Shown here: piece after piece, positions 1 through 64,000 of the stretch
Position numbering within the stretch: position 1 is the first letter of the stretch
How the letters are laid out: every line of letters begins with the position of its first letter
Origin: an uncultured Holophagales bacterium
GTDB lineage: Bacteria; Acidobacteriota; Thermoanaerobaculia; Multivoradales; UBA5704
Direction: 5' to 3'
DNA length: 64,000 nt
NCBI GenBank assembly: GCA_963842525.1
Contig: CAWJGT010000009.1
Span: 256,001 to 320,000, forward strand
Made by a program: the position numbers and the translations under genes
Notes under the pieces: model-generated
Told to the model about the DNA's origin: nothing
What the model saw: only the letters and a program-made list of their open reading frames with translations
Database searches by the model: none

Positions 1-920
1 ATCTCCGGCGGGCGCGGCTGAATGCAACCGGCAAGTTCCTCGAGGAATTCGACTTCCGGCTGGAGCTCGACCTCGCCGGGAGCCTGTCCAACACCAGCGG
101 CCTGCGCGCCCAGCTCACCGACGGCTACATCACCTGGAACCGCCATCCGGCGGCCAGCGTCCGCGTGGGCCAGTTCAAGACCCCTTTTGGCTTCGAACAG
201 CTCTATAGCGATCCGCGCCTGTTGACGCTCGAACGCACCCTGGTCAACGACCGCCTGACGCTCAGCCGGCAGATCGGCGCCCAGATCGCAGGAGACCTGC
301 TGGAGAAGCGTTTCACCTACGCCGCGGGGCTGTTCAACGGCAACAGCGTCAACAACAACTTCAACGACAACGACAAGTTCGCCTCGTTCGCGCGGCTGGC
401 GGTCGTCCCCTGGCAGGGGAAGCTCTTCGGTCAGTCCACCAACTGGTCTGTCGGAGCGAACGGGTACTCCACCAGCGACACGGCCCTCGCCCTCTCGGCG
501 GATCTGGGCCTGGATTCGACTCCTGCCACGCCGGACCGGGACGGCGTCTTCTCGGGCGATCGCCGCGGCCTGGGCTTCGACACGCAGCTCGTGGCGGGCC
601 GTTTCGAGCTCTGGACCGAGTACCTGAATGTGCGCTTCGAGCCGATCAACCGCATCCCGAAGGCGAGCTTCGAGGCGGACGGCTGGTATGTCCAGGGCTC
701 GTACTTCCTGATCCCCCTGAAGCTGCAGCTCGTCGCCAAGCAGGAGACCTTCGACCCGCGGGACGACCTCGACCAGGACGAGACCGACACCAGCACCCTG
801 GGGCTCAACTACTACGTCAAAGGGCACGACCTGAAGCTGATGATCGATTATCAACGCGTCGACGTCGGCCCGCTCGAGAGCCAGGACAAGGTCCTTGCGC
901 GGCTGCAGGTGATCTTCTGA
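1..920 (+). CDS. Phosphate-selective porin O/P-like outer-membrane protein (5' partial)
   Basis: GQFKTPFGFEQL motif, beta-strand pattern, C-terminal Phe (RLQVIF); begins before the window; stop overlaps modA start. Confidence 0.75.
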   Translation, partial: LRRARLNATGKFLEEFDFRLELDLAGSLSNTSGLRAQLTDGYITWNRHPAASVRVGQFKTPFGFEQLYSDPRLLTLERTLVNDRLTLSRQIGAQIAGDLLEKRFTYAAGLFNGNSVNNNFNDNDKFASFARLAVVPWQGKLFGQSTNWSVGANGYSTSDTALALSADLGLDSTPATPDRDGVFSGDRRGLGFDTQLVAGRFELWTEYLNVRFEPINRIPKASFEADGWYVQGSYFLIPLKLQLVAKQETFDPRDDLDQDETDTSTLGLNYYVKGHDLKLMIDYQRVDVGPLESQDKVLARLQVIF

Positions 921-1687
921 TGAAAGCCAGATTCTTCCTTGCTTTGGGGATCGCGAGCCTGTTTCTCGCGAGCGCGGGTCGCGCGCAGGCCGCCGACCTG
1001 AACGTCTTCGCCGCGGCCAGCCTCACGGACGCGCTCCAGGAGATCGCAGCCGCCTACGAGAAGGCGAGCGGCGACCGGATCGCCCTCAACCTCGGCGCAT
1101 CGAGCACGCTCGCCCGCCAGATCCAGGAGGGGGCGCCGGCCGACCTCTTCCTCTCGGCGGACGAGGAGAAGATGGACGGCCTGGAAAAGCGCGGCCTGTT
1201 GCTTCCGGGGACGCGGAAGAGCGTCCTCTCGAACACCCTGGTCATCGTCGTCCCCGCGGAAGGCGGGCTGCCGATCGCCAAGCCTCAGGACCTCGCCGGC
1301 ACCCGCGTCCGCGCCATCGCTCTCGCCGAGCCGCAGTCAGTGCCGGCCGGCATCTATGCCAAGGAATACCTCCGCAAGCTGAAGCTCTGGAGCAAGGTCA
1401 TCGACCGGGTGATCCCTACGGAGAACGTGCGTGCGGCGCTCGCCGCCGTGGAGTCGGGCAACGTGGACGCCGCGATCGTCTACAAGACCGACGCCGGGAT
1501 CTCGAAGAAGGTCCGCGTCGCCTACGAGGTGGCCCTGGCCGAGGGGCCGAAGATCTCCTATCCGTTTGCGGTCCTGAAGGAGTCGGAGAATCCGGAGGCG
1601 GCGCGCCGGTTCCTCGCCTATCTGGGATCGAAGCCGGCCTTGGACGTTTTCCGTAAATTCGGCTTCCTGATCCTGGATGGCGGATAG
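920..1687 (+). CDS. modA: Molybdate ABC transporter substrate-binding protein
   Basis: Signal peptide, VFAAASLTDAL, GAPADLFLSA, VPAGIYA motifs. Confidence 0.95.
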   Translation: MKARFFLALGIASLFLASAGRAQAADLNVFAAASLTDALQEIAAAYEKASGDRIALNLGASSTLARQIQEGAPADLFLSADEEKMDGLEKRGLLLPGTRKSVLSNTLVIVVPAEGGLPIAKPQDLAGTRVRAIALAEPQSVPAGIYAKEYLRKLKLWSKVIDRVIPTENVRAALAAVESGNVDAAIVYKTDAGISKKVRVAYEVALAEGPKISYPFAVLKESENPEAARRFLAYLGSKPALDVFRKFGFLILDGG

Positions 1688-1699
1688 GCTACGGACCGC

Positions 1700-2371
1700 A
1701 TGAGCGGCGCGGAGTGGCAGATCGTCGGCTTCACGGTCGGCGTGGCGGCATTGGCGACGCTGCTCATCCTGCCGCCGGGGCTTGCCGTGGCCTGGCTGCT
1801 GGCGCGCCGCCGCTGGCGGGGTAAATCCCTGGTCGAGACTCTGGTCGCCCTGCCTCTGGTGATGCCTCCGGTGGCCACGGGCCTGATCCTGCTCAAGCTC
1901 CTGGGGCGCCGCGGACCGATCGGCGCCTTCCTCCATCGCCTGGACCTCGACGTGGTCTTCACCTGGCGAGGGGTGGTGGCGGCCATGGCGGTCATGTCCT
2001 TCCCGCTCCTCGTGCGCGGCGCGCGCGTGGCCTTCGAGGAGGTCAACCCGCGGCTCGAACAGATCGCCCGCACGCTTGGCGCGAGCGACGGCCGGGTCTT
2101 CTTCACGATCACTCTGCCGCTCGCCTTGCGCGGCATCCTGGGAGGCACCCTCCTCGCCTTCGCCCGGGCGCTGGGCGAGTTCGGCGCCACCATCCTGGTG
2201 GCCGGCAACATACCGGGGAAGACCTCGACATTGTCGCTCGCGATTTACAATTTCGTGCAGCTCGGCAAGGACGCGGACGCGTTCCGCCTGCTGGCGGTCT
2301 CGGTCGCCGTGGCGTTCGCGGCCGTCTGGGCGAGCGAGTGGTTCCTCCGGCGCGGGGCGGCGCGGCGATGA
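1700..2371 (+). CDS. modB: Molybdate ABC transporter permease
   Basis: LPLVMPPVATG, FARALGEFGAT, GNIPGKT motifs. Confidence 0.95.
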   Translation: MSGAEWQIVGFTVGVAALATLLILPPGLAVAWLLARRRWRGKSLVETLVALPLVMPPVATGLILLKLLGRRGPIGAFLHRLDLDVVFTWRGVVAAMAVMSFPLLVRGARVAFEEVNPRLEQIARTLGASDGRVFFTITLPLALRGILGGTLLAFARALGEFGATILVAGNIPGKTSTLSLAIYNFVQLGKDADAFRLLAVSVAVAFAAVWASEWFLRRGAARR

Positions 2372-3072
2372 GGCTCACTCTCCGAGAGATCCGGCTGCCG
2401 CTGGCGCCGTTCACCCTGGAGGTGGAGGCGACCCTCACGGCCGACGTCACGGCGCTCTTCGGGCCCTCCGGCTCGGGCAAGACCTCCCTGCTCGACCTGA
2501 TCGCGGGGCTGCGCCGCGCCGACTCGGCCTTCATCCAGCTCGGCGACCGCGTGCTGACCGACACCCGGCAGCGGATCGAGGTCCCCACACGGGAGCGGCG
2601 GATCGGCTATGTGCCGCAGGACGACGCTCTGTTCCCGCACCTGTCCGTGCGCGAGAACCTCCTCTACGGATTCCGGCCGGGCGATATCGAGCTCGAGCAC
2701 GTCGTAGATGTGCTGGAGATCGGCGCGCTCCTGAACCGCGGGATCAGCAATCTTTCCGGGGGCGAGAAGCAGCGGGTCGCCCTGGCCCGGGCGCTGCTTT
2801 CCGCACCGCAGCTCCTGCTCCTCGATGAGCCGTTGTCGGCGCTCGACCAGAAGCTCAAGGCGCGGATCCTCCCCTATCTACAGAAAGTCCGCGGCGTATT
2901 CGGCGTGCCCATGCTCTACGTCACCCACCACGCCGGCGAGGCCGTGGCCCTGTGCGACGAGGTCGTCGTCCTGGAGCGAGGGCGGGTCGTGGACCAGGGA
3001 CCGGCTGCGCAGCTCTTCCTCAACACCGGCCGGCCTTCGTACGAGCTGCGGACGCCTCCGGAGAGTGGGTAG
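2368..3072 (+). CDS. modC: Molybdate ABC transporter ATPase (no TOBE domain)
   Basis: Walker A GPSGSGKT, LSGGEKQRVALARAL, LLLDEP; ATGA overlap with modB. Confidence 0.9.
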   Translation: MRLTLREIRLPLAPFTLEVEATLTADVTALFGPSGSGKTSLLDLIAGLRRADSAFIQLGDRVLTDTRQRIEVPTRERRIGYVPQDDALFPHLSVRENLLYGFRPGDIELEHVVDVLEIGALLNRGISNLSGGEKQRVALARALLSAPQLLLLDEPLSALDQKLKARILPYLQKVRGVFGVPMLYVTHHAGEAVALCDEVVVLERGRVVDQGPAAQLFLNTGRPSYELRTPPESG

Positions 3073-3276
3073 TCTCCGGCTCTTGATACGGATGGAATCG
3101 AGATAGGATGCCGTCCGGCCCCCTTGTCGGCGCGCTTGCGCTATCCTCTTTGGGGAATGTCAGCAGTAAAGTTCCAGGGTTGAAATCTTGTTGAAGCCCG
3201 AGGTTATGCGCTCACGCCCACTTGGGCCTTCTTTGCCTGAATACTCGCTTCTCGCGTCGATCGTTTACGTAGGCCT

Positions 3277-3660
3277 TCAGCGGATCACGCGGATTTCGAT
3301 GTCCGCGTCGAGGGATTTCCAGGTCTTGTCTGTCGTAAGCACCGGAAGGCCGAGGGATTGACCGAGGGCAATACAGGCCCGATCGCCAAACGAAAGCCCC
3401 AGATGCCGCGTGGGGACTCGCAGCATTCCTGTGTCAAAGGCGGCGACCGTGTCGAAGGATAGGATTTCTAGCTTGACATTCCCGAGGGCTCGCCGGATGA
3501 GCTCGGCGGGCATACCTCTCTCGGCCAGTTTTGCGACCACCTCAGACAGATTGACGGCGCTCATTACGGCACCCGGGATCGCCTCTTCGACCATTTCTCC
3601 TCCGGGCTCTTCGTTGAGGAGCGCCAGCAAGGCTGATGCGTCGAGCACGGCTCTATTCAC
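3277..3660 (-). CDS. vapC: VapC/PIN-domain toxin
   Basis: VLDASALLA ... SAVNLSEV ... LSFGDRAC ... VLTTD PIN acidic motif. Confidence 0.9.
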   Translation of the reverse strand: MNRAVLDASALLALLNEEPGGEMVEEAIPGAVMSAVNLSEVVAKLAERGMPAELIRRALGNVKLEILSFDTVAAFDTGMLRVPTRHLGLSFGDRACIALGQSLGLPVLTTDKTWKSLDADIEIRVIR

Positions 3661-3901
3661 GCCGAGCCTCCCTCCGACGCTCCTTGATGAGCTCGTCGGA
3701 GATCCTGACCCCTTCGGGGATGTAGGACCGGACGAGCTCCTGGGCTCGCCGGATGCCTTCCCGGACGGTTGAGATCCGTAAGCTGCCCTCTTCGAGCTCC
3801 AGGACCAACTCGTCCCCGGTGTCTACGCCAAGAGCCTTCCGATACTCCGCGGGAATAACCAACCTGCCACCTTCGCCTAATTTTGTCATTGTGCGGTCCA
3901 T
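3653..3901 (-). CDS. AbrB/MazE/SpoVT-family antitoxin
   Basis: GRLVIPAEYRKALGVDTGDELVLE; overlaps vapC start; ATG at 3901. Confidence 0.88.
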   Translation of the reverse strand: MDRTMTKLGEGGRLVIPAEYRKALGVDTGDELVLELEEGSLRISTVREGIRRAQELVRSYIPEGVRISDELIKERRREARRE

Positions 3902-3948
3902 ATGCCACCTCGGCGGCAGTCTACCATTGCTGGGCAGCTCAGGCCCTC

Positions 3949-5229
3949 TTATTTCCCCTCTGGGGATGAAGGGCCCTCTACCGGCCTCTCCGTGAGCAGC
4001 TCCGCCACCGTGACCTCGCCGAGTCGTTCCGCCCGGCAGGCGGCAAGCTCGCCGATCAGGGACTCCAGGCGCTCGGTCAGCTCTCCTCCGACCAGCTCGA
4101 CGCCGCGGCGGGCGCGGTGGTCGTAGGCCAGGAGGATATTTTCGACGGACAGGCTGTGTGGGTCGGCCCCCAGGAGATAGCCCTGGCCTCCGACCGCGCG
4201 CAGCAGGCCGTGGCTGAGGAGAGGGTGGAGGATGCGCTCGAGGTCCCTGAGAGGGAGGGTCAGGCGGTCGGCCAGCAGGTCGCGCGACATCACCGGCTCG
4301 CCGCGGGCGAAGCGGCGGGCGATCAGGACCAGCGCGGCCAGGCCGACCCAGGCCGCCTGCACCGGCGGGTTGCGGTGCATTCCGCGGGAGAGGACTCGGT
4401 AGTGTTGCGCGGTGTAGGACGCCACCGCTCCCAGGAGGACGATCATCCAGGTCACATCGATCGAGATCATGAAGAGCAGGGCGAAGGCGAAGCTTCCATA
4501 GACGATGTTGACTCCCTGGAAGACCTCGACGTAGCGGCCGAAGCCCTGCCGCAGCAGCTCCAGGAGGATCGCCGCCAGCAGGCCGCCGGCCAGGGCGTTG
4601 CGGAGCTGGACCGTGGTGTAGGGCACGAGCCAATAGAGGATCGTCAGTCCCACCAGAGTGGCGAGAAATGGAAGGATGCCGAGGAAGATCGACTCCCGGA
4701 AGAGGACCCGCAGCCCGGGGCTCTGGCGCAGCAGGATCAGGCTGGTGAAGGTGGCGCCGACGACCAGGGGGCCCCAGAAGAGGAGGAGCAGGAAGGAGAA
4801 GAACCGCACCGGGATCGGCCGGCGGCGCGACACGTTCCAGATCCGGTTGAAGGCCTCCTCGACCGTGGCGAAGAGGAACAGGGACGAGGCGAAGAAGGCG
4901 AGGACGCCGATGCCGTGGAGGGTCTCGGCCTGGTCCAGGAACTCGGAGATCTTGTCGACCACCGTCTTGTCCGAATAGGGGAGGATCTGGACGAAGACTT
5001 CCAGGCTCCGCTGCGGGTACTGGCTGAAGACCCGAGCGCCGATGAAGGAAAATGCGGTGAGCAGCGGGATGAGCGACAGGATGGTGACGAACGCCAGGGC
5101 CGACGCGGTCAGCAACACCGAGTCTTCGTTGGCCTGCCGCAGGGTGACCAGGAAGTAACGGCCGATCTTCGCGGGCAGGCTCGCCGCCAGGCGCGACCGG
5201 AGGCCGGCGGCCGCGGCGGGCAGGCTCAC
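3949..5229 (-). CDS. YihY/BrkB-family membrane protein with C-terminal Rrf2-like wHTH
   Basis: ASALAFVTILSLIP, AFNRIW, VYGSFA; GTG start overlaps upstream stop. Confidence 0.85.
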   Translation of the reverse strand: MSLPAAAAGLRSRLAASLPAKIGRYFLVTLRQANEDSVLLTASALAFVTILSLIPLLTAFSFIGARVFSQYPQRSLEVFVQILPYSDKTVVDKISEFLDQAETLHGIGVLAFFASSLFLFATVEEAFNRIWNVSRRRPIPVRFFSFLLLLFWGPLVVGATFTSLILLRQSPGLRVLFRESIFLGILPFLATLVGLTILYWLVPYTTVQLRNALAGGLLAAILLELLRQGFGRYVEVFQGVNIVYGSFAFALLFMISIDVTWMIVLLGAVASYTAQHYRVLSRGMHRNPPVQAAWVGLAALVLIARRFARGEPVMSRDLLADRLTLPLRDLERILHPLLSHGLLRAVGGQGYLLGADPHSLSVENILLAYDHRARRGVELVGGELTERLESLIGELAACRAERLGEVTVAELLTERPVEGPSSPEGK

Positions 5230-6620
5230 CACGGCACGGTCTCTCCTGTGAGCGGGAGCTGCGGCCGCGGCCAGCCCAGGCCGGCGATCGCGACGGCGAG
5301 GGCCTTGCGCGGCGGGTCTTCCCCGTGGTTCAGGAAGATCCGCTGCGGCACGCCCGGCAGCGCCTGACACCAGCGCAGCAACTCGTCGCGGTCGGCGTGG
5401 GCCGACATGCTGTGGAGCTGGTGGATGTGGGCGCGGACGGGGACCTCCCGGCCGTGGATGGCGACCGTCTCCGCCCCTTCGGTCAGCGCCCGGCCGCGGG
5501 TCCCCGCCGCCTGGTAGCCGACGAGCACGACCGACGACCGTGCGTCTCCGAGGCGGTGCATCAGGTGGTGCACCACCCGGCCGCCGGTCGCCATGCCGCT
5601 CGAAGCCACGATGACGGCCGGCCGGCCCCGGGTGTTCAGGCTCTTGGACTGGTCCACGGTCCGGCAGCGCTGGAACCGAGTGGGCGCCAGCGGGTCGGCC
5701 GGCGTGCCGCCGAGCGCCGCCAGGTCTTCGTCGTGCTCGGCCTCGGTACGGTCGTAGATGTCGGTCGCATCGATCGCCATCGGGCTGTCCAGGAACACGT
5801 CCTGGGGATCGAGCCGGCCCTTCCCGGCGAGGTCCGAGAGGTGGTAGAGGATCTCCTGCGTGCGGCCCAGGGCGAAGGCCGGGATGATTACCATGCCGCC
5901 GCGGTCGAAGGTCTCGTCGATGATCTTGCCCAGCGCCTCGGCCGGATCCTCCTGCACGTGGTTGCGGTCGCCGTAGGTCGATTCGAGGAGCAGGGCGGCC
6001 GGCGCGTCGAGCGGCGGCTCCGGGTCCTTGAGGATGGGGACGCCGTAGCGCCCCACGTCTCCCGAGAAGCACCAGCTCCGGCGCTCGCCGTCGGTCCCCT
6101 TGGCGGAGACCTCCAGGCTCGCCGCTCCCAGGAGGTGGCCGGCGCGGCGGAAGCGGAAGCGTACGCCCGGGAACAGCTCATGGTCCTGGTCGAACGGCAC
6201 CGGCTCGAGGAGCTTGAGGACGCGCCGCACGTCCTCGGTCGTGTAGAGGGGGCGGGGGTGGGGGTGGCGGCTCCAGCCCTTGCGCAGGGCGGAGCGGTGC
6301 TCTTCCTCCTGCAGCTTGCCGGCGTCCTGGAGGACGAGCGAGACCAGTCCCCGGCTGGCCTTGGTGCACCAGATGGGGCCGGAGAACCCTTCGGCGGCCA
6401 GGCGGGGGAGAAGGCCGGAGTGGTCGAGGTGCGCGTGGGTGAGGAGGACGGCTTTCAGGCCGGCCGGCGGGAACGGGAAGGGGTTCCAGTTGCGCTGCTC
6501 CAGCTCTTCGGTCCCCTGATAGAGTCCACAGTCGACGAGCGCGGTGTTGTCGCCCCAGGCGAGGTGCGTTGCGCTGCCGGTCACGTACCCGCAGGCGCCG
6601 AGGAAAGTGACGTTCGCCAT
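5226..6620 (-). CDS. MBL-fold beta-CASP ribonuclease-like hydrolase
   Basis: THAHLDHSG, AGHLLG, FSGDVG, ESTYG, SAHAD motifs. Confidence 0.92.
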   Translation of the reverse strand: MANVTFLGACGYVTGSATHLAWGDNTALVDCGLYQGTEELEQRNWNPFPFPPAGLKAVLLTHAHLDHSGLLPRLAAEGFSGPIWCTKASRGLVSLVLQDAGKLQEEEHRSALRKGWSRHPHPRPLYTTEDVRRVLKLLEPVPFDQDHELFPGVRFRFRRAGHLLGAASLEVSAKGTDGERRSWCFSGDVGRYGVPILKDPEPPLDAPAALLLESTYGDRNHVQEDPAEALGKIIDETFDRGGMVIIPAFALGRTQEILYHLSDLAGKGRLDPQDVFLDSPMAIDATDIYDRTEAEHDEDLAALGGTPADPLAPTRFQRCRTVDQSKSLNTRGRPAVIVASSGMATGGRVVHHLMHRLGDARSSVVLVGYQAAGTRGRALTEGAETVAIHGREVPVRAHIHQLHSMSAHADRDELLRWCQALPGVPQRIFLNHGEDPPRKALAVAIAGLGWPRPQLPLTGETVPW

Positions 6621-6661
6621 GTTTGAGAGCCCTCCTCTTCGGGGTTCAAGGTTATCCTCTG

Positions 6662-6676
6662 GGGCATGATTCCTGC
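6662..6676 (+). promoter_or_regulatory. Putative sigma54 (-24/-12) promoter for the ElaB-like gene
   Basis: GGGCAT-GATTC-CTGC; GG-N10-GC spacing. Confidence 0.5.
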
Positions 6677-6736
6677 TACACCAGGGTGGGAGCCCAACTG
6701 AGGGCTCCTGACCCGTTCACAGATACGGAGGCAGCA

Positions 6737-7213
6737 ATGGCCGAAAACGATCATCCGGGAACGACCGGGAGTGCCGAAACGGCGCGCGACGGCGGCGCCG
6801 ACGGCGAAGATAGTGGTGTGGTGACGGCGCGCGAGCGGTTCCAGCGGCTGAGCCAGGATGTCCAGGGCCGCTACGAGAAGGTCTCGGACGACGTGCGGCG
6901 GGGCGCCGAGCGCGCCTCCAGCGAGATCCGGCGCGGTGCCGAGGCAGCCCGCGAAGGCTACGACCGAGTCCGCGAAGGGGCTCGCGAAGGCTACGACAAG
7001 GTCCGCGAAGGGGCTCGCGAAGGTTACGACAAGGTCCGCGAAGGGGCTCGTGAAGGCTATGACAAGGTGCGGGAGCACGCCGGTGACTGGTCCCGCGACC
7101 TCAGCTACTACGTGCGGGACAACCCCGGCAAGGCGGTGCTGATCGCGGCCGGGGTCGGCTTCCTCTTCGGCCTGCTCGTGCGGCGGGGCCGGGACGAGGA
7201 AGACGAGGGGTAG
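6737..7213 (+). CDS. ElaB/YqjD/DUF883-like tail-anchored stress protein with 11-aa repeats
   Basis: C-terminal YVRDNPGKAVLIAAGVGFLFGLLVRR; (REGYDKVREGA) repeats from a 33-bp tandem unit. Confidence 0.8.
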   Translation: MAENDHPGTTGSAETARDGGADGEDSGVVTARERFQRLSQDVQGRYEKVSDDVRRGAERASSEIRRGAEAAREGYDRVREGAREGYDKVREGAREGYDKVREGAREGYDKVREHAGDWSRDLSYYVRDNPGKAVLIAAGVGFLFGLLVRRGRDEEDEG

Positions 7214-7249
7214 GGCCCCACCCGAATCGAGGCGGGTTGTCCGGGGATG

Positions 7250-7287
7250 CCCCTCTCCCGATGACGGGAGAGGGGACAGGGGTGAGG
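7250..7287 (-). repeat. REP-like palindrome, family A (CCTCACCCC...CCCTCTCCC...GGGAGAGGGG)
   Basis: cccctctcccg-atga-cgggagagggg...ggggtgagg; same motif at several other loci. Confidence 0.75.
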
Positions 7288-7329
7288 GTTTCCCGGGTGG
7301 CGCAGGGACGAATACCAGAGGAGACGACC

Positions 7330-7575
7330 ATGGAAGATTTCGTCAACGAGGAGACGCAGCACGGGGGTGGTCTCGAGGGGATGCTGGACGAGATCCTGCC
7401 GGAAGGTCTGGACTGGGAGCGGCTCGTGCGGTCGTATCCACTGCCGGCCCTGGCGCTCGCGGCGGCCGGCGGCTTCTGGCTCGGGCTCCGCCATGGACCG
7501 GCCGTCGTGGCCGCGGTCTCCAGCTACGCGACAGCCCAGGTCTCGAAGAACGTCGGCGATCTCTTCGGGCAGTAG
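7330..7575 (+). CDS. Small membrane-anchored hypothetical protein
   Basis: RBS gaggag; LVRSYPLPALALAAAGGFWLG resembles a DUF883-type anchor. Confidence 0.65.
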   Translation: MEDFVNEETQHGGGLEGMLDEILPEGLDWERLVRSYPLPALALAAAGGFWLGLRHGPAVVAAVSSYATAQVSKNVGDLFGQ

Positions 7576-7610
7576 ATCCGGAGTAGATCCGGTTAGCCCC
7601 GATCCGGCGC

Positions 7611-8492
7611 GTGCGCACGATCTTGCACATCTCCGACGTCCACTTCGGACCCCCGCACCTGCCGCGGGTGTCCGAAGGCGTCCTGGAATTCATCGAGCTC
7701 CATCGGCCCGATATGGTCGTCCTCTCGGGCGACCTGACGCAGCGCGCCCGCCCCGAGCAGTTCCAGCAGGCGCGCGCGTTCATCGACCGGATCGAGGCGA
7801 CGGGGACCCCGACCGTGACGGTGCCGGGGAACCACGACGTGCCGCTCTACCGCGTCTGGGAGCGAGTCTTCAACCCGTACGGCTGCTACCGCCAGCATTT
7901 CAGCCCGGAGCTGGAGCCGGTCTGGCGCGACGACGAGATGCTGGTTGTCGGCGTCAACACCGCCTACGGCTGGACGCTCAAGGACGGTCGCATCAAGATC
8001 CGCCGGCTGCTCGAGCTGGCCGAGCTCTTCGAGCAGACCCCCGAGTCGGCCTTCAAGGTCGTGATCGCCCACCACCACCTGATCCCGCCGCCGAACTTCG
8101 GCAGCCAGGCGGTGGCCCTCAACGCCTACGAGGCGATCGACGTCTTCTCGCGCGCCGGCGTCGACCTGATCCTCTCCGGCCACCAGCACCAGACCTACAT
8201 CGGCAACTCCGAGGAGTTCTACCCCAAGGGCCGCCCGCCGGTCGTCATTCTGCATGCGGGCACCACCACCTCGAACCGCGGGCGGGGCGGCGAGCGGGAG
8301 GCGAACAGTTGCAACTGGATCCGGGTCGACCGGGATTCGATGATCGTCTCGCACTACCGCTGGCACCGCTCGCTCGACCGTTTCGCCGAGCACAGCCGCC
8401 ACTGGTACCCCCGCCAGGAGCGGGTCCCCTACACCCTCGAAGGGCTGAAGCTGGAAGACCCCGCGCCGGTGCCCGAGCCGCATACCCCGTGA
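7611..8492 (+). CDS. Calcineurin-like metallophosphoesterase (CpdA-like)
   Basis: HISDVHFG, SGDLT, PGNHD, LSGHQH. Confidence 0.92.
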   Translation: MRTILHISDVHFGPPHLPRVSEGVLEFIELHRPDMVVLSGDLTQRARPEQFQQARAFIDRIEATGTPTVTVPGNHDVPLYRVWERVFNPYGCYRQHFSPELEPVWRDDEMLVVGVNTAYGWTLKDGRIKIRRLLELAELFEQTPESAFKVVIAHHHLIPPPNFGSQAVALNAYEAIDVFSRAGVDLILSGHQHQTYIGNSEEFYPKGRPPVVILHAGTTTSNRGRGGEREANSCNWIRVDRDSMIVSHYRWHRSLDRFAEHSRHWYPRQERVPYTLEGLKLEDPAPVPEPHTP

Positions 8493-8684
8493 GGAGGGAG
8501 CATCCCGCCCTTGCCGCCTCAGGCAAGCGCATCTATACTTCCTGCTTTGCAATCTAACCTAACCTATAATCAACTCTGTCCCGGCGCCCTTCTCGGCTGC
8601 CTTATTACCTGTCTCCCGAAGCCAACCGGGCCCAGATGGTCGAAATGCAACGGTTCTACGTGACTCGTATTGATTAATACAATC

Positions 8685-8992
8685 CTAGCTTGGATTTCCA
8701 CGGGAAGTCATTGACCTAACAGAACCCCGTCCCGAGAGGCCGTGCCTTTAAGGGGAAGCCGCAGGCTCCGCTGGTTAGGTCGTCGGGTGCTCTGATACAC
8801 CAACATGCGCGGTCCTATCCGGGACGTTTTGGCCCCAAAACGCCCCAATAACTCCAGAAGAAGGACCGCGCATGAACGCCTATCAGAGCATCAGTCTGGA
8901 TAACGTACGTCGGTCTCGCGCTGCCTCCTCGCTCCATGGAGTTCCAACTGGTAGCGTTAGGCCAATTTCTAGCCCGTGGAAATCCAGGCTAG
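8685..8992. ncRNA. Candidate structured non-coding element (nested inverted repeats)
   Basis: 8685-8704/8973-8992 (19/20), 8710-8720/8956-8966 (10/11), 8788-8797/8881-8890 (10/10), 8804-8816/8862-8874 (13/13), inner hairpin 8821-8846; family not recognised. Confidence 0.45.
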
Positions 8993-9310
8993 TCTACTTC
9001 AGCCTCGACGTCAACGCGGGGTGCGCATGTCATATGCACGCTAGCTGGACAGGGTTTGCGCTGGGCTCCTTAGTCGCCCCGAGGCGGGATGCAGGGTGTG
9101 TGGCAGGTCGGGGCTTGGTGATCCCAGCTATGCGAACTGCTTCTCGGAGGCGCAGCCCAGCATCTTTTCCCGGTCAGCCCCCAGCCGGGGCGATGGAAGC
9201 GTGGGGAAGAAATCTCGAAGGGCTCGAAGAGAGGATTTGGAGGGCTTCGGAATTCTGGAGGGCTTCAGGCGGGTTTCTCCAGTCCTCTGACGTTGCGGTG
9301 GCCCGCAGAG

Positions 9311-9450
9311 CCCTCACCCCCTAGCCCTCTCTCGTGCGTCCCGCACCCGCCACCATGAACGGGAGAGGGGTAAACCAGCAGAAACGGGGTGGAAGCGCCC
9401 CTCTCCCGCTCGGGGTAGGAGGTGGTAGTCACGCGGGAGGGGAGGGGGTT
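9311..9450. repeat. REP-like family A inverted doublet
   Basis: ccctcacccc...gggagagggg followed by an inverted, diverged copy. Confidence 0.7.
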
Positions 9451-9480
9451 GACGTTCCCGGCAGCTTTCCACCTCCCGGG

Positions 9481-9501
9481 CGGGGTCAAGCCCCGCCCTA
9501 C
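9481..9501 (-). repeat. GTAG-type REP
   Basis: Reverse strand reads GTAGGGCGGGGCTTGACCCCG. Confidence 0.6.
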
Positions 9502-9651
9502 TTCGAAATCCGTCACACAAAGTTAGCGCGTACGGGGTGGAGGGGGTGAGAGACCTCGGCAGACACCTCGCGGACGCTTTTGAGACCGCCTCTGGGAAAG
9601 GGGGAAATTCCGGCCTTGCACCGGCACACGAGTCCGAGGTACGATTTCAAC

Positions 9652-9870
9652 ATGCCGAATGTCAGTCTCAAGGCTCACTACGACGGGAAAACGATCCGCC
9701 TCGACGAACCTTTCGAGCTGCCAAAGGGGGCACAGTTGATCGTCACTGTGCTGGAAGCGGCGCAGCTTGAGCAGGAGAGAGCCGGGTGGAGCGAGCTCAG
9801 CGCCCGCGGGTTGGCGCGTGCCTATGGGGAGTCTGAGCCCGAGTATTCGAGCGCCGACATTCTCCCATGA
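9652..9870 (+). CDS. Putative antitoxin (DUF104-like)
   Basis: LKAHYDGKTIRLDEPFELP...LARAYGESEPEY; ATGA-coupled to a PemK-like gene. Confidence 0.7.
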   Translation: MPNVSLKAHYDGKTIRLDEPFELPKGAQLIVTVLEAAQLEQERAGWSELSARGLARAYGESEPEYSSADILP

Positions 9871-10215
9871 AAGAGGGCGATGTCCTTCTCGCCCCGTTGC
9901 GCCAGGGTGACGGTACTTTCAAGGATCGGCCTGCCCTCTTCTTGAAGAGAATGCCGCCCTTCCAGGATTTACTCGTCTGCGGTATCAGCACCCAACTCCA
10001 GCAGGCCGTGCCTGAATTCGACGAAACCATTGACCCAACGGATGCCGATTTCCGAACGAGCGGCCTCAAAGCGGCTTCGCTGATTCGGCTCGGCTACTTG
10101 GCGGTCCTCCCACGCTCGGAAGCTCAGGGGGCGCATCGGGAGCGTGTCGACGGCGCGACGCATGCGCCTCCTCACCAGGCTCAGTGATTTTCTTCGCCCT
10201 CCAGCAGAGGGCTAA
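9867..10215 (+). CDS. PemK/MazF-like toxin (apparent frameshift near 10120)
   Basis: GDVLLAPL..K.RPAL, CGISTQ, SGLKAASLIRLG; expected C-terminus (GRIGSVS..RLLTRLSDFL) is in another frame, ending TAA 10213-10215. Confidence 0.75.
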
Positions 10216-10291
10216 CCCCTTCGCCCAACAGCCCCGATGCCGGGCAGGTCAACTGATATGATCCCGCCCGGTGCCTGGGAGGTGACCGACG

Positions 10292-10552
10292 ATGGATGAG
10301 AACTGGGAGACTGCGAAGGTCGTCAACGGTGAGGAGGAGGCCGCGCTGGTGGTCGGCTTCCTGAACAGCAACGGCATCGAGGCTGCGGCCGAGTCGCTTT
10401 TTGCGAGCGAGTTCCCGGCCGAGGTCGGCAGCTTGGCGGAGGTCCGGATCAAGGTCCCTTCGGATCGGCTGGCCGAGGCATTGGCCCTTCTCGAAGAGAG
10501 CGAGCGGGCCGTCGCGGAGGGGAGCGACTTCACGCCTCCGAACGAGGAGTAG
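10292..10552 (+). CDS. DUF2007-like putative signal-transducing small protein
   Basis: EEAALVVGFLNSNGIEA...VRIKVP...AEALALL; RBS ggaggt. Confidence 0.7.
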   Translation: MDENWETAKVVNGEEEAALVVGFLNSNGIEAAAESLFASEFPAEVGSLAEVRIKVPSDRLAEALALLEESERAVAEGSDFTPPNEE

Positions 10553-10561
10553 CCTCCGCCG

Positions 10562-12635
10562 GTGAACAGCCTGGAGAACGGCGCCAGCGTCGGACGCTAC
10601 CGCGTCCTGCAGTTCCTCGGCTCGGGAGCGATGGGTGAGGTCTATCTCGCCGAAGACCCCCAGATCGAGCGGCGGCTGGCGATCAAGACGGTCCGCCTGG
10701 CCGGCCGGGCGCAGGAGATCGAGGACCGCAAGCGGCGGCTGCTGCGCGAGGCGCGCGCCGCCGGCCGGCTGCTCCATCCCAACGTGGTGGCTCTGTTCGA
10801 TGCCGGGGAGCAGGAAGGGCTCCTCTTCCTGGCCTTCGAATTCGTCGAGGGCACGGACCTGGCCGAACGGCTGGAGGCGGGTCCCCCCCTCTCGCTGCGC
10901 GACGTGCTGCGCGTCGTCCGACAGACCGCGGGCGCCCTCGACTACGCCCACCGCCAGGGGATCGTCCATCGTGACATCAAGCCGAGCAACATCCTGCTCG
11001 ACACCGCCGGCCAGGTGAAGGTGGCAGACTTCGGCATCGCCAAGGTGGCGGGCCAGAGCACGGAGCTGACCATGGCCGGCTCGGTGATGGGCAGCCCGCA
11101 GTACCTGTCGCCCGAGCAGATCCGGGGGGAGGAGCTGGACGGCCGTTCCGACATCTTCTCGCTCGGCGTCGTCCTCTACGAGCTGCTGTCGAAGACGCGG
11201 CCGTTCAACGGCGAGACGATCACGACGCTCGTCTACCAGATCCTGCACATGGAGCCGCCGCCGATCTCGGAGCTGCGCTCGGTCCCCGCACGGCTCGAGA
11301 CGCTGCTCCGGCGGATGCTGGCGAAGAACCGCGACGAGCGCTTCGCCGCCGCGAGCGAGATCGCGACGGAGATCGCGACGATCGAGCGCGAGCTGTCGGA
11401 CGAGACGCTCTCGGCACCGGCCTCGGACCTGCCGCTGGAGCCGACCCGCGTCATGACCCGCAATACCGGCGCGGCGCAGCCCCCTGCACCTCAGGTCCCG
11501 CCGCCACCGCCCGCTGCACCTGTCGCAGCCATTCCGCCAGGGCGGGCCGCGGTGGCGCAGAGAGGGCACGGTCCGGCCCTGGCGCTTGCGATCGGCGCGG
11601 TGGTCCTGTTCCTCGGTGTCGTGCTCGCCGGGGGCTGGTATGTGTTCTTCCGGAAGCCGAAAGGGCCGATCGTGGCCGAGGCACAGCCGCCGGCCGGACA
11701 GACCGCTCCAGTGGCCGGCCCCGGGATGTCCGGGAAGCTCCGGGACGCCTTCGATCGGTGAGCCGCCCAAGCAGGTCCCGTCTTCGCCGCCGATCCTTCC
11801 CACGAGCCCGGCCGAGACACCCGCTCGCGGTGCCGTGGAGCCGACCCCGGCGCTGTCCCGGAGCCGGATCGAGGAGACCCCTGCGTCGGCCCCCGTGCGG
11901 CAGCCTCCTCTCGTCACCCGCCCGCAGGACCGACCCGTCCTGCCGCCGCCGGCTGGCTCGTCCGGCCCGCAGCCGTCCACCGGGAGAGAGGCTGCGCCGG
12001 TCCCCTCCAGCGGTACCCGCGAGGAGGCACCCTCGCCCGCGGCTCCGTCGCCGTCCGTGCCCGCCCCCGAGGTCGACCAGGTCCTGCCTACCGGGCTGGA
12101 GGTCGCCTTCCGCGTCACGCCCGCGGACGCCTTCGTGCTGGTCGATCGCGTCCCGATCGGCCGGGCGGCGGAGTGGAGTGGCCTCAAGGGGAACCGCACC
12201 TACGCCCTGGATCCGGGCGACCACCTGATCAGGATCCGGAGCCAGGGGATGAAGGAGCACCGCATCCTCGTCAAGGCGGGCGCGACCGGCGGCGTGACGC
12301 CCATCACCGTGAGCCTCCGCCCACTGGCTGCCGAGACGGCGGACGTCAGCGACCTGCAGACGATCCGCGTGCGCGAGGCCGTCGCCTTCCGGGTCGAGCC
12401 GCCTCTTCCCGGCATCGGCGTCCAGGTGGATGGACAGCCGGTGGGGCGCGCGCGGCAGTTCGCCGGACGGTTGGGACAACCGGCGAGCTGGCTGCGCCTG
12501 ACGCCGGGTACCTACCGGATCAGCCTGGTCGCGCCCGGCTTCCAGCGCCAGGACTTCAAGGTCGAGGTAACCCCCGGGGCCGAGAACGAGCGCGAGCGCA
12601 TCGAGGTGCGGATGACCCGCGGAGGAGGCGGATGA
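10562..12635 (+). CDS. Membrane Ser/Thr protein kinase with Pro-rich linker and two PEGA-like domains (frameshift ~11720-11760)
   Basis: LGSGAMGEVY, HRDIKPSN, DFG, YLSPEQ; TM helix; PEGA-like C-terminus in ORF 11586..12635. Confidence 0.85.
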
Positions 12636-13921
12636 TGCGGACCCGCTTTCGAGTCGCCGAGGTGGAAGCCCCCGCCGCGCTGCCCGGCCGGCCGGAGCTC
12701 CACGTGCTGGACAACGGCCTCACCGTCTGCCTGCTGGAGAACCGGCAGGCGCCGATCGTCACCACGGCCCTCTTCTATAAGGCCGGCACGCGCGACGAGC
12801 CGGCGGGGCACGGCGGCGTGGCGCACTTCCTCGAGCACATGATGTTCAAGGGCTCGCCCGCCTATGGTCCCGGCGAGATCGACCGCCGCACGCAGGCCTT
12901 GGGTGGGGTCAACAACGCTTTCACGAGCCACGACGCGACCGGCTATTACTTCAATTTCGCCGCCGACCGCTGGACCGAGGCGCTGGCGATCGAAGCCGAC
13001 CGCATGGCGGAGCTGACCCTCGACTCCGAGCACGTGGCGAGCGAGCGGCAGGTGATCCTGGAAGAGATCGCCATGTACGACAGCGAGCCGTGGGACGCCC
13101 TGGAGATGGCCGTGCACGCGGCGCTCTTCGGGACGCACTCCTACGGCCGGCCGGTGCTCGGCACGCGTGAGGAATTGCTCGCGACCGGAGGAGAGGCCCT
13201 GCGCGACTTCCACGCCCGCTTCTACCGTCCGGACAACGCAGTTCTGGCGGTGACCGGGGAGATCGACGGCCATGCCCTGGAGGCGGTCGCCCGCAGCCTG
13301 GGGCGGCTGCCGCGAGGAGCGGAGCGCCGCAACGGGCCGCTGCCGCCGCGGACCCTGCCGACATCCCTCACGCGGCTCGAACGGCGCAAGGGGGAGGTGG
13401 CGCGGATGATGCTCGCCCTGCCGGCGCCGCCGGGCGACCATCCGGACCACCCGCCGCTGCGGCTCGCCACCACCTTGCTCGCCGGCGGCCGGGTCAGCCG
13501 GCTCCACGCCGCCCTGGTCGACGAAGGCCAGCTCTGCGCCTGGATCTCGGCCGACCTCTCGGAGAGCCTGGACGCCAGCCAGATCACCTTTGCCGCCGAG
13601 GTCGTCCCTGGCATCGAGCCCGCCCATGTAGAGGCGGAGATGCTCCGGCTCCTCGACGAGCTCTTCCGCGACCCGCCGTCCGAGGAGGAGCTCGAGCGCG
13701 CCAAGCAGATCGCCACGGCCGACTGGGTCTTCGGCCACGAGCGGGTCCACCAGCAGGCCCTGTCGCTCGGCCTCGCCGCCACCCTCTTCGGCATCGACCA
13801 CCTGGACTATCAACTGCGGGGCATGATCGAGACCGGGCCGGAGCGCCTGCTCGAGGTCGCCTCGCGCTACCTCCGCCCCGAGCGCGGCGCCGTGCTCGGC
13901 TGGTCGCTGCCGCGCGAGTGA
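12632..13921 (+). CDS. M16 (pitrilysin/insulinase) peptidase, catalytic subunit
   Basis: HFLEHMMFKG inverted zincin motif, NAFTSHD. Confidence 0.93.
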   Translation: MMRTRFRVAEVEAPAALPGRPELHVLDNGLTVCLLENRQAPIVTTALFYKAGTRDEPAGHGGVAHFLEHMMFKGSPAYGPGEIDRRTQALGGVNNAFTSHDATGYYFNFAADRWTEALAIEADRMAELTLDSEHVASERQVILEEIAMYDSEPWDALEMAVHAALFGTHSYGRPVLGTREELLATGGEALRDFHARFYRPDNAVLAVTGEIDGHALEAVARSLGRLPRGAERRNGPLPPRTLPTSLTRLERRKGEVARMMLALPAPPGDHPDHPPLRLATTLLAGGRVSRLHAALVDEGQLCAWISADLSESLDASQITFAAEVVPGIEPAHVEAEMLRLLDELFRDPPSEEELERAKQIATADWVFGHERVHQQALSLGLAATLFGIDHLDYQLRGMIETGPERLLEVASRYLRPERGAVLGWSLPRE

Positions 13922-15132
13922 CCCTCCCCCTCGAGGATCACCCCATGGACGACCGCGTCCGCCAATGGCGGCTGGACACCCCGGGGTGTGCGCGCCGCAT
14001 CCATTTCAACAACGCCGGCGCGTCCCTGCCGCCGCGGCAGGTGGTGGAGGCGGTCCATCGCCATGTGGACCGCGAGGCCGAGATCGGCGGCTATGAGGCG
14101 GAAGACGAGGCCGCCGAGGCGATCCATGCGGTCTACGGCGACCTCGGCCGGCTCCTCGGCGCCCGCGCGGACAACATGGCCCTGGTCGAGAACGCGACCG
14201 TGGCCGTGGCCCAGGCCCTGTCGGCCTTCGACCTTCAGGCCGGCGACGTGCTGGTGACCACCCACAACGACTACACCTCGAACCAGCTCATGTACCTGTC
14301 GCTCTCGCGGCGGCTCGGCCTCGAGGTCCAGCGGGCCGACGACCTGCCCGAGGGGGGTGTGGATCCCGACTCGGTGCGGCGGCTGGTGGCGCATCCGCGC
14401 TGCCGGCTGGTGTCGCTGACCTGGGTGCCCACCAACTCCGGGCTGGTCCAGCCGGCCGAAGAGGTGGGCGAGATCTGCGAGGCCGCGGGCGTGCCGTACC
14501 TGCTGGACGCCTGCCAGGCGGTCGGCCAGCTTCCGGTCGACGTGGGCCGCCTGCGCTGCGACTTCCTGGCCGGCACCGCGCGCAAGTTCCTGCGCGGGCC
14601 GCGCGGGCTGGGCTTCCTCTACGTGTCGGACCGCCTGCTGGAGCGCGGCGCCTACCCCCTGTTCGTTGACATGCGGGGGGCGGGGCTGATCGATGACTCG
14701 CGCTTCGAGCTCTCCCCGGGGGCCCGCCGCTTCGAAAACTGGGAGTTCTCGCATGCCCTGGTCCTCGGGTTGGGGGAGGCGGCGCGCTACGCCCTGGAGG
14801 TCGGGATCGAGACCGGCGGCGGCCGGGCCCAGGAGCTCGCGGACCGGGTGCGGGAGCGGCTGGCGGCGGTCCCCGGGCTGTGCCTCCACGACCGCGGACC
14901 CCGCCTCTGCGCCATCGTGACGGCCGCGGTCCCGGGCCGCGATGTGGGCGAGATCGTCCGCCGGCTGCGCCAGGAGGGGATCAACTTCCACAACTCGCTC
15001 GGCGGCCCCGGCCCCTTCAATGCCCCGGATGCGCAGGCGACCCCGATCCTGCGCATCTCGCCCCACTACTACAACACCCCGGAGGAGGTCGACACGGCCA
15101 TGACGGCCCTGGAGGCCCTGCTGCATGTCTGA
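13918..15132 (+). CDS. Class V PLP enzyme (cysteine desulfurase/EgtE-like C-S lyase)
   Basis: HFNNAGASLP, EAEIGGYEA, LLDACQAVGQ, GTARKFLRGPRG, RISPHYYN. Confidence 0.85.
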   Translation: MTLPLEDHPMDDRVRQWRLDTPGCARRIHFNNAGASLPPRQVVEAVHRHVDREAEIGGYEAEDEAAEAIHAVYGDLGRLLGARADNMALVENATVAVAQALSAFDLQAGDVLVTTHNDYTSNQLMYLSLSRRLGLEVQRADDLPEGGVDPDSVRRLVAHPRCRLVSLTWVPTNSGLVQPAEEVGEICEAAGVPYLLDACQAVGQLPVDVGRLRCDFLAGTARKFLRGPRGLGFLYVSDRLLERGAYPLFVDMRGAGLIDDSRFELSPGARRFENWEFSHALVLGLGEAARYALEVGIETGGGRAQELADRVRERLAAVPGLCLHDRGPRLCAIVTAAVPGRDVGEIVRRLRQEGINFHNSLGGPGPFNAPDAQATPILRISPHYYNTPEEVDTAMTALEALLHV

Positions 15133-16336
15133 CCAGTTGGCCATGCGGGTGCGCCGGGTGGAAGGGGCGCCGGTCGTGGCCGTGCGCCTCTGGTTCCGTG
15201 CCGGCGCGCGGGTCGAGACCATTCCGGGGCAGGCCCTCCTGACCGGCCGCATGCTCACCGAAGGGACCCGCACGCGGGACTGGCGGAAGATCGCCGACGA
15301 CGCCGAGAGCAAGGGGATGATCCTCTCCAGCTACGGCACCTTCGAGTGCCACGGCGTGACCGTCGACGCCCTGGCGCGCGACTGGGAGCAGGCGCTGGAC
15401 TGGGCGGTCGAGCTGCTCTTCGATTCCTCCTTTCCCGAGGACCGTTGCGCCTGGACGGCCAAGCAGGCCGCTGCGGAGCTCGAAAGCCTGGCCGACCAGC
15501 CGGACGTCAAGACCGCCTGGGGCTTCCTCGACCAGCTCTACGCGCCCCATCCGCGCCGCCGGCCGCTCCACGGCAGCGTCGACAGCCTGCTCGGCCTGAC
15601 CCCGGACGACTGCCTCGGGTTCCATCGCGCCGCTCTCCAGCAGGGGATGCTGGCCACCGTGGCGGGAGTCCTCGACGAGGACGCCGTGCGCGCGAGGCTC
15701 GAACGGCTCCTCTCCGGTTTCGAGACCGTACCGGCCCCTTTCCCGGAGCCGCCGGCACCGGCCGGCCTGCCGGACCGCTATCTCGTGGAGACCGAGGCCG
15801 AGGACCAGGCCCACCTCTACATCGGTCACCTCACGGTGCCGCGGCACCATCCGGATTTCACCGCTCTGGAGCTGGTGGCGGTGGTCCTCGGCTCGGGCGC
15901 GGGGCTCACCGGCCGCATCCCGATGCGCATCCGCGAGCAGGAGGGCCTCGCCTACAGCGCCCACGCCCAGACCGTTGCCGGCGCCGGGCTCGACCCCGGC
16001 CGGCTGGTCGCCTATGTAGGAACCGCCCCGGCCACGGTGGAGAAGGCCGAAACGGGCGTCAAAGAGGAGATCGCCCGTCTGGTCGAGGGCGGAATCGAGG
16101 AGTCCGAGCTGGAGGAGGCCCGCTCCTACCTCCTCGGCCGCGAGCCCTTCCGCCGGGAGACCGCCCGCCAATGGGCCGACCTGCTGACCGAGGCCGCGCA
16201 GTACGACCTCCCCCTGGACGACCCCGCCCTGCGTGAACAGGAGCTGCGGGCCCTCGACCTCGCGACCATCCAGGACGTCATCCGCCGCCACCTCCGGCCG
16301 CAGGATCTGCGGGTGACCGTGGGATTGCCGGGGTAA
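15125..16336 (+). CDS. M16 peptidase non-catalytic subunit
   Basis: MLTEGT without HxxEH; IREQEGLAYS motif. Confidence 0.88.
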   Translation: MSDQLAMRVRRVEGAPVVAVRLWFRAGARVETIPGQALLTGRMLTEGTRTRDWRKIADDAESKGMILSSYGTFECHGVTVDALARDWEQALDWAVELLFDSSFPEDRCAWTAKQAAAELESLADQPDVKTAWGFLDQLYAPHPRRRPLHGSVDSLLGLTPDDCLGFHRAALQQGMLATVAGVLDEDAVRARLERLLSGFETVPAPFPEPPAPAGLPDRYLVETEAEDQAHLYIGHLTVPRHHPDFTALELVAVVLGSGAGLTGRIPMRIREQEGLAYSAHAQTVAGAGLDPGRLVAYVGTAPATVEKAETGVKEEIARLVEGGIEESELEEARSYLLGREPFRRETARQWADLLTEAAQYDLPLDDPALREQELRALDLATIQDVIRRHLRPQDLRVTVGLPG

Positions 16337-16526
16337 AGCGCGTACCGCGGCCAGTCGAGCCGAAGATCACCACGGCAATCAGCCGCTCGCCTGAAACCTC
16401 CTCGCGCAGATCCCGCTCACCGTCGCCACCTTCGCGGCCCTTTGCCTCGCCATCGTGGGCATCGCTGCCGCCGTGGGCACCCAGCCATCCTTTCGAGGCG
16501 TCACGGTCGGCTTCAGCCTCCTCTTC

Positions 16527-17013
16527 GTCAGCTCGCACTGGAGTAGCGTCCCGAGACACTGGCCCAGCGGACGCTCCGCAAAGCCAGTGTGAGCTCACAC
16601 TGGCGCAGCGTCTCGGGACGCTGGCCCAGCGTGCGCTCCGCAAACCCAGCGTGAGCTCACACTGGAACAGAGTCCCGGGACGCTGGCTCAGCGTGTGCTC
16701 CGCAAAGCCAGCGTGAGCTCACGCTGGAACAGAGTGTCGGGACGCTGGCTCAGCGTGTGCTCCGCAAACCCAGCGTGAGCTCACGCTGGAACAGAGTGTC
16801 GGGACGCTGGCTCAGCGTGTGCTCCGCAAACCCAGCGTGAGCTCACGCTGGAACAGAGTGTCGGGACGCTGGCTCAGCGTGTGCTCCGCAAACCCAGCGT
16901 GAGCTCACGCTGGAACAGAGTGTCGGGACACTGGCCCAGCGTGTGCTCCGCAAACCCAGCGTGAGCTCACGCTGGAGCAGAGTCCCGGGACGCTGGCTCA
17001 GCGTGTGCTCCGC
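16527..17013. repeat. 62-bp tandem array (7 clear units + 1 degenerate), each with a 20-bp palindrome
   Basis: gagctc centres at 16591, 16653, 16715, 16777, 16839, 16901, 16963; palindrome CCAGCGTGAGCTCACGCTGG. Confidence 0.95.
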
Positions 17014-17063
17014 GGCGCGCCTGATCCTGGATCAGAGGTGGCTGTTGCTGAAGCTGTAACGTG

Positions 17064-17270
17064 TCAGTTGTCCCCTCCGCAGGGTGGCGGCGGGGCGCAG
17101 AGGAGGTCCACGCAGCTCCGACCGCAGCACTGCATGTAGCAGCAGACATAGCCGCACGGGTTCGGGGTGGTGCAATAGGTGATGCAGTCGTCGGCGTTGG
17201 CCGGAGCCAGGGGGAGGAGAGCGGCCGTGGAGATGACCAGGGCCAGGATCACCAACATGAGCTTGCGCAT
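17064..17270 (-). CDS. Secreted 10-cysteine mini-protein
   Basis: RBS caggagg; signal peptide MRKLMLVILALVISTAALLPLAPANA; mature DDCITYC...PPPPCGGDN. Confidence 0.8.
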   Translation of the reverse strand: MRKLMLVILALVISTAALLPLAPANADDCITYCTTPNPCGYVCCYMQCCGRSCVDLLCAPPPPCGGDN

Positions 17271-17299
17271 GTTCAGAAACCTCCTGTCTTCTTCGTCCG

Positions 17300-17461
17300 T
17301 TAGCACTGGTCGAGCGACGGGGGCGGAGGACAGCTATCCGACATCCCGCAACAGACTTGGGGCTTGACCGTCGCGGCGCCATTGGCGTCGGCGAGCTTGC
17401 CGTCCTCCAGCCGGACGAGGGTCTCCCGGTTGAGGGTCAGCCGCTTTATCTTTTTCTTCAT
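17300..17461 (-). CDS. Class I lanthipeptide-like RiPP precursor (53 aa, absent from ORF track)
   Basis: RBS aaggag; MKKKIKRLTLNRETLVRLEDGKLADANGA-ATVKPQVCCGMSDSCPPPPSLDQC. Confidence 0.75.
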   Translation of the reverse strand: MKKKIKRLTLNRETLVRLEDGKLADANGAATVKPQVCCGMSDSCPPPPSLDQC

Positions 17462-17616
17462 GACTGTCTCCTTTTAAGTCGTCTCTGAAGAAGAAGTGCT
17501 TCACGATGTGCCATTGGGGACTTCAGGCAGAGCTTGGGCTCCTCCGCCTCTGATTGACAGCCCGAGCGCGCCGCCCGAGAATGGCTTCGGTTCCGTTAGC
17601 GAAAGGCCCATTGGGA

Positions 17617-18303
17617 ATGGACAAGCCCGTCGTTTTCATCAGCTCCACCTCGGACCTGTCCGAGGAGAGGAGAGCCCTGCTCGCCAGCCTGGGACCGCTC
17701 TATGAGCCGTATCTCTACGAGGAGGACCGGGCCCGGCGGGGCAGCCCGGAGGAGCGCTGCCGCGAGATGATCGAGAGCTCCCACGTGTTCGTGGGCGTCC
17801 TCGGCGCCACATACGGTACCCCGTTCCCGAGCGATCCGCAGCGCTCCATCGTCGAATGGGAGATCGATACGGCCCGCCGCTGCGAGAACGTGGAGATCAT
17901 GGCCTTCCTGAAGAAGCTGCCGCCCGGGGCCGAGGTCGACCCGCGTCAGAAGCAGCTTCTCGACCGGGTCACCGCCTTCGAGAGCGGCTTCTGGTGCAAG
18001 GCCTTCGAGTCGACGGACAGCTTGGTCCAGCTCGTCCGCAGCTCGCTGGAGGGCTGGCTCGTCGAGTTCTGGGGCCGGGTGCAACAACGGCAGCTCCGGG
18101 GGGCTCTCAGCCTCCACAAGATCCTGGCCGCGGTCGCGGCGGTGTTAGTCCTGGGCCTCGTCGTGCTCGCTGCGACTCCGCTGCGCTCTCAATTCACGGC
18201 CACGTCCCTGTTCGTCGCGAGCGGTGCGATCGCGGCGCTCGTCCTGCTCTGTATTGTCCTGCTGGTCGCCGAGACCGGAGGTCGCCATGGCCACACTGGA
18301 TAG
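17617..18303 (+). CDS. DUF4062-domain protein with two C-terminal TM helices
   Basis: VFISST.DL.EER, FVGVLGATYG, SIVEWEID.A motifs. Confidence 0.8.
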   Translation: MDKPVVFISSTSDLSEERRALLASLGPLYEPYLYEEDRARRGSPEERCREMIESSHVFVGVLGATYGTPFPSDPQRSIVEWEIDTARRCENVEIMAFLKKLPPGAEVDPRQKQLLDRVTAFESGFWCKAFESTDSLVQLVRSSLEGWLVEFWGRVQQRQLRGALSLHKILAAVAAVLVLGLVVLAATPLRSQFTATSLFVASGAIAALVLLCIVLLVAETGGRHGHTG

Positions 18304-18955
18304 CCCTTCCGCCCGCAGCAATCGGATCGAGAACGCCGTAGAGCGCGAGCTGGCGCGCCGGCGCCGTCTGCTGCGCTTCTATCTCCTCCTGCTGCTCGTG
18401 CCGTTGGGCCTCGCGGCCTGGTTCCTCGCCGCCGGACGATCCGACCATGAAAGCGTCCGTCAAACGTTGGACATGCGGGTCGCTCCGGTCGAAGAGCGCT
18501 ATGCGGAGATCGCGCCGAAGCTCGATCAGGTGGAGGGCCTCAACGAGGCTCTGCCGATCGTCCGGAAGGCGGCGGCGCAGCTCCAGGCTCAAGAAAAGCA
18601 GGTCGAGACCTTGGAGCAGCAGGTCAAGGAGATCGTGCCGGCGGTGAAGGAGATCGAGGCCAACCAGGCCAGCCAGGACTCGCTCCTGCGGACCGCGCTT
18701 GCGTCCAAGCCCCCTTCCGAAGAGCTGAACCGGCTTTCGGCCCGGCTTACGGACATGGAGAGGAGCATCGCCACTGTGCAAGCCCGGCAGGTCGAGGTCC
18801 AGCGCGACCTCAAGGCCGTGCAGTTGAAGGTTGACAGGCAGCCCGCCGGGCCTGCCGATCGCCTGGATCCGAAGGAGCTGAATGCTCTGATCGACGCTCG
18901 GCTCCGCGCCCTGCAGCAGCGGGGCAGGGGCTTGGTCCAGCCGCCGCCGCAGTGA
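18287..18955 (+). CDS. Single-pass membrane coiled-coil protein
   Basis: TM FYLLLLLVPLGLAAWFLA, then long heptad region; overlaps DUF4062 gene. Confidence 0.7.
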   Translation: MATLDSPSARSNRIENAVERELARRRRLLRFYLLLLLVPLGLAAWFLAAGRSDHESVRQTLDMRVAPVEERYAEIAPKLDQVEGLNEALPIVRKAAAQLQAQEKQVETLEQQVKEIVPAVKEIEANQASQDSLLRTALASKPPSEELNRLSARLTDMERSIATVQARQVEVQRDLKAVQLKVDRQPAGPADRLDPKELNALIDARLRALQQRGRGLVQPPPQ

Positions 18956-18968
18956 TCAAGCCCCCGGC

Positions 18969-21152
18969 TTATCGGACGTCCACGTCCTCGACAACCACCT
19001 CCTGCAGCGTCCGTTTGAAAAACTCTTCCATGCGCGCATAGAAGTGGGTGAGGGCAGGAGGGTTGACGGCGTGCTTCTGGCCCGGATAGAAGCCCTGCTC
19101 GAAGGGGATGCCGGCTTTTACCAGGGCGTCGGTCAACAGGATCGTGTTCTGCGGGTGGACGTTGTCGTCCGCCAGACCATGAATGAGCAGGAGCCGGTCC
19201 TTGATCCGGTCGGCATAGGTGAGGGGGGACGATTCGAGGTAGCCCGATTCGTTGTCCTGCGGGGTGTCGAGGTAGCGTTCGGTCCAGATCGAGTCGTAGA
19301 GGTGCCAGTCGGTCACCGGCGCGCCCGCGACGCCGGCTTTCCAGACGCCGGGGCGATGGATCAGGCAATACAGGGTGTTGTAGCCGCCGCCGGACCAGCC
19401 CCAGAGGCCGATCCGCGCGGGGTCGACCCAGGGGAGGCTCTTGAGGTAGTCGACCCCGGCGAGCTGGCCGGCGAGGTTGACCTCGCCCATCCGGCGGTAG
19501 TCCAGATCCTCCCCCTTCTTGCCGAAGAAGGTCGAGGCCTGGTTGTCGACGCTGAAGACCACGAAGCCGCGCTGAGCCATCCGCTTGTGCCAAAGGTCGC
19601 GCCGGCGGGTGTCCGGCTTGTCGGCCACGACCTGGGAGCCGGGGCCGCCGTAGTGGTAGACGATCACGGGGTAGCGGCGCGACGGATCGAACCCCTGCGG
19701 CTTGAGGAGCCGGGCGGGCAGGCGCGCGCCGCCGGGCCCGGGAATGGTCAGGTACTCCCAGTGCGGCAGGCTCGCCGGGTCGTATCTGGACGGCGGCACC
19801 CAGGGCAGGGGCACCGCGCTGCCGTCGGCCCGCCGCACCTCCAACCGGCCCGGGAGGTCTGCGCTGGTCCAGGTATGGACCCAGGCGCCGGTCGGAGCCA
19901 CCGGCTGTGCCTCATGGGTGCCCTTCCCTTGCGTGAGGCTCTCCCAACGGTCCTCCCCGAGCCGGGCGCGCAGGACATGGCGCTCGGCGGGGCCCAGGCC
20001 CTGGGTCCGGAAGGCCGTGAGGATCACCTCGCCGCCGTCCCCGGCCAGGCCGCCGAGCCCGGTGACGGCCCAGCCTTCGGGGGAGACCTGACGCAGCAGG
20101 CGGCCGTCGGCGCCGTAGAAGTAGAGCGCCCGCCAGCCGCTCCGTTCGGAGCCCCAGAGGAACCGGCCGTCGGGGAGGAAGAGGAGGTCGTTCGCCAGGT
20201 TCACCCAGGTCGGCCAGCTCTCAGTGGCGAGGGGCGAGCAGCGGCCGTCCGTGGCGGCGCAGCGGAGGAGGTCGAGCCGGGTCTGGCTGCGCGTGAGCGC
20301 CTGGATGGCCAGGGCGTCTCCGGCGGGCGTCCAGGCCACCCGCGCCAGGTATTGGTCCTGGTCGCCGGTCGACATCCAGGTGGTCCGGCCGCTGGCGAGG
20401 TCGAGCACTCCGACGCGCACCCTGGGATTGGGATCGCCCGGCTTGGGGAATTTCTGCCAGTTGACCTTCGGATGGAGCGGCGATTCGTCGACCAGGGGGT
20501 GGACGGGGACGTCGCGCTCGTCGAACTCGTAGTAGGCGATCCGCCGGCTGTCGGGGCTCCACCAGAAGCCGGTGGCTTCGCGGTCCCAGATCTCCTCCCA
20601 ATAGACCCAATCGGTCGTGCCGTTCAGGGTCAGGTTCTTTGCGCCGCCTTCGGTGAGGCGCCGCACCTGGCGTGTTCCGAGGTCCATCAGATAAAGGTCA
20701 TACTCGCGCACGAAGGCGACCTGCGTGCCGTCGGGCGAGAGCTTCGGGTCCTCCTCGGCCTCGGCGGTCTCGGTCAGCCGCCGGAGCCGGCGGTCGGCCA
20801 GCGGGAAGAGGAAGAGGTCGCCGCTCGACTCCAGCAGCAGCGCGTCTCCCTGGGGGGACCAGGCGTAGCCGTCGAGCGTGGCCTCCGCGCCCGCGGCCTT
20901 GGCAAGATCGGCCAGGGACAGCAGGGCCTCGCTCTGGCCCGTGGCGGGGTCGAGGGCCTGGAGGGCCTCACCGCGGCCGTCGTCCCAGAGGTAGGTGAGC
21001 CGCCGGCCGTCCGGCGACCAGGCAATCTGGCCGGGAGAGCGGCCTGCCCAGTCGGCAGAGGCGATCGCGTCGTAGGAGAGCGCGGCTTGGCCAGCGCCCG
21101 CGGCGGGGACGAGGAGACCGAGCAAGAGCGGGAGAAGGAGGGCGGAACGCAT
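18969..21152 (-). CDS. S9B dipeptidyl-peptidase IV family protein
   Basis: Signal peptide, DWVYWEE, GLWGWSGGG, HGLADDNVH. Confidence 0.93.
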   Translation of the reverse strand: MRSALLLPLLLGLLVPAAGAGQAALSYDAIASADWAGRSPGQIAWSPDGRRLTYLWDDGRGEALQALDPATGQSEALLSLADLAKAAGAEATLDGYAWSPQGDALLLESSGDLFLFPLADRRLRRLTETAEAEEDPKLSPDGTQVAFVREYDLYLMDLGTRQVRRLTEGGAKNLTLNGTTDWVYWEEIWDREATGFWWSPDSRRIAYYEFDERDVPVHPLVDESPLHPKVNWQKFPKPGDPNPRVRVGVLDLASGRTTWMSTGDQDQYLARVAWTPAGDALAIQALTRSQTRLDLLRCAATDGRCSPLATESWPTWVNLANDLLFLPDGRFLWGSERSGWRALYFYGADGRLLRQVSPEGWAVTGLGGLAGDGGEVILTAFRTQGLGPAERHVLRARLGEDRWESLTQGKGTHEAQPVAPTGAWVHTWTSADLPGRLEVRRADGSAVPLPWVPPSRYDPASLPHWEYLTIPGPGGARLPARLLKPQGFDPSRRYPVIVYHYGGPGSQVVADKPDTRRRDLWHKRMAQRGFVVFSVDNQASTFFGKKGEDLDYRRMGEVNLAGQLAGVDYLKSLPWVDPARIGLWGWSGGGYNTLYCLIHRPGVWKAGVAGAPVTDWHLYDSIWTERYLDTPQDNESGYLESSPLTYADRIKDRLLLIHGLADDNVHPQNTILLTDALVKAGIPFEQGFYPGQKHAVNPPALTHFYARMEEFFKRTLQEVVVEDVDVR

Positions 21153-21230
21153 GGCGCGGAGTCTACTATTCTGGAGTTGCAACCTTGGCGTTGCAGCGCT
21201 CGTAGTGGGGACACGATGGAGGGACACGCC

Positions 21231-22433
21231 ATGAAACCACAAAGACCTGCCGCGCTGCTCGCGGCTTCGCTGCTCCTGACCGGCGCGCTGGCCGCCGTTG
21301 CCGAGACTCCAACCAAGACGCGGGCCTTGCGCCACGCCTTTCCCGCAAAGACCGCCGAGCTGCGGCTCGCCAACCTGGCCGGCCGGATCGAGCTGGTCCG
21401 CGCGCCGGGAAACCAGGTGGTGGTCGACGCCACGATCCACGCCGCCGGCGACAACGCCCGCGAGACCAAGGAGCTGCTCGACGGCATGAAGTGGGTGCGC
21501 GGCGAGGACCGGGACGGCAACGACGAGTGGGTGCTCTCCTACCCTGTCGACGACTACCGCGGCTTCCACTACCCCCGGCCCGGCAAGGATTCGGACATCC
21601 CCGAATTCCTCCGCTTCCTCGACTTCGGCGGGTACTCCACCACGTTCTATCGCGGCGAGAACGTCCGCATCTACCGGGAGAAGCGCTCGTCGGTTCCCAC
21701 TCTCTACGCCAATCTGCGGATCGCGCTGCCGGCCGGAAGCCACGTCGCGGTGCGCAACGCCGTGGGCGCGGTGCGCGCGGACGGGCCGCTCGAAGGGGAC
21801 CTGCAGGTGAGGACCGGCAGCGGCGACGTCCGGATGGCCGCGTTCTCCGGCCAGTTGGGGGTCCGCACCGGCTCGGGCGACGTCACCATGGGCTCGGTCA
21901 CGGGCGAGAGCTCGATCGCCACCGGCTCGGGCGATGTGGTCGTCCGCAAGATGGTGGGCAACGGCTCGCTGGACACCGGCTCGGGCGACGTTACAGTCGA
22001 GAGCGTCTCGGCCGGCAAGCTGGCGGTGGACACCGGCTCGGGCGACGTGGTGGTGCGCAACGGCACGACCGGCCGGCTGCTGGCCAAGACCGGCTCGGGC
22101 AGCGTGCAACTGCTCGGCGTGGAGGTCCAGGAGCTGGACGCCAAGACCGGCTCGGGTGACGTGGTCCTCCGCAGCTCGCTCGCCCAGGCCAAAGAGGTGG
22201 TCGCCCGCACGGGCAGCGGCGACATCGAAATCTTCGCGGGCCCGCAGGCCTCGTTTGACATCACATCGTCCCAGGGGAGCGGCGACCTCGAGGTGGGCTA
22301 TCGGGACGCCAACCTGCGCCGCTCCTCGTCGGGCCGCAAGGTCATCGGTGCCAAGCGCGGCGACGGCCGCACGGTGATCCGCCTCCAGACCGGCAGCGGG
22401 GACTGCGTGATCACCCCGCGGCAGTCCTCCTAA
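21231..22433 (+). CDS. Secreted DUF4097 beta-strand-repeat protein
   Basis: Signal peptide; recurring TGSGDV motif. Confidence 0.88.
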   Translation: MKPQRPAALLAASLLLTGALAAVAETPTKTRALRHAFPAKTAELRLANLAGRIELVRAPGNQVVVDATIHAAGDNARETKELLDGMKWVRGEDRDGNDEWVLSYPVDDYRGFHYPRPGKDSDIPEFLRFLDFGGYSTTFYRGENVRIYREKRSSVPTLYANLRIALPAGSHVAVRNAVGAVRADGPLEGDLQVRTGSGDVRMAAFSGQLGVRTGSGDVTMGSVTGESSIATGSGDVVVRKMVGNGSLDTGSGDVTVESVSAGKLAVDTGSGDVVVRNGTTGRLLAKTGSGSVQLLGVEVQELDAKTGSGDVVLRSSLAQAKEVVARTGSGDIEIFAGPQASFDITSSQGSGDLEVGYRDANLRRSSSGRKVIGAKRGDGRTVIRLQTGSGDCVITPRQSS

Positions 22434-22473
22434 ACCTCGAACTGATCTGCTGTTGTCTCGTCTCTTCGTTCCG

Positions 22474-22500
22474 GCCCCCTTTGGCGAGGGGGCTTTTTTT
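22474..22500 (+). terminator. Intrinsic terminator
   Basis: gccccct-ttggcg-agggggc followed by a T-run. Confidence 0.85.
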
Positions 22501-22702
22501 CCTCACCCCCTGTCCCCCTCTCCCATCGCCCCACCCCCGGCCGGGAGAGGGGGGACGTCGCTGGGGCTGAAAGGCGAGGTCGAGGCTCTCTGGTGAGGGA
22601 GCCCCTGAAGAGGCTCTGCAAGCGATCCCCTCAGAGCATCAACTACGTCCCCCCTCTCCCGGGGGAAGGTGGGGCGACGGGAGAGGGGGACAGGGGGTGA
22701 GG
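22501..22702. repeat. REP-like family A inverted doublet
   Basis: cctcaccccc...gggagagggggg (22501-22555) and inverted copy (22648-22702) between convergent genes. Confidence 0.85.
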
Positions 22703-22704
22703 TT

Positions 22705-24387
22705 TTACATCTTGCTGTAGTTCGGCCCGCCGCCGCCCTCGGGGGGGACCCAGGTGATGATCCCGTACGGGTCCATGATGTCGCAGGTTTTGCAGTGCAC
22801 GCAGTTGCTGGCGTTGATCTGCAGCCGCTGGCCCGTGGGCGAGGCCGGCTCGGGCACCATCTCGTAGACCGAGGCCGGGCAGAAGCGCTGGCAGGGGTTG
22901 GCGTATTCGACCGCGCACTGGTAGATGCAGATGTCGGTGTCCGCGACCAGCAGGTGGACCGGCTGGTCCTCCTCGTGCGCGGTCCCCGAGTTGTAGACGT
23001 CCGCCAGCTTGTCGAAGGTGAGCACGCCGTCGGGCTTGACCGGCTCGGGCGGCTTGAGCTTCTGTCCTTCGGGGCTGTTCAGCCGGACCATCCGCTCGTG
23101 GCCGGGCCGGGTCTGCAGGCGGTCGAGGGCTCCCCAGCCGCGGCCGTTCGTCACCAGGCCGAGGCCCGCCTGGACCATGCCGGCCGCGACCCCGTGGTCG
23201 AAGGCCTGGTGGAAGTTGCGCACCTGCCAGAGCTCGTCCTTGATCCAGCTCTCGTCGATCTTCTGCTCGAAGCGGGACAACCGCTCGGCCGTGGCGCCGC
23301 CGGCCACCAGCGCCTCGAAGATCGTCTCGGCGGCGAGCATCCCGGACTTCATGCCGAGGTGGATTCCCTTGAGGCGCTGGCTGTTGAGCGTCCCCGCCGA
23401 GTCGCCGATGATCAGGAAGCCGTCGCCCCAGGAGCGCGGCATCGCCCACCAGCCGCCCTCGGGGATCGCCTTGGCGCCATAGAACGCCATCCGTCCGCCT
23501 TCGAGGAGGCTGCGGATCTCGGGATGGGTCTTGAAGCGCTGGAATTCCTGGTGCGGGTCGAGCAGCGGGTTGCGGTAGTCCAGGCCGACGACCAGGCCGA
23601 CGACGAGCTGGTCATTCTGCATGCCGTAGAGGAAGCCGCCGCCGAAGATGTGCATGTCGAGCGGCCAGCCCATGGTGTGGATCACGTCGCCCGCCGCGAT
23701 CCGTCCCGGCGGGAGGTCCCAGACCTCCTTGATGCCGATCGAGTAGACCTGCGGGTTCTTCCCCTCCCAGAGGCCCAGGTCCGCGTCGAGCTGCTTGACC
23801 AGGGTGCCGCGGGGACCTTCGCCGAGCACCACCACCTGCGAGCGGATGTCGACCCCCGGCTCGTAGTTGGCCTTCTTCTCGCCGGTATGCGAGATGCCGC
23901 GGTCCGCGGTGCGGACGCCGACCACCCGGCCGTTCTCGACCAGCGCGCGGGAGGCGGGAAACTCGTAGAAGATGTCGACCCCCAGCTCCTCGACCCGCGG
24001 GACCATCCACTTGAGGAGCTTGCCGAGCGAGGCGACGTAGTTGCCCTCGTTCTCGAGCGGCGGCGGGATGGGCATGCCGAAGGCCCGTTTGCCGGTGAGG
24101 AACAGGAGCTTCTCGTGCTCGACCTTGCCCTCGTACGGAGCGTTGCGCCAGTCGTCGGGGAACAGCTCGCGGAGGGCGCGCGGGTCCACCACGGCGCCGG
24201 AGAGGGCGTGGCTGCCGATCTCGCGGCCCTTCTCCAGGACCCCGATCGAGACCTCCAGCTTCGCGGCGGATTTTGCATTGTGATCGCGGATTAGGCGCGC
24301 GAGGTGATAGGCCCCGGCCAGGCTGGCCGGTCCGGCGCCGACGAAGAGGACATCGATGTCCAGAGTTTCGCGTTCCTGGTCGCTCAT
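22705..24387 (-). CDS. Electron transfer flavoprotein-quinone oxidoreductase
   Basis: VGAGPA FAD motif, LKGIHLGMKSG, CPASVYE and NCVHCKTCD Fe-S motifs. Confidence 0.93.
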   Translation of the reverse strand: MSDQERETLDIDVLFVGAGPASLAGAYHLARLIRDHNAKSAAKLEVSIGVLEKGREIGSHALSGAVVDPRALRELFPDDWRNAPYEGKVEHEKLLFLTGKRAFGMPIPPPLENEGNYVASLGKLLKWMVPRVEELGVDIFYEFPASRALVENGRVVGVRTADRGISHTGEKKANYEPGVDIRSQVVVLGEGPRGTLVKQLDADLGLWEGKNPQVYSIGIKEVWDLPPGRIAAGDVIHTMGWPLDMHIFGGGFLYGMQNDQLVVGLVVGLDYRNPLLDPHQEFQRFKTHPEIRSLLEGGRMAFYGAKAIPEGGWWAMPRSWGDGFLIIGDSAGTLNSQRLKGIHLGMKSGMLAAETIFEALVAGGATAERLSRFEQKIDESWIKDELWQVRNFHQAFDHGVAAGMVQAGLGLVTNGRGWGALDRLQTRPGHERMVRLNSPEGQKLKPPEPVKPDGVLTFDKLADVYNSGTAHEEDQPVHLLVADTDICIYQCAVEYANPCQRFCPASVYEMVPEPASPTGQRLQINASNCVHCKTCDIMDPYGIITWVPPEGGGGPNYSKM

Positions 24388-24886
24388 GCGGCTCGGCTCC
24401 TCCCGTTCCTGCATCTCATGTCATCGAGCGCAGGGGATGCTACCATGCGGAAGGCCCGTGCAAGGAATCCGGCCGCGGGTTTCGACCCCGACGGTCAAAA
24501 AGAGGAGCCTTCATGCTCCCTCGCCCGCCTCGATGCACTCGCCGCCACGGCCGGCCTCGTCTGCGGGGCGGAGCAGGGCCTCGATGCCGGCATCCACAAC
24601 CGCTGGCACATCCGGACCTACGCCATGGGAAGCCGCACCGCCGTCCGCGAGGCACCCCTGGCCCGGGATCCTCAGGGCTTCATCGACGAGTGGCTCGCCC
24701 GCAGCCGAACCGCATTTGATAAGCTCGCGCCCTGACTGAGTCGGCACCGCCCTCATAGGATAGTTTCTATTCAGACATGGGCTCATACTGGGAGTATCGG
24801 AATGTCTTCGACAAACGTCGGCTCCAAGCCGAATCTCACGCCGACTGAGAAAACTGTCCTCAGGGTCATGTCAGAAGCTCCAGGAG

Positions 24887-26686
24887 ATGTTCGGCGAGCT
24901 CGTCATCAACGAGCAAAGGAGTGAGCTGGTTCGAGAGCTGGATTCTGCGATCCTGCGATCCACCTTCTCGCCGCAGGAAGTCTTTGAGCTTATCATTGAG
25001 AATTGCTTGTCCCGTACAGACTCGCAGCATGGGCAGGTGCTTCTATACAAGCACAATCGCCTGGTGGTGGCTGCGAGCTCGGAGCCGAGCCGTATCGGCG
25101 AGGAGCTGTTTCTCCATAACTCTTTGTGCGGCAAGGCCATCCGCGAGAGATCCGATCAACACTATCCGGACGTTTCCGTGATACCACCGAGCTCTTACGC
25201 TCGGTATCACGACGAGACAAAAAGCGAGCTCGTCGTCCTTATCCAGCCAGCCAACGTAGGCAGGGTCCTCGGTGTGCTGGCTTTGGAGCGCGAAGCGCTC
25301 GGTCCATTCCCAGCAACGGCGCGCGACTTCGCCAAGCTCCTTGCTGGCCAGGCAGCCATTGCCATCCAGCATGCCCGCACGTGGTCCGGCGTAAAGACCC
25401 TATATGACCTCAGCACCGCGCTGGTTGCAGGTACTGTGGAGCTTGAGCAGAGTGGTCAGGAAATCCTCAATGCTCTGCTGGACAACTTCGACTTTGAATA
25501 CGGCCAGATTCTAGGCTTCGAGAGTAATGAGTTTGTTATCATCGCGAGCAGCCGTAGGGGCGACATTGGACTTCGTCCTGGCCGGGACTCGTCACTGTGC
25601 GGCCACTATCTATTAGCCGAGGGTAAGCGGGATATCTTGGTCATCAATGATATTGAGCGGTCGGAGTACAAAGATCTTTACCTGGCTCTGCTCGGGGCGG
25701 AGGGCGAACGTATGAAGAGCGAGATGATCATACCGCTCGTCGACAATTCGGGTCGACTCACAGGGGCGTTGAACATTGAAAGCCCTCAGGTCGGGATTTT
25801 CTCAGATTTTGATGTAAGTTTGTTCGGCGTGGTCGGACACCTTTTGGCCGCTGCAATCTCGGCCACGTTTGCCCGTCGTAAACGAGCGAAAGAGGAGCAA
25901 ATAAAGAGGGCGGATCTAGCTATGACGCACCTCGGCAATGTCGCCCAGTCGTTTCTTCATCGATTTGGCAGTAGCGTTGGCGACGCTAAAGGGCGGATGC
26001 TCGAGCTCAGGCAGCATTTGGAAGGGCGAGATTTGCCGAAATTGCGACGAAAAGAGCTCAGCGTGGTTGATTTCATAGGCGACATCGTGGAGAGCCTCGG
26101 CGAGGCCAAGGTGGTGGTGGATGACTTCAGCAACCGGTTCGATCCACAATTGGTCGACTTCCAGTTCCAGGACATCGATCTCGCGGCGGTCGGTAGAGAG
26201 CTCTTGGAGAAGTACCAGCAAAGGTATGCCGATACTGGGATCGAATTTCGTTTCGATGACCAGATGCCGTCAGTCGACAAAAATGGCCGGATGAGTGTCG
26301 GCAGCCGTGCTGTGTGTCGGTTGACTGAGAAGGTATACGACGTTATCGAAAATCTTTTGGATAATGCCGTGCGAGCCGTGGTGGAGCGGCCTGCGGTGGA
26401 CAGGCCCGGCGAGATCGCCATAATCCTCTCCCTCAGCGCTGCCCTCAGCGCGCGCCTGCGGGTGCAAGACAACGGAGTCGGTATCGACGCGGCAGAGCGG
26501 CGAAAGATTTTCGAGTTCGGTTACAGCACTCGCAAGAGCGGAGGCACTTCGCTTGGTATAGGACTTTGGTTCTGCGAGTACTACACTCTTCAGCTCGGAG
26601 GGAAGATCACCTTCGATTCGGAGAGAGGGTCAGGTTCGTGGTTCGAGATCGAGTTCCCTACGATTGCCATAGAGGCTGAAGCCTGA
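24887..26686 (+). CDS. Soluble GAF-GAF histidine kinase (may start at 24802 if an indel is present)
   Basis: Two GAF repeats (SLCG...SEL/SEM...GVL/GALN.E), H-box FLHRFGS, ENLLDNA, DNGVGI, FEFGYST, GIGLW. Confidence 0.88.
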   Translation: MFGELVINEQRSELVRELDSAILRSTFSPQEVFELIIENCLSRTDSQHGQVLLYKHNRLVVAASSEPSRIGEELFLHNSLCGKAIRERSDQHYPDVSVIPPSSYARYHDETKSELVVLIQPANVGRVLGVLALEREALGPFPATARDFAKLLAGQAAIAIQHARTWSGVKTLYDLSTALVAGTVELEQSGQEILNALLDNFDFEYGQILGFESNEFVIIASSRRGDIGLRPGRDSSLCGHYLLAEGKRDILVINDIERSEYKDLYLALLGAEGERMKSEMIIPLVDNSGRLTGALNIESPQVGIFSDFDVSLFGVVGHLLAAAISATFARRKRAKEEQIKRADLAMTHLGNVAQSFLHRFGSSVGDAKGRMLELRQHLEGRDLPKLRRKELSVVDFIGDIVESLGEAKVVVDDFSNRFDPQLVDFQFQDIDLAAVGRELLEKYQQRYADTGIEFRFDDQMPSVDKNGRMSVGSRAVCRLTEKVYDVIENLLDNAVRAVVERPAVDRPGEIAIILSLSAALSARLRVQDNGVGIDAAERRKIFEFGYSTRKSGGTSLGIGLWFCEYYTLQLGGKITFDSERGSGSWFEIEFPTIAIEAEA

Positions 26687-26703
26687 GGCACAGGAGGAAG
26701 AGC

Positions 26704-27519
26704 ATGAAGGCGCGCATTCTTGTGGTCGAAGACGAGGAGCGGTGGCTGGAGAACTTCCAGGAGTGGATACCGGAGGATCTGGCTTCCCAGGACTCCGCTT
26801 CATCCTCGATCGAGGCTGCCAGGCTGCTGCGCAGGTTTCATTACGACCTTGTGCTGCTCGATTTGTCGATGGACGTTACCAATATCTCCAATCGGGATAC
26901 CCGTCCGATTCAGGAGTATCTTGCACGGCGGCCCGAGGGGACGCTGTACATTGTGATCTCGGCAACAGCGCAGAAGCACGACGTTCGTGACGCGGCGTTC
27001 AGGCTTGGGGCATGGGACGTCATCTTCAAAACTGAAGCTGAGCCGGCTGTTCTCAGGGAGAGGGTGGCGGCAGCGGTGGCAGACACTGGTCGACATCATG
27101 AGCAATGGATCATCGAGGCCAGGACAAAGTTGATCAAGGATCACGTGCATGACGGCCAGATCCTCAGCGCTCTGCAGCCACGTGGGGGAGCATCCAGCAT
27201 GTACGGCCTCATGGATGCCCTGTTTCGCGCCATCGCTCCGATCGGACAGCATCGCGACAGGCTGCACTTCGCCGTCACAGGCCAATGCGTGTGCGGTCTG
27301 GTATGGAGCCGCCTTCGGGGGGCAGCGGTTTCCTTCGTCCTTGCGAATCGCAGCATAGAGGAAGAGGCCGCGCTGGCAGAGCTCGCGGACTGGATGGGGT
27401 TTGCGGAGCGGGGCGAGCGCCTGATCTCTCGAGAGCTGCACCGAGTTCGTATATGGGGATTCGAGGAGACGAGCATCACGGATTCCCACTTCGACCTTCC
27501 TGACATCCGGGTCGCTTGA
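26704..27519 (+). CDS. Response regulator with unrecognised C-terminal domain
   Basis: ILVVEDE, VLLDLSM, ISAT, IFK receiver residues; RBS aggagg. Confidence 0.85.
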   Translation: MKARILVVEDEERWLENFQEWIPEDLASQDSASSSIEAARLLRRFHYDLVLLDLSMDVTNISNRDTRPIQEYLARRPEGTLYIVISATAQKHDVRDAAFRLGAWDVIFKTEAEPAVLRERVAAAVADTGRHHEQWIIEARTKLIKDHVHDGQILSALQPRGGASSMYGLMDALFRAIAPIGQHRDRLHFAVTGQCVCGLVWSRLRGAAVSFVLANRSIEEEAALAELADWMGFAERGERLISRELHRVRIWGFEETSITDSHFDLPDIRVA

Positions 27520-28637
27520 GTGGCACGATGGAGTTGCCGATCGACCTGATCCGTGCGTTCAAGCTGGTAGGCGGTGAGGGTGTGGTGGCTTTCGTTGGAT
27601 CTGGCCCCTCGTGCGATGCCGGCGTCCCGAATTGGTCGGATCTGATCCGGTGCGTCGCAGTTGACGTCGGTCTCGATGCCGAGATCTCTCCATATTTGTC
27701 GACGGGGCGCCTGCTGGAAGCGGCACAGTTTCTCAGTCGCTCGAGGTCGGAGGAGGACATCCAGGAGAGGGTAGCGAAGGAGATTCAACGGACCGCCCGG
27801 CCGGGACGTGTCCACGAGCTCATCGTTGGCGCGCCCTTTTCGGGCATCGTGACCACAAATTACGACTTGCTGCTGAGCATGGCCGATCGAGCTCGAAAGT
27901 TTGACGTTCCGACGACCCATCAGAGCGTCACCGTTCGCGACCACCTTCATCGCCCATTCGTTCTCCATCTCCATGGGCATGTGAATGAGCCAAGGACGAT
28001 CGTGCTCAGTCGTAGCGGCTATGACCAGATCGTCGCCCCGGCAGGAGCGCCAGCCCGGCAGTTCTTGTATAGCACCCTGGGATCGTTTACGCTGCTCTTT
28101 ATCGGATTCGGGTTTCGAGACCCAAATATCGACGCCATCCTCAGGGAGGGCAGCGAGTTGAGCACAATCGGCGGGTCTAGCGTCTTTGCTCTAGTGCCGT
28201 CGGGCCCGAAGATTGATCATGTGCTCGATGCCAACCTAAGAACGAGGAAAGTCAATCCAATCTATATCGAAGATCGGGGCGATCACGGCACGCAAGCACT
28301 TTGCGAGTGGCTGGAAAGCCTGACACGGGCAGTCGAGAGGGTCACCTTGTCGCGTCAGTCGCCGGTGCGGAACGCCAAGCCGGCCGAGTTGCTGCAGAGG
28401 ATTCAGTCGCTGTTGCAATCAGGTGACTGGAGGCTTGTCCTCGCGAAGGCTGTGGCGGAACTGGAAAACCGCCCGGATTTGCAGAATCTTGCGCGCAAGG
28501 GATTCACCAATGAAGACATCCCAAGATTGTTCGATCAGATGTCGATCGGCGAGACACGGAGGATTTTGATGTCAGTGAATCGAGAGCGCAGGAATGAGGT
28601 GGTGGAGGATGCCCTCTCCTGCTTTCCGCCCGGGTGA
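27516..28637 (+). CDS. SIR2-like (defence-type) protein with C-terminal helical domain
   Basis: FVGSGPS..AGVPNW, IVTTNYD, LHLHG, LLFIGFGFRDPNI; overlaps RR stop. Confidence 0.9.
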   Translation: MSGTMELPIDLIRAFKLVGGEGVVAFVGSGPSCDAGVPNWSDLIRCVAVDVGLDAEISPYLSTGRLLEAAQFLSRSRSEEDIQERVAKEIQRTARPGRVHELIVGAPFSGIVTTNYDLLLSMADRARKFDVPTTHQSVTVRDHLHRPFVLHLHGHVNEPRTIVLSRSGYDQIVAPAGAPARQFLYSTLGSFTLLFIGFGFRDPNIDAILREGSELSTIGGSSVFALVPSGPKIDHVLDANLRTRKVNPIYIEDRGDHGTQALCEWLESLTRAVERVTLSRQSPVRNAKPAELLQRIQSLLQSGDWRLVLAKAVAELENRPDLQNLARKGFTNEDIPRLFDQMSIGETRRILMSVNRERRNEVVEDALSCFPPG

Positions 28638-28836
28638 GGTCCAGCGGGACAGGTCCCAGATCCTCTGCGGAGCGCTCGACACTGCGGCGAGCTTGGCGCT
28701 TCCCCACGCTCGCCGGCCCGAGGGATTCCTCGACCAAGGGCTCGCTCTCCCCTGGGACGAGACGGTCCGCTGGTCCGACCCACGCGCAGTGACCGGATTT
28801 GGAAAAAGAGTGGCGCCCTCATAGGATAGCGGCGCC

Positions 28837-29802
28837 ATGAATGAACGCATCCTTGTCACAGGAGCCCTTGGACAGATCGGGTCCGAGCTGGTCGCGGCCC
28901 TTCGGCAGCGCTACGGTGCCGAGCAGGTCGTGGCCTCGGACGTGCGGATGCCACCGGCCGTGCGGTGGAAGCCCGAGGACGGTCCCTTCGAGTTCGTCGA
29001 CTGCACCAACCAGCGGCAGATCCAGGAGGCGGTGCGCCACTATGGCGTCCGCACCATCTACCACATGGCAGCGCTCCTCTCGGCGGTGGCCGAGGAGCGG
29101 CCGCAGGTGGCATGGGACGTCAACATGGGGGGGCTCTACCGTGTTCTGGAGGTGGCACGCCAGACGCGCTGCGCCGTCTTCTTCCCCAGCTCGATTGGCG
29201 CCTTCGGCCCCACGACTCCGCCCGACCACACACCCCAGGACACCATCCAGCGCCCGACGACCATGTATGGCGTCACCAAAGTGACGGGTGAGTTGTTGTG
29301 CGATTACTATCATTTGCGCTTCGGCGTCGACACCCGGGGTCTGCGCTTCCCGGGCCTGATCTCCCACGGCGTGCCTCCCGGCGGTGGCACCACCGACTAT
29401 GCCGTCGAGATCTTCTACGAGGCCATCCGCCACCGCCACTACACCTGCTTCCTGCGCCGCAACACCCGTCTCGACATGATGTACATGCCCGACGCCGTCA
29501 AGGCCCTGGTCGATCTGATGGAGGCCGATCCGGACCGCCTGAAGCATCGCAATGCCTTCAACGTGACGGCGATGAACTTCACACCCGAAGAGCTCGCCGC
29601 CGAGATCCGCAAGCACATCCCGGACTTCGTGCTCGACTACCGCGTCGATCCGGTGCGGCAGGCGATCGCGGACTCCTGGCCCGACAGCCTCGACGACTCG
29701 GCGGCCCGCGAGGAGTGGGGCTGGAACCCGGCCTACGACCTCGCCGCCATGACCCGCGACATGCTGGAGAACCTGAGTCGGAAGCTCACGGTCGAAGCCT
29801 AG
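28837..29802 (+). CDS. tdh: SDR-type L-threonine 3-dehydrogenase
   Basis: GALGQIGSEL, AALLSA, YGVTK, PGGGTTDYAV; adjacent to kbl. Confidence 0.88.
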   Translation: MNERILVTGALGQIGSELVAALRQRYGAEQVVASDVRMPPAVRWKPEDGPFEFVDCTNQRQIQEAVRHYGVRTIYHMAALLSAVAEERPQVAWDVNMGGLYRVLEVARQTRCAVFFPSSIGAFGPTTPPDHTPQDTIQRPTTMYGVTKVTGELLCDYYHLRFGVDTRGLRFPGLISHGVPPGGGTTDYAVEIFYEAIRHRHYTCFLRRNTRLDMMYMPDAVKALVDLMEADPDRLKHRNAFNVTAMNFTPEELAAEIRKHIPDFVLDYRVDPVRQAIADSWPDSLDDSAAREEWGWNPAYDLAAMTRDMLENLSRKLTVEA

Positions 29803-29834
29803 ACCGGTCGACCTTTTCACGGAGAACCGCCGCG

Positions 29835-31070
29835 ATGCCGATCGATCGCCTCACCACCGCCCTGGCCGCCGATCTCGACGACCGCCGCAGCCGCGGCATC
29901 CTCAAGGGGGACGAGGCGGTCATCACCCGGGTCCTGTCCGCGAGCGGCGAGCATGGGCCCCGCTATCTGCTGGAGGGGCAAGGCGACAAGCCCTTCCTCA
30001 AGATGAACTCGAACGGCTACCTCGGCATGGCCCTGCGACTCGAGGTGATCGAGGCGGAGGAGGAAGCCTGCCGCGCCTTCGGCACCGGTCCGGGTGCGGT
30101 GCGTTTCATCAGCGGCACCTACAGCACCCACATCGAGCTCGAGCGGCGCCTGGCCGCCTTCCACGGCCGTGAGGCGGCGATGCTGTTCAGCTCCGCCTAT
30201 GCCACCGTGGTCGGCATTCTGGTCCCTCTCATCACCGCCGAAACGGCGTTGGTCTCCGACGAGCTGAACCACAACTGCATCATCAATGCCATGCGCCTCG
30301 CCCGGCCCAAGGAGAAGTACATCTACAAGCACGTCGACATGGGCGATCTGGACGCCAAGCTGGCGCAGGCGGCCGAGTCCGGTGCCCGCCGGGCCATTGT
30401 GGTGACCGACGGCATCTTCTCCATGCGGGGTGCCCATGCCCCCATGCCGAAGATCGTGGAGATCGCCCGCCGCTACGACGACCGTTTTCCCGAGAACGTC
30501 CTGGTGATCATGGATGACTCGCACGGCGTCGGCGCTGTCGGGCGCACCGGCCGCGGTACCGAGGAGCTCACGGGCGCTTCGGGGATCGACCTCCTGGTGG
30601 CCACCCTCGGCAAGGCGCTGGGGGTCAACGGCGGCTATGTGGCCACCAGCCGTCTGATCGTCGAGTTCCTGCGCGAGTCTTCGCCGTTCTACATCTATTC
30701 GAACCCGATAACTCCGGCCGAGGCAGCAGCGGCCACGAAGGCGCTGGAAGTCCTCGACAGCCCGCAGGGCCGCGAGATCCTCGACCACCAGCGGGCCATG
30801 ACCTCGCGCTTCCGGCAGGGTCTGATCGATCTGGGCTTCGAGACCCTCCAGGGCGAGCACCCGGTGGTGCCCCTCTTCGTGCGCGACACGCCGAAGACCG
30901 CCGCCCTGGTCCGCCACCTCAAGGAGAACGGCATTCTCGCCACCGGCCTCAACTTCCCCGTCGTGCCCAAGGGAGACGAGTCCATCCGTTTCCAGGTCTC
31001 GGCCGACCATACGGCGGCGGATATCGACTTCGTGCTGCGGACGCTCGCGGAGTTCCCGGGGCGGGGGTAG
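29835..31070 (+). CDS. kbl: 2-amino-3-ketobutyrate CoA ligase
   Basis: GAVRFISGT, SDELNHNCII, DDSHG, TLGKALG, FPVVPKG. Confidence 0.85.
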   Translation: MPIDRLTTALAADLDDRRSRGILKGDEAVITRVLSASGEHGPRYLLEGQGDKPFLKMNSNGYLGMALRLEVIEAEEEACRAFGTGPGAVRFISGTYSTHIELERRLAAFHGREAAMLFSSAYATVVGILVPLITAETALVSDELNHNCIINAMRLARPKEKYIYKHVDMGDLDAKLAQAAESGARRAIVVTDGIFSMRGAHAPMPKIVEIARRYDDRFPENVLVIMDDSHGVGAVGRTGRGTEELTGASGIDLLVATLGKALGVNGGYVATSRLIVEFLRESSPFYIYSNPITPAEAAAATKALEVLDSPQGREILDHQRAMTSRFRQGLIDLGFETLQGEHPVVPLFVRDTPKTAALVRHLKENGILATGLNFPVVPKGDESIRFQVSADHTAADIDFVLRTLAEFPGRG

Positions 31071-31111
31071 GTCTCGTGGACCCGAAAGGGACCACGCTAT
31101 GCTCTCGCCGG

Positions 31112-31585
31112 ATGAGCGAGAGGCGTCAGCCCAACCTGTATGTCCTGGCCGGCCCGAACGGCGCCGGCAAGAGCACCTTCGCGCGCCTCTTCCTGCCGGA
31201 CTATGCGGACTGCAAGGAGCTCGTCAACGCGGACCTGATCGCTGCCGGCCTGTCTCCGTTCAACCCGGAGAGCCTGGCCCTCCAGGCGGGCCGGCTCATG
31301 CTGGAACGGATCGAGGCTCTCGCGAAGGCGGGAGAGGATTTCGGCTTCGAGACGACCCTGGCGGGGCGGAGCTGGCTGCCTCTCCTGCATCGCCTGCGGC
31401 GGCTCGGTTATCGCCTGCACCTCTTCTTTCTCTGGCTTCCGACTCCGGAGCTGGCAATCGACCGCGTGCAGGAGAGGGTACGGTCCGGCGGCCATTCGAT
31501 CCCCGACGAGGTCGTCCGCCGGCGCTTCGGCCGCGGGCTTCCGGATCTCCTCCAGAGGATCGAAAGAGAGGGGAAGGGAGGATGA
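31112..31585 (+). CDS. Zeta-toxin-like P-loop ATPase (C-terminus appears shortened)
   Basis: AGPNGAGKST, VNADLIA, FETTLAG, RVRSGGHSIP. Confidence 0.8.
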   Translation: MSERRQPNLYVLAGPNGAGKSTFARLFLPDYADCKELVNADLIAAGLSPFNPESLALQAGRLMLERIEALAKAGEDFGFETTLAGRSWLPLLHRLRRLGYRLHLFFLWLPTPELAIDRVQERVRSGGHSIPDEVVRRRFGRGLPDLLQRIEREGKGG

Positions 31586-31794
31586 CAGAGGACATCGAGA
31601 TCGGCGAGAAGGATCTGCCTCTCTGGGTCGCCAAAGCCCGGCGTGCCATCAAGGAGGCGGCGCAGGCCGCCGCCGCCGAGCACTGGCGGGCCGGGCGGCC
31701 GGTCTACATCTGGCGGGACGAGCAGGTGATGGCGCTGTATGGGGATGGAACCTGCATCCCGGCGGAAGAGGCAAAACGGAGAGAGGGCCGATGA
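31582..31794 (+). CDS. Small partner protein of the zeta-like ATPase
   Basis: ATGA-coupled; HWRAGRPVYIWRD motif typical of such partners. Confidence 0.65.
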   Translation: MTEDIEIGEKDLPLWVAKARRAIKEAAQAAAAEHWRAGRPVYIWRDEQVMALYGDGTCIPAEEAKRREGR

Positions 31795-32660
31795 GCCTTC
31801 CTAGCGAGGTCCTCCGGCTGCTGAGTTGCCCGGCTTGTGGAGGGCAGCTCTCCGATGCCGAGTCCGGGCTGGCCTGCCTGGGGCCCTCCAGACACATCTT
31901 TCCGCTCGAAGACGGCTTCCTCACCTTCGCCAAGCCGCCTGTGGGCAAGTACGATCCCGCCTATGCGGCGCGGTACGCGGCTCTCTGGGCCTTCGGATAC
32001 GAGACGCTCCACAGCGGTTTCGACGAATCCCTCTACCGCTCGGTTTCTTCTCTTGCTGCCGAGGCGCTGGCCTCTGCGCCGCGAGAAGGCCCGCGATCGA
32101 TCGTCGACTGCGGCTGCGGCGTGGGAAGGGTGGCGGCGGACTGCGCGGCCCTGGCTCCCGATGGCGTCGTCCTGGGCGTGGATGGCTCGCTCGCCATGCT
32201 CGAGCTGGCAGAACGGATCGTCCACGGCCGCGAGCCCGTGGCTGTGGACCTCTCCGCTTACGGCTTCGGGACTCTCACCATCCCGGCCCGGACACGGGAG
32301 AACGTCCACTTCTTCCGCGCCGACGTGGAGGATCTCCCTGTCGCCGACGGCTGCGCGGACCTCGCTCTGAGCATCAACATCATCGACCGCCTTCCCCACG
32401 GCCCGGACCGTGCCTTCGCCGAGTGCCACCGCATCCTCCGGCCGGGAGGCCATCTGCTCTTCGTCAATCCGCTAAACTGGACGGAAGGAGCGCTGTGGGA
32501 GCAGTACGGCCGGGGGGAAGCGATCGTTCGTCTCCTGGAAGGGCACGGCTTTCGCATCGAAACCTGGTTCGACGGCCTTGCCTACCGGGAGATCCTTGAC
32601 CGCCGGGGCTCGTTCGAAGAGTTCACCACCCTGGTGGTGCTCGCCCGCAAAGGCCGGTGA
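31791..32660 (+). CDS. Class I SAM methyltransferase with N-terminal Trm112-like Zn module
   Basis: LSCPACGG; VDCGCGVG; RILRPGG. Confidence 0.85.
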   Translation: MSLPSEVLRLLSCPACGGQLSDAESGLACLGPSRHIFPLEDGFLTFAKPPVGKYDPAYAARYAALWAFGYETLHSGFDESLYRSVSSLAAEALASAPREGPRSIVDCGCGVGRVAADCAALAPDGVVLGVDGSLAMLELAERIVHGREPVAVDLSAYGFGTLTIPARTRENVHFFRADVEDLPVADGCADLALSINIIDRLPHGPDRAFAECHRILRPGGHLLFVNPLNWTEGALWEQYGRGEAIVRLLEGHGFRIETWFDGLAYREILDRRGSFEEFTTLVVLARKGR

Positions 32661-32743
32661 TACGATGGGGATGTTTCGCGAAGCCGCGAATCCAACCCGC
32701 CGGGTGGTGCCGTAGAGAGAGTTACATGGCAGGGAGGTGCGAC

Positions 32744-33760
32744 ATGGTCCCGGAGGTCCAATCGATCCCGACAGAGCGGCTCCAGATCCGCGAGATCGGG
32801 TCCGGGCGCGCCGCGGCGAGCTTCGCCGAGGATGTACGCCGCGGCCTGACGTCGTCCCCCAAGGTTCTGTTTCCCAAGTACTTCTATGACGCGCTGGGAT
32901 CGAAGCTCTTCGAGGCGATCTGCGAGCTGCCCGAGTACTACGTCACCCGGGCCGAGACGGAGGTCTTCCTCGCGCACGCCCGGGAAATCGCCGGCGCGCT
33001 CGGCAGTCCGGTGCGGATGATCGAGCTGGGGAGCGGCGACGGCCGGAAGACCCGCCTCCTGATCGAGGCGCTGCTCGACCGCCAGGGCGGGCTCGATTAC
33101 GTGCCGATCGACATCTCCCGGCCGGCCATCGAGGAGAGCGGCGAAAAGCTCCTCTTCGCCTATCCTGAGCTGCGGATCGAGGCTTGGGTGGGCGAGTTCG
33201 TCCCCACCTTGCGCGCTCTCGCCCGGAAGGCGCCTGCGCCCGTAGGGACCCGCACGCTGGCGCTCTTCCTCGGCTCGACGCTGGGCAACCTCGAGCCGGA
33301 CGAACGGACCGGCCTCCTGGGCGCCGTCCGCGACCTGCTGCGTCCCGGAGACGGCTTCCTCGTGGGGGTCGACCTCCGGAAGCCGGCGAGCGTCCTGGTG
33401 CCGGCGTACGACGACGCCCTGGGGGTGACCGCGGCGTTCAACCTCAACCTCCTCGGGCGCATCAACCGCGAGCTGGGCGGCGGCTTCGACCTCACCGCCT
33501 TCCGGCACCGGGCGCGCTGGAACGACGAGCTGAGCCGTATCGAGATGCACCTGGAGAGCCTCCGAGACCAGGCTGTGCCCATCCGCGGCCTCGGCCTGGA
33601 GGTCTCCTTTGCGACGGGAGAGACGATCCACACCGAGAGCTCGTACAAGTTCGAGACCGCGCAGATCGAACGGCTGGCGGCGGCAACCGGCTTCGAGCTG
33701 CGCCGGGCCTGGACGGACGGGGAGCGGCGCTTCGGCTCCCACCTGCTTGTGGCAAGATGA
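32744..33760 (+). CDS. egtD: L-histidine N(alpha)-methyltransferase
   Basis: PKYFYD..GS.LFE.I..LPEYY.TR.E, ELGSG, AYDDALGVTAAFNLN, IHTESSYKF. Confidence 0.92.
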   Translation: MVPEVQSIPTERLQIREIGSGRAAASFAEDVRRGLTSSPKVLFPKYFYDALGSKLFEAICELPEYYVTRAETEVFLAHAREIAGALGSPVRMIELGSGDGRKTRLLIEALLDRQGGLDYVPIDISRPAIEESGEKLLFAYPELRIEAWVGEFVPTLRALARKAPAPVGTRTLALFLGSTLGNLEPDERTGLLGAVRDLLRPGDGFLVGVDLRKPASVLVPAYDDALGVTAAFNLNLLGRINRELGGGFDLTAFRHRARWNDELSRIEMHLESLRDQAVPIRGLGLEVSFATGETIHTESSYKFETAQIERLAAATGFELRRAWTDGERRFGSHLLVAR

Positions 33761-33778
33761 CCTCTTCCAGTGGTAGCT

Positions 33779-33807
33779 TTGACAAGAGGGAAAAGACCGC
33801 TTAGGAT
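33779..33807 (+). promoter_or_regulatory. Sigma70 promoter for tRNA-His-hisS
   Basis: TTGACA-17 nt-TAGGAT. Confidence 0.8.
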
Positions 33808-33822
33808 GTCGCCCTCCTCGGG

Positions 33823-33901
33823 GCCGGTGTAGCTCAGCCCGGTTTAGAGCGCCTGACTGTGGATCAGGAGGTCATGGGTTCAAATCCCATCGCCGGTACC
33901 A
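33823..33901 (+). tRNA. tRNA-His(GTG), G1-U72, A73, encoded CCA
   Basis: Cloverleaf: GCCGGTG/CGCCGGT, GCTC/GAGC, CCTGA-CTGTGGA-TCAGG, ATGGG-TTCAAAT-CCCAT, then A-CCA. Confidence 0.97.
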
Positions 33902-33946
33902 TTCCCTTTGTTTACGTAGGGTTAGCCCTTTCGAGGATCTCTTCTG

Positions 33947-35383
33947 ATGGCTGTCGAGCCCCGCCTGTCCCGTGGCCTGCGTGATCTTCTGTCGGACCAG
34001 ATGCTGGCCCGGCAGTGGATGATCGACACGATCCGGGATGTCTACGAGCTGTACGGCTTCGTGCCCCTGGGAACCCCGGCCATCGAGTACCTGGATGTGC
34101 TGCTCGGCTCCTCGGCCGGCGCCGAAGCCCAGCAGTCGATCTTCACCGTCCAGAATCCCGAGAAAGAGGAGCTGGGGCTCCGTTTCGACCTCACGGTCCC
34201 GCTCGCCCGGGTTGTCGCCCAGTACAAGGATCTGCCGCGGCCGTTCCGCCGCTACCAGGTCTCGCCGGTCTGGCGCGGGGACAAGCCGGGGCCGGGCCGT
34301 TTCCGCGAGTTCACCCAGTTCGACCTCGACTCGGTCGGCGTCGAGTCCGAAGTCGCCGACACCGAGATCGTCGCCGGGATGTGCGACACCCTGAGCGCGC
34401 TGCGGGTGGGCCCCTTCCGGGTGCGCTTCTCCAGCCGCGGCATCTTGAACGTCCTGCTCGCCTATGGCGGCATTGCGGCCGATCAGGGGACCGACGTTTT
34501 CCGCGTGCTCGACAAGCTGGACAAGGTAGGCCTGGAGAAGGTCCGCAAGGAGCTGACCGTCGGCTATGTGGACTCGTCCGGCGACGAGATCCGCGGCGTC
34601 GGCCTGACGGATGCGCAGGTGGACAAGATCGAGCGTTTCCTCCAGATCCGTTCGGACGACCGCCGCGAGGTCGTTGCCGAGCTGCGCAGCCTCTTCGCCG
34701 GGGTCGAGGGGGCTGATCGCGAGATCGGCACCGTGAACCGGATCTCCAGCCATCTCTACACACTGGGCTACGGCGAGGACCAGGTCTCTCTCGACCTCTC
34801 GGTCGCCCGCGGCTTGGCCTACTACACCGGGCCGGTCTTCGAGGCGATCCTGCTCGACGCGCCGCAGTTCGGCTCGGTCTTCGGCGGTGGACGTTACGAC
34901 GACCTGGTAATGCGCTTCCTGGGCGAAAAGGTGCCGGCGACCGGCGCCTCGATCGGTGTCGACCGGTTGCTCGCCGCCCTCATCCACCTCGGCCGCGCGG
35001 GGCAGCAGCAGTGCACGGCCAAGATCCTGGTCACCAACATGGACGCCGCCCTGACGGACGACTACCTCGCCATGACCTGGGAGCTGCGGCGGGCGGGCAT
35101 CCCGACCGAGCTCTACCTCGGCTCGGCCAAGGGGGTCGGCAAGCAGCTCAAGTACGCCGACGCCTGGGGAGTGCCGATCGCGCTGCTCTACGGCTCGAAC
35201 GAGAAGGAGCGGGGCGTGGTCACGCTCAAGGACATGGACGTCGGGCGGCAGCGTGCCAAGGCGCTGGAGGACCGCCGGGAGTGGCTCGAAGAGCGGCCCG
35301 GCCAGCGCGAGGTTCCGCGCGCCGAGCTGGTCGCCGCTGTCCGCGAAATGCTGGCCCAGGTCGAAAAGGGATCGGGCTGGTGA
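33947..35383 (+). CDS. hisS: Histidyl-tRNA synthetase (alphaproteobacterial-type)
   Basis: LRFDLTVPLAR, GRFREFTQFDLD, ARGLAYYTG, GGGRYDDL; DSSGD..G.GL insert and EW...RPGQ tail. Confidence 0.95.
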   Translation: MAVEPRLSRGLRDLLSDQMLARQWMIDTIRDVYELYGFVPLGTPAIEYLDVLLGSSAGAEAQQSIFTVQNPEKEELGLRFDLTVPLARVVAQYKDLPRPFRRYQVSPVWRGDKPGPGRFREFTQFDLDSVGVESEVADTEIVAGMCDTLSALRVGPFRVRFSSRGILNVLLAYGGIAADQGTDVFRVLDKLDKVGLEKVRKELTVGYVDSSGDEIRGVGLTDAQVDKIERFLQIRSDDRREVVAELRSLFAGVEGADREIGTVNRISSHLYTLGYGEDQVSLDLSVARGLAYYTGPVFEAILLDAPQFGSVFGGGRYDDLVMRFLGEKVPATGASIGVDRLLAALIHLGRAGQQQCTAKILVTNMDAALTDDYLAMTWELRRAGIPTELYLGSAKGVGKQLKYADAWGVPIALLYGSNEKERGVVTLKDMDVGRQRAKALEDRREWLEERPGQREVPRAELVAAVREMLAQVEKGSGW

Positions 35384-37179
35384 GCGACCCCGACCATCGC
35401 CGGCCCATCGTCCTCGACGGTAGGTCGCTGACGATCGAGGATCTCGTCCGTGTCGCGCGCGACCCGCGGGTCCGCGTCGAGATCGCGGACGAGGCTCTGG
35501 CCCGGCTCCACTCCAGCCGGGACCAGATCGAGCGCCTCGTCGCGAAGTATAAAGATGATTTCGAGAAGCTTGGCCGCGGCGAGGAGGCGCACCCTGTCCT
35601 CGAATACGGCGTCACGACCGGCTTCGGCGAATTCAAAAACATTGCCGTGGCGCCGGCGGATCTCCTGCAACTCCAGCGCAATATCCTGCTCAGCCACAGC
35701 GTGGGCGTGGGGGAGACGGCCGACGAGCTCCATCCTTCCAACTTCTTCGATCCCGAGGTGGTGCGCTCCGCCCTGGTCATCCGTTTGAACGCCTTTCTCA
35801 AGGGGCATTCCGGCGTCTGTCCCGAGCTGGCGCAGGCCGTCCAGGCCATGATCAACCGGGGGATCATCCCCCTGGTGCCGATCCGCGGCTCGGTGGGATC
35901 GAGCGGCGACCTCTGCCCGCTGTCCCACACGTTCGTCGTGCTGCTTGGCGAGAACCGCTGGTTCCTCGTGCGCGAGCCTGCGGACCTGGGATTCAAGCCG
36001 CGCGACCTGCGGAGCGGCCTGGAACAGCTTGCCGAGGACTTGGGCATGGCTGTGCCGCAGCCTTCCTACAAGGAGGGGCTGGCCCTGACCAACGGCGCCA
36101 CCTACTCGGCTGCGCTGCTCGCCCTGGCGGTCCACGACGGGGAGCGCGCGGCCCATGTGGCCGACACCGCCTGCGCTCTGACCCTGGAGGCGGTCTGTGG
36201 CTGTGCCCGGGCCTTCGACCCGCGGGTCCACGAGGCGCGCGGCCACGCGGGCCAGATCGCCTGCGCGGCCAATATCCGTGACTTGCTGAAAGGCAGCAAG
36301 CTGATCGAAAAGGCCGGTGCGGTCCAGGACGTCTACTCCCTGCGCTGCGCGCCGGCCGTCCATGGCGCGGCGCGGGACACTCTCGCCTATGCGCGCAAGG
36401 CCGTCGAAGCCGAGATCAACGCGGCGACGGACAATCCGCTCTTCTTCCCGGCCGACGAAGGCGCGCCCTGGGACCATGAGTTCCGGGACAACTGGCCGGC
36501 CGGCTACTCGGGCGAGCAGCGGATCTCCTATTCGGCGGGGAACTTCCACGGCGAGCCCGTGGGGGTGGCGGCGGACTGCCTGGCAATCGGCCTGGCCGAG
36601 CTGGCCGACATCTCCGAGCGGCGCACCCAGATGCTGCTCGACGCGCACCACAACCGCAACCTGCCGTCGAACCTGGTCCCGCACCGGGGGGTGAGCTCGG
36701 GCTACATGATCGCCCAGTACACCGCGGCGGGCGTGGTCTCCGAGAACAAGATCCTGACCCATCCGGCCTCGGTCGACTCCATCCCCACCTCTGCGAATGC
36801 GGAGGACCACAATGCCATGGCGACCATCGCCTGCCGCAAGCTGCGCACGGTCCTGCGCAACGTGCAGGCCGTTCTGGCCATCGAGCTGCTGGTGGCTGCC
36901 CAGGCCGTCGACTGGCGGGTCGGCATGAGCATCGATCCGTGCACCAACCACGACGCGCGCGAATCGGCCGACGACTGGAAGAGGGCCGAGGAGGAGGCGC
37001 AGAAATTCGCCCACGAGACCGCTCCCGAGAAGCGCGCCGCCATCGCCTCGAAGCTCGGCGAAGGCACTCGTGGCGCCTATCTCCGCATCCGCGAGCTCGT
37101 TCCGCCTCTGCTGACCGACCGCGTCCTGGAGGGAGAGGTTCGGGCGATGCGGGGGTTGGTGGAGGCGGGACTCGGCTGA
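35380..37179 (+). CDS. hutH: Histidine ammonia-lyase-like MIO enzyme (Ser-Ser-Gly triad)
   Basis: YGVTTGFG, LLSH, GSVGSSGDL, KEGLAL.NG, QDVYSLRC, GNFHG; GTGA-coupled to hisS. Confidence 0.8.
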   Translation: MSDPDHRRPIVLDGRSLTIEDLVRVARDPRVRVEIADEALARLHSSRDQIERLVAKYKDDFEKLGRGEEAHPVLEYGVTTGFGEFKNIAVAPADLLQLQRNILLSHSVGVGETADELHPSNFFDPEVVRSALVIRLNAFLKGHSGVCPELAQAVQAMINRGIIPLVPIRGSVGSSGDLCPLSHTFVVLLGENRWFLVREPADLGFKPRDLRSGLEQLAEDLGMAVPQPSYKEGLALTNGATYSAALLALAVHDGERAAHVADTACALTLEAVCGCARAFDPRVHEARGHAGQIACAANIRDLLKGSKLIEKAGAVQDVYSLRCAPAVHGAARDTLAYARKAVEAEINAATDNPLFFPADEGAPWDHEFRDNWPAGYSGEQRISYSAGNFHGEPVGVAADCLAIGLAELADISERRTQMLLDAHHNRNLPSNLVPHRGVSSGYMIAQYTAAGVVSENKILTHPASVDSIPTSANAEDHNAMATIACRKLRTVLRNVQAVLAIELLVAAQAVDWRVGMSIDPCTNHDARESADDWKRAEEEAQKFAHETAPEKRAAIASKLGEGTRGAYLRIRELVPPLLTDRVLEGEVRAMRGLVEAGLG

Positions 37180-37252
37180 TGGGAGGAGCCTGCGTGTGTC
37201 AACCGTCTTGGGAACGCGTCGGAGGCTGTGACCAGATCGACGCCGGGACACC

Positions 37253-37516
37253 TCAAGGCTCGGCTATTCCTACCTTCTCCTGGATCCAAAGGTTGATCAG
37301 CGTTTCTGGGCTCACGCCCCGGGCTTTGGCGATCTCGTTCACCCGCTCGGAGAGGCCGCGCTCAAGAGAGTAGTAGCGCCTCTGGGAACGGATTTCGACC
37401 TCGAGCTCGGCCGGAGTGGTAAGGCCCCAAACCTCTCCCGCATCGTGCTCGTCCCAGTACTCCCCGATTTCCTGATAGGACTGGCCATTCGAGATAGAGG
37501 CTCTATTTCTGCTCAT
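37253..37516 (-). CDS. BrnA/CopG-like antitoxin
   Basis: EIGEYWDEHD; IAKARGVSPETLINLWIQEK ribbon-helix-helix-like tail. Confidence 0.8.
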   Translation of the reverse strand: MSRNRASISNGQSYQEIGEYWDEHDAGEVWGLTTPAELEVEIRSQRRYYSLERGLSERVNEIAKARGVSPETLINLWIQEKVGIAEP

Positions 37517-37784
37517 ATCGTCTTCTCTCCGCCTGGGTCATGCCTCTCGCCGAGACAATCAGGGCTTCGCCGCTCCTCTTGAAAACGAAGAAGACTGCGA
37601 GATGGCGGCCAGCATCGGTCTGCCCGAGGGCGAGGTAAACGTCCTCCGGCCGATGCCCATTCTCGAGGAATCGGAACCGGGGGCGATTCTCGAGGACTTC
37701 CTGGACTTCGGCGTCACTGACATGGTGCTTCCGCCAGAGCTTCTCGACGATCTCCTCCAGCCAGATGATACTCTCGATCTTCAT
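37503..37784 (-). CDS. BrnT-family toxin
   Basis: KLWRKHHVS..EV.EV, ALGQTDAGRHL.VFF, IVSARGMT..ERRRYE. Confidence 0.85.
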   Translation of the reverse strand: MKIESIIWLEEIVEKLWRKHHVSDAEVQEVLENRPRFRFLENGHRPEDVYLALGQTDAGRHLAVFFVFKRSGEALIVSARGMTQAERRRYEQK

Positions 37785-37880
37785 CCTCGCTCCTCCACTT
37801 CCCCCTCCGGCGACTGTACCGCCACGTGCCGGGCGAGTTGGGCGATGATCTCTTCCATCCGGACGATTCTGCCATGGCGC

Positions 37881-37910
37881 TTGACAGCCTCTCGCGCCTC
37901 CTGCTGTAAT
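37881..37910 (+). promoter_or_regulatory. Sigma70 promoter of the aro-his-trp operon
   Basis: TTGACA-18 nt-TGTAAT with extended -10 TG. Confidence 0.7.
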
Positions 37911-37931
37911 CGCGGCCCTGTAGGAATACGG

Positions 37932-38018
37932 ATGATGCGCACGACCGGCCCCCACTTCACTGCTTCCGCCGCGCCCGCCTGGGCTTGGTGGCCGGTCCAT
38001 CACCATTCCGTGATCTAG
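37932..38018 (+). CDS. Leader peptide MMRTTGPHFTASAAPAWAWWPVHHHSVI
   Basis: RBS agga; 3 Trp and 3 consecutive His codons near the stop; lies between promoter and terminator. Confidence 0.85.
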   Translation: MMRTTGPHFTASAAPAWAWWPVHHHSVI

Positions 38019-38075
38019 CCGGGGCGCCGTCCCGGCACGCGAACCCGGGACGAGACAGCCACCGCGCCACATGTC

Positions 38076-38109
38076 ACCTCCTTCCGGGTCCGGAAGGAGG
38101 TTTCGTTTT
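38076..38109 (+). terminator. Attenuator terminator / RBS-sequestering hairpin
   Basis: acctccttccg-ggtc-cggaaggaggt + ttcgtttt; 3' arm carries the AAGGAGG of the TTG start at 38108. Confidence 0.85.
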
Positions 38110-39601
38110 GGAGAGAGAGCGGGCGACCCTGATCGCGACCCTTACGGCGCCACCGGCGCCGAAGGATCCTGGTTTTGCCGCGGCGCTCGACGGGGTCGAT
38201 TGGCTGGAGGTGCGGGCCGATCTGACGGGCGACCTGGACCCGAAGCCGTTGCGCCGGCAGCTTGATGGCAGGAAGCTCCTCTACACCCTGCGCAGCCGGG
38301 CCGAGGGGGGCTCTTTCGACGGCTCGCCCGAGGGCCGCAAGCGCCGGCTCCTCGACGCCGCTGCGCGGTTCGATCTCGTCGACCTCGAAGCGCAGCGCGA
38401 TCTCTCTCCCGACCTGCTCAAGGCGATCCCGCCCGGGAAGCGGGTCATTTCCTGGCACGGACCGGCTACCGGCTTGCCGGAGCTCCAGGCCTGCTTCGAG
38501 CGGATGGCTGCCGTCGATGCCGTCCTCTACAAGCTGGTCCCCGCGGCGGCGCAAGCCGGCGAGGAGCTGCCGCCGCTCCTCCTCCTCGCCAGCCTGGAGC
38601 GTCGCGATGTGATCGCTTTCTCGACCGGCAATACCGGCGCCTGGACGCGCCTGGTCGCGCCCCATCTCGGCGCACCGATGGTCTACGGTGCGCTGGGCGA
38701 CGTCCCCGGCGCGCCGGGGCAGATCCCGATCCGCCGCCTGCGCGAGGACTTCGGCCTGCCTGCGCTACGGCCGGTCCGGGCGCTGTATGGCATCGCCGGC
38801 AATCCGGTCGCGCACTCGCTCTCGCCGCGCCTGCACAACGCCGCCTATGCCGCCCTGGGCATCCCGGCGCTCTACGTCCCTTTCCATGTGGAATCGTTTG
38901 GCGACTTCTGGCTTGAGGTCGTCGAGTCGCCCGTCCTGGAGCAGGTCGGGATCCCTTTGCGCGGCCTGTCGATCACGACACCCTACAAGGAGGCGGCCCT
39001 GGCTGTGGCCGGTGCTGCGAGCCCGCGGTCCGAGCTGGTCAATTCGGCCAACACGCTTGTTTGGAACGAAGGAGTCTGGGAGGCGGAGACGACCGATCCG
39101 GACGGCGTGGTGCTGCCGCTCGTGCGGCGCGGGATCGACATCGCATCCCGAACGGCGGCAGTCGTGGGGACCGGCGGTGCCGGGCGCGCCGCGGCCGAGG
39201 GGCTCCTGGAGGCCGGCGCCGGCGTCACCCTGGTCAACCGCAGCGCCGAGCGCGGCCAGCGCGCCGCCGAGGTTCTGAAGGTCCCCTTCCTCACGCTCGA
39301 CGAATTCCGGCCCGCCGAGTACGACCTGCTGGTCAATGCCACCTCGCTCGGCCGCGCCGACGGCGAGCCGCTGCCGTTCCCGGTCGAGGACCTGCGCCCG
39401 GGCACCGTCGTGGTCGATCTCGTGTACGGCGACAAGCCGACGGCCCTGGTGCGTGCCGTGGAGGAGTGCGGGTTCCTCGCCGTGGACGGGCGGGAAGTGC
39501 TGGTGGGCCAGGCCCAGGGCCAGTTCCGGATGATGACCGGGCAGGAGCTGCCCGTGGACCTCGCCCTCCGCACGGTGGGGTTGGAGGAGTCCGCGCGATG
39601 A
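38108..39601 (+). CDS. aroDE: Bifunctional type I dehydroquinate dehydratase / shikimate dehydrogenase
   Basis: WLEVRAD, LRSRAEGG, ISWH; then HSLSPRLHN, T.PYKE, G.GGAGRA, VNATSLG. Confidence 0.88.
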   Translation: MERERATLIATLTAPPAPKDPGFAAALDGVDWLEVRADLTGDLDPKPLRRQLDGRKLLYTLRSRAEGGSFDGSPEGRKRRLLDAAARFDLVDLEAQRDLSPDLLKAIPPGKRVISWHGPATGLPELQACFERMAAVDAVLYKLVPAAAQAGEELPPLLLLASLERRDVIAFSTGNTGAWTRLVAPHLGAPMVYGALGDVPGAPGQIPIRRLREDFGLPALRPVRALYGIAGNPVAHSLSPRLHNAAYAALGIPALYVPFHVESFGDFWLEVVESPVLEQVGIPLRGLSITTPYKEAALAVAGAASPRSELVNSANTLVWNEGVWEAETTDPDGVVLPLVRRGIDIASRTAAVVGTGGAGRAAAEGLLEAGAGVTLVNRSAERGQRAAEVLKVPFLTLDEFRPAEYDLLVNATSLGRADGEPLPFPVEDLRPGTVVVDLVYGDKPTALVRAVEECGFLAVDGREVLVGQAQGQFRMMTGQELPVDLALRTVGLEESAR

Positions 39602-40551
39602 GAGTCTCCGCCGCCCTGCCGACCGGTGTCGCGGCCTTGCTCTTCGAGAGCGCCCGGCGCCGCCGCGCCGCCGAGGGCCGGTTGGTGTCGCTCCTCGAGG
39701 GCGCCGGTTATTCGGAGGTGATTCTGCCGATCCTCGACTACCTGGAGCCCTACGAGGCGCTGCTCACGCCGGCGAGCCGCGGCGAGCTCTACCGCTTCAT
39801 CGACCGCGACGGCGAGCAGCTCGCCCTGCGCTCCGACTTCACCCCCATGCTGGCCCGGCTGCTCGCCCCTCAGCTCCAGGGGCTGCCGCTGCCGCTCCGC
39901 CTCTATTACCGGGGCGACGTGATTCGCTACGAGGAGGAGCGGGCCGGCAGGCAGCGGGAGTTCTACCAGATCGGGGCCGAGCTGCTCGGGATGCCGGGAG
40001 AGCCGGCGGAGCGCGAGGTCCTCCGTCTGTTCCTGGAAATGCTGGCGCCGGAGGGGGAGGGAGAGACCCAGGTGGTGCTCGGGTTCGCCGGCGCTCTCGA
40101 CCGCCTGCTGACGGAGGCGGGGGATCCGCTGGCTCTGGCCGCGGCGGTGGCACACCGGGAACGCGGTGTCGCACGGCGGGCCTGCCCCAAGCTGCTGCCC
40201 ATCGTCGAGTCCGGGCTGCCCGAGGAGCCCGAGGACCTTGGGCCCGAGGCGGCCTGCCGCCTGCGCGGGCTGCTCGCCTTGCGGGATGAGCTGGCCGCGC
40301 GCTTCCCTTCTGTGCGGCTGATCGTCGATCTGGCCGAGTTCGCCCGCCACAGCCTCGACCCCCGGCTGTCCGTCGAGGCGGGCGACCGCTCGTACTACGA
40401 CGGCATCGTCTTCCGCGCCTACTCCGGCATCTCGGCGCTGCCGGTGGGCGGAGGAGGCCGTTACGACTCCCTGTTCCACCGGTTGGGAGCCGAGGTCCCG
40501 GCGGTGGGGTTCTCTTTGAGTCTCGAACGCCTGCTGGAGACGCGGCCGTGA
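39598..40551 (+). CDS. hisZ: ATP phosphoribosyltransferase regulatory subunit
   Basis: LRSDFTPMLAR, REFYQIGAEL, YYDGIVF, GGGRYD. Confidence 0.92.
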   Translation: MRVSAALPTGVAALLFESARRRRAAEGRLVSLLEGAGYSEVILPILDYLEPYEALLTPASRGELYRFIDRDGEQLALRSDFTPMLARLLAPQLQGLPLPLRLYYRGDVIRYEEERAGRQREFYQIGAELLGMPGEPAEREVLRLFLEMLAPEGEGETQVVLGFAGALDRLLTEAGDPLALAAAVAHRERGVARRACPKLLPIVESGLPEEPEDLGPEAACRLRGLLALRDELAARFPSVRLIVDLAEFARHSLDPRLSVEAGDRSYYDGIVFRAYSGISALPVGGGGRYDSLFHRLGAEVPAVGFSLSLERLLETRP

Positions 40552-41165
40552 TCCGCCTTGCGCTGCCCAAGGGGCGGAACCTGGAAGTCGCCCGCGCCGC
40601 CTTCCGGGCCGCCGGGCTCCTCGAAGGTCTCGACCTCGGCGGCCGGAGCCTTCTCGTCCAGTTGGACGGGATCGAGGTGCTCTCTCTCAAGGACTGGGAC
40701 CTCCCGCTGTACGTCGAGCACGGCGTGGCCGATTTCGGCATCGTGGGCAGCGACGTGCTGGCCGAGGTGGACGGCGACCTGCTGGTGCCGCTCCGGCTCC
40801 GGGACGGGCGCTCGCGGATGTCGCTGATCGGCCGTGATCCGGAGCTGCCCGCGCCGGGCAGCCAGGTGCGGCTGGCCACCAAGTACCCGCTCACCGCCCG
40901 CCGCCTGGTGGCCGACCGCCCCTGGGGGGCCGAGATCTTCAAGCTCTCGGGATCGATTGAGCTGGCGCCGGCGCTCCATCTCGCCGAGGTGGCGCTCGAC
41001 ATCGTCCAGACCGGACGGACGCTCGCCGAGAACCGGCTGGTCGAGATCGAAACCGTGGCCGAGGTGGCGGCCTGCCTGGTGGTGAACCGTGCCTCGTACC
41101 AGCGCCATCGCGCGCTCTTGAACGACTGGATCAACCGCCTGGAGGCGGCGGGGGTGGCGCTGTGA
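40548..41165 (+). CDS. hisG: ATP phosphoribosyltransferase, short form
   Basis: ALPKGR, ATKYP, GSIELAP, DIVQTGRTL.EN. Confidence 0.95.
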   Translation: MIRLALPKGRNLEVARAAFRAAGLLEGLDLGGRSLLVQLDGIEVLSLKDWDLPLYVEHGVADFGIVGSDVLAEVDGDLLVPLRLRDGRSRMSLIGRDPELPAPGSQVRLATKYPLTARRLVADRPWGAEIFKLSGSIELAPALHLAEVALDIVQTGRTLAENRLVEIETVAEVAACLVVNRASYQRHRALLNDWINRLEAAGVAL

Positions 41166-41167
41166 GA

Positions 41168-41322
41168 CCTCACCCCCGGCCCCTCTCCCATCTCCCACCC
41201 GCCCCTTCCCCGGGAGAGGGGAGAAATTCAAGAGGAAACAGCTCGAAGCATTTTTTAGTCTTCGTTCCCCCTCTCCCGGCGTGGGGTGGTAGGGAGATGG
41301 GAGAGGGGGCCAGGGGGTGAGG
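41168..41322. repeat. REP-like family A inverted doublet filling the hisG-hisD gap
   Basis: cctcacccccggcccctctccc...gggagagggg and inverted copy ending gggggtgagg. Confidence 0.85.
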
Positions 41323-42634
41323 TCTTTGTCGCCGCTCGCGATTCATACGACCTCGTCCCGCGCCGGCCGCCGCGCGGTCGAGCGCCTGACCCGTCGTGGC
41401 GATGCGGTCCTCGACGCCAAGACCCTGCGCCGCGCAGGGCGGATCGTCCAGGCCGTGCGCCGGACGGGGGACCGCGCCCTGCTCGGCTTTGCGCGCGAGC
41501 TCGACGGGGCCGAGACCGAGTCGGTGGCCGGGCTTGCGCTCGCTCCGCTGCCCGGAGACGCCCAGGGCTCCGGTCTGCCTGCGGGTTTCGCGGATGCGTT
41601 GGAGCAGTCCATCGAGGCGGTGAGGACCTTCTATCAGCCGCAGGCGCAACGGGCTTGCGAAGATTTCCGGCAGATGCAGGATGGGGCGGACCTCCGGGAG
41701 GTGGTCACACCGCTCCGCCGCATCGGCATCTATGTGCCGGGCGGGCGTGCAGCCTATCCTTCGACCGTGGTCATGACGGTCGTCCCGGCCCAGGAGGCCG
41801 GCGTGAAGGAAATCGCGGTCGCGACGCCGCCGGGCTCGTATCGGGGGAGCCCGGCGCTGCGCTATGCCCTGGCGACGCTCGGGGTGACCGAGGTGTGGGG
41901 GATGGGCGGCGCGCATGCGGTCGCCGCCTTTGCTTATGGCACCGAGACGATCCGCCGGGTCGACAAGATCGTCGGGCCGGGCAACGCCTGGGTCACCGCG
42001 GCCAAGAAGCTGGTGGTGGGCGATGTGGCGATCGACGGCATCGCCGGCCCCAGCGAGGTGCTGATCGTGGCCGATGCGACTGCCGATCCGGCCGACCTGG
42101 CCGCCGACCTGCTGGCCCAGGCGGAGCACGACCCGCTGGCCGCCGCCGTGTTGATCACTCCCGACCGCGGGCTCGCGGAGCGGGTCTCCGAGGAGGTCGA
42201 GCGCCAGCTCGCGGATTTGCCCACCGCGGAGACCGCGCGAGCCTCTCTGGAAAAGTTCGGCGCGGCCCTGGTGGTGGCCGGGATGGAGGAGGCCTTGGAG
42301 CTGGCCGAGCTGATCGCCCCGGAGCACCTGCAGCTCGTCGGTCCCGCGGCCGAGGCGCTCGCGGACCGGATCACCGCGGCCGGCGCGGTCTTCCTCGGCT
42401 CCGCCACGCCCGAGGTCTTCGGCGACTACATCGCCGGGCCGAGCCACGTCCTGCCGACCTGCGGCAGCGCCCGGTTCGCCTCGTCCCTGGGGGTCGAGGA
42501 CTTCCTGCGCCGCAGCCACCGCATCCGGTTCACCCCCGAGGCCGCTGCGCGCCGGGCGGAACCGCGGCGCCTGCCTGGCCGACGCAGAGGGCCTGCCCGC
42601 CCATGCTGCCTCGGCGCGGAGGAGGGCGTCATGA
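41317..42634 (+). CDS. hisD: Histidinol dehydrogenase (indel near 42560)
   Basis: YVPGG.A.YPS, VGPGN, AGPSE, QAEHD, APEHL; C-terminus AEGLPAHAAS in a shifted frame. Confidence 0.9.
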
Positions 42635-43752
42635 TCCATAAGGTCGATCCCGCCGCTCTTCGTCCGGCCCGAATTGCGCCGCCTGTCGGACATACACCTG
42701 GACCTGACGCCGTGCCGGCACAAGCTGGACCAGAACGAGGTGCCCTGGGACCTGCCGCGACGCCTCAAGGAGGAGGTGGCCGACCCGGCTCCTGGACGCC
42801 GACTGGGCCCGCTATCCGGATTTCCACGCCGACGCCCTCCGCCAGGACCTCGGGCGGCTGCACGGCCACCCGTGGGAGGGGGTCCTGGTCGGCAACGGCT
42901 CGAACGAGCTGCTCGGCGTGGCTCTCACGGCCCTGGTGCCGCCCGGCGAGCGAGGTGCTCGGCGCCGAGCCGAGCTTCGGCCTCTACCGCCCGTTCGTCC
43001 TCAAGGCCGGCGGCGTCCCCCGCTTCCTGCCGCCGCGCCCGGACCTGCGCCTGCCGGCCGACGAGATCGAGGCCGAGGTCGAGCGCAACCCCCGCCGGCC
43101 GGTCCTCCTCTGCTACGCCGAACAACCCCACGGGCGATGCCCTGCCGCCGGACCGCGATCGAGTAGCTCCTGGAGCGCCTGGAGGCGCCGCTCCTCCTCG
43201 ACAACGCCTATGGCGAGTTCTGCCGCTGGGACTACCGGCCGCTCCTTGCCCGCTACCCGCACCTGGTCCTCTTCCGCACCTTCTCCAAGGCCTGGTCGCT
43301 CGCCGGGATGCGGCTCGGCTATCTGCTGGCCGATCCGCGCCTGGTCGCGGAGCTGATCAAGGTCAAGCTGCCCTACAACCTGGGCCACGCAGCGGTGATC
43401 GCGGGCCGGGCTGTCCTCGGCGCCGAGGACGAGGCCCGCCGCGGGTGCGGGTGATCGTCGCCCGCCGCGCGCAGTGGGCGCGCGATGCTTGGCCGAGGAG
43501 GGTCTGGAGGTCTTTCCCGTCGGAGGCCAATTTCCTGCTGATCCGCTGCGGCTCGCCGGAGCGCGCACGGGAGATCTCGGCGGCCTCGCGGCGCGCGGCA
43601 TCCGGGTGCGCAATGTCGGCGGGAGCGGCTCTCCCGGGCTGGCCGGTTGTCTGCGCGTGTCGGTCGGCACGGGCGCGGCGCTACGGGATACGCACCTTGC
43701 TCTGGCGGAGATCCGGGAGGGGGTGGCGGTGGAGGAGTCGAGGTTCGCTTCC
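42631..43752 (+). CDS. hisC: Histidinol-phosphate aminotransferase (several indels; 3' end unresolved)
   Basis: KLDQNE, GNGSNE, PNNPTG, RTFSKAWSLAGMRLGY, LRVSVG spread across frames. Confidence 0.8.
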
Positions 43753-44435
43753 ATGCCTCCTCCGCGGCGGCGGAGCCCTCACCCCCCGGCCCCCTCTCCC
43801 ATCCGCACTCCCATCCCGCCCGGGAGAGGGGGAGAGCAGACAGGGAAAAATCGAGCGGACGACAGGCGAGACGCGGATCCGGCTGGCTTTGTCTCTCGAC
43901 GGCGGGCCGCGGCGGATCGAGGTGCCGAACGGGTTCTTCGGCCACATGCTGACAGGCTCTGGCTGCGCATGGCGGGTTCGGGATCGAGTCTGGAGGCGGT
44001 GGGGGATACGCAAGTGGATCTCCACCATACGGTCGAGGACGTGGGGATCGCCTTCGGCGAGGCTCTCGCCGGCGGCGCTGGGGGAGCGGCGCGGGATCGT
44101 CCGCTTCGCCCATGCCTACGCGCCGCTCGACGAGGCGCTGGCGCGGGCCGTGGTCGACCTCTCGGGGCGCGGCTCGTTCGCGTACTCGGCGCCTCCCGAG
44201 GTGGCGGCCGGCTGGGTGACGGCGGAGTTCCCGCTCACCCTGGTGGCCGACTTTTTCCAGGCCGTGGCCGACCGCGGACGGCTGACGCTCCACCTGGATA
44301 TCCTCGTCTGCCCGCAACGGCCACCATGCCGCCGAGGCTGCTTCAAGGCAGCGGCCCTGGCCCTCCGCCAGGCGGTGGCTCTGCGCGGTGCAGTCGACCG
44401 ACGTGCCGAGCACCAAGGGGACGCTGTCCGCATGA
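43753..44435 (+). CDS. hisB: Imidazoleglycerol-phosphate dehydratase (indels; start unresolved)
   Basis: RTTGET, FFGHML, D.HHTVED.GI, PLDEAL, DLSGR, PSTKG.L. Confidence 0.85.
43777..43832 (+). repeat. REP-like family A unit at the hisC-hisB junction
   Basis: cctcaccccccggcccctctccc...gggagagggggg. Confidence 0.85.
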
Positions 44436-45062
44436 GCCGCCGCGCCGTCATTCGACGCCGGAGTCGGCAACCTGGGCAACCTCGTGCGCGCCCTGGAGCG
44501 GGTCGGCGGCCGGCGCGGAGATCACCGCTCGACCCGGCGCGGGTGGCGGAGGCGACGCTGCCTGCTGCTGCCCGGCGTCGGGGCCTTCGCGCCGCCCCGC
44601 GAGGCCCTGCGCGGTGCGATGGAGGAGGCTCTTCGCGTGGCTCTGGACCGTGGCGCCTGGCTGCTCGGCATCTGCGTCGGCTTCCAGCTCTTCTTCGAGG
44701 CTGGCGAGGAGTTTGGAACCATGGACGGCCTCGGCCTTCTCCCCGGCCGGGTGACCCGCCTGCCGCAGGGCGTGCCGGTCCCCCATATCGGCTGGAACCG
44801 TCTGCACGACCTGGCCGCTCACCCCCTGCTCGCTGGTCTGTCCGAAGGCTGGTACGTCTACTTCGTCCACAGCTATGCCCCCGAAGGGGTGCCGGACGGG
44901 CTCTGCCTGGCCCGTTGTACCCACGGCCGTGTCTTCCCGGCGATCGCCGGTACCGAGCGGGTGATGGGGACGCAGTTCCATCCCGAACGCAGCGGCGAGG
45001 CCGGGCTGCGGCTGCTCGCCAACTTCCTGGAGATGGCCCATGGATCTGCTGCCGGCCCTTGA
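44432..45062 (+). CDS. hisH: IGP synthase glutaminase subunit (5' indels)
   Basis: LPGVGAF, GICVGFQ, PHIGWN, YFVHSY, QFHPE. Confidence 0.9.
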
Positions 45063-45753
45063 CCTGCGCCATGGCCGAGCCGTTCGCCTGCGCCAGGGGG
45101 ACGCGGCGCGCGAGACGGTCTACAGCGACGACCCGCTCGCCCTGCTCGTGGCCTACCAGGAGGCGCGGGTCCGCAGGGTCCACGTGGTCGACCTCGACGC
45201 CGCCTTCGGGGAGCCGCCGCAGCGCAAGCTGATCGCGAAGATGGCCGCCCTCCTGCCCATCCAGCTCGGCGGCGGCCTGCGCGACCGCGAGTCGATCCGC
45301 TGGGCTCTGGAGGAGGCCGGCTGCGACCGCGCCGTGGTGGGGTCGCTCGCGGCCCGAGATCCGGAGCGGTTCCGCGACCTCGCCGAGGAATTTGCGGCCC
45401 GCCTTGTACCGGCGCTCGATGTCCAACAGGGCGAGATCCGGATCGCCGGCTGGACCGAAGGCGCGCGGCGGACGCTTGCGGACGTCTGCGCCCGGCTGCG
45501 CGGCCTCCCCTGCCCGGCGGTCCTGGTGACAGACGTCGAACGGGACGGCATGATGACCGGCCCCAACTTCGAGCTGGCCCGCCAGATCGCCCGCGACACC
45601 GGCTACCCCGGTCTCCTCTCGGGAGGTGTGCACCGGCTGGAGGACCTGCAGGCGGCGCTGGGGATTCCGGAGATCGGCGGCGTGGTCGTGGGCCGGGCGC
45701 TCTACGAGGGGGTCTTCACCGTGGAGGAGGCCCTGGGGGTCGTCGCCCGATGA
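45040..45753 (+). CDS. hisA: ProFAR isomerase
   Basis: [36 protein letters not shown]. Confidence 0.93.
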
Positions 45754-46515
45754 GCACGCTGACGAACCTCGCGCGGCGGGTGATCCCCTGCCTGGACGTC
45801 CGGGACGGCCGGGTGGTCAAGGGCGTTCGCTTTCAGGACCTGACCGACCAGGGAGACCCGGCGGAGAGCGCGCTGCGCTACGCAGAGCAGGGAGCGGACG
45901 AGATCGTCTTCCTCGACATCACGGCCGCACCCGAGGGACGCGACACGGACCTCGACTGGGTCCGCCGTACGGCCGAGCAGGTGTTCATCCCGCTGACGGT
46001 CGGCGGCGGCGTGCGCAGCGAGGAGGACGCCCGCCGGCTCCTCCGCGCCGGGGCCGACAAGGTGGGGATCAACACGGCCGCTGTCGAGAATCCAGAGCTG
46101 ATCCGCCGGCTCGCCCGCCGCTTCGGCAGCCAGTGCGTGGTCCTTTCGGTGGACGCCCGGCGCCGCAATGGAGACGGCTGGGAGGTGGTCGTCCAGGGTG
46201 GCCGCAAGCCCACCGGGCTTGGACGCACTCGCCTGGATCCGCGAAGGGGTCGAGCGCGGCGCCGGCGAGATCCTCCTCACCAGCATCGACCGCGACGGTA
46301 CGCAGGGGGGCTACGACCTCGACCTGCTTGCCGAGGTGGTCCGCGCCGTCGAGGTGCCGGTGATCGCCTCGGGCGGCGCCGGCACGCCGGAGCACCTCGC
46401 CCAGGCCCTCGCCGCCGGAGCCGCCGCGGTTCTCGCCGCGTCGATCTTCCACCAGGGGACGTATACGGTGGGGGAGGTGAAGAAGGAGCTGGCCAAGGCG
46501 GGGTTTGAAGTGAGA
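45750..46515 (+). CDS. hisF: IGP synthase cyclase subunit (indel ~46210; no stop, reads into hisIE)
   Basis: [40 protein letters not shown]. Confidence 0.92.
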
Positions 46516-46681
46516 CCTCACCCCCTGTCCCCCTCTCCCATCTCCCACCCACCCTATCCCCGGGAGAGGGGGGACGTTGCTCAGGCGGCTGTGGCGAGGT
46601 CGGGCATAGCCGCTCCGGATGAGTTCCCCCTCTCCCGGCGGGGGGTGGAAGGGAGATGGGAGAGGGGGCTAGGGGGTGAGG
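46516..46681. repeat. REP-like family A inverted doublet, open in frame between hisF and hisIE
   Basis: cctcaccccc...gggagagggggg / ccccctctccc...gggggtgagg; translates without a stop. Confidence 0.88.
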
Positions 46682-46683
46682 TT

Positions 46684-47325
46684 CTCCGCCTGCGCTACGA
46701 TGACCGCGGCCTCGTCCCGGTCGTGGTCCAGGACGTGGGGAGCGGCGCGGTGCTGATGCTGGCCTATGCCAACCGCGAGGCCGTCAAGCGGACTCTCGCG
46801 ACCGGCCAGGTCTGGTTCTGGAGCCGGTCCCGGCAGTCCCTCTGGCGCAAGGGTGAGACCTCCGGCAACACCCTGACACTGGTCGACTTGGTCGTCGACT
46901 GCGATGGGGACGCCCTGCTGGTGCGGGCGCGTCCGGCCGGACCGGCCTGCCACCGCGGCACCCGGACCTGCTTCGAGCCCAACCCCGCGCGCATCGAGCT
47001 CGGCTGGCTCGCCGAGATCCTGCACGGCAGGGCCGGTGCCGACCCGCGGGAGAGCTACACGGCCCGCCTGCTCGCCCAGGGGATCGAGCGCATCGCTCAG
47101 AAGGTGGGCGAGGAGGGGGTCGAGACTGCGATCGCGGCCGTCGTGGCTGCATCCGAACAGGGGGAGCACAAGGACAAACGCCGGACCGCTCTGGTGGGTG
47201 AGGCGGCTGACCTGCTGTACCACCTGCTCGTGCTCTTGCAGGCGAGCGGCGTCGATCCCGCGGAGGTGGCGCAGGAGCTCCTCCGCCGGCACGGTTTCGA
47301 CCCGTCGCCGCACGAGAACATGTAG
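46684..47325 (+). CDS. hisIE: PR-AMP cyclohydrolase / PR-ATP pyrophosphatase (C-terminal part of an apparent HisF-HisIE fusion)
   Basis: [43 protein letters not shown]. Confidence 0.92.
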
Positions 47326-47337
47326 CGAGGACCACGA

Positions 47338-48793
47338 ATGACCGACCCCGGCCACAACCGCCCGCGACGCGCGGTGCCCCATATCCGCGAGCTGCTCGCC
47401 GACAGCCTGACGCCTCTCGGCGTCTACCGCCGTCTGGCGAAGATCTCTCCCCATCGCTTCCTCCTGGAGAGCGTGAGCGGGCGGCGAGAACGTCTCGCGC
47501 TTCAGCTTCCTCGGCGCCGGGCCGCGGGAGATCTACCGCCTCTATCCGGACCGCCTGGAGATCGAGCGCGGCGGGCGCCGGCGCGACCTTCCCGGCGCGC
47601 CTCTCGACGCCCTGCACGAGGTGGTCCGCGGCGTCGCGGCCGAGCCCGGCCCCATCCCCTTCACCGGCGGGCTCGTCGGCTATTTCGGCTACGACCTCAT
47701 CCGCCTGGTCGAGCGCCTGCCGCACCGTCCCGCCGACCGCTACGGCCTGCCCATCGCGCTCCTCGCCCGCTTCGACACCCTGGTCATCTTCGACCACGCC
47801 CACCAGCGCGTGCTCGCCATCGCCAACGAGATCGAAGGTGAGGTGGGAGTGGTCGCCGCCGAGCGCCAGCTCGCGCGCCTCTCCCGGCTGCTGACCGCCG
47901 AAGGCGGCGGCGGCGCGGTGCCCATGCCGGCGCACGCGCTGCGGCCGGCCGGCACCGAGCCGCCCAGCCTCGACGGCGCGAGCTACCGGCGCGCCGTGGA
48001 GACGGCCAAGGAATACATCGCCGCGGGCGACATCTTCCAGGTCGTCCTCGCCCGCCGCTGGACCGTGCCGCGCCGCGTCGAGCCGCTGGCTCTCTACCGG
48101 GCGCTGCGCATGGTCAATCCGAGCCCCTACATGGCCCTCTTCGAGGCGCCCGAGGTGGCGCTGGTCGGCGCCTCGCCGGAGATGCTGGTCCGCAAGCAGG
48201 GGCGGCGGATCGAGACCCGGCCCATCGCCGGCACCCGGCCGCGCGGCATGGACGCCGCCGGCGACAAGAGCCTCGCCGAGGACCTGCTGGCCGACCCCAA
48301 GGAGCGGGCGGAGCACGTGATGCTGGTCGACCTGGGGAGGAACGACCTCGGCCGTGTCGCCGTGCCCGGCAGCGTCCGCGTGGCGAGCTTCCTGGAGATC
48401 GAGCGCTACAGCCACGTCATGCACATGGTCTCCAGCGTCGAGGCCGAGCTGGAGCACGGCCGCAGCGGGCTCGATGCCCTGCTCGCCTGCTTCCCGGCCG
48501 GCACCGTCTCAGGCGCTCCCAAGATCCGCGCCATGGAGATCATCGACGAGCTGGAGCCGGAGAGCCGCGGCCCCTATGCCGGAGCCATCGGCTATCTCTC
48601 CTATTCGGGCGACCTCGACACCTGCATCACCATCCGTACTCTGGTCGTCGAGGCGGACCGCACCTCCGTGACCGCGGGAGCCGGCATCGTGGCCGACTCG
48701 CAGCCCGCGGCGGAGGAGCGGGAGACGGAAAACAAAGCGGCGGCGCTGCTGGCCGCGGTCGCTCTCGCCGAAGAGCTGGAGGAGTATTCGTGA
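47338..48793 (+). CDS. trpE: Anthranilate synthase component I (indel ~47480)
   Basis: FLLES, GDIFQVV, NPSPY, PIAGT, AEHVMLVDLGRND, SGAPKIRAM. Confidence 0.92.
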
Positions 48794-49387
48794 TCCTGAT
48801 GGTGGACAACTACGATTCCTTCACCTACAACCTGGTGCAGATGCTCTCCGCGGCCGGGGCCGAGGTGGTGGTGCTGCGCAACGACTTCGAGAGCGCCGAC
48901 GCCCTGCTCGCCCGCGAGCCGGAGGGAATCGTCCTCTCGCCCGGCCCGGGCCGGCCCGAGGACGCAGGCGTCTGCCTGGACCTGATCCGGCGCCGCGCTC
49001 CGGTCCCGCTCCTCGGCGTCTGCCTCGGCCACCAGGCCCTGGGTGTCGCCTTCGGGGCCACGGTGGACCGCGCGCCGCGCCAGATGCACGGCAAGACCTC
49101 GATGGTCCGCCACACCGATCTCGGAGTCTTCGCCGGGCTGCCCAACCCCTTCGAGGCCACGCGCTACCACAGCCTGGAGGTCAAGGAGCCGACGCTGCCG
49201 CCGGAGCTGGAGCCGATCGCCTGGAGCGACGACGGCACGCTCATGGGCCTGCGCCACCGCGAGCTCCCGTACTGGGGCGTGCAGTTCCATCCCGAATCGG
49301 TGCTGACCGGCTCCGGGCGCGCACCTCCTGGCCAATTTCCTGGGCCTGTGCAAGACGGTGGCGGACGAGGTGGCGGTCCATGCCTGA
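48790..49387 (+). CDS. trpG: Anthranilate synthase component II (indel ~49320)
   Basis: DNYDSFTYNL, SPGPG, GVCLGHQ, RYHSL, QFHPES. Confidence 0.92.
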
Positions 49388-50392
49388 GGCGAAGGAGGCG
49401 CTCTGGCGCCTGGCCGCGGGGGAGAGCCTCACCCGCGAAGAGACCGAGGAGCTCTTCGGCTCTCTGATGGACGGCCAGGTCAGCGACACGATCAAGGCCG
49501 CGCTCCTGGTCGCCCTGCGCATGAAGGGGGAGGTGGTGGCGGAGATCGCCGGCGCTGCCACCGCCATGCGGCGCCGGGTGATCCCCATCCGCCACTCGGT
49601 CGAGGGGGTGGTGGATACCTGCGGCACCGGCGGCGACGGCCGCGGCACCTTCAACATCTCGACCGCGGCGGCGCTGGTGGCCGCGGCGGCCGGCGTGCGC
49701 GTGGCCAAGCATGGCAACCGGTCCGTCTCCAGCAAGTCGGGGAGCGCCGACGTGCTCGCCGCCCTGGGGGTGAGGATCGAGATGGACCCCGAGACCGCCG
49801 GCCGCGCCCTGGAGACCGTCGGAATCACCTTCCTTTTTGCGCCGCTGCTCCATCCCGCGATGCGCGAGGTCATGCCGGTGCGCCGCGAGCTGGGGATGCG
49901 GACGATCTTCAACGTCCTGGGTCCGTTGACCAACCCGGCCGGCGCCCGCCGGCAGCTCATGGGGGTCTACGCCGAAGCCCTGGTCGAGCCGATCGGCCAC
50001 GTGCTGCGCGACCTCGGTGCCGAGCACGCCCTGGTGGTCCACGGCAGCGACGGCCTGGACGAGATCACCACGACGGGTCCGACCACGGTGAGCGAAGTCA
50101 AAGATGGAGAAACGCGCGCCTACACCCTGGAGCCGGAGCGCCTGGGGATTCCGCGCGCACGCCTGCAGGACCTCGCCGGCGGCGGACCCGAGGAGAACGC
50201 GGCCCTGATGCACCGCGTCCTCGGCGGTGAGCCCGGCCCCCTGGCGGATGTGACTGCCTTGAACGCCGGCGCCGCGATCTACGTCTCCGGCCTGGCGCCG
50301 ACCCTGGAGGATGGATACGGGCGGGCTCGCGAGGTGCTGGCCTCGGGGGCGGGGCGCGGAAGCTCGCGGAGCTGAAAGGGTTCCTGGGATGA
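49380..50392 (+). CDS. trpD: Anthranilate phosphoribosyltransferase (indel near the 3' end)
   Basis: DTCGTGGDG, NISTA, KHGNR, GPLTNP, DGLDE. Confidence 0.93.
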
Positions 50393-50435
50393 CGCTCCCC
50401 GCCACCCCCCGGAGCCCGGGTCGCGGGGAGGTCCG

Positions 50436-51243
50436 ATGATCCCCGACATCCTCCTCCGCATCGCCGAGCGCCGCCGCCAGCGGGTGGCGGCGGAGATCGC
50501 CGCTCGCGGTGGGGCTGGAAGCCTCGTCGAGGCTGACGACAGCGCGATCCTCACCGAGCGCGACAACGCCTTCCTCGGCCGCCTTGCGGCAGCGAACGAA
50601 GGGCACCCCCGCCATCATCGCCGAGGTCAAGATGGGCTCCCCGCGGCTGGGCTACCTCCACGGTCGGGTCGATCCCATCGCCCAGGCGCGCATCTATGCC
50701 GAGCATGGTGCCGCCTGCCTGTCCGTGGTTGTGGAGCCGGATTTCTTCCATGGCGGCTACGACCTCCTCGCCGCCTGCCGCGCGGCTTCGGGCCTGCCGG
50801 CCATCGCCAAGGACTTCCTGGTCGACCCGGTCCAGCTCGTCTGGGCCAAGGAGGCCGGCGCCGACGCCGTGCTGCTGATCGCCGCTCTCCTACGAAGCCG
50901 GCGAGATGGCGCGCTACGCCCGCCTGGCCCGCGGCCTCGGCCTGGTCCCGCTGGTCGAGACCCACGACGCGGACGATATCGGCAAGCTCGCTCGGCGAGC
51001 CCTGGGAGCTGGTCGGCATCAACAACCGCGACCTGCGCACCTTCGACGTCGACCTCCAGAATTCGATCTCCCTGCTGCCCGGCCTGCCCGCCGAGGCGGT
51101 CAAGGTGGCCGAGAGCGGAATCCGCGACGCCCTCGACGTGTTGCTCCTCCGCGACAGCGGCTTCGACGCCTTCCTGATCGGCGAGTCGCTACTGCTCGCC
51201 ACGGACCCGGGCGCGAAGCTGCGGGAGCTGACCGGGCGCATGA
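50436..51243 (+). CDS. trpC: Indole-3-glycerol-phosphate synthase (indels)
   Basis: IIAEVK..SP, KDF, GADAVLLI, GINNRDL, AESGI, LIGESL across frames. Confidence 0.88.
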
Positions 51244-51868
51244 CGCAGGATCAAGATCTGCGGCGTCGCCGACGCCGAGAACGCCTGCCTGGCGGTCGAC
51301 CTGGGGGCCGATTTCCTCGGGTTGAACTTCTATCCGCGGAGCCCGCGGTATGTCGACCCGGGCCGGGCGCGGGAGATCGCCGACGCGGTGCGCGGGCGGG
51401 TGACCCTGGTCGGGGTCTTCGTCAACGCCGCGCCGGCCCAAATCGAGGAAATCACTGGCCGCGTCGGGCTCGACCTGCTGCAATTCAGCGGCGACGAGGA
51501 CCCCGAGGCCGTGGCGCCGTTCGCCGGCCGCGCCGTCAAGTGCTTCCGCACCGGCGGCGACCCCGGGGGCGAGGCGCTCGCGCCGTACCGCGACGCCTGG
51601 GGGCTGCTGTTCGACGCTCCCCACGGTTCCCTGTATGGTGGCACCGGTGCCGCCTGGAGCTACGCGGCGGTCGCGCGCACGGTCGAGGCCCTGCCCGGCC
51701 GGCGGGTCTTCCTGGCCGGCGGCCTCGGGCCGGACAACGTGCGGCAGGCGATCGAAGCCTGCCGGCCCTTCGCCGTGGACGTCTGCTCGCGGGTGGAGTC
51801 GGCCCCCGGAATCAAGGATCCCGAGCTGCTGCGGCGGCTTTTTGAGGAAGTTCTTCTAGGAGATCGGA

Positions 51869-51894
<26 letters not shown>
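51240..51894 (+). CDS. trpF: Phosphoribosylanthranilate isomerase (5' indel)
   Basis: IKICG, SPRYV, VGVFVN, GGTG, LAGGL, VES.PGIKD. Confidence 0.9.
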
Positions 51895-53109
<1,215 letters not shown>

Positions 53110-53113
<4 letters not shown>

Positions 53114-53943
53114 CCGCGATCGACGACGTGTTCGCCCGCTGCGCCGCCGAAGGGCGCGCCGCCTTCATCCCCTTCCTCATGGCCGGCGACCCCAGCCTGG
53201 ACGCCACCGCAGCCTTCCTGGAAGCGCTCGCCGCCGGCGGCGCCGACGTGATCGAGCTGGGCGTGCCGTTCAGCGACCCGATCGCCGACGGCCCGACGAA
53301 CCAGCGGGCCGCGGTGCGCGCGCTCCAGTCCGGCACCAAGATCTCGGGCATCCTGGAGCTGGTGGCCCGGCACCGCGACCGGATCGGCGTGCCGATCGTT
53401 CTCTTCACCTACTTCAACCCGATCTTCTCGCGCGGCATCGAGCGCTTCGCCGAGCAGGCCGCGGCCTCGGGGGTCGACGGCGTGCTCTGCGTCGACCTGC
53501 CGCCCGAGGAGGGGCAGGAGGAGCTGGTGCCGGCGCTGCGCGAGCAGGGGGTGGACACCATCTTCCTCCTCGCCCCCACGAGCACCCGCGAACGCATCGG
53601 CCGGGTCGGGGCGATGTCCTCGGGCTTCGTCTATTACGTCTCGCGCACCGGGGTGACCGGCGAGCGCGCCGCCCTGCCGTCCGACCTGGTGCGCGACCTG
53701 AAGCGCCTGCGCCGGCGGCTCGACCTGCCGCTCGCCGTGGGCTTCGGGATCTCGTCGCCGGCCCACGTGGCCGCGGTGGCGGAGGTGGCCGACGGCGTGG
53801 TGGTGGGGAGCGCGCTGGTGCGGCTGGTCGAGGAGGGCCTGGAGCATGACGATCCCCGGGCCCTGCCGCGCCTCCTCGAAGAGCGGGTCCGCGACCTGTC
53901 GGAGCCGCTGCGGCGCCAGGCGGCGGAACGGCGGCGGGCATGA
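53110..53943 (+). CDS. trpA: Tryptophan synthase alpha chain
   Basis: [34 protein letters not shown]. Confidence 0.96.
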
Positions 53944-54641
53944 TGGCTGGATCGAGCCGCCGCGAAGAGCGGCACGTCGCCACGCTGGTCCACGGCCGCT
54001 TCCTCCTGGAGACGCCGGCGACCCCGGAGTCGTTGGAGCGTGTGGAGCGCGCGCCCCTGGTGGTCGGCTTCCACGGCTACGGCGAGACCGCCGAGCGCCA
54101 CCTGGACGAGCTGCGCCGCATCCCCGGCGCCGCACAGTGGGTGCTCTGCGCGGTCCAGGCGCTCCACCCCTTCTACAACCGGACGGGCGAGGTGATCGCG
54201 AGCTGGATGACGCGGCAGGACCGCGAGCTCGCGATCCAGGACAACGTCCTCTACGTGGCCGGCGTGGTCGCCGAGGTCAAGCGGACGCTGCCGGTCTCCC
54301 CGGACCGCCTCGTCTTCCTCGGCTTCTCCCAGGGCGCCGCCATGGCCTATCGCGCCGCAGCCGGCAGCGGCCACCCCTGCCAGGGCGTCGTGGTCCTGGG
54401 CGGCGACGTGCCGCCGGAGCTGGAGCAGCGCGGCCTCGCCGGCTTCCCGCCCGTCCTCCTCGGCCGCGGCAGCAGCGAGGAGTGGTACGACGCCGCCAAG
54501 ATGGAGCACGACGTCGAGGTCCTCCGCACCCGCGGCGTCGACGTCCGCCCGCTGGTCTTCACCGGCGGCCATGAATGGACCAACGAGTTCCGCGCCGCTG
54601 CCGGGGAGTTCCTGCGCGAGGTCCTGGGGCAAGCTTCTTAG
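53940..54641 (+). CDS. Phospholipase/carboxylesterase-family alpha/beta hydrolase
   Basis: FHGYG, GFSQG nucleophile, C-terminal GGH; coupled to trpA. Confidence 0.85.
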   Translation: MMAGSSRREERHVATLVHGRFLLETPATPESLERVERAPLVVGFHGYGETAERHLDELRRIPGAAQWVLCAVQALHPFYNRTGEVIASWMTRQDRELAIQDNVLYVAGVVAEVKRTLPVSPDRLVFLGFSQGAAMAYRAAAGSGHPCQGVVVLGGDVPPELEQRGLAGFPPVLLGRGSSEEWYDAAKMEHDVEVLRTRGVDVRPLVFTGGHEWTNEFRAAAGEFLREVLGQAS

Positions 54642-54650
54642 GCAACATTT

Positions 54651-54706
54651 CCCCCTCTCCCGGGTGGGCGTGAGCGCGGGTGGGAGAGGGGGCCAGGGGG
54701 GTGAGG
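54651..54706 (-). repeat. REP-like family A unit
   Basis: ccccctctccc...gggagaggggg...gggggtgagg. Confidence 0.8.
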
Positions 54707-54711
54707 GCTCC

Positions 54712-54748
54712 AAAAAAGAAAAGGGCACCCCGGCGGCCAGGGCGCCCC
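54712..54748 (-). terminator. Probable intrinsic terminator for the minus-strand lipoprotein genes
   Basis: Imperfect gggcaccc/gggcgccc hairpin followed on the minus strand by a U-run. Confidence 0.55.
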
Positions 54749-54777
54749 ATCTACGACTGTTGCTCGATGAAGTCGAC

Positions 54778-55020
54778 TTACTGGGCGGGCGGGGTCATGT
54801 CGGTACCGGTGGTACCCATGTCCGTGGTGCCCATGTCGGTGCCCATTCCCATGTCGGTCGTGCCCATGTCGGTTCCCATGGTATCGATCGGCGCGGTGGT
54901 GTCCTCCATCGTGGTAGCCGGGCTCTCCTCGACGTTCGCGTCCTTCTTGCAGCCGACCATCGGCACGAGGAGGGCAGCCAGCAGACACAGGATCGACAGG
55001 TGAATAAACAGCTTTCTCAT
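54778..55020 (-). CDS. Small lipoprotein with TDMG repeats
   Basis: Lipobox MVGC; low-complexity T/D/M/G tail. Confidence 0.7.
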   Translation of the reverse strand: MRKLFIHLSILCLLAALLVPMVGCKKDANVEESPATTMEDTTAPIDTMGTDMGTTDMGMGTDMGTTDMGTTGTDMTPPAQ

Positions 55021-55072
55021 TTCCTTTTCTCCCTTGTTAAATGCAACTGGATGAAGATACGACAGGGCGATT

Positions 55073-55396
55073 CTACTGCCGGTCGCCCACCTTGATCAGG
55101 TTGATCACCCGCCGGACGCCGTCCGTCTCGCGGGCCAACCGTTCCGCCTCGGTCCGGGCCTCGGTCTTGTCGACCCGTCCCTGGAGCGTCACGACACCCT
55201 CATTGGTATCGACGTCGATGTTGAACGGATTGATGTTTCCGTCCGTTGCCAGCTTCGCCTTGACCGCGGCGGTGATCGCCGCGTCGTCCACCTGCTGTCC
55301 CGGCGTTTCCGTCGAGCTGCAGGCTGCCAACCCAAGCAGGGCCACCATCAGTGCAAGACCAGCGACCCAGAAGCGCAGCATCGATCTGTTGTTCAT
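55073..55396 (-). CDS. BON-domain (OsmY-like) lipoprotein
   Basis: Lipobox LAAC; DDAAITAAVKAKL, GVVTLQG, GVRRVIN. Confidence 0.92.
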   Translation of the reverse strand: MNNRSMLRFWVAGLALMVALLGLAACSSTETPGQQVDDAAITAAVKAKLATDGNINPFNIDVDTNEGVVTLQGRVDKTEARTEAERLARETDGVRRVINLIKVGDRQ

Positions 55397-55478
55397 TGCC
55401 TTCCTCCTCGCTTGAACCTGTTCGTTTCAGAAGGTCTGTGGCTCAGACCACCCGGTACTTAACCGTAGCCGGTCTAAA

Positions 55479-55493
55479 GCAGAATTTGTGCCA
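55479..55493 (-). promoter_or_regulatory. Putative sigma54 promoter for the BON gene
   Basis: TGGCAC-AAATT-CTGC. Confidence 0.6.
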
Positions 55494-55634
55494 CAGTCTC
55501 CCCTGCTTCCCTGTTCAGGTTCTCCAGATCGAAGCGTCGCCGGACGGCACGGGAGTATATATCCTCCCTTGCGACTCCTCAAGGGGGTCTTTGCAAGAGA
55601 GGGTCTCCGGGGTCGCCAAGTCCCGCGTGGTCCG

Positions 55635-56977
<1,343 letters not shown>

Positions 56978-56979
56978 CG

Positions 56980-58071
56980 CTACTCCTTCTCCTTCTCTGG
57001 ATCTTGGGCCAGACTCAATTCTACCTCATACGACCGCGGGCATCCGGAATTCCCCACATCGCGCACCTGCCCACCCTGGGTCTCCAGGAGGGCGCGCGCG
57101 CTCCAGAGCTGCGCCAGCAGGCCCTGGGGCGAGACCTCGACGTCGAATCCGGGCGCCGGCTCCGGGCCCGTGCCGCCGGTCTCGCCGCAGATCCCGGAGA
57201 CCCGCACCCGCGCCTGCCGCCCGCGCGACTCCACGCCGAGCTCCAGGAGGCCGTCGCGCGGCACCGTGCCGAGCGCCGCCACCGCCAGGTGGAGCAGGGC
57301 CTGGCGGAGCACGAAGCGGTTGCCCGCCACCTGGACCGGCGCCGCGGGCAGCACCGGCTTGACCTTGACCTGCTGCTTGCGCGCCGGCCCGGCGAGCAGC
57401 GACGCCAGGTCCTCGAGCAGCTCGCGCAGGTCCAGCACCTCGTCGCGGTCGCCGCGCGGCGAGATCTGCGCGATGTAGATCTCCATCTCGCGGTGCAGGC
57501 GCGTCAGCTCCTCGCGCAGCACGTTGACGTAGCGGAGCTGGCGGTCCCGGCCTCCCGGCTCGCTGCCGCGCCCCGAGGCGATCGTCTCCTTCAGGACCTC
57601 GATGTTGAAGACCATGGCGTTGATCGGCGCCCGCAGGTCGTGCGCCACCGCGGGCGTGATCTGCGCCAGGGTGCGCAGCAGAGCCGCCCGGCGCAGGTCG
57701 GCCGCCACCGCCTCCCGGGCCTCGGGGTCGCGGACCAGCAGCACGCCGCCGCCGCGGCCATCCGGCCGCAGCTCGACGGTCAGGCGCCGCAGCCCGTCTC
57801 CGGCCGGGATCTCGACCTCGGTGACCTCGTCCCAGCGCAGGCCGGCCGCCTCCAGGCGGGACCGCACCTCGCCCCAGCGCCCCGCGAGCCCCGCCCGTCG
57901 ATGACCCTCGGCGAGATCCAGCAGCTCCCGGGCGCGCGGATCGGCGGAAACGATTTCGCCCTCCACGAGCACCAGGATCCCCGGCTCGAGCAGCCGGTCG
58001 ACGTCCACCCGGGCTTCGAGCTCCTTGTCCACAGCGACGTTCATGTTCCGCTCTCCGATCACCGGCATCAC
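56980..58071 (-). CDS. Sensor histidine kinase-like protein with degenerate ATPase domain
   Basis: H-box VAHDLRAPI; canonical N/G boxes not evident. Confidence 0.7.
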   Translation of the reverse strand: MMPVIGERNMNVAVDKELEARVDVDRLLEPGILVLVEGEIVSADPRARELLDLAEGHRRAGLAGRWGEVRSRLEAAGLRWDEVTEVEIPAGDGLRRLTVELRPDGRGGGVLLVRDPEAREAVAADLRRAALLRTLAQITPAVAHDLRAPINAMVFNIEVLKETIASGRGSEPGGRDRQLRYVNVLREELTRLHREMEIYIAQISPRGDRDEVLDLRELLEDLASLLAGPARKQQVKVKPVLPAAPVQVAGNRFVLRQALLHLAVAALGTVPRDGLLELGVESRGRQARVRVSGICGETGGTGPEPAPGFDVEVSPQGLLAQLWSARALLETQGGQVRDVGNSGCPRSYEVELSLAQDPEKEKE

Positions 58072-59618
58072 AGACTGTTCCTCATCATGTCATCGTCCGC
58101 CAGCGCCGAGGTCAGGAAGCTCTCCGCCCACCAGAACACGTCGTGCCTCTCCACCTCGGCGCGCAGGCGGCGCATGCGGCCGGCCCGCTCGGCCGGCTTC
58201 ATCCGCAGCGCCCGGTAGAGGGTGCGGGCGGTGGCTTCAACATTGTAGGGATTGACCAGCAGCGCGCCGTCCGCGAGCTGCGCGGCAGCCCCCGCGAACT
58301 CGGACAGCACCAGGACCCCCCGGCCGTCGAGATCGGCGGCGCAGTACTCCTTGGCCACCAGCTCCATGCCCGCCTTGAGCGGAATCACCAGCGCCACGTC
58401 CGCCGCCCGGTAGCAGGCGAGCAGCTCGTCCATCTCCAGCCCGCGGTGGACGTAGTGGACCGGCACCCAGCCGGGCCGGCCGAACCGGCCGTTGACCTCG
58501 CCCACCGCGCGCTCGATCTCGGCGCGCAGGGCCGCGTGCCGGGGCAGGTCCTCCCGGCAGGGAGTCACCGCCTGGAACAGCGAGACCTTCTCCCGCATCC
58601 CCGGGAAGCGGGAGAGCATCTCGGCGAACGCCTGCAGCTTCTCCAGGATGCCCCTGGACCGGTCGAGACGGTCGACGCCCAGCACGAGCTGCCGGCCGCG
58701 ATGGGACGCCCGGATCCGCGCCGCGCGTTCGTCCACCTCCGGCCGCGCCGCCCGCTCGGCGAGGTCGCGGGCGTCGATGCCGATCGGGAAGCTGCCCGCG
58801 GTCGTTGATCCCGTCCCGGTCGATCCCAAGGTCCACAGGCCGTTGCCGCGCGGCGCCACCTGGACGTCGGGCTGCAGCAGCCGCACGCAGGTCAGGAAGC
58901 TCTCCAGGTCGCCCGGCGTCTGGAACCCGACCTGGTCATAGGCCAGCATCCCGGCGAGCAGCCGGTCCCGCCAGGGGAGCTTCAGGAAGAGGCCGGGTGC
59001 CGGGAAGGGCAGATGGAGGAAGAAGGCCGTCCGCGCCATGGCTCCAGAGTTGACCCCGAGATGGGCTCCCAGGTGCCGCAGCTCGCGGGCGACGCCGATC
59101 AGCAGCGGGTCCTGCACCCACAACAGGTCGCGGCCGGCCGAGCGCGCCAGCGTCCTGGCCGCGGCGCGCGCGAACTTGCGGCACACCTTCCCATAGGCCT
59201 GCCAGTAGGCGCGTTCGAACCGGCACTCCTGCGGCATGTCGTGGAACAGCGGCCAGAGCACCTCGCCCGAGAAGCCGGCGCACGCGTCGTGCTTCTCCTG
59301 GGCGCTCAGCGCGACCGGCCGCAGGGTGTAGCCCCCCTCCTGGATCGCCCCCGCGAGCACCTTGCGCATCCCGGGGACCTCCTCCTCCGCCACGTCCGGG
59401 CAGCCGATCCAGACGCCGCGGCGGCGCCGCAACACCGGCGCCAGCGCCGAGGCCAGGGCGCTGCGGACCGGAGCCGCCCGCCAGCCGGCCCCCCCGTCCC
59501 GGGTCAACCTGATGGGCAGACGCTCGGACAGGACCAGGATGCGGCCTGGGGCGGGAAGCCCCGGCTTGCCGACGCGAAGGCGGACGCCGGAGAGAGTCTG
59601 CATGCTCGAAATGCTCAT
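58068..59618 (-). CDS. otsA: Trehalose-6-phosphate synthase (GT20)
   Basis: LWPLFH, FFLHLPFP, FPIGID, GVDRLD, GMELVAKEY, LSEFAGAA. Confidence 0.88.
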   Translation of the reverse strand: MSISSMQTLSGVRLRVGKPGLPAPGRILVLSERLPIRLTRDGGAGWRAAPVRSALASALAPVLRRRRGVWIGCPDVAEEEVPGMRKVLAGAIQEGGYTLRPVALSAQEKHDACAGFSGEVLWPLFHDMPQECRFERAYWQAYGKVCRKFARAAARTLARSAGRDLLWVQDPLLIGVARELRHLGAHLGVNSGAMARTAFFLHLPFPAPGLFLKLPWRDRLLAGMLAYDQVGFQTPGDLESFLTCVRLLQPDVQVAPRGNGLWTLGSTGTGSTTAGSFPIGIDARDLAERAARPEVDERAARIRASHRGRQLVLGVDRLDRSRGILEKLQAFAEMLSRFPGMREKVSLFQAVTPCREDLPRHAALRAEIERAVGEVNGRFGRPGWVPVHYVHRGLEMDELLACYRAADVALVIPLKAGMELVAKEYCAADLDGRGVLVLSEFAGAAAQLADGALLVNPYNVEATARTLYRALRMKPAERAGRMRRLRAEVERHDVFWWAESFLTSALADDDMMRNSL

Positions 59619-59696
59619 CGAAAGCCCTGCCCCGCTGAATCGACTACAAAGTGAAAATGACGCGAGCGAGCCGCGCGGGCGGCCCTGTCCTTGATA

Positions 59697-59727
59697 GCAG
59701 GTTGCGTGCCACGGCATGTGCCGTGCA
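59697..59727. promoter_or_regulatory. Back-to-back putative sigma54 promoters (otsA / topoisomerase IB)
   Basis: Minus TGGCAC-GCAAC-CTGC (59711-59697); plus CGGCAT-GTGCC-GTGC (59712-59726). Confidence 0.55.
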
Positions 59728-59847
59728 AAGCGCGGGACGCCAGGGAGCGGGCACAGGTGCGGCGGGCTGCGCAGGACAGCCCTCCGCAGGAGCCCGATCA
59801 GGGAACTTCTTACAAAGGACGCCCCGAGCGTCCGTGCAAAGGTGGAT

Positions 59848-60948
59848 ATGGCCTCCGCAGCAGAGACCGTCGAGACCTCCGAGCTCATCGACACCGGCCT
59901 GACCGTCGCCGTCTTCGTCGACCCCGTCGAGAGCGCCAAGGCCGCGGGCCTGCGCTATGTGACCGACGACGCGCCGGGCATCCGGCGCCGCAAGAGGGGA
60001 AAGGGCTTCGGCTACACCGATCCCAAGGGCAGCCCGGTCCGCGATGCAAAGACCCTGGAGCGGATCCGGAAGCTGGCGATCCCACCGGCCTGGACCGACG
60101 TGTGGATCTGCCCGAGCCCGAACGGGCACCTGCAGGCGACCGGCCGTGACGCCCGCGGCCGCAAGCAGTACCGCTACCACGCGGACTGGAGGAACGTCCG
60201 CGACGAGACCAAGTTCGGCCGCATGATCGTCTTCGGCGAGTCGCTGCCGAAGATCCGCCAGAAGATCGACGAGGACATGGGGCTCCGCGGCCTGCCGCGC
60301 GAAAAGGTCCTCGCCACGGTCGTCACGCTCCTGGAGACCACCCTCATCCGGGTCGGCAACCGGGAGTACATGAAGCAGAACAACTCCTTCGGCCTCACCA
60401 CCCTGCGCGACGGCCACGTGGACATCGAGGGCTCGAAGCTGCGTTTTGAATTCCGCGGCAAGAGCGGCAAGGAGCATTCGGTCGAGGTCCAGGACCGGCG
60501 GCTGGCGCGCATCGTCAAGCAGTGCCGGGACATCCCGGGGCAGACCCTCTTCCAGTACCTGGACGAAAACGGCGAGCGGCAAAAGGTGAGATCCGAGGAC
60601 GTCAACGCCTACCTGCGGGAGATCACGGGAGAGGACTTCAGCGCCAAGGACTTCCGCACCTGGGGAGGCACGGTTCTGGCCCTCTCCTACCTGCTGGACA
60701 TGGGCGCCTGCGAGTCGGAGAAGGAGGCCAGCAAGGCCGTGGTCCAGGCCATCAAGCAGGTGGCCGACGGCCTGGGCAACCGTCCCGCCATCTGCCGCAA
60801 GTACTACGTCCACCCCACCGTGATCGAGGCCTACGTCGAAGGCCGGCTCGCCGAGACCCTCCAGGACGCCGTGGAGACCGCCGAAGACGACGACACCGGC
60901 GGCCTGCGCAGGCTGGAGGCCCAGGTGCTGGCGCTGCTCAAGGGGTGA
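59848..60948 (+). CDS. Bacterial DNA topoisomerase IB
   Basis: IPPAWTDVWI, GRKQYRYH, IRVGN, KDFRTW, CRKYYVHP. Confidence 0.95.
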   Translation: MASAAETVETSELIDTGLTVAVFVDPVESAKAAGLRYVTDDAPGIRRRKRGKGFGYTDPKGSPVRDAKTLERIRKLAIPPAWTDVWICPSPNGHLQATGRDARGRKQYRYHADWRNVRDETKFGRMIVFGESLPKIRQKIDEDMGLRGLPREKVLATVVTLLETTLIRVGNREYMKQNNSFGLTTLRDGHVDIEGSKLRFEFRGKSGKEHSVEVQDRRLARIVKQCRDIPGQTLFQYLDENGERQKVRSEDVNAYLREITGEDFSAKDFRTWGGTVLALSYLLDMGACESEKEASKAVVQAIKQVADGLGNRPAICRKYYVHPTVIEAYVEGRLAETLQDAVETAEDDDTGGLRRLEAQVLALLKG

Positions 60949-60967
60949 GCCAGGGGGAGGGGGGCAC

Positions 60968-60995
60968 AAAAAAGGGCACCCCGAAAGGTGCCCTT
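60968..60995 (-). terminator. Intrinsic terminator between convergent genes
   Basis: aagggcacc-ccgaaa-ggtgccctt with a flanking A-run. Confidence 0.75.
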
Positions 60996-61051
60996 CCTGG
61001 AGACTTCACCCGCCACCCCACCCGCTCCGTATTTCGCCCGCGCACCCGCCC

Positions 61052-61282
61052 TCAGTTCAGCCAGACCTCCTGTTGAAACAGAAAGATCAAATTCTTTTCC
61101 TCGAAGGCGGTAAAAAACTCGTCCCAACTGATCGGCACGAGCTCCTCGTCGTCTTCTTCACCGGGAAAGTCGATCCGCAATGAGATCGGCTCCTCCCCGA
61201 TGACCTTGGCGGGCCGTCCTCCGCGTTCCTCGGCCCATCTGCGGATTACGTCGTGATCCGTGGTGGTCCTGCTCTCCGCCAT
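61052..61282 (-). CDS. Conserved small stress-associated protein
   Basis: TTTDHDVIRRWAEERGGRPA...LRIDFPG...ISWDEFF; RBS ggaagg. Confidence 0.75.
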   Translation of the reverse strand: MAESRTTTDHDVIRRWAEERGGRPAKVIGEEPISLRIDFPGEEDDEELVPISWDEFFTAFEEKNLIFLFQQEVWLN

Positions 61283-61432
61283 GGGTTCCCCCTTCCTTTC
61301 TAGAGATCAGCCGTTCACCACCTCCCCGCCACTGGGGTGCAGCACCTGGCCGGACACCTAGGACACATCGTCCGAAGCCAACAACACACAACAGGGGGCG
61401 ATCTCTTCCGGCTGCCCTGGTTCGCTGGCTGG

Positions 61433-61927
61433 TCAGCCGACCAGCGCCTCCTGGTTGACGTGGCTCTCGGCGAGCATGGTCAGCCGCTCGTCGGTCTCTT
61501 CCTCCTCAGTGAGTGTACGTTCGAGCAGGGTCACATGTTCGTCATGGCCGAGGAGCTCGGCGTAGGTGCGGACCGTGCCGTAGCCCGCGATCTCGTAGTG
61601 CTCCACCCGCTGGGCCGCGGCGATCAGGCCGGCGTCGAGCACATTCGGCTCGCCCTTCGTCTTGATCATCTGCTCGCCTTCCTTGATCAGCCCCTTCATC
61701 CCTTCGCAGGTGTGGCCGCCCGGCTTCTCGCCGAGGCTCTGGAAGATCCGCTCCAGCCGGTTGACGTGCTCCTGGGTCTGGAGCAGGTGTTCCTGGAAGC
61801 CCCTCTTGAGGTCGGCAGCGGTGGCCGCCTCAGCCATCTTGGGCAGCGCGTCGACGAGCTGGGTCTCGGCGCTGTAGAGGTCCTTGAGCTGTTCCAGGTA
61901 GAGGTCTTTCAAAGATTCCAATCGCAT
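61433..61927 (-). CDS. yciF: YciE/YciF (DUF892) ferritin-like protein
   Basis: LKDLYSAE.Q, C.GMKGLI.EG, AAQRVEHYEIAGYGT. Confidence 0.92.
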   Translation of the reverse strand: MRLESLKDLYLEQLKDLYSAETQLVDALPKMAEAATAADLKRGFQEHLLQTQEHVNRLERIFQSLGEKPGGHTCEGMKGLIKEGEQMIKTKGEPNVLDAGLIAAAQRVEHYEIAGYGTVRTYAELLGHDEHVTLLERTLTEEEETDERLTMLAESHVNQEALVG

Positions 61928-62015
61928 GAGCTCCTCCTTGCTGTGATTCGTGGTTGAAAAAATCCCGTCGCCGCGTACGGCTGGCGGGATGAGCTCTCAG
62001 CGACGAAAGAAAACC

Positions 62016-62030
62016 GCAAGATCCGTGCCC
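62016..62030 (-). promoter_or_regulatory. Putative sigma54 promoter for yciF
   Basis: GGGCAC-GGATC-TTGC. Confidence 0.65.
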
Positions 62031-62039
62031 GACGGATAT

Positions 62040-62064
62040 GTAGGGGCGGCCCTTGTGGCCGCCC
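62040..62064 (+). repeat. GTAG-type REP
   Basis: GTAGGGGCGGCC-CTTGT-GGCCGCCC. Confidence 0.7.
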
Positions 62065-62130
62065 TCCGGAAGGGCACTTTTCAGACGTGACAGGGTACTA
62101 GCCGCTTGGAGATAAGTATGAGGAGCGCGG

Positions 62131-62598
62131 CTATACCTTCTCGACCCGCTCGTACTGCGTCATCCTGCCGCCGAGGCTGTGCTGGACGATCCGGATCTTC
62201 TGGTCCATGAGGAGCTTGTCGATGGCGCGCATGAGCGTGGCCCGGCTCGGCGTATAGCCGAGAGCGCGGACCAGATCGCGCTTGTCGAAGACCGCCGGCA
62301 GGCCGGGCAGCGCGTCCGCGAGGCCTTCCATGGCCTCATAATTGGGCCGGCGGACCGGGGGTGGAGGCGGGGCAGGCGGCCGTGCCGCAGCCGGCGGACC
62401 CTTCTTCGGAGCCGCCTCCTGCCGCGGATCGTCCCCTCCGAAGGAGGGGACTGCGGTACCGGTCTCCGCGGCGGCCTCGCGCCGGAGCGCCTCGAGAGCC
62501 CGCAGCTTGGCTTCGTAGCCGGCCCGGACCAGCTCGAGGTCCGCGCGAAGCTGTGCCTCCAGAGCGCGCCGCCGCTGTTCGTACTCTTCGGGTCCCAT
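62131..62598 (-). CDS. Hypothetical protein: N-terminal helix, Pro linker, probable C-terminal winged HTH
   Basis: FDKRDLVRALGYTPSRATLMRAIDKL..KIRIV...GGRMTQY pattern. Confidence 0.6.
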   Translation of the reverse strand: MGPEEYEQRRRALEAQLRADLELVRAGYEAKLRALEALRREAAAETGTAVPSFGGDDPRQEAAPKKGPPAAARPPAPPPPPVRRPNYEAMEGLADALPGLPAVFDKRDLVRALGYTPSRATLMRAIDKLLMDQKIRIVQHSLGGRMTQYERVEKV

Positions 62599-62654
62599 GA
62601 TCCCCGAGAGCCTATCCTCCGACCGCCGCCGCGGACAAGGACCGGAACCGCCGC

Positions 62655-62864
62655 GGCACATGGACAGTTGTACCTGCGGAACGGACGGTCACTGCTGCAG
62701 GTCGGACAGTTCGCTCTGCAGGTCGGACGGTCACTGCCGCAGGTCGGACAGTCTCGGCCGCAGCTCGGACAGTTTCCAATGCAGGTCGGACGGTCACTGC
62801 CGCAGGTCGGACGGTTGCCAGCACAGGTCGGACAGTTCACGGCGCAGGTCGGACAGTCCCTCCT
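62655..62864. repeat. 21-bp tandem array (GCAGGTCGGACRGT-N7), 9 units + 1 degenerate
   Basis: Units start at 62676, 62697, ... 62844. Confidence 0.92.
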
Positions 62865-63045
62865 GAGGCTGCAACCGTCCATCGCTCAGGATGAACCGTC
62901 CGACCCGGAGTGGTGGCGGCGCCAGAACCGGCAGTGACCGTCCACCGCGGACCGGTGGACAGCGCCAGATCAAGGAAGACAGTCCGTCCAAGTCCGGTGG
63001 ACGGCGGGAAACCGGGGCGGTTCCTGTTGGACGTGGTGGGGGCTC

Positions 63046-63158
63046 CTGGGACCGCGGGCGTCTCGCCCGCACAGACTTTCATCGACCGCGGCGTTGCCGC
63101 CAACCCGACGCCGGCCCGAGCGTGAGGAGAGGGCGGGCGAGACGCCCGCGGTCCCAGG
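63046..63158. repeat. REP-like family C inverted pair
   Basis: cctgggaccgcgggcgtctcgcccgc ... gcgggcgagacgcccgcggtcccagg perfect inverted repeat. Confidence 0.85.
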
Positions 63159-63289
63159 GAGAAACTCTCCCACGCAACCCGGATTATGATTCGACACGAC
63201 GACGGATTGCGGGTTGACGGTCCCGCGAGGGGCCGCTAGTCCAGGAAGTTCGGATCTCCGCGACGCGGGGTGTTTCCGCCCCCATTCCT

Positions 63290-63920
63290 TGTCGCAAAGA
63301 TCGCACGGCGTCGCAAACAAGGCCCACGCGGTCGCAAAGAGCCCGAATTCCGTCGCAAAGGCCCTCTCCACGAGAAACCGAGTGTCGCAAAGCGGAGCGC
63401 GGGAGGTCCGCACGTCCCGTGCAACGCATCCAGTGCGACTTTCCCCATATCCAGCGTCTCGCTGGCGTCGCAAACAGCTCTGCTTCAAGGATCGGGAAAG
63501 GCGCGCAGCCGGATGAGTGCGACGCCAAGGACGTCTATTGCGACTCAGCTCTGTCTTTTGCGCCAAAAAGCCTCCTCCGTGCGACGCAGCGCGCCTGCTT
63601 TGCGCCGATAGATCGATCATGTGCGCCCACGGAGGCGTTCCTTATCGCACGGGTTGCACAGGTTGCGACTCTCGATGGGTTCTGGCTGGCGAAAAATGGC
63701 TCCTGCGCGACACCAACTCCGTCTTGCCGACGGCACAGGGCCTCCGGCCAGCAGAGAAGGTCCGTCGAGTCGCAAAGCAGCGATTGATTGCGCCGAGAAC
63801 GGATAACGTGCGACTCTGAATCGATTTCGAGTCGCACTGAATCGATCCAGCGCGACTCTGGATCGATACATTGCGCCGAGGAGCGGCCTGTTGTCGCAAA
63901 AGAGCCATCTTTGCGACTCC
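63290..63920. repeat. Degenerate 21-nt-periodic GTCGCA/TGCGAC tract
   Basis: gtcgca at 63310/63331/63352; tgcg(a/c)c at 63559/63580/63601/63622/63664. Confidence 0.6.
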
Positions 63921-64000
63921 GCTCCCGAGCCGCTCCAGCTACGGCACCGAGGTTGTATTCCTGGTCCGGCGGTTGACCGTCCCCGCGGTAGCGGGGTCGA

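What the first reader, a model, noticed from the sequence alone, without database searches (positions are those of the whole stretch)
24780..28637. Lower-GC island encoding GAF-GAF kinase + response regulator + SIR2 protein: candidate phosphorelay-gated defence system
Seen: three co-oriented, tightly packed genes (17-nt gap, then overlapping stop/start). They have visibly more A/T-ending codons than the flanks and sit between housekeeping ETF-QO and tdh-kbl. The kinase has no TM segment, the RR keeps its D/T/K residues but has no recognisable DNA-binding output, and the third gene has TTNYD / LHG / FIGFGF.DP motifs. Known: this SIR2 subtype is the NAD+-depleting effector in Thoeris ThsA, DSR1/2, SIR2-pAgo and SIR2-HerA; GAF domains bind small ligands including cyclic nucleotides. 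Inference: cytoplasmic sensing leads to His-Asp transfer and then direct control of an NADase. I know of no characterised system with this trio.
Basis: partly seen in the sequence, partly recalled or inferred. Interest (0 to 1): 0.85.

Follow-up and report, generated by a model that had tools for sequence, protein, structure and literature searches.

The report
Kinase-gated SIR2 NADase gene cassette
A rare, horizontally acquired three-gene cassette pairs a two-component signalling system with a docked NAD-destroying SIR2 enzyme, most likely as an anti-phage suicide switch of a kind not yet described.

Summary
Three co-oriented genes lie in the window's lowest-GC stretch: a cytoplasmic GAF-GAF histidine kinase (24887-26686), a receiver protein with an unknown C-terminal domain (26704-27519) and a ThsA-like SIR2 (27516/27528-28637). 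New here: a perfect 16-nt direct repeat brackets the island, and these are its only two copies in the 9.95-Mb genome. The same trio, in the same order, is present in all 3 other full-length loci I could read (a Chloroflexi MAG, a Pirellulales MAG, a metagenome contig). Two of those are also flanked by repeats of local sequence. The receiver's C-terminal domain occurs in only 40 cluster representatives of 1.84 billion proteins and matched no solved fold clearly. A complex prediction docks it onto the conserved C-terminal tail of the SIR2 (score 0.84; best control 0.00). One relative carries a TIR domain fused behind this domain; another is fused to the kinase. Best reading (about 0.6): a Detocs-like phosphorelay-gated abortive-infection system whose NADase is recruited in trans. 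No phage, NAD+ or phosphotransfer data exist, and the sensed signal is unknown. Six literature searches found no description. I rate it a new variant of a known kind.

The parts
24748..24763 (+). Left copy of the perfect 16-nt direct repeat CGCCCTCATAGGATAG (island boundary)
   Evidence: 2 matches in the window, 0.01 expected from shuffles; these are the only 2 copies in the 9.95-Mb genome, allowing up to 1 mismatch.
24764..24886 (+). Non-coding leader of the cassette, upstream of the kinase
   Evidence: sequence. No consensus promoter above the shuffle level.
24887..26686 (+). Cytoplasmic sensor histidine kinase, 599 aa. GAF_2 spans residues 28-161 (nt 24968-25369), GAF 186-324 (nt 25442-25858), a DHp-like helical region holds invariant His358 (nt 25958-25960), and HATPase_c spans 482-591 (nt 26330-26659).
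   Evidence: Pfam. H358, N493, D528/G530/G532 and G557/G559 are invariant in the kinases of all 4 loci, which are 34-50% identical over their full length. Codons checked.
26704..27519 (+). Receiver-adaptor protein, 271 aa. REC spans residues 5-118 (nt 26716-27057) with phospho-acceptor Asp53 (nt 26860-26862). A long helix covers 114-143. The family-specific C-terminal alpha/beta domain spans about 145-271 (nt 27136-27516).
   Evidence: D10, D53, S86, K109 invariant in 19 sequences. Models have pLDDT 90.7 and 92.1. The C-terminal domain hits 40 representatives of 1.84 billion. No clear solved fold.
27516..28637 (+). ThsA-like SIR2 (SIR2_2) effector, 373 aa from TTG 27516, or more likely 369 aa from ATG 27528. 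The SIR2 core covers about residues 9-237 (nt 27540-28226) with Asn115 (nt 27858-27860) and His153 (nt 27972-27974). The helical C-terminal part ends in the conserved tail, residues 348-372 (nt 28557-28631, ...EDALSCFPP).
   Evidence: The tail forms the predicted interface with the receiver's C-terminal domain and is more conserved than the rest of residues 275-373 (0.71 against 0.46; 1 of 10000 random subsets reaches that value).
28638..28813 (+). Non-coding tail of the cassette
   Evidence: No terminator-like site on the + strand and no Rfam match.
28814..28829 (+). Right copy of the 16-nt direct repeat, ending 7 nt before the tdh ATG (28837). It contains a TAGGAT, -10-like element.
   Evidence: Similar CATAGGATAG-like sequence lies upstream of tdh in two other genera of the family (L067, L060).

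Best explanation
The island is a self-contained, horizontally moving three-gene module, proposed to be a two-component system whose output is NAD+ destruction.

Proposed steps:
1. The soluble kinase senses an intracellular cue through its tandem GAF domains. The cue is unknown and is inferred to be infection-linked.
2. The kinase autophosphorylates on His358 and transfers the phosphate to Asp53 of the receiver protein. This is inferred from intact catalytic motifs.
3. The receiver has no DNA-binding output. Its family-specific C-terminal domain holds the conserved C-terminal tail of the SIR2 protein. This is predicted and passed its controls.
4. Phosphorylation changes the receiver's oligomeric or conformational state. 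That switches the ThsA-like SIR2 from idle to active NADase, most likely by bringing SIR2 copies together. The result is NAD+ depletion and growth arrest or death of the infected cell, that is, abortive infection. All of step 4 is inferred.

The opposite polarity is not excluded: the kinase is active in healthy cells and loss of phosphorylation fires the SIR2.

In architecture this is a Detocs-like defensive two-component system. It differs in having a GAF sensor, a SIR2 effector and an effector recruited in trans through a new adaptor domain. At least one relative has a TIR effector fused in cis instead.
For: 1. Conserved module. The receiver family has 19 full-length members among 5.8 billion proteins. 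All 3 full-length loci fetched (L011 Chloroflexi MAG, L012 Pirellulales MAG, L030 metagenome) carry GAF-GAF kinase, receiver and SIR2_2 in the same order and tightly spaced. The four kinases align end to end at 34-50% identity.

2. Competent parts.
- Kinase: H358, N493, D528/G530/G532 and G557/G559 are invariant in 4 of 4.
- Receiver: D10, D53, S86 and K109 are invariant in 19 of 19.
- SIR2: GSGPS, TTNYD (N115, D117), H151/H153 and FIGFGF.D are invariant in 38 of 38.

3. Effector type. A profile of the SIR2 family finds, among solved structures, Thoeris ThsA (7uxt 1.3e-32, 8wc0, 6lhx, 8bto), KomC 'SIR2-domain NADase' (1.8e-24), DSR2 (1.3e-19) and FAM118B. It finds no classical deacetylase sirtuin among its 18 hits. 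PADLOC gives ThsA1 at 5.8e-32 over residues 22-209.

4. Physical coupling. The SIR2 + receiver complex scored ipSAE 0.84/0.84/0.83 in three runs, and the best of 3 controls scored 0.00. That mark was reached by 58 of 80 solved complexes and 2 of 110 mismatched pairs. The runs share at least 97% of their contacts, and the partner's pLDDT is at least 85. These counts hold only roughly, because my own alignments were used. The interface joins the SIR2 tail (291, 348-372) to receiver residues 183-186, 190, 192, 199, 208, 229-233, 235 and 255-262. It includes the invariant H183, R186, W230 and G232 of the receiver and R348 and L367 of the SIR2. Interface residues are more conserved than the rest of their domains: SIR2 0.71 against 0.46 (1 of 10000 random subsets) and receiver 0.66 against 0.54 (200 of 10000).

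5. Fusions. A profile of the C-terminal domain hits 40 representatives of 1.84 billion. Nearly all are about 270 aa with the domain at about 140-270. P0110 (439 aa) is REC + domain + TIR_2 (7.7e-18). P0121 (501 aa) is HATPase_c + REC + domain. The TIR matches defence TIR models in PADLOC (SAVED-TIR 1.5e-9, PDC-S66 5.4e-8).

6. Mobility and sporadic spread.
- GC3 is 0.66-0.70 against 0.88-0.94 in the flanks.
- The 16-nt direct repeat is unique in the genome.
- L011 and L012 have about 330-nt and 220-nt direct repeats of local sequence around the trio.
- The receiver family was not found in 40 relatives.
- It was found only in the carrier itself among 401 sampled genomes in each of three phyla.

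7. Context elsewhere.
- L012 has a type IIG/MmeI-like restriction-modification gene and a RelA_SpoT-like gene within 5 kb.
- L011 has a type I restriction enzyme C-terminal/IstB-like ORF nearby, and its trio sits between two copies of a Schlafen-group-3 helicase fragment.

8. Precedent. Detocs shows by mutagenesis that a histidine kinase to receiver relay can gate a metabolite-degrading defence effector, and that its effector domain is exchangeable (passages read, 10.1101/2023.01.24.525353).
Against: - There are no experimental data of any kind: no phage assay, NAD+ measurement or phosphotransfer test.
- In the window, the neighbours within 5 kb are housekeeping genes (ETF-QO, tdh, kbl). L030 is flanked by MetH and UbiD. 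So defence-island context is seen at 2 of 4 loci only.
- PADLOC has no system-level match and the kinase hits no defence model.
- GAF histidine kinases are ordinary metabolic and environmental sensors, and nothing here identifies the ligand.
- The complex score is a model's own confidence. It was obtained with my own alignments, so its calibration holds only roughly.
- Only 4 loci could be read directly. The wider co-occurrence rests on equal contig lengths for 8 further receiver/SIR2 pairs. A ninth such coincidence proved false: P0005 is not the L012 receiver.
- The genome scans scored only the top 6 candidates per genome.
- The host genome has 20 SIR2_2 matches. In this lineage the family may therefore have roles beyond defence.
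- The direction of control (activation or release by phosphorylation) is not determined.
Confidence: 0.6

Rival explanations
1. Non-defence signalling. The same relay controls a SIR2 that acts in housekeeping physiology, for example protein deacylation or ADP-ribosylation, or regulated NAD+ turnover or dormancy in response to a metabolite bound by the GAF domains. It has nothing to do with phages.
For: GAF kinases are typical metabolic sensors (established knowledge). The window's copy and L030 lie among housekeeping genes. The genome holds 20 SIR2_2 genes. No defence model matches the kinase.
Against: The nearest solved relatives are all defence-type or NADase-type SIR2s, with no deacetylase sirtuins among the 18 hits. 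A relative swaps SIR2 for a defence-like TIR. The family was found only in the carrier among 401 sampled genomes in each of three phyla. It also has foreign composition and flanking repeats, which is unlike a housekeeping regulator.
Confidence: 0.2
2. Addiction or toxin-antitoxin-like module. The SIR2 is a toxin held in check by the receiver protein bound to its tail. The kinase only tunes this, and the main effect is to stabilise the mobile cassette rather than to stop phages.
For: The predicted complex is tight. The cassette is compact and mobile, has no recombinase of its own and has flanking repeats. Gene spacing suggests translational coupling.
Against: A 599-aa two-GAF sensor kinase is conserved in 4 of 4 loci and is fused to the receiver in P0121. 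That is more than an antitoxin needs. Many abortive-infection systems are toxin-antitoxin-like, so this rival overlaps the main reading.
Confidence: 0.12
3. Adjacent but functionally unconnected genes. The receiver acts on some other target and the SIR2 merely travels with the pair.
For: No direct biochemical link has been shown.
Against: Gene order is the same in 4 of 4 loci across phyla. The complex prediction passes its controls and its interface falls on family-invariant residues. A TIR is fused in cis in P0110.
Confidence: 0.04

Closest known systems
Detocs (DtcA/DtcB/DtcC), the defensive two-component system (10.1101/2023.01.24.525353; passages read)
   Same: A histidine kinase and a receiver domain gate a metabolite-degrading abortive-infection effector. 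It is a three-gene operon. The effector domain is exchangeable.
   Different: - Detocs has a TPR sensor, whereas this one has tandem GAF domains.
- The Detocs effector (PNP ATP nucleosidase; also REase, TOPRIM and TM types according to the legend of Fig. S8) is fused to the receiver. Here a SIR2 is a separate protein docked on a new C-terminal domain.
- Detocs has a stand-alone buffer receiver (DtcB), and none is present here.
- SIR2 is not among the effector types named in the passages I read. The figure and supplementary tables were not seen.
Thoeris ThsA (SIR2-SLOG NADase)
   Same: The SIR2 core is the closest solved relative (7uxt 1.3e-32, 6lhx 1.2e-26; PADLOC ThsA1 5.8e-32). The N and H catalytic residues are kept.
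   Different: There is no SLOG or Macro ligand domain and no ThsB TIR partner in the island. Control is proposed to come from a phosphorylated protein partner instead of a TIR-made nucleotide signal.
RssB, an adaptor-type response regulator
   Same: A receiver domain followed by a long helix and a non-DNA-binding protein-binding domain. RssB is the top Foldseek hit for the whole model (8twd 4.8e-08) and the top NCBIfam hit (1.2e-11, residues 3-159).
   Different: The match covers the receiver and the linker only. The C-terminal domain is not the pseudo-PP2C of RssB and matched no solved fold clearly. The client is an NADase, not a sigma factor delivered to a protease.
Short pAgo systems with either a SIR2 or a TIR effector (SPARSA/SPARTA; recalled, not tested here)
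   Same: SIR2 and TIR appear as alternative NAD+-consuming effectors on one sensor scaffold, as seen here with SIR2 in trans and TIR in cis in P0110.
   Different: The sensor is an Argonaute with guide nucleic acid, not a phosphorelay.
Ambrosia (10.1101/2025.09.30.679545; passages read)
   Same: A defence operon that contains a HATPase kinase and a REC protein.
   Different: Its REC protein has a wHTH domain and is proposed to control transcription of restriction-modification-like genes. There is no SIR2 and no docking domain.

Membership tests
Two-component histidine kinase | HATPase_c catalytic domain with N, G1 and G2 boxes, plus a conserved phospho-acceptor His in a helical dimerisation region | tested here: met
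   HATPase_c 6.5e-18. H358, N493, D528/G530/G532 and G557/G559 are invariant in 4 of 4 orthologues. No HisKA-type Pfam model matched, so assigning H358 as the acceptor is an inference.
Response regulator receiver (REC) | Acidic pocket, phospho-acceptor Asp, and conserved Ser/Thr and Lys | tested here: met
   Response_reg 1e-10, above the cut-off. D10, D53, S86 and K109 are invariant in 19 of 19. The model aligns to receivers at Z 18.3, rmsd 2.0, 123 aligned (4kfc).
SIR2_2 / defence-type SIR2 NADase | SIR2_2 domain with the catalytic Asn and His | tested here: met
   PF13289 2.4e-22. N115 and H153 are invariant in 38 of 38. The closest solved chains are ThsA, KomC and DSR2.
SIR2_2 / defence-type SIR2 NADase | NAD+ hydrolysis activity | not testable with these tools
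   Needs an enzyme assay.
Thoeris | A ThsB TIR-domain gene next to ThsA | tested here: not met
   The island holds only three genes, none with a TIR domain.
Thoeris | ThsA carries a C-terminal SLOG (or Macro) signal-binding domain | tested here: not met
   Pfam finds nothing after the SIR2_2 domain. The PADLOC ThsA1 match covers only model positions 21-205 of 478. The PDB profile match ends at residue 237.
Detocs | Effector domain fused to the receiver (DtcC) | tested here: not met
   In the window and in L011, L012 and L030, the effector is a separate gene. A fused TIR form exists in one relative, P0110.
Detocs | Stand-alone buffer receiver (DtcB) and a TPR sensor on the kinase | tested here: not met
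   There is no third receiver gene in the cassette. The kinase N-terminus is GAF-GAF.
Detocs | Sequence match to Dtc protein models | tested here: inconclusive
   PADLOC-DB 2.0.0 gave 0 families for the kinase and no Dtc-named hit for the receiver. I could not verify that this release contains Detocs models.
DSR1/DSR2 | Single large (>1000 aa) protein with an N-terminal SIR2 and a long sensor region | tested here: not met
   The protein is 373 aa. The Dsr hits are weak (8.8e-07, 4.9e-05) and cover the SIR2 part only.
Anti-phage defence system (generic) | Protects against phage when expressed | not testable with these tools
   Needs a plaque or infection assay.

The most novel reading that the evidence does not exclude
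This would be a new output class for two-component signalling. The response regulator's effector domain is a dedicated docking module, of a fold with no clear solved relative. It captures the C-terminal tail of a separate NADase, so that His-Asp phosphotransfer directly triggers NAD+ depletion as immunity. SIR2 (in trans) and TIR (in cis) serve as interchangeable warheads. In addition, the 4-kb cassette spreads between phyla without a recombinase of its own and leaves target duplications of very different lengths (16, about 220 and about 330 nt). That hints at an undescribed insertion route.
Probability: 0.45. Interest if true: 0.85.

Novelty: new variant of a known kind. Interest (0 to 1): 0.72.

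Why it matters
Only one defensive two-component system (Detocs) has been characterised, and there the effector is fused to the receiver. This cassette would show three new things:

- Phosphorelay gating extends to the SIR2 and TIR NAD+-depleting effectors.
- It can work through a non-covalent adaptor-client pair.
- It can use GAF domains as the infection sensor.

It also gives sharply testable predictions. There are single catalytic residues in each protein, and the predicted interface is made of invariant residues (receiver H183, R186, W230, G232; the SIR2 tail EDALSCFPP). It therefore offers a tractable system for asking how SIR2 NADases are switched on by a protein partner.

The unexplained flanking duplications may also say something about how very small defence cassettes move.

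Tried and rejected
**Fold of the receiver's C-terminal domain**
- Searches with the whole model returned only receiver domains.
- The domain modelled alone (pLDDT 92.1) gave no Foldseek hit at E <= 0.001 (best 0.092).
- The best VIA-align hit was Z 6.2, rmsd 4.3, 94 aligned (TkArkI N-lobe).
- The rows are mostly N-lobes of protein and aminoglycoside kinases, but they fall below the Z 8 level that the tool calls meaningful. I therefore do not claim a kinase-lobe fold, nor a new fold.
- The ESM Atlas gave no usable hit for residues 135-271.

**Searches for more copies**
- A search with the SIR2 C-terminal part (275-373) found only the protein itself among 124 candidates, which is uninformative.
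- Viral contigs had no close SIR2 relative (best 27% identity, 44 loci).
- Plasmids and phages gave no tblastn match to the receiver's C-terminal domain.

**Empty site in relatives**
- The tdh-kbl pair is conserved in all 5 upstream regions read, taken from 4 same-genus genomes and 1 same-family genome (10 of 12 relatives searched have tdh). Similarity to the window stops at the tdh start, and ETF-QO is not adjacent in any of them.
- So no clean before/after comparison was possible.

**Signals around the cassette**
- Promoter-like and terminator-like sites are not above shuffled expectation.
- There is no Rfam family in 22000-31500.
- The only tRNA (His, 33823-33901) is 5 kb away.
- I saw no terminal inverted repeats or shared end motifs among the four cassettes.
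- L030 has no flanking repeat of 12 nt or more within 1.2 kb.

**Sequencing runs**
- No RNA holder is listed. One soil-metagenome DNA run (X1) holds 0.37 of the sampled words and may be the source sample.
- One of its 276-nt contigs spans the left junction (24589-24864) with 0 differences. The right junction has no cover.

**Contig-length pairing**
- Pairing receiver and SIR2 hits by equal contig length gave 9 pairs out of 18 full-length receiver homologues.
- One pair (length 9784) is false: P0005 is only 45% identical to the L012 receiver.
- I therefore treat the other 8 as weak evidence.

**Tools and literature**
- Six literature searches and passages of five papers found no description of a kinase-receiver-SIR2 trio.
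- The library lacks most subscription journals. Supplements are closed, so the Detocs effector tables were not seen.

Full report
**What is there**

The window holds three + strand ORFs at 24887-26686 (599 aa), 26704-27519 (271 aa) and 27516-28637 (373 aa from TTG) (translations).

Pfam assigns the following:
- First protein: GAF_2 at 28-161, GAF at 186-324 and HATPase_c at 482-591.
- Second protein: a receiver domain at 5-118 and nothing after it.
- Third protein: SIR2_2 at 111-242.

PADLOC finds no model for the kinase and only weak receiver-level matches for the second protein. For the third it finds ThsA1 (5.8e-32) over the SIR2 part only, model positions 21-205 of 478. NCBIfam adds only generic kinase and receiver matches. 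RssB is the best for the receiver and covers the receiver plus the following helix.

The kinase has no N-terminal hydrophobic segment. Its most hydrophobic 19-mer (310-328) lies inside the GAF-2 envelope.

The kinase-receiver gap is 17 nt with GGAGGAAG. The SIR2 most likely starts at ATG 27528, because the database gene call (369 aa) and most homologues begin there. That leaves an 8-nt gap rather than an overlap.

**Composition and boundaries**

GC falls to 0.54-0.61 across the three genes against 0.66-0.70 beside them. GC3 is 0.66, 0.70 and 0.69 against 0.94 (ETF-QO), 0.88 (tdh) and 0.90 (kbl). It is the lowest-GC part of the window.

- ETF-QO on the - strand.
- An SDR-type threonine dehydrogenase at 28837-29802.
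- 2-amino-3-ketobutyrate CoA ligase up to 31070.

New here is a perfect 16-nt direct repeat, CGCCCTCATAGGATAG, at 24748-24763 and 28814-28829. It brackets the low-GC stretch exactly. Shuffles of the window give 0.01 expected copies. The whole 9.95-Mb genome has only these two copies, even with one mismatch allowed.

The right copy ends 7 nt before the tdh ATG and contains a TAGGAT, -10-like hexamer. Related CATAGGATAG-like sequence lies upstream of tdh in two other genera of the family. I therefore read the repeat as native tdh-upstream sequence that was duplicated when about 4.05 kb of foreign DNA was inserted.

An independent assembly of a soil run has a 276-nt contig that spans the left junction without a difference. 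The right junction is not covered.

**Recurrence**

The receiver protein has 19 full-length relatives among 5.8 billion proteins, at 39-66% identity. Scans of the genome and metagenome collections returned three full-length loci. All three carry a GAF-GAF-HATPase kinase, the receiver and a SIR2_2 protein in the same order and tightly packed. The four kinases align over their whole length at 34-50% identity.

The SIR2 has about 48 full-length relatives (E <= 3e-48). There is then a gap to E 1.5e-34 and 2.4e-14, so it forms a distinct subfamily.

This is weak evidence, because a ninth such coincidence proved false.

The family is rare and scattered:
- It was not found in 40 relatives.
- It was found only in the carrier among 401 sampled genomes in each of the three phyla concerned (only the top 6 candidates per genome were scored).
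- It was not found on plasmids, phages or viral contigs.

**Intact machinery**

- Kinase: H358, N493, D528/G530/G532 and G557/G559 are invariant in the four orthologues.
- Receiver: D10, D53, S86 and K109 are invariant in 19 of 19.
- SIR2: GSGPS, TTNYD, H151/H153 and FIGFGF.D are invariant in 38 of 38. So are a C-terminal RPDL motif, E346/R348 and L367 of the tail ...EDALSCFPP, whose other residues are highly conserved.

A profile of the SIR2 family finds, among solved structures, ThsA, KomC ('SIR2-domain NADase'), DSR2 and FAM118B. These matches cover the first 237 or so residues only.

**The link between receiver and SIR2**

The receiver model (pLDDT 90.7) is a receiver domain, a long helix (114-143) and a compact alpha/beta domain (about 145-271). 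That domain, modelled alone (pLDDT 92.1), has no clear solved relative.

A profile of it finds 40 representatives among 1.84 billion proteins. Nearly all are about 270 aa with the domain at the C-terminus. Of the 8 checked with Pfam, there were two exceptions in architecture:
- P0110 is receiver + domain + TIR_2.
- P0121 is HATPase_c + receiver + domain.

The TIR resembles defence TIR effectors in PADLOC.

The complex prediction of SIR2 with the receiver scored 0.84, 0.84 and 0.83 in three runs, against 0.00 for the best of three controls. That mark was reached by 58 of 80 solved complexes and 2 of 110 mismatched pairs. The runs agree in at least 97% of contacts, and the partner's pLDDT is at least 85. 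The counts hold only roughly, because my own alignments were used.

The interface is the SIR2 tail (348-372, plus 291) against receiver residues 183-186, 190, 192, 199, 208, 229-233, 235 and 255-262. These positions are more conserved than the rest of their domains: SIR2 0.71 against 0.46 (1 of 10000 random subsets) and receiver 0.66 against 0.54 (200 of 10000). This supports binding but does not show it.

**How it most likely works**

- Shown by sequence: a soluble kinase with two GAF domains, a phosphorylatable receiver without DNA-binding output, and a catalytically intact ThsA-like SIR2.
- Predicted: the receiver's C-terminal domain holds the SIR2 tail.
- Inferred: an intracellular, probably infection-linked cue at the GAF domains changes kinase activity. 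Phosphorylation of D53 changes the receiver's state. The docked SIR2 is then switched on, perhaps by being brought together with other copies, as oligomerisation activates other SIR2 NADases (recalled knowledge, not tested here). NAD+ falls and the infected cell stops growing.

The opposite polarity (loss of phosphorylation fires the enzyme) is open. The ligand is unknown. GAF domains in immune regulators can also take part in binding ssDNA and proteins (CapP/IrrE; passages read, PMC13228613), so a cyclic nucleotide is only one option.

**Mobility puzzle**

In L011 the trio lies between two roughly 330-nt copies (about 88-90% alike) of a fragment of a Schlafen-group-3-type helicase gene. In L012 it lies between two roughly 220-nt copies of the 3' end of a lysine 2,3-aminomutase gene plus downstream sequence. 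With the window's 16 nt, that makes 3 of 4 insertions flanked by direct repeats of local, host-specific sequence of very different lengths. L030 has none.

No cassette contains a recombinase or transposase, and I saw no common end motifs. A single crossover of a circular intermediate is one possibility. I could not test it, and I record the pattern as unexplained.

**Context**

The window's copy sits among housekeeping genes, and L030 sits between MetH and UbiD. L012 has a type IIG/MmeI-like restriction-modification gene and a RelA_SpoT-like gene within 5 kb. L011 has a type I restriction enzyme C-terminal/IstB-like ORF and the helicase fragments. Defence-island support is therefore partial.

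**Comparison with what is known**

Detocs is the nearest system in logic: a kinase-receiver relay gates a metabolite-degrading effector, as shown by mutants in the passages I read. The present module fails three Detocs features that I could test: a fused effector, a buffer receiver and a TPR sensor.

It is not Thoeris, because it has no ThsB and no SLOG domain. It is not a DSR, because it is only 373 aa. RssB is an analogy for an adaptor-type receiver, not a relative of the C-terminal domain.

Six literature searches found no paper describing a kinase-receiver-SIR2 trio. Supplements and most subscription journals were out of reach.

**Verdict**

- Observation: confirmed, with small corrections.
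- Interpretation: supported by every computational test available, but wholly untested at the bench.
- Novelty: a new variant of a known kind, namely a defensive two-component system with a new sensor type, a new adaptor domain and a trans-recruited SIR2 (or cis-fused TIR) effector.
- Confidence in the conserved, physically coupled module is about 0.8. Confidence in anti-phage abortive infection as its role is about 0.6.

Noticed in passing
G000 whole genome (loci L115-L122 and others): The host genome has 20 matches to SIR2_2 (PF13289) above the curated cut-off, several of them in open frames of about 1200 aa. That is an unusually large complement for one genome.
   Followed up: no
window 22501-22553, 22650-22703, 41168-41226, 43777-43835: Short intergenic repeats of about 55 nt are shared at 87-92% identity with other genomes of the same genus (L064, L065, L066). 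They look like a REP-like element family.
   Followed up: no
window 28814-28836; L064, L065, L066 upstream of tdh: In the window and three congeners, tdh has a TAnnnT-like hexamer only about 7-12 nt before the ATG and no evident Shine-Dalgarno sequence. This suggests a leaderless or near-leaderless tdh-kbl transcript.
   Followed up: partly
L011 5656-5937(-) and 9960-10355(-); 13201-14685(+): In the Chloroflexi MAG, the trio sits between two diverged copies of a Schlafen-group-3 helicase fragment (PF09848, 3.3e-17). The left copy has an internal 36-nt tandem duplication. Nearby, one ORF combines IstB_IS21 and the type I restriction enzyme C-terminal domain.
   Followed up: partly
L012 6669-7274(+), 7760-9783(+): In the Pirellulales MAG, a 201-aa RelA_SpoT-like protein (a small alarmone-synthetase type; PADLOC PDC-S33 1.1e-07) and an MmeI/Eco57I-like type IIG restriction-modification gene lie downstream of the trio.
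   Followed up: partly
window 33823-33901 and 33947-35383; 32657-33760: tRNA-His (GTG) lies directly upstream of histidyl-tRNA synthetase. Just before it is a histidine-specific SAM methyltransferase (Methyltransf_33, 1e-106). Three histidine-related genes thus sit in a row.
   Followed up: no
window 19044-22433 (+): A 1129-aa ORF has only a C-terminal DUF4097 'toastrack' domain and an unusual codon profile (GC1 0.82, GC3 0.78). A 1046-aa ORF overlaps it on the opposite strand, so the gene model is uncertain.
   Followed up: no
P0005 and L012: P0005 (receiver family, NCBI) is listed on a contig of 9784 nt, the same length as the L012 contig. Yet it is only 45% identical to the L012 receiver. 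Equal contig length is therefore not a safe proxy for co-location.
   Followed up: yes

What the first reader, a model, noticed from the sequence alone, without database searches (positions are those of the whole stretch)
33779..35383. Caulobacter-type tRNA-His (G1-U72, A73) directly upstream of an alphaproteobacterial-type HisRS
Seen: the acceptor stem GCCGGTG/CGCCGGT is followed by A-CCA, so the discriminator is A73 and the first pair is G-U. hisS starts 45 nt later behind one sigma70 promoter and has the DSSGD..G.GL insertion and the EW...RPGQ tail. Known: nearly all bacteria use G-1:C73; a clade of Alphaproteobacteria (e.g. Caulobacter) lost G-1 and its divergent HisRS reads U72, A73 and the anticodon. 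Inference: the same identity system occurs in a probably non-alphaproteobacterial host as a linked tRNA+synthetase pair, possibly co-transferred, and it could be a new orthogonal pair. A genomic G is present at -1, so processing needs testing.
Basis: partly seen in the sequence, partly recalled or inferred. Interest (0 to 1): 0.8.

Follow-up and report, generated by a model that had tools for sequence, protein, structure and literature searches.

The report
Caulobacter-type histidine tRNA–synthetase pair, Acidobacteria
The only histidine tRNA of this acidobacterial genome lacks the near-universal extra G–C pair and shares an operon with a matching unusual histidyl-tRNA synthetase, so a recognition system thought unique to some alphaproteobacteria also occurs, often as a linked gene pair, in other bacterial phyla.

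Summary
Window 33823-33901 is a tRNA-His(GUG) with G1-U72, A73 and an encoded CCA. It lies 45 nt upstream of hisS (33947-35383), behind one promoter-like site and with no terminator between them. It is the only tRNA-His and the only HisRS found in the 9.95-Mb assembly. No Thg1 was found.

The host belongs to Acidobacteriota (Thermoanaerobaculia), not to the alphaproteobacteria. The HisRS carries the motif-2-loop change (Gln lost) and both insertions seen in named alphaproteobacterial enzymes. In a careful ML tree it falls in the same strongly supported clade (100/99) but outside the alphaproteobacterial subclade, which is itself nested among non-alpha lineages (AU p 1e-6).

Among 301 sampled Acidobacteriota genomes, 13 carry a U72-A73 tRNA-His and 193 carry C72-C73, with no overlap. 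The U72-A73 tRNA tracks this HisRS type. Other families of the host's own order keep the canonical system. In 10 of 12 acidobacterial relatives the tRNA sits directly upstream of hisS. This was seen in none of 46 alpha-clade loci.

Position -1 is T in 21 of 25 related genes, so the G at -1 here is probably incidental. Function is inferred from Caulobacter experiments, not tested. I found no paper reporting this system outside alphaproteobacteria.

The parts
33779..33807 (+). Sigma-70-like promoter (TTGACA, 17-nt spacer, TAGGAT). The second hexamer ends 16 nt before tRNA position 1.
   Evidence: 1 site found against 0.1 expected in shuffles. This is a consensus match only; the transcription start was not mapped.
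33823..33901 (+). tRNA-His(GUG) gene with G1-U72, A73, encoded CCA, G37 and an 11-nt D-loop. The genomic base at -1 is G.
   Evidence: It is the only tRNA-His among the 58 tRNAs ARAGORN finds in the assembly.
33902..33946 (+). 45-nt spacer with a GAGGA Shine-Dalgarno-like word about 10 nt before the hisS ATG. No terminator-like hairpin.
   Evidence: The Shine-Dalgarno reading is my own, made from the sequence.
33947..35383 (+). hisS: a 478-aa histidyl-tRNA synthetase of the G-1-independent type. The motif-2 loop reads DKPG-PGRFREF and both characteristic insertions are present.
35380..37179 (+). Conserved downstream neighbour: a histidine-ammonia-lyase-like gene whose GTG start overlaps the hisS stop (GTGA).
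   Evidence: NF006871 509 bits (cut-off 524); TIGR01225 480 bits (cut-off 539); it follows hisS in 16 of the 17 loci of the main acidobacterial clade and in 2 of the 4 other acidobacterial loci whose downstream flank was held.
32657..33760 (+). Conserved upstream neighbour: egtD (L-histidine N-alpha-methyltransferase).
   Evidence: TIGR03438 358.4 bits (cut-off 290.9); found upstream of the tRNA in L005, L006, L008 (the same DNA as L100), L098 and L101.

Best explanation
The locus is the genome's sole histidine decoding pair, and it works by the G-1-independent ('Caulobacter-type') identity rule.

Proposed mechanism (inferred):
- One promoter drives a tRNA-His-hisS (and HAL-like) transcript.
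- RNase P, whose type-A RNA is present, cuts at +1, because G-1 cannot pair with A73.
- The mature tRNA therefore starts at G1.
- HisRS has lost the motif-2-loop Gln that reads G-1:C73 and has gained an insertion in the anticodon-binding domain. It selects the tRNA by U72, the GUG anticodon and, to a lesser degree, base 73.

Proposed history (inferred from distribution and trees):
- The tRNA and enzyme entered a subgroup of Thermoanaerobaculia together, as a linked module, and replaced the canonical G-1:C73 tRNA-His and bacterial HisRS that sister families still have.
- The same module circulates in other Acidobacteriota and in genome bins labelled as other phyla.
- The alphaproteobacterial system is one offshoot of this pool.

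Shown here: gene anatomy, uniqueness within the assembly, homology, covariation, linkage and tree position. Inferred: the processing site, the recognition rules and co-transcription.
For: Anatomy.

Sole pair in the assembly:
- 1 tRNA-His among 58 tRNAs.
- 1 HisRS over the TIGR00442 cut-off. The 133-bit second hit is hisZ, next to hisG.
- 0 Thg1 matches.
- RNase P RNA at 269.8 bits.
- A canonical tRNA-His query finds nothing tRNA-His-like in G000, G271, G181 or G045. Only partial matches of 80% identity or less, or short words, came back, and I did not inspect them. The control genome G281 matches at 100%.

Homology to the characterised type:
- 37-48% identity to about 60 named alphaproteobacterial HisRS, running to the C-terminus.
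- The motif-2-loop change and both insertions are shared with them and absent from Gln-keeping relatives.
- Careful ML tree: the clade of this type has 100/99 support, and the window sits in a 16-row clade of acidobacterial and unnamed rows at 100/99.

Covariation across 301 Acidobacteriota genomes:
- The U72-A73 pattern occurs in 13 and the C72-C73 pattern in 193, with no genome holding both.
- 11 of the 12 genomes with this HisRS type have U72-A73. The 12th has U72-G73.
- By my tally, 0 of the 51 genomes with the Gln-keeping type have U72-A73.
- Outside the Acidobacteriota sample, all 8 genomes typed with this HisRS type have G1-U72/A73: a Bryobacterales genome; bins labelled Nitrospiraceae, Hydrogenedentota and Bacteroidetes; two unlabelled bins; and Methyloligella and Phaeovulum (alpha).

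Position -1: it is T in 21, G in 3 and C in 1 of the 25 non-alpha genes of this type, and G in all 4 canonical genes read.

A closed 5.9-Mb Thermoanaerobaculia chromosome holds exactly one tRNA-His-pattern match, and it is U72-A73.

Replacement: 9 of 9 genomes in the other families of the same order have C72-C73. The three I read place it in a Pro-Arg-His-Arg tRNA cluster.

Linkage: the tRNA lies within 1.5 kb upstream of hisS in 8 of the 13 non-alpha named loci of this type, in 10 of 12 acidobacterial loci of this type, in 0 of 17 Gln-type loci, and in 0 of the 46 alpha-clade loci scanned.

tRNA similarity: the window tRNA is 73-93% identical to 12 of the 13 tRNAs of this type compared (64% to Phaeovulum) and 63-72% identical to canonical ones of its own order.

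Experiment in the literature: for C. crescentus HisRS, U72C cost 91-fold, anticodon changes 91- to 1000-fold, A73C 3-fold and an added G-1 5-fold (PMC3064791, passages read).
Against: - No experiment exists on this pair. Every functional step rests on enzymes only 37-48% identical.
- A G does stand at -1 here, in the nearest relative L005 and in G169.
- Contig C5 of the assembly ends inside tRNA-Arg(tct), right after tRNA-Pro(tgg). That is where same-order relatives carry the canonical tRNA-His. A second tRNA-His in that assembly gap cannot be excluded, and the genome is 96.4% complete.
- The motif-2-loop residue is not fixed. It is Gly here but Asp, Glu or Asn in relatives, so details of acceptor reading may differ from Caulobacter.
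- The D-loop has 11 nt, not the 9 reported for alphaproteobacteria.
- The phylum labels of several non-acidobacterial relatives rest on short contigs of genome bins.
- The AU group was defined after the tree had been seen.
Confidence: 0.8

Rival explanations
1. Eukaryote-like rule. The templated G at -1 is kept (or a G is added) opposite A73, and the enzyme still reads G-1, as cytoplasmic HisRS of yeast and humans does.
For: A G is encoded at -1, -2 and -3. The enzyme belongs to the archaeal/eukaryote-like HisRS superfamily: its best solved relatives include cytoplasmic HisRS at E about 1e-53, against 1e-22 to 1e-25 for the solved bacterial-type chains.
Against: Position -1 is T in 21 of 25 related genes and C in one, so a templated G-1 cannot be the rule of the family. 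No Thg1 was found. Relatives that keep Gln in the motif-2 loop co-occur with C72-C73, and this enzyme has lost that Gln. Bacterial RNase P retains G-1 only when it pairs with C73 (PMC3064791, passages read).
Confidence: 0.07
2. Accessory pair. A canonical tRNA-His (and perhaps a canonical HisRS) exists in unassembled sequence, and this locus is a second, orthogonal system.
For: Contig C5 breaks exactly where relatives carry the canonical tRNA-His. Completeness is 96.4% in 34 contigs.
Against: None of the 13 acidobacterial genomes with U72-A73, nor G271, holds a C72-C73 tRNA-His pattern. A closed relative's chromosome has only the U72-A73 gene. No canonical hisS lies in the 9.95 Mb assembled.
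Confidence: 0.05
3. Recent import of the pair from an alphaproteobacterium.
For: The tRNA features and protein insertions are the same as in the alphaproteobacterial clade.
Against: The alpha rows form a clade without the window in 100% of 200 bootstrap trees (100/97). The window sits in a separate clade of acidobacterial and unnamed rows at 100/99. Identity to alpha enzymes is only 37-48%, against 66-83% to acidobacterial ones. In the alpha-clade loci scanned the genes are unlinked (0 of 46).
Confidence: 0.03
4. Convergence. Acidobacteria evolved A73/U72 and the enzyme changes independently, from a resident archaeal-like HisRS.
For: Gln-keeping archaeal-like HisRS is common in the phylum: 51 of 300 sampled genomes by my tally. 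A possible starting point was therefore at hand.
Against: Two insertions of the same place and sequence pattern are shared with alpha enzymes. The clade of this type is one side of a 100/99 branch, with the acidobacterial Gln-type rows on the other side. Acidobacterial members fall in at least three separate places in that clade.
Confidence: 0.03

Closest known systems
G-1-lacking tRNA-His / divergent HisRS of the alphaproteobacterial RRCH clade (Caulobacter crescentus; Wang 2007 and Ardell & Andersson 2006, as cited in PMC3064791 and PMC3937112)
   Same: G1-U72, A73, C3-G70 and an extra U after U20. The HisRS has lost the motif-2-loop Gln, carries the same mid-protein insertion and the same C-terminal insertion in the anticodon-binding domain, and belongs to the same protein clade.
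   Different: The host is Acidobacteriota. The enzyme lies outside the alpha subclade at 37-48% identity. The tRNA and hisS are adjacent and probably co-transcribed, whereas none of the 46 alpha-clade loci scanned showed that. A G stands at -1 in this genome. The D-loop has 11 nt. The gene sits between egtD and a HAL-like gene.
Canonical bacterial histidine identity (templated G-1:C73, RNase P cut at -1, bacterial-type HisRS; E. coli)
   Same: The same amino acid, anticodon and class IIa fold. This is the system that sister families of the host's own order use.
   Different: There is no C73 and no G1-C72. The enzyme is only distantly related to the solved bacterial-type HisRS chains (E 1e-22 to 1e-25, partial matches).
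G-1-independent HisRS/tRNA-His of some eukaryotes (Trypanosoma brucei, Acanthamoeba castellanii; PMC4338351 abstract, PMC9976931 passages)
   Same: Thg1 is absent, the tRNA-His has no G-1 and carries A73, and the synthetase is non-canonical.
   Different: These are separate lineages. I made no comparison of the residues involved.
pylT-pylS cassette (recalled, not checked here)
   Same: A tRNA gene and its dedicated synthetase gene lie side by side and spread together between distant lineages.
   Different: That cassette adds a new amino acid. This one replaces the identity rule for an existing one.

Membership tests
G-1-independent (RRCH/Caulobacter-type) tRNA-His/HisRS identity system | tRNA-His discriminator is A73, not C73 | tested here: met
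   A at 33898. The definition comes from PMC3064791 and PMC3937112.
G-1-independent (RRCH/Caulobacter-type) tRNA-His/HisRS identity system | First acceptor pair is G1-U72 (and C3-G70) | tested here: met
   G33823 pairs with T33897, and C33825 with G33895. Named alpha tRNAs read show the same G1-U72.
G-1-independent (RRCH/Caulobacter-type) tRNA-His/HisRS identity system | No genomically templated G at -1 | tested here: inconclusive
   This gene has G at -1. Across the 25 related non-alpha genes, -1 is T in 21, G in 3 and C in 1, so G is not conserved.
G-1-independent (RRCH/Caulobacter-type) tRNA-His/HisRS identity system | D-loop with an extra U20a (9 nt in alphaproteobacteria) | tested here: inconclusive
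   The window D-loop is AGCCCGGTTTA. It has 11 nt, with extra U after U20. Most relatives have the 9-nt AGTTGGTTA.
G-1-independent (RRCH/Caulobacter-type) tRNA-His/HisRS identity system | HisRS motif-2 loop has Gly in place of the Gln that reads G-1:C73 | tested here: met
   The window reads DKPG-PGRF, named alpha loci read EKPG-PGRF, and Gln-keeping relatives read KPQ-KGRF in the same columns. The feature is described in the Fig. S1 legend of PMC3937112.
G-1-independent (RRCH/Caulobacter-type) tRNA-His/HisRS identity system | HisRS insertions, one of them in the anticodon-binding domain | tested here: met
   Both insertions align with those of named alpha enzymes and are absent from Gln-keeping relatives. 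The feature is described in PMC3064791.
G-1-independent (RRCH/Caulobacter-type) tRNA-His/HisRS identity system | HisRS groups phylogenetically with the RRCH enzymes | tested here: met
   It falls in the same clade at 100/99 but outside the alpha subclade (quick trees).
G-1-independent (RRCH/Caulobacter-type) tRNA-His/HisRS identity system | Host belongs to the RRCH alphaproteobacteria (the trait is described as their synapomorphy) | tested here: not met
   The host is Acidobacteriota, Thermoanaerobaculia.
G-1-independent (RRCH/Caulobacter-type) tRNA-His/HisRS identity system | Mature tRNA starts at G1, and charging depends on U72 and the anticodon, not on G-1 | not testable with these tools
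   This needs 5'-end mapping and aminoacylation kinetics.
Histidine--tRNA ligase (NCBIfam TIGR00442, hisS equivalog) | Whole-protein score over the curated cut-off | tested here: met
   345.9 bits against 286.75. It is the only such match in the genome.
Canonical bacterial tRNA-His (G-1:C73) | C73 paired with a templated G-1, and G1-C72 | tested here: not met
   The gene has A73 and U72. The C72-C73 pattern has 0 matches in G000.

The most novel reading that the evidence does not exclude
The G-1-independent histidine identity set is not an alphaproteobacterial invention. It is a transferable tRNA-His-hisS module that has repeatedly displaced the near-universal G-1:C73 system in Acidobacteriota and probably in Nitrospirota, Hydrogenedentota, Planctomycetota and others. 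The ancestor of the Rhizobiales/Rhodobacterales/Caulobacterales clade acquired its system from this pool and later unlinked the two genes. A change of tRNA identity rule for a standard amino acid can therefore spread horizontally as a two-gene unit.
Probability: 0.55. Interest if true: 0.75.

Novelty: new member of a known kind. Interest (0 to 1): 0.65.

Why it matters
[quoted passage not shown] It has been used as a marker for relationships within Alphaproteobacteria, including the SAR11 debate (PMC3937112). Reviews from 2023 still confine it to that clade.

If the present reading holds:
- The trait occurs in at least one other phylum on long, well-placed contigs, and in bins labelled as several more.
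- The alphaproteobacterial version is derived from this wider pool, so the marker can move between lineages.
- It gives a natural example of how an essential tRNA identity rule can be swapped without a lethal intermediate: the tRNA and its synthetase arrive together.
- It enlarges the set of natural HisRS/tRNA-His pairs that may be orthogonal in E. coli. Alphaproteobacterial pairs have already been used for this (PMC3064791, PMC7590224).

Tried and rejected
- The look-up of sequencing runs was busy once. The repeat listed no RNA holder and only small shares (0.12 or less) in soil-metagenome DNA runs. I therefore did not use read laying, and I draw nothing about expression, co-transcription or habitat.
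- The two founding papers (PMC1363771, PMC1855720) are not held, and supplements are closed. They may already list non-alpha relatives of the alpha HisRS. A five-word title phrase was rejected as a search term and I did not resend it.
- The tRNA-His covariance model R1 was not selective. It scored all tRNAs, and the canonical tRNA-His of G010 fell below the listing threshold. I replaced it with two explicit patterns. These are strict: by my tally, 15 of the 51 Gln-type genomes matched neither.
- No tRNA-His was recovered from the Vicinamibacteria bin G001 or the Caulobacter bin G306.
- L065-L084 (20 alpha loci) were not scanned for tRNAs. Only 60 of the 80 loci went.
- Rows left out of the trees because the match ran past the open frame (frameshift or split): L014, L016, L022, L038, L040, L041, L063, L068, L073. 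The other alpha loci were left out of the 64-row tree only to save time.
- I ran no structure prediction, fold search or complex prediction, because without coordinates they could not place the insertions relative to the tRNA.
- tRNA-His of Planctomycetota (the clusters of P0126 and P0127) could not be reached.
Full report
WHAT IS THERE

ARAGORN finds one tRNA in the 64-kb window, tRNA-His(gtg) at 33823..33901. Rfam's tRNA model matches 33823..33898 at 69.8 bits, E 4e-15. Read from the sequence, the acceptor stem is G1-U72, C2-G71, C3-G70, G4-C69, G5-C68, U6-G67 and G7-C66. The discriminator is A (33898) and CCA is encoded. Position 37 is G, the D-loop has 11 nt, and the three bases before position 1 are GGG.

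hisS begins 45 nt after the CCA (ATG 33947, stop 35383, 478 aa). It passes the hisS equivalog model at 345.9 bits against a cut-off of 286.75. One sigma-70-like site (TTGACA-17-TAGGAT, 33779-33807) precedes the tRNA, against 0.1 expected by chance. No terminator-like hairpin lies between the tRNA and hisS.

IS IT THE ONLY HISTIDINE SYSTEM OF THE GENOME?

- The window is C9:256001-320000 of a 9,949,763-bp assembly in 34 contigs. The assembly has 67.8% G+C, 96.37% completeness and 3.36% contamination.
- ARAGORN finds 58 tRNAs and one tRNA-His.
- The hisS model finds one gene over its cut-off. The next hit (133 bits) is hisZ, which is followed by hisG.
- No Thg1 domain was found. A type-A RNase P RNA is present at 269.8 bits.
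- A regular-expression scan for any GUG anticodon arm followed by a T-loop returns this gene plus one chance hit.
- blastn with a canonical tRNA-His from the same order finds nothing tRNA-His-like in G000, G271, G181 or G045. Only partial matches of 80% identity or less, or short words, came back, and I did not inspect them. The control genome matches at 100%.

One caveat remains. Contig C5 ends inside tRNA-Arg(tct), just after tRNA-Pro(tgg). In same-order relatives the canonical tRNA-His sits in a Pro(tgg)-Arg(tct)-His-Arg(ccg) cluster. A second gene in that assembly gap is therefore not excluded for this assembly. Against it, a closed 5.9-Mb Thermoanaerobaculia chromosome that carries the same module has exactly one tRNA-His-pattern match, of the U72-A73 kind.

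HOST

The 120 best listed matches to the HisRS (78-100% identity) are named 'Thermoanaerobaculia bacterium' wherever they carry a name. Named genome records give:
- Thermoanaerobaculia at 83, 75, 73 and 73%;
- 'Acidobacteria bacterium' at 71%;
- Vicinamibacteria at 67%;
- Bryobacterales at 66%.

The 71% record (L008) is the reverse complement of L100, from G088, which the genome tool places in the window's own class. The host is thus Acidobacteriota, class Thermoanaerobaculia, and not an alphaproteobacterium.

WHAT KIND OF HisRS

Against solved structures, the best matches are two bacterial entries (E 2e-61 and 1e-60) and then cytoplasmic HisRS (about 1e-53). The chains I recall as Thermus and E. 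coli HisRS (4rdx/1adj, 1kmm/1htt) match only in part, at 1e-22 to 1e-25. The enzyme is therefore of the archaeal/eukaryote-like kind.

Within that kind, the genome-collection scan returned about 60 named Rhodobacterales, Hyphomicrobiales, Caulobacterales and allied loci at 37-48% identity, with matches ending at residues 469-478 of 478. These are the lineages reported to lack G-1 (PMC3064791 and PMC3937112, passages read).

A column-by-column table shows that the window, all acidobacterial relatives and all named alpha enzymes share three things:
- A motif-2 loop of the form (D/E)KP[G/D/E/N]-xGRFR, where relatives of the other kind have KPQ-KGRFR or RPA-RGRFR. The window reads DKPG-PGRFREF.
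- An insertion G[R/Y]xD-xSGDxxxGxGL.
- A C-terminal insertion ...R.EW...RPxQ... in the anticodon-binding domain.

PMC3937112 (Fig. S1 legend) names the Gly-for-Gln change as the derived character that covaries with loss of G-1:C73. PMC3064791 points to an insertion in the anticodon-binding domain as the likely basis of anticodon reading.

TREES

A quick ML tree of 77 rows and a careful one of 64 rows (LG+C20+F+G4 by PMSF, ultrafast bootstrap/SH-aLRT) agree.
- The split between Gln-keeping enzymes (used as outgroup) and the G-1-independent type has 100/99 support.
- The window lies in a 16-row clade of acidobacterial and unnamed rows (100/99; 18 rows at 100/98). This clade contains the Thermoanaerobaculia, Vicinamibacteria and Bryobacterales rows.
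- The 15 alpha rows form a clade (100/97; present in 100% of 200 bootstrap trees).
- That alpha clade sits inside a 22-row clade (100/97) whose earlier branches are a cluster with members named Planctomycetota (P0126), one named Candidatus Uabimicrobium (P0127), unlabelled bins, and one acidobacterium (G279).
- Holding all 38 non-alpha rows of this type together as one clade costs 151 log-likelihood units and is rejected (p-AU 1.2e-6). I defined that group after seeing the tree.

Rooted on the Gln-keeping enzymes, the alphaproteobacterial enzyme is therefore an offshoot of a wider bacterial radiation, and the window's enzyme is not derived from an alphaproteobacterium. Acidobacterial members occur in at least three places in the tree: the main clade, the f61/f88 group, and G279.

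DOES THE tRNA COVARY?

I sampled 300 further Acidobacteriota genomes.
- 12 have a match of 48-74% identity that runs through the C-terminal insertion: G271, G181, G045, G061, G075, G088, G169, G179, G296, G122, G008 and G279.
- By my tally, 51 have one full-length match at 36-44% identity (the Gln-keeping type).
- 8 are intermediate, 193 match only weakly (bacterial-type enzymes), and 36 have no match at E 1e-10.

I then scanned the same 301 genomes with two patterns that span the D-stem, the anticodon arm, the T-loop and positions 72-73.
- U72-A73 occurs in 13 genomes: G000, 11 of the 12 above, and G027, an 83%-complete genome of the same family as G008 in which no HisRS was found.
- C72-C73 occurs in 193 genomes.
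- No genome has both.
- The 12th genome, G271, of the window's own family, has U72 with G73 and a C at -1.
- Of the 51 Gln-type genomes, 36 have C72-C73, none has U72-A73, and 15 match neither strict pattern (my tally).

Within the window's order, families f1 and f4 have the new pair. All 9 sampled genomes of f2, f3, f5 and f6 have C72-C73. The three I read (G010, G281, G191) have g at -1, G1-C72 and C73. In the class, 4 of the 5 f8 genomes have the new pair, and f7, f9, f11 and f12 are canonical.

Unpublished genomes: the f7 tRNA sequence I read (G029) comes from an unpublished genome, and the tallies include the unpublished G029, G157 and G054. No conclusion depends on them.

Outside the Acidobacteriota sample, all 8 genomes typed with this HisRS type have G1-U72/A73: a Bryobacterales genome; bins labelled Nitrospiraceae, Hydrogenedentota and Bacteroidetes; two unlabelled bins; and the alphaproteobacteria Methyloligella and Phaeovulum.

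THE G AT -1

Across the 25 non-alpha genes of this type whose 5' flank I read, -1 is T in 21, G in 3 (the window, its nearest relative L005, and G169) and C in 1. All 4 canonical genes read have G. A templated G-1 is thus not a feature of the family. With A73 there is no G-1:C73 pair to shift RNase P to the -1 site (role of that pair: PMC3064791). I infer cleavage at +1 here, but this is not shown.

LINKAGE AND NEIGHBOURHOOD

A tRNA-His lies within 1.5 kb upstream of hisS, on the same strand, in:
- 8 of the 13 non-alpha named loci of this type (two of the five without one had under 300 nt of upstream sequence);
- 0 of the 46 alpha-clade loci among the 60 loci scanned;
- 10 of 12 acidobacterial loci of this type;
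- 0 of 17 Gln-type loci.

In the Thermoanaerobaculia group the order egtD - tRNA-His - hisS - HAL-like is conserved. hisS followed by the HAL-like gene extends to G169, G179, G122 and G008. In the window the HAL-like gene starts with a GTG that overlaps the hisS stop. The surroundings are ordinary chromosomal genes: a two-component pair, an epimerase, methyltransferases, aroD/E-like, and hisZ-hisG. The ten ORFs I scanned showed no integrase.

The window tRNA is 73-93% identical to 12 of the 13 tRNAs of this type compared: 87% to the Bacteroidetes-labelled bin, 80% to Methyloligella, and 64% to Phaeovulum. It is 63-72% identical to the canonical tRNA-His of its own order. This is weak support, given 76 nt, that the tRNA travelled with the enzyme.

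HOW IT MOST LIKELY WORKS

Shown:
- one tRNA-His and one HisRS in the assembly, adjacent behind one promoter-like site;
- both carry the hallmarks of the G-1-independent system;
- the hallmarks covary without exception in the genomes examined;
- sister families keep the canonical system.

Inferred:
- co-transcription;
- RNase P cleavage at +1;
- recognition through U72 and the anticodon, with base 73 minor.

For C. crescentus HisRS, U72C cost 91-fold, anticodon changes 91- to 1000-fold, A73C 3-fold and an added G-1 5-fold. The G73 variant in G271 fits a minor role for base 73. The patchy distribution within one order, the linkage and the tree together argue that the pair entered as a unit and replaced the resident pair. 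I cannot say how many times.

COMPARISON WITH WHAT IS KNOWN, AND NOVELTY

The system works like, and is homologous to, the alphaproteobacterial one. It fails only the taxonomic part of that definition, and it differs in gene linkage, D-loop length and the base at -1.

Seven full-text searches found no paper that reports this system in bacteria outside Alphaproteobacteria. What I saw of each paper:
- PMC5370408 (passages) reports that a later study did not support that origin.
- The 2023 reviews PMC9976931 and PMC10275265 (passages) mention only the alpha clade.
- PMC5389517 (passages) reports A73, G-1-less 8/4 tRNA-His in phages and one alphaproteobacterium.

I file the locus as a new member of a known kind. 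Its interest lies in what it says about the origin and mobility of that kind.

CAVEATS

- There are no functional data.
- Phylum labels other than Acidobacteriota and Alphaproteobacteria rest partly on short contigs of genome bins. One 'Luminiphilus' bin carries a Rhodobacterales-like pair, which is probably contamination or a transfer.
- The root of the tree depends on the outgroup.
- The patterns used for the census are strict.
- Kin are not independent, so the counts describe the sample and are not statistics.

Noticed in passing
window 32657-33760 and 35380-37179: Histidine-themed neighbourhood. egtD (histidine N-alpha-methyltransferase) lies upstream. A 598-aa histidine-ammonia-lyase-like gene, just under the hutH cut-offs, overlaps the hisS stop. 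The order egtD-tRNA-His-hisS-HAL is conserved in several Thermoanaerobaculia relatives.
   Followed up: partly
window 39061-41165: hisZ (a HisRS paralogue, 133 bits to the hisS model) and hisG lie 4 kb downstream, after an aroD/aroE-like fusion gene.
   Followed up: no
L097 1352-1426 (G271, same family as the window): The tRNA-His upstream of hisS has U72 but G73, and a C at -1 that could pair with G73. This is the mirror image of the canonical G-1:C73.
   Followed up: no
L043 2883-2959 (also held as L142), Lutibacter sp.: A tRNA-His lies directly downstream of a Gln-keeping archaeal-like hisS. It has G1-C72 and C73 but T, not G, at -1, so G-1 is not templated there either.
   Followed up: partly
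G000:C5 48184-48373 (outside the window): The contig ends inside tRNA-Arg(tct), after tRNA-Pro(tgg). That is the cluster that holds the canonical tRNA-His in same-order relatives. No tRNA-Arg(ccg) was found in the assembly.
   Followed up: partly
G000:C1 596982-597067; C9 728012-728095; C19 381235-381327 (outside the window): ARAGORN makes three calls of 84-93 nt with irregular anticodon loops ('tRNA-???'). Acidobacteria are reported to carry irregular 'allo-tRNAs' (PMC5389517), but I made no comparison.
   Followed up: no
L007 1055-1381; L096 2969-3269: Two tandem, slightly different tRNA-His genes of the U72-A73 type lie upstream of hisS in two Thermoanaerobaculia genomes.
   Followed up: no
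L107 (G279, Acidobacteriota family f31): Its HisRS branches next to the alphaproteobacterial clade (93/89) rather than with the other acidobacteria. Other genomes of f31 have canonical or no matches. This suggests a separate transfer.
   Followed up: partly
L045 and L141 ('Luminiphilus sp.' bin): A bin labelled Gammaproteobacteria holds a HisRS nested among Rhodobacterales, and a U72-A73 tRNA-His on a 2.4-kb contig. This is either bin contamination or a transfer.
   Followed up: no
L016 3336-4409 (Blastocatellia): A second, distant HisRS-like reading frame (about 30% identity) lies just downstream of the linked tRNA-His-hisS pair.
   Followed up: no
window 27516-28637: A SIR2_2-domain protein directly follows a GAF histidine kinase and a response regulator.
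   Followed up: no

What the first reader, a model, noticed from the sequence alone, without database searches (positions are those of the whole stretch)
37881..38110. Candidate dual Trp + His attenuator: one leader peptide (WAWW...HHH) in front of a fused aro-his-trp operon
Seen: a sigma70 promoter, then a 28-aa ORF MMRTTGPHFTASAAPAWAWWPVHHHSVI (Trp codons 37980-37991, His 37998-38006). Mutually exclusive stems follow. A (gccgggg 38018-24) pairs with B (tcccggc 38030-36). B (cgtcccgg 38028-35) pairs perfectly with C (ccgggacg 38045-52). C (acccggga 38043-50) pairs with ttccgggt (38082-89) inside the terminator 38076-38101, whose 3' arm is also the SD of aroDE. Known: hisL and trpL attenuators each sense one amino acid; two-input leaders such as thrL (Thr/Ile) cover one pathway family. 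Inference: a ribosome at the stop masks A, so B:C and the terminator form. Stalling on Trp or His codons frees A, so A:B and the C antiterminator form. That would be an OR gate across two separate pathways that share PRPP. I know of no described His+Trp leader.
Basis: partly seen in the sequence, partly recalled or inferred. Interest (0 to 1): 0.9.

Follow-up and report, generated by a model that had tools for sequence, protein, structure and literature searches.

The report
Dual tryptophan-histidine attenuator leader
A tiny leader gene rich in both tryptophan and histidine codons, followed by competing RNA hairpins and a terminator, most likely lets a shortage of either amino acid switch on one long operon that makes both; I found no earlier description of this pairing.

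Summary
At 37932-38018 (+) a 28-codon ORF carries 3 Trp and 3 His codons near its end. Four overlapping helices follow: A:B, B:C, C:D and the terminator D:E. The 3' arm of the terminator holds the ribosome-binding site of an aroD-aroE fusion gene, which heads a his-trp operon of about 16 kb.

A covariance model built from relatives finds one such leader per genome in 105 of 151 genomes of the same order. Named records place the clade in Thermoanaerobaculia, Acidobacteriota.

In the last 16 codons of 80 leaders, His makes up 17.8% and Trp 11.6%. The downstream gene has 1.7% and 0.9%.

The sensor codons follow operon content:
- 59 his+trp operons keep both kinds of codon.
- 11 operons that lost the his block keep Trp but have no His run.
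- One genome whose trp genes moved away lost all Trp codons.
- Separate his, trp and chorismate mutase/DAHP synthase operons in other orders carry His-only, Trp-only and Tyr/Phe leaders.

This is a ribosome-mediated attenuator with two inputs. It is a new variant of a known kind. The exact switching logic (five segments, termination triggered when the ribosome reaches the stop codon) is inferred. Equilibrium folding supports it only weakly, and no RNA data exist.

The parts
37881..37910 (+). Promoter: -35 box 37881-37886, 18-nt spacer, TG-extended -10 box 37902-37910
   Evidence: Sequence. The same boxes are visible upstream of the leader in most of the 16 relatives printed. The strict consensus scan did not call it.
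37932..38018 (+). Leader peptide ORF, 28 codons plus a TAG stop
   Evidence: An equivalent ATG-started ORF is found in 78 of 82 related leaders.
37980..37991 (+). Three Trp codons (one Ala codon between the first and second)
   Evidence: At least one Trp codon occurs in the last 16 codons in 58 of 59 his+trp leaders and in 11 of 11 trp-only leaders.
37998..38006 (+). Three consecutive His codons. The first base of the last one lies 14 nt before segment A.
   Evidence: At least two His codons occur in 57 of 59 his+trp leaders. The last His codon is the 4th codon before the stop in 44 of 69 leaders, and the 3rd to 5th in 60 of 69.
38018..38025 (+). Segment A (5' arm of the first hairpin), starting on the last base of the stop codon
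   Evidence: The A:B hairpin is present in the minimum-energy fold of 76 of 78 leaders and starts 0-3 nt after the stop codon in the rows printed.
38028..38036 (+). Segment B, which pairs either with A or with C
38043..38054 (+). Segment C, which pairs either with B (anti-antiterminator) or with D (antiterminator). It is an imperfect copy of the terminator's 3' arm.
   Evidence: The two B:C helix parts are 77% and 89% paired. C:D is 85% paired over 12 positions including an invariant C.C.
38076..38101 (+). Intrinsic terminator hairpin D:E. The 3' arm (38091-38101) contains the ribosome-binding site of aroDE (38092-38100).
   Evidence: D:E is 98.4% paired, and 7 of 10 pairs show changes on both sides.
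38101..38110 (+). T-rich tract of the terminator, containing the TTG start codon of aroDE (38108-38110)
   Evidence: The TTG-in-T-run arrangement is seen in relatives.
38108..39601 (+). aroD-aroE fusion gene (type I dehydroquinase plus shikimate dehydrogenase)
   Evidence: Pfam. Homologues in 41 of 41 genomes searched.
39602..47325 (+). his gene block: hisZ, hisG, hisD, an unassigned stretch of about 1.3 kb, hisB, hisH, hisA, hisF, hisIE. Gene borders are approximate.
   Evidence: Pfam. The same gene order is found in relatives.
47338..53943 (+). trp gene block: trpE, trpG, trpD, trpC, trpF, trpB, trpA
   Evidence: Pfam. The same gene order is found in relatives.

Best explanation
This is a ribosome-mediated attenuator acting on transcription termination and on access to the ribosome-binding site. 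Its leader peptide carries two sets of sensor codons, Trp and His, and it controls one aroDE-his-trp operon.

Shown:
- A conserved promoter, short ORF, Trp and His codons, four mutually exclusive helices and a terminator that hides the ribosome-binding site.
- Sensor codons that follow operon content across genomes.

Inferred mechanism:
1. Five segments form a relay: A:B, B:C, C:D, D:E.
2. When Trp-tRNA and His-tRNA are plentiful, the ribosome runs to the stop codon, which touches segment A, and melts A:B.
3. Freed B then captures C as C emerges.
4. D stays free, and D:E forms. Transcription stops in the T-run, and any transcript that escapes has its ribosome-binding site buried.
5. When the ribosome stalls on a Trp codon (29-38 nt before A) or a His codon (14-20 nt before A), its front edge does not reach A.
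6. A:B persists, C stays free and pairs with D, E cannot fold back, the polymerase reads through, and the ribosome-binding site is open.

Either shortage is enough, so the leader acts as an OR gate. Unlike the classical trp and his leaders, the sensor codons lie upstream of the first hairpin rather than inside it. An untranslated leader would therefore be predicted to read through.
For: Anatomy in the window.

No match to any Rfam family, including the His and Trp leaders and the T-box, even at E up to 10.

Conservation of the RNA (model R1):
- 1 full copy in the window's own genome.
- 105 of 151 genomes of the order.
- 39 of 151 genomes of a class sample. Outside the order only families f14 (7 of 35) and f19 (2 of 16) had hits.
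- 5 of 151 genomes of a phylum sample. The single hit outside the class has no Trp/His ORF and no his or trp genes.

Leader ORF: present in 78 of 82 leaders, with the stop at the same offset in 71 of 80.

Codon enrichment: the last 16 codons hold His 17.8% and Trp 11.6%. The first downstream gene holds 1.7% and 0.9%. The N-terminal parts of the same peptides hold 1.7% and 0.0%.

Codons follow operon content:
- his+trp operons, n=59: at least one Trp in 58, at least two His in 57, a run of consecutive His in 36.
- trp-only operons, n=11: at least one Trp in 11, at least two His in 3, a His run in 0.
- His counts differ between the two classes (Mann-Whitney p=7e-6, not corrected for kinship). 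Trp counts do not (p=0.86).

The trp-only genomes lack his genes. hisD (PF00815) was found in 1 of 10, and hisB (PF00475) in 0 of 10. The controls matched in 14 of 14 genomes.

The one trp-only genome that keeps his genes elsewhere (G032) has a separate short ORF with six His and no Trp, plus a terminator, in front of them (model E=0.014).

Reciprocal case: G002, of the same genus, has an aroDE-his leader with three His and no Trp. Its trpE lies mid-contig elsewhere with no leader match at E up to 1 with filters off.

Other orders of the class:
- His-only leaders (six His) before hisZ-to-hisIE operons.
- A Trp-only short ORF before an aroDE-like gene plus trpE.
- Tyr/Phe-rich leaders before chorismate mutase plus DAHP synthase.

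Helices:
- B:C plus D:E are 91.8% paired. 10 pairs show changes on both sides, and 0 of 500 shuffles reach this.
- C:D is 85% paired, and 5 of 12 pairs show changes on both sides.
- The A:B hairpin appears in 76 of 78 leaders.
- The two states are close in energy: mean -33.5 against -37.1 kcal/mol.

Geometry: the last His codon is the 3rd to 5th codon before the stop in 60 of 69 leaders.

Folding of the window's transcript cut before the 3' arm gives these probabilities that D is captured by upstream RNA:
- No ribosome: 0.73.
- Ribosome on the Trp codons: 0.70-0.73.
- Ribosome on the last His codon: 0.71.
- Ribosome on the stop codon: 0.01.

Codon choice: leaders use the rarer His codon CAT at 46%, against 25% in the downstream gene.
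Against: - No experiment and no RNA data exist. 3' ends near 38105 are unverified.
- Equilibrium folding of full-length leaders predicts the terminator in every ribosome state. The median probability is 0.99 in all six states over 72 leaders, so it cannot discriminate.
- With the transcript cut before the 3' arm, the effect over 63 leaders is small. Mean capture of D is 0.61 with no ribosome, 0.57 on Trp, 0.60-0.61 on His, and 0.43, 0.50 and 0.59 for a ribosome at stop-3, stop and stop+3. The window's own result swings from 0.01 to 0.52-0.73 when the footprint moves by 3 nt. A ribosome on the first His codon gives only 0.32.
- Covariation of A:B could not be assessed on the alignment because of misaligned columns (47-67% paired).
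- Kinship weakens the statistics. On a tree of 60 AroDE rows, the trp-only state needs 7 changes, of which only 4 are forced by supported branches. Of the 4 independent pairs, 2-3 go the expected way, 0 go the other way and 1-2 show no difference. The sign test gives p=0.25-1.
- There are exceptions. G032 keeps three scattered His codons in its aroDE-trp leader, G092 keeps two, and one his+trp leader has a single His.
- 46 of 151 genomes of the order gave no match. Some relatives have the same promoter directly before aroDE with no leader.
- The loss of Trp codons rests on one genome.
- In this window hisB, hisF, trpE and trpC are interrupted by frame changes. Either the assembly has indel errors or the operon is decaying here.
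- The predicted read-through without translation differs from classical attenuators and is untested.
Confidence: 0.8

Rival explanations
1. The hairpin acts only on translation. D:E hides the ribosome-binding site and start codon of aroDE, and the leader ORF opens it, with no real transcription termination. This is not exclusive with the best explanation.
For: The ribosome-binding site lies in the 3' arm and the start codon in the T-run. The T-run is interrupted by C and G. No 3'-end data exist.
Against: The hairpin plus T-rich tract meets the terminator pattern. The T-run is kept in nearly all leaders. Control of translation of the first gene alone would not obviously co-regulate 16 kb of downstream his and trp genes, yet the sensor codons follow exactly those genes.
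Confidence: 0.1
2. Only one amino acid is really sensed, for example His through its codon run. The other codon set is a relic or serves RNA structure.
For: Trp codons number only 1-3 and are often not adjacent. The Trp-loss case is a single genome (G002).
Against: At least one Trp is kept in 58 of 59 his+trp leaders and 11 of 11 trp-only leaders. The N-terminal parts of the same peptides contain 0 Trp in 1148 residues. All Trp codons are replaced where the trp genes left the operon. His runs vanish where the his genes are lost. From general knowledge, E. coli trpL works with two Trp codons.
Confidence: 0.06
3. The conserved Trp...His tail is an arrest peptide that senses a free ligand inside the ribosome tunnel, as TnaC senses free Trp. 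On this view it does not report charged-tRNA supply.
For: Conserved residues sit close to the stop codon. The last three residues before the stop are also fairly conserved among close relatives.
Against: The number, spacing and order of the Trp and His residues vary freely. The residues change with operon content. Leaders of the same architecture carry His-only or Tyr/Phe codons before other pathways. This fits codon sensing, not a fixed peptide-tunnel contact.
Confidence: 0.03
4. The RNA is a riboswitch, T-box or protein-bound attenuator, and the short ORF is incidental.
For: Segments B, C and D are strongly conserved in sequence.
Against: No Rfam family matches at E up to 10. The ORF is kept in 78 of 82 leaders with a fixed stop position and variable N-terminal sequence. 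The sequence conservation is explained by each segment having two alternative partners.
Confidence: 0.02

Closest known systems
E. coli trp operon attenuator (trpL; Rfam Trp_leader). Properties recalled from general knowledge.
   Same: A short leader ORF with Trp sensor codons, alternative hairpins, an intrinsic terminator before the first biosynthetic gene, and ribosome position deciding the fold.
   Different: There is no sequence or structure match. Here there are five segments instead of four. The sensor codons lie upstream of the first hairpin rather than inside it. The ribosome reaching the stop is predicted to trigger termination by melting A:B. The terminator also hides the ribosome-binding site. 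His codons are present as well.
Salmonella / E. coli his operon attenuator (hisL; Rfam His_leader). Properties recalled from general knowledge.
   Same: A run of His codons near the end of a short leader peptide, and a chain of alternative helices (a multi-segment relay) ending in a terminator.
   Different: There is no match. hisL has six segments and seven His codons and senses His only. Without translation it terminates, whereas this leader is predicted to read through.
Multi-amino-acid leaders thrL (Thr, Ile) and ilvL (Ile, Leu, Val).
   Same: One leader peptide carries sensor codons for more than one amino acid.
   Different: Those amino acids belong to one connected pathway family. Here the two inputs belong to separate pathways whose genes were fused into one operon, and the codon sets come and go with the gene blocks.
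Leader families reused with different sensor codons, such as the leu/phe leader motif of Lactococcus. Recalled, not checked here.
   Same: One RNA architecture appears with different sensor codons before different pathways. Here these are Trp+His, His-only, Trp-only and Tyr/Phe.
   Different: The clade (Thermoanaerobaculia) and the sequence differ. Here two codon sets are combined in one peptide.
His leader peptides predicted upstream of hisZ and a hisS paralogue in bacilli (PMC2965389; passages read)
   Same: A His-codon leader peptide in front of hisZ, outside Proteobacteria.
   Different: Those sense His only and are found in Firmicutes. [quoted passage not shown]

Membership tests
Ribosome-mediated (leader-peptide) transcription attenuators | A short translatable ORF in the 5' leader between the promoter and the first structural gene | tested here: met
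   ORF 37932-38018 lies downstream of the conserved promoter. An ATG-started ORF is present in 78 of 82 related leaders. Translation itself is not shown.
Ribosome-mediated (leader-peptide) transcription attenuators | Sensor codons for the amino acid(s) made by the operon, enriched in the leader ORF | tested here: met
   His 17.8% and Trp 11.6% in the last 16 codons, against 1.7% and 0.9% in the downstream gene. The codon sets follow operon content.
Ribosome-mediated (leader-peptide) transcription attenuators | An intrinsic terminator upstream of the first structural gene | tested here: met
   Hairpin 38076-38101 plus a T-run. It is 98.4% paired with compensatory changes in 78 leaders. Termination in vivo was not tested.
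Ribosome-mediated (leader-peptide) transcription attenuators | Mutually exclusive antiterminator and terminator structures | tested here: met
   C pairs with B or with D, and D pairs with C or with E. The two states lie within about 4 kcal/mol on average.
Ribosome-mediated (leader-peptide) transcription attenuators | The position of a stalled versus a finishing ribosome selects the fold | tested here: inconclusive
   The geometry fits. Segment A starts at the stop codon, and the last His codon is the 3rd to 5th codon before the stop in 60 of 69 leaders. The window's truncated fold switches as predicted. Across 63 leaders the equilibrium effect is small and depends on the assumed footprint. Full-length folds do not discriminate.
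Ribosome-mediated (leader-peptide) transcription attenuators | Read-through rises on starvation for the cognate amino acid | not testable with these tools
   No RNA run holds the stretch. No cultured carrier was examined.
Rfam His_leader, Trp_leader and T-box | A match to the family covariance model | tested here: not met
   Scanning 37000-39000 at E up to 10 returned only five chance-level hits to unrelated families.
Multi-input leader peptides (thrL / ilvL type) | Sensor codons for two or more amino acids in one leader peptide | tested here: met
   Three Trp and three His codons in the window. Both kinds are present in at least 56 of 59 his+trp leaders (58 carry at least one Trp and 57 at least two His).
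Multi-input leader peptides (thrL / ilvL type) | The inputs belong to one connected pathway family | tested here: not met
   The inputs are His and Trp. Their gene blocks are separable and occur as separate operons with single-input leaders in other orders of the class.

The most novel reading that the evidence does not exclude
Thermoanaerobaculia carry their own family of relay attenuators with five segments. In this family the ribosome's arrival at the stop codon, not its stalling, triggers termination by melting the first hairpin, so an untranslated leader reads through. The sensor codons act as exchangeable modules: Trp, His, Trp+His, or Tyr/Phe. They are gained and lost together with gene blocks as operons fuse, split or lose the his pathway. 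The Trp+His version would be the first leader peptide that joins two unrelated biosynthetic pathways as an OR gate.
Probability: 0.45. Interest if true: 0.75.

Novelty: new variant of a known kind. Interest (0 to 1): 0.68.

Why it matters
Leader-peptide attenuation is a textbook mechanism. Its known cases sense one amino acid or a set from one pathway family, and they come mostly from Proteobacteria, Actinobacteria and some Firmicutes.

Here one leader combines sensors for two separate pathways. The comparative record works like a natural codon-swap experiment: the sensor codons appear and disappear with the genes they would regulate.

The finding gives a functional reading to a conserved non-coding element in Acidobacteriota. 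A 2010 survey stated that almost no predicted attenuator in that phylum had an assigned function (PMC2965389, passages read).

It also offers a compact, portable two-input RNA switch whose relay design can be tested in E. coli reporters. As a by-product, it flags lineages that appear to have lost histidine synthesis through deletion inside the operon.

Tried and rejected
- Rfam scan: nothing relevant. T-box and known leader families are rejected as memberships.
- Strict promoter scan: no site called. The promoter reading rests on the sequence and on conservation.
- Full-length equilibrium folding with ribosome masks: the terminator wins in all states, so this test is uninformative.
- Truncated-transcript folding: the first version crashed on an index error after three leaders, and the corrected version analysed 63 of 82. 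The other 19 were skipped because they lacked an ATG-started ORF, a T-run, or six terminator pairs. The effect was weak.
- Six-segment his-type design: I looked for a pairing between the Trp/His codon region and segment A, which would make the design his-like. Only a 4-base palindromic overlap was seen by eye in the window. No systematic test was run.
- Window-specific pairing: the window's minimum-energy fold pairs the Trp codon region with the linker after C. I did not find this to be clearly conserved and dropped it without a formal test.
- Covariation of A:B on the model alignment failed because of misalignment. An alignment-free fold replaced it.
- Independent-pairs test on a FastTree tree of 60 of 82 rows. 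Rows were dropped if their operon end was unseen, if they lacked aroDE, or if the match was under 380 residues. The test was underpowered.
- Pattern scan of named genomes: 119 or more stretches matched, and 80 were listed. Of the 8 listed records whose titles do not name Acidobacteriota, 2 match the model strongly, 2 weakly, and 4 not at all. The 4 are labelled Microbacterium, Streptomyces, Planctomycetaceae and delta proteobacterium. I take those as chance pattern matches.
- The single phylum-level hit outside the class (G318) has no Trp/His ORF. tblastn with the operon proteins returned nothing, and the script then stopped on the empty table.
- Expression: no RNA holder listed.
Paper supplements were not consulted, because they are closed. 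Large attenuator surveys keep their lists in supplements, so a listed His+Trp leader could have escaped me.
- Not used, because they were not needed: the search for homologous proteins, the search of protein representatives, structure prediction, fold search, complex prediction and the protein-atlas search.
Full report
**What is in the window.**

- A 28-codon ORF runs from the ATG at 37932 to the TAG at 38016-38018.
- It has Trp codons at 37980, 37986 and 37989 and three consecutive His codons at 37998-38006.
- The stated stems A (38018-24), B (38028-36) and C (38043-52) are there. So is the pairing of C with 38082-89 inside a hairpin at 38076-38101 that is followed by a T-rich run.
- That hairpin is the only terminator-like site in 37400-38400 (1 found, 0.5 expected from shuffles).
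- Its 3' arm holds the ribosome-binding site (38092-38100) of the next gene, whose TTG start (38108) lies in the T-run.
- The promoter is a perfect -35 box at 37881-86, an 18-nt spacer and a TG-extended -10 box. The strict scan did not call it. The same boxes are visible upstream of the leader in most of the 16 relatives printed.
- No Rfam family matches, even at E up to 10.

**Surroundings.** Downstream, Pfam identifies an aroD-aroE fusion gene, then hisZ, hisG, hisD, hisB, hisH, hisA, hisF, hisIE, then trpE, trpG, trpD, trpC, trpF, trpB, trpA, ending at 53943. Upstream lie hisS and an aromatic amino acid lyase on the + strand. A BrnT/BrnA toxin-antitoxin pair lies on the - strand. No + strand gene therefore ends at the terminator, which must belong to a transcript that starts at the promoter just described.

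**Relatives.**
- AroDE homologues were found in 41 of 41 genomes of the same genus, family and order.
- Of the 30 loci returned, 17 including the window's own showed the promoter, a short ORF with Trp and His near its end, the same stems and the terminator. One locus was cut by a contig end, and 12 lacked the leader upstream of aroDE.
- One of those 12 has the leader after aroDE, before hisZ. Three others have the same promoter directly before aroDE with no leader.
- A covariance model built from the 17 leaders finds one full copy in the window's own genome.
- It matches 105 of 151 genomes of the order, and 39 of 151 genomes of a class sample. Outside the order only families f14 (7 of 35) and f19 (2 of 16) had hits.
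- It matches 5 of 151 genomes of a phylum sample. The single hit outside the class is not a leader of this kind.
- A pattern scan of named records returned MAGs that are almost all labelled Thermoanaerobaculia, Acidobacteriota, Holophagales or 'Candidatus Multivorans' (72 of 80 listed). Of the 8 other records, 2 match the model strongly, 2 weakly and 4 not at all.

**The leader peptide.** I fetched about 18 kb around 80 leaders and located the leaders with the model. After dropping matches shorter than 90 nt and overlapping antisense matches, 82 leaders remained.
- 78 of the 82 have an ATG-started ORF ending in the first 36 nt of the match.
- The stop sits at the same offset in 71 of the 80 with a readable tail.
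- In the last 16 codons His is 17.8% and Trp 11.6%. The first downstream gene has 1.7% and 0.9%. The N-terminal parts of the same peptides have 1.7% and 0.0%.
- The last Trp precedes the last His in 67 of 68 leaders.
- The last His codon is the 4th codon before the stop in 44 of 69 leaders, and the 3rd to 5th in 60 of 69.
- Leaders use the rarer CAT codon for 46% of His, against 25% in the downstream gene (not corrected for kinship).

**Sensor codons follow operon content.** I read gene order downstream of each leader by tblastn with the window's own proteins and tabulated it.

| Operon class | n | At least 1 Trp | At least 2 His | Run of consecutive His |
|---|---|---|---|---|
| his+trp | 59 | 58 | 57 | 36 |
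| trp only (his block absent) | 11 | 11 | 3 | 0 |

- The mean His count is 3.0 in his+trp leaders and 1.2 in trp-only leaders (Mann-Whitney p=7e-6, uncorrected). Trp counts do not differ (p=0.86).
- The trp-only genomes appear to lack histidine synthesis altogether. A HisG query matched 1 of 10. hisD (PF00815) matched 1 of 10. hisB (PF00475) matched 0 of 10. The controls matched in 14 of 14 genomes. Completeness of these genomes is 89-100%.
- The one genome with his genes elsewhere (G032) has a separate short ORF with six His and no Trp, plus a terminator, in front of them (weak model match). Its aroDE-trp leader still holds three scattered His codons.
- The reciprocal case is G002, of the window's genus. 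Its aroDE-his leader has three His and no Trp, because the Trp positions of its nearest relatives are replaced. Its trpE lies mid-contig elsewhere, with no his gene and no leader before it (no model match at E up to 1 with filters off).
- In several genomes the leader stands before hisZ rather than aroDE and still carries both codon sets.
- G008 has two leaders, one before aroDE-hisS-lyase and one before hisZ. Both carry Trp and His.

**Other orders of the class**:
- Family f19 has a Trp+His leader before aroDE-his-trp.
- Family f14 has His-only leaders (six His) before hisZ-to-hisIE operons.
- Family f14 also has a short ORF with two Trp before an aroDE-like gene plus trpE. I read this by eye, and the model does not match it.
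- Family f14 further has Tyr/Phe-rich leaders before chorismate mutase plus DAHP synthase.

**Correction for kinship.** On a FastTree tree of 60 AroDE rows the trp-only state needs 7 changes, of which at least 4 are forced by supported branches. Among the 4 independent pairs the leader state goes the expected way in 2-3, the other way in 0, and does not differ in 1-2. The sign test cannot reach significance with so few pairs (p=0.25-1). The direction is consistent, but the formal test is underpowered.

**Structure.** I tested the helices on a model-based alignment of 78 leaders.
- The state with B:C plus D:E is 91.8% paired, with 10 pairs changed on both sides. No shuffle of 500 reaches any of four measures, and slid controls are far lower.
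- D:E alone is 98.4% paired, with 7 of 10 pairs compensatory.
- C:D (12 positions) is 85% paired. 5 pairs are changed on both sides, and one C.C mismatch is kept in 78 of 78 leaders.
- Segment C is an imperfect copy of the terminator's 3' arm. This explains its strong sequence conservation.
- A:B was misaligned in that alignment. An alignment-free fold finds the hairpin in 76 of 78 leaders, starting 0-3 nt after the stop codon in the rows printed.
- Helix energies rise along the chain. For the window they are -15.8, -15.1, -16.3 and -20.4 kcal/mol. The means are -14.0, -17.1, -19.5 and -20.0 kcal/mol.
- The two states differ by about 3.6 kcal/mol on average, as expected of a switch.

**How it most likely works (inference).**
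1. The ribosome's front edge reaches roughly 12-13 nt beyond the first base of the A-site codon (general knowledge from toeprinting).
2. With the last His codon in the A site, that edge stops at the stop codon, just short of A. On the Trp codons it is further back still.
3. A:B then stays closed, C is free, C:D forms before E is made, and the polymerase passes the T-run with the ribosome-binding site open.
4. A ribosome that runs on melts A:B from the codon after the last His onward and sits on A at the stop. B then takes C, D stays free, and D:E forms.

For the window, folding the transcript cut before E reproduces this. The probability that D is captured by upstream RNA is:
- 0.73 with no ribosome,
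- 0.70-0.73 on the Trp codons,
- 0.71 on the last His codon,
- 0.01 at the stop codon.

There are caveats. The first His codon gives 0.32. Moving the footprint by 3 nt gives 0.52-0.73. Over 63 leaders the mean difference is small (0.57-0.61 against 0.43-0.59). Full-length equilibrium folds always form the terminator, so the decision must be kinetic and cannot be settled here.

The design differs from trpL (four segments) and hisL (six segments, recalled). Its sensor codons lie upstream of the first hairpin, and an untranslated leader should read through.

**Comparison with what is known.** It works like the classical leader-peptide attenuators and meets their structural criteria, but it matches none of their Rfam models. 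Leaders with several inputs are known (thrL, ilvL; recalled), but their inputs belong to one pathway family.

I searched the full-text library five times for leader peptides combining His and Trp, for Thermoanaerobaculia or Acidobacteria attenuators, and for his-trp operon leaders. I found none. Of the papers listed, I read only passages:
- PMC4833913 makes no specific claim about such a leader.
[quoted passage not shown] It also predicts His leader peptides before hisZ in bacilli.

Supplements were closed.

**Verdict.** The element is real, conserved and almost certainly a leader-peptide attenuator with two inputs. It is a new variant of a known kind. The relay logic is a testable inference. 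Interest is moderate to high. The mechanism class is textbook, but three things are new and directly testable with reporters: the cross-pathway OR gate, the natural codon-swap record, and the inverted role of the finishing ribosome.

One caution for this particular genome: hisB, hisF, trpE and trpC each change frame relative to intact relatives. Identity is equally high on both sides of each break (75-91%). I therefore read these as assembly indels rather than decay, but I could not check this.

Noticed in passing
window 44072; 46216-46220; 47477-47481; about 50890 and about 50990: hisB, hisF, trpE and trpC each continue in another reading frame at these points, relative to intact ORFs of relatives. 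Pfam domains are split between frames, and tblastn pieces change frame. Identity is equally high on both sides of each break, which suggests assembly indels rather than pseudogenes. This is unverified. No aminotransferase (hisC) domain was found in the roughly 1.3 kb between hisD and hisB in the two ORFs tested.
   Followed up: partly
window 37253-37784 (-) and 37781-37960 (-): A BrnT-like ribonuclease toxin (37503-37784) and a CopG/BrnA-like antitoxin (37253-37516) lie between the lyase gene and the leader. A further 59-codon ORF with no Pfam match overlaps the toxin start by 4 bases and runs across the leader's promoter and first codons on the opposite strand. Whether it is a real gene is unknown.
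   Followed up: partly
window 33947-37179 (+): hisS and an aromatic amino acid lyase (histidine ammonia-lyase family) lie just upstream of the operon. In relative G008 the same two genes lie inside the cluster, between aroDE and a second copy of the leader (L068).
   Followed up: partly
G012, G029, G071, G092, G097, G104, G137, G141, G152, G165 (loci L071, L082, L121, L109, L133, L089, L093, L096, L119, L102): Ten genomes of the order (89-100% complete) have an aroDE-trp or trp operon without the his block. They show no hisB, and the nine tested show no hisD, anywhere in the assembly. This points to apparent histidine auxotrophy that arose in several lineages by deletion inside the operon.
   Followed up: partly
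L266:451-1869, also L267, L268, L270 (family f14): Leaders of the same architecture carry short ORFs rich in Tyr and Phe codons. They precede a chorismate mutase gene and a DAHP synthase gene, and so are likely Tyr/Phe attenuators of the common aromatic pathway.
   Followed up: partly
L130 (G031:C1, about 387620-389250): A second copy of the leader in one 'same order' genome is followed by aroDE, hisZ and hisG fragments interrupted by TAG and TAA stops. This looks like a decayed duplicate of the operon head beside the intact one 24 kb away.
   Followed up: no
L273 (G203:C119), first 560 bases: Several tandem copies of a unit of about 55 nt end in a G+C-rich hairpin that partly matches the terminator part of the model. 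There is no his or trp gene nearby. It is a repeat element of unknown nature.
   Followed up: no
80 related leaders: His codons in the leader tails are CAT in 46% of cases, against 25% in the first downstream gene. This may reflect selection for slower decoding, or simply the lower G+C content of the leader.
   Followed up: partly
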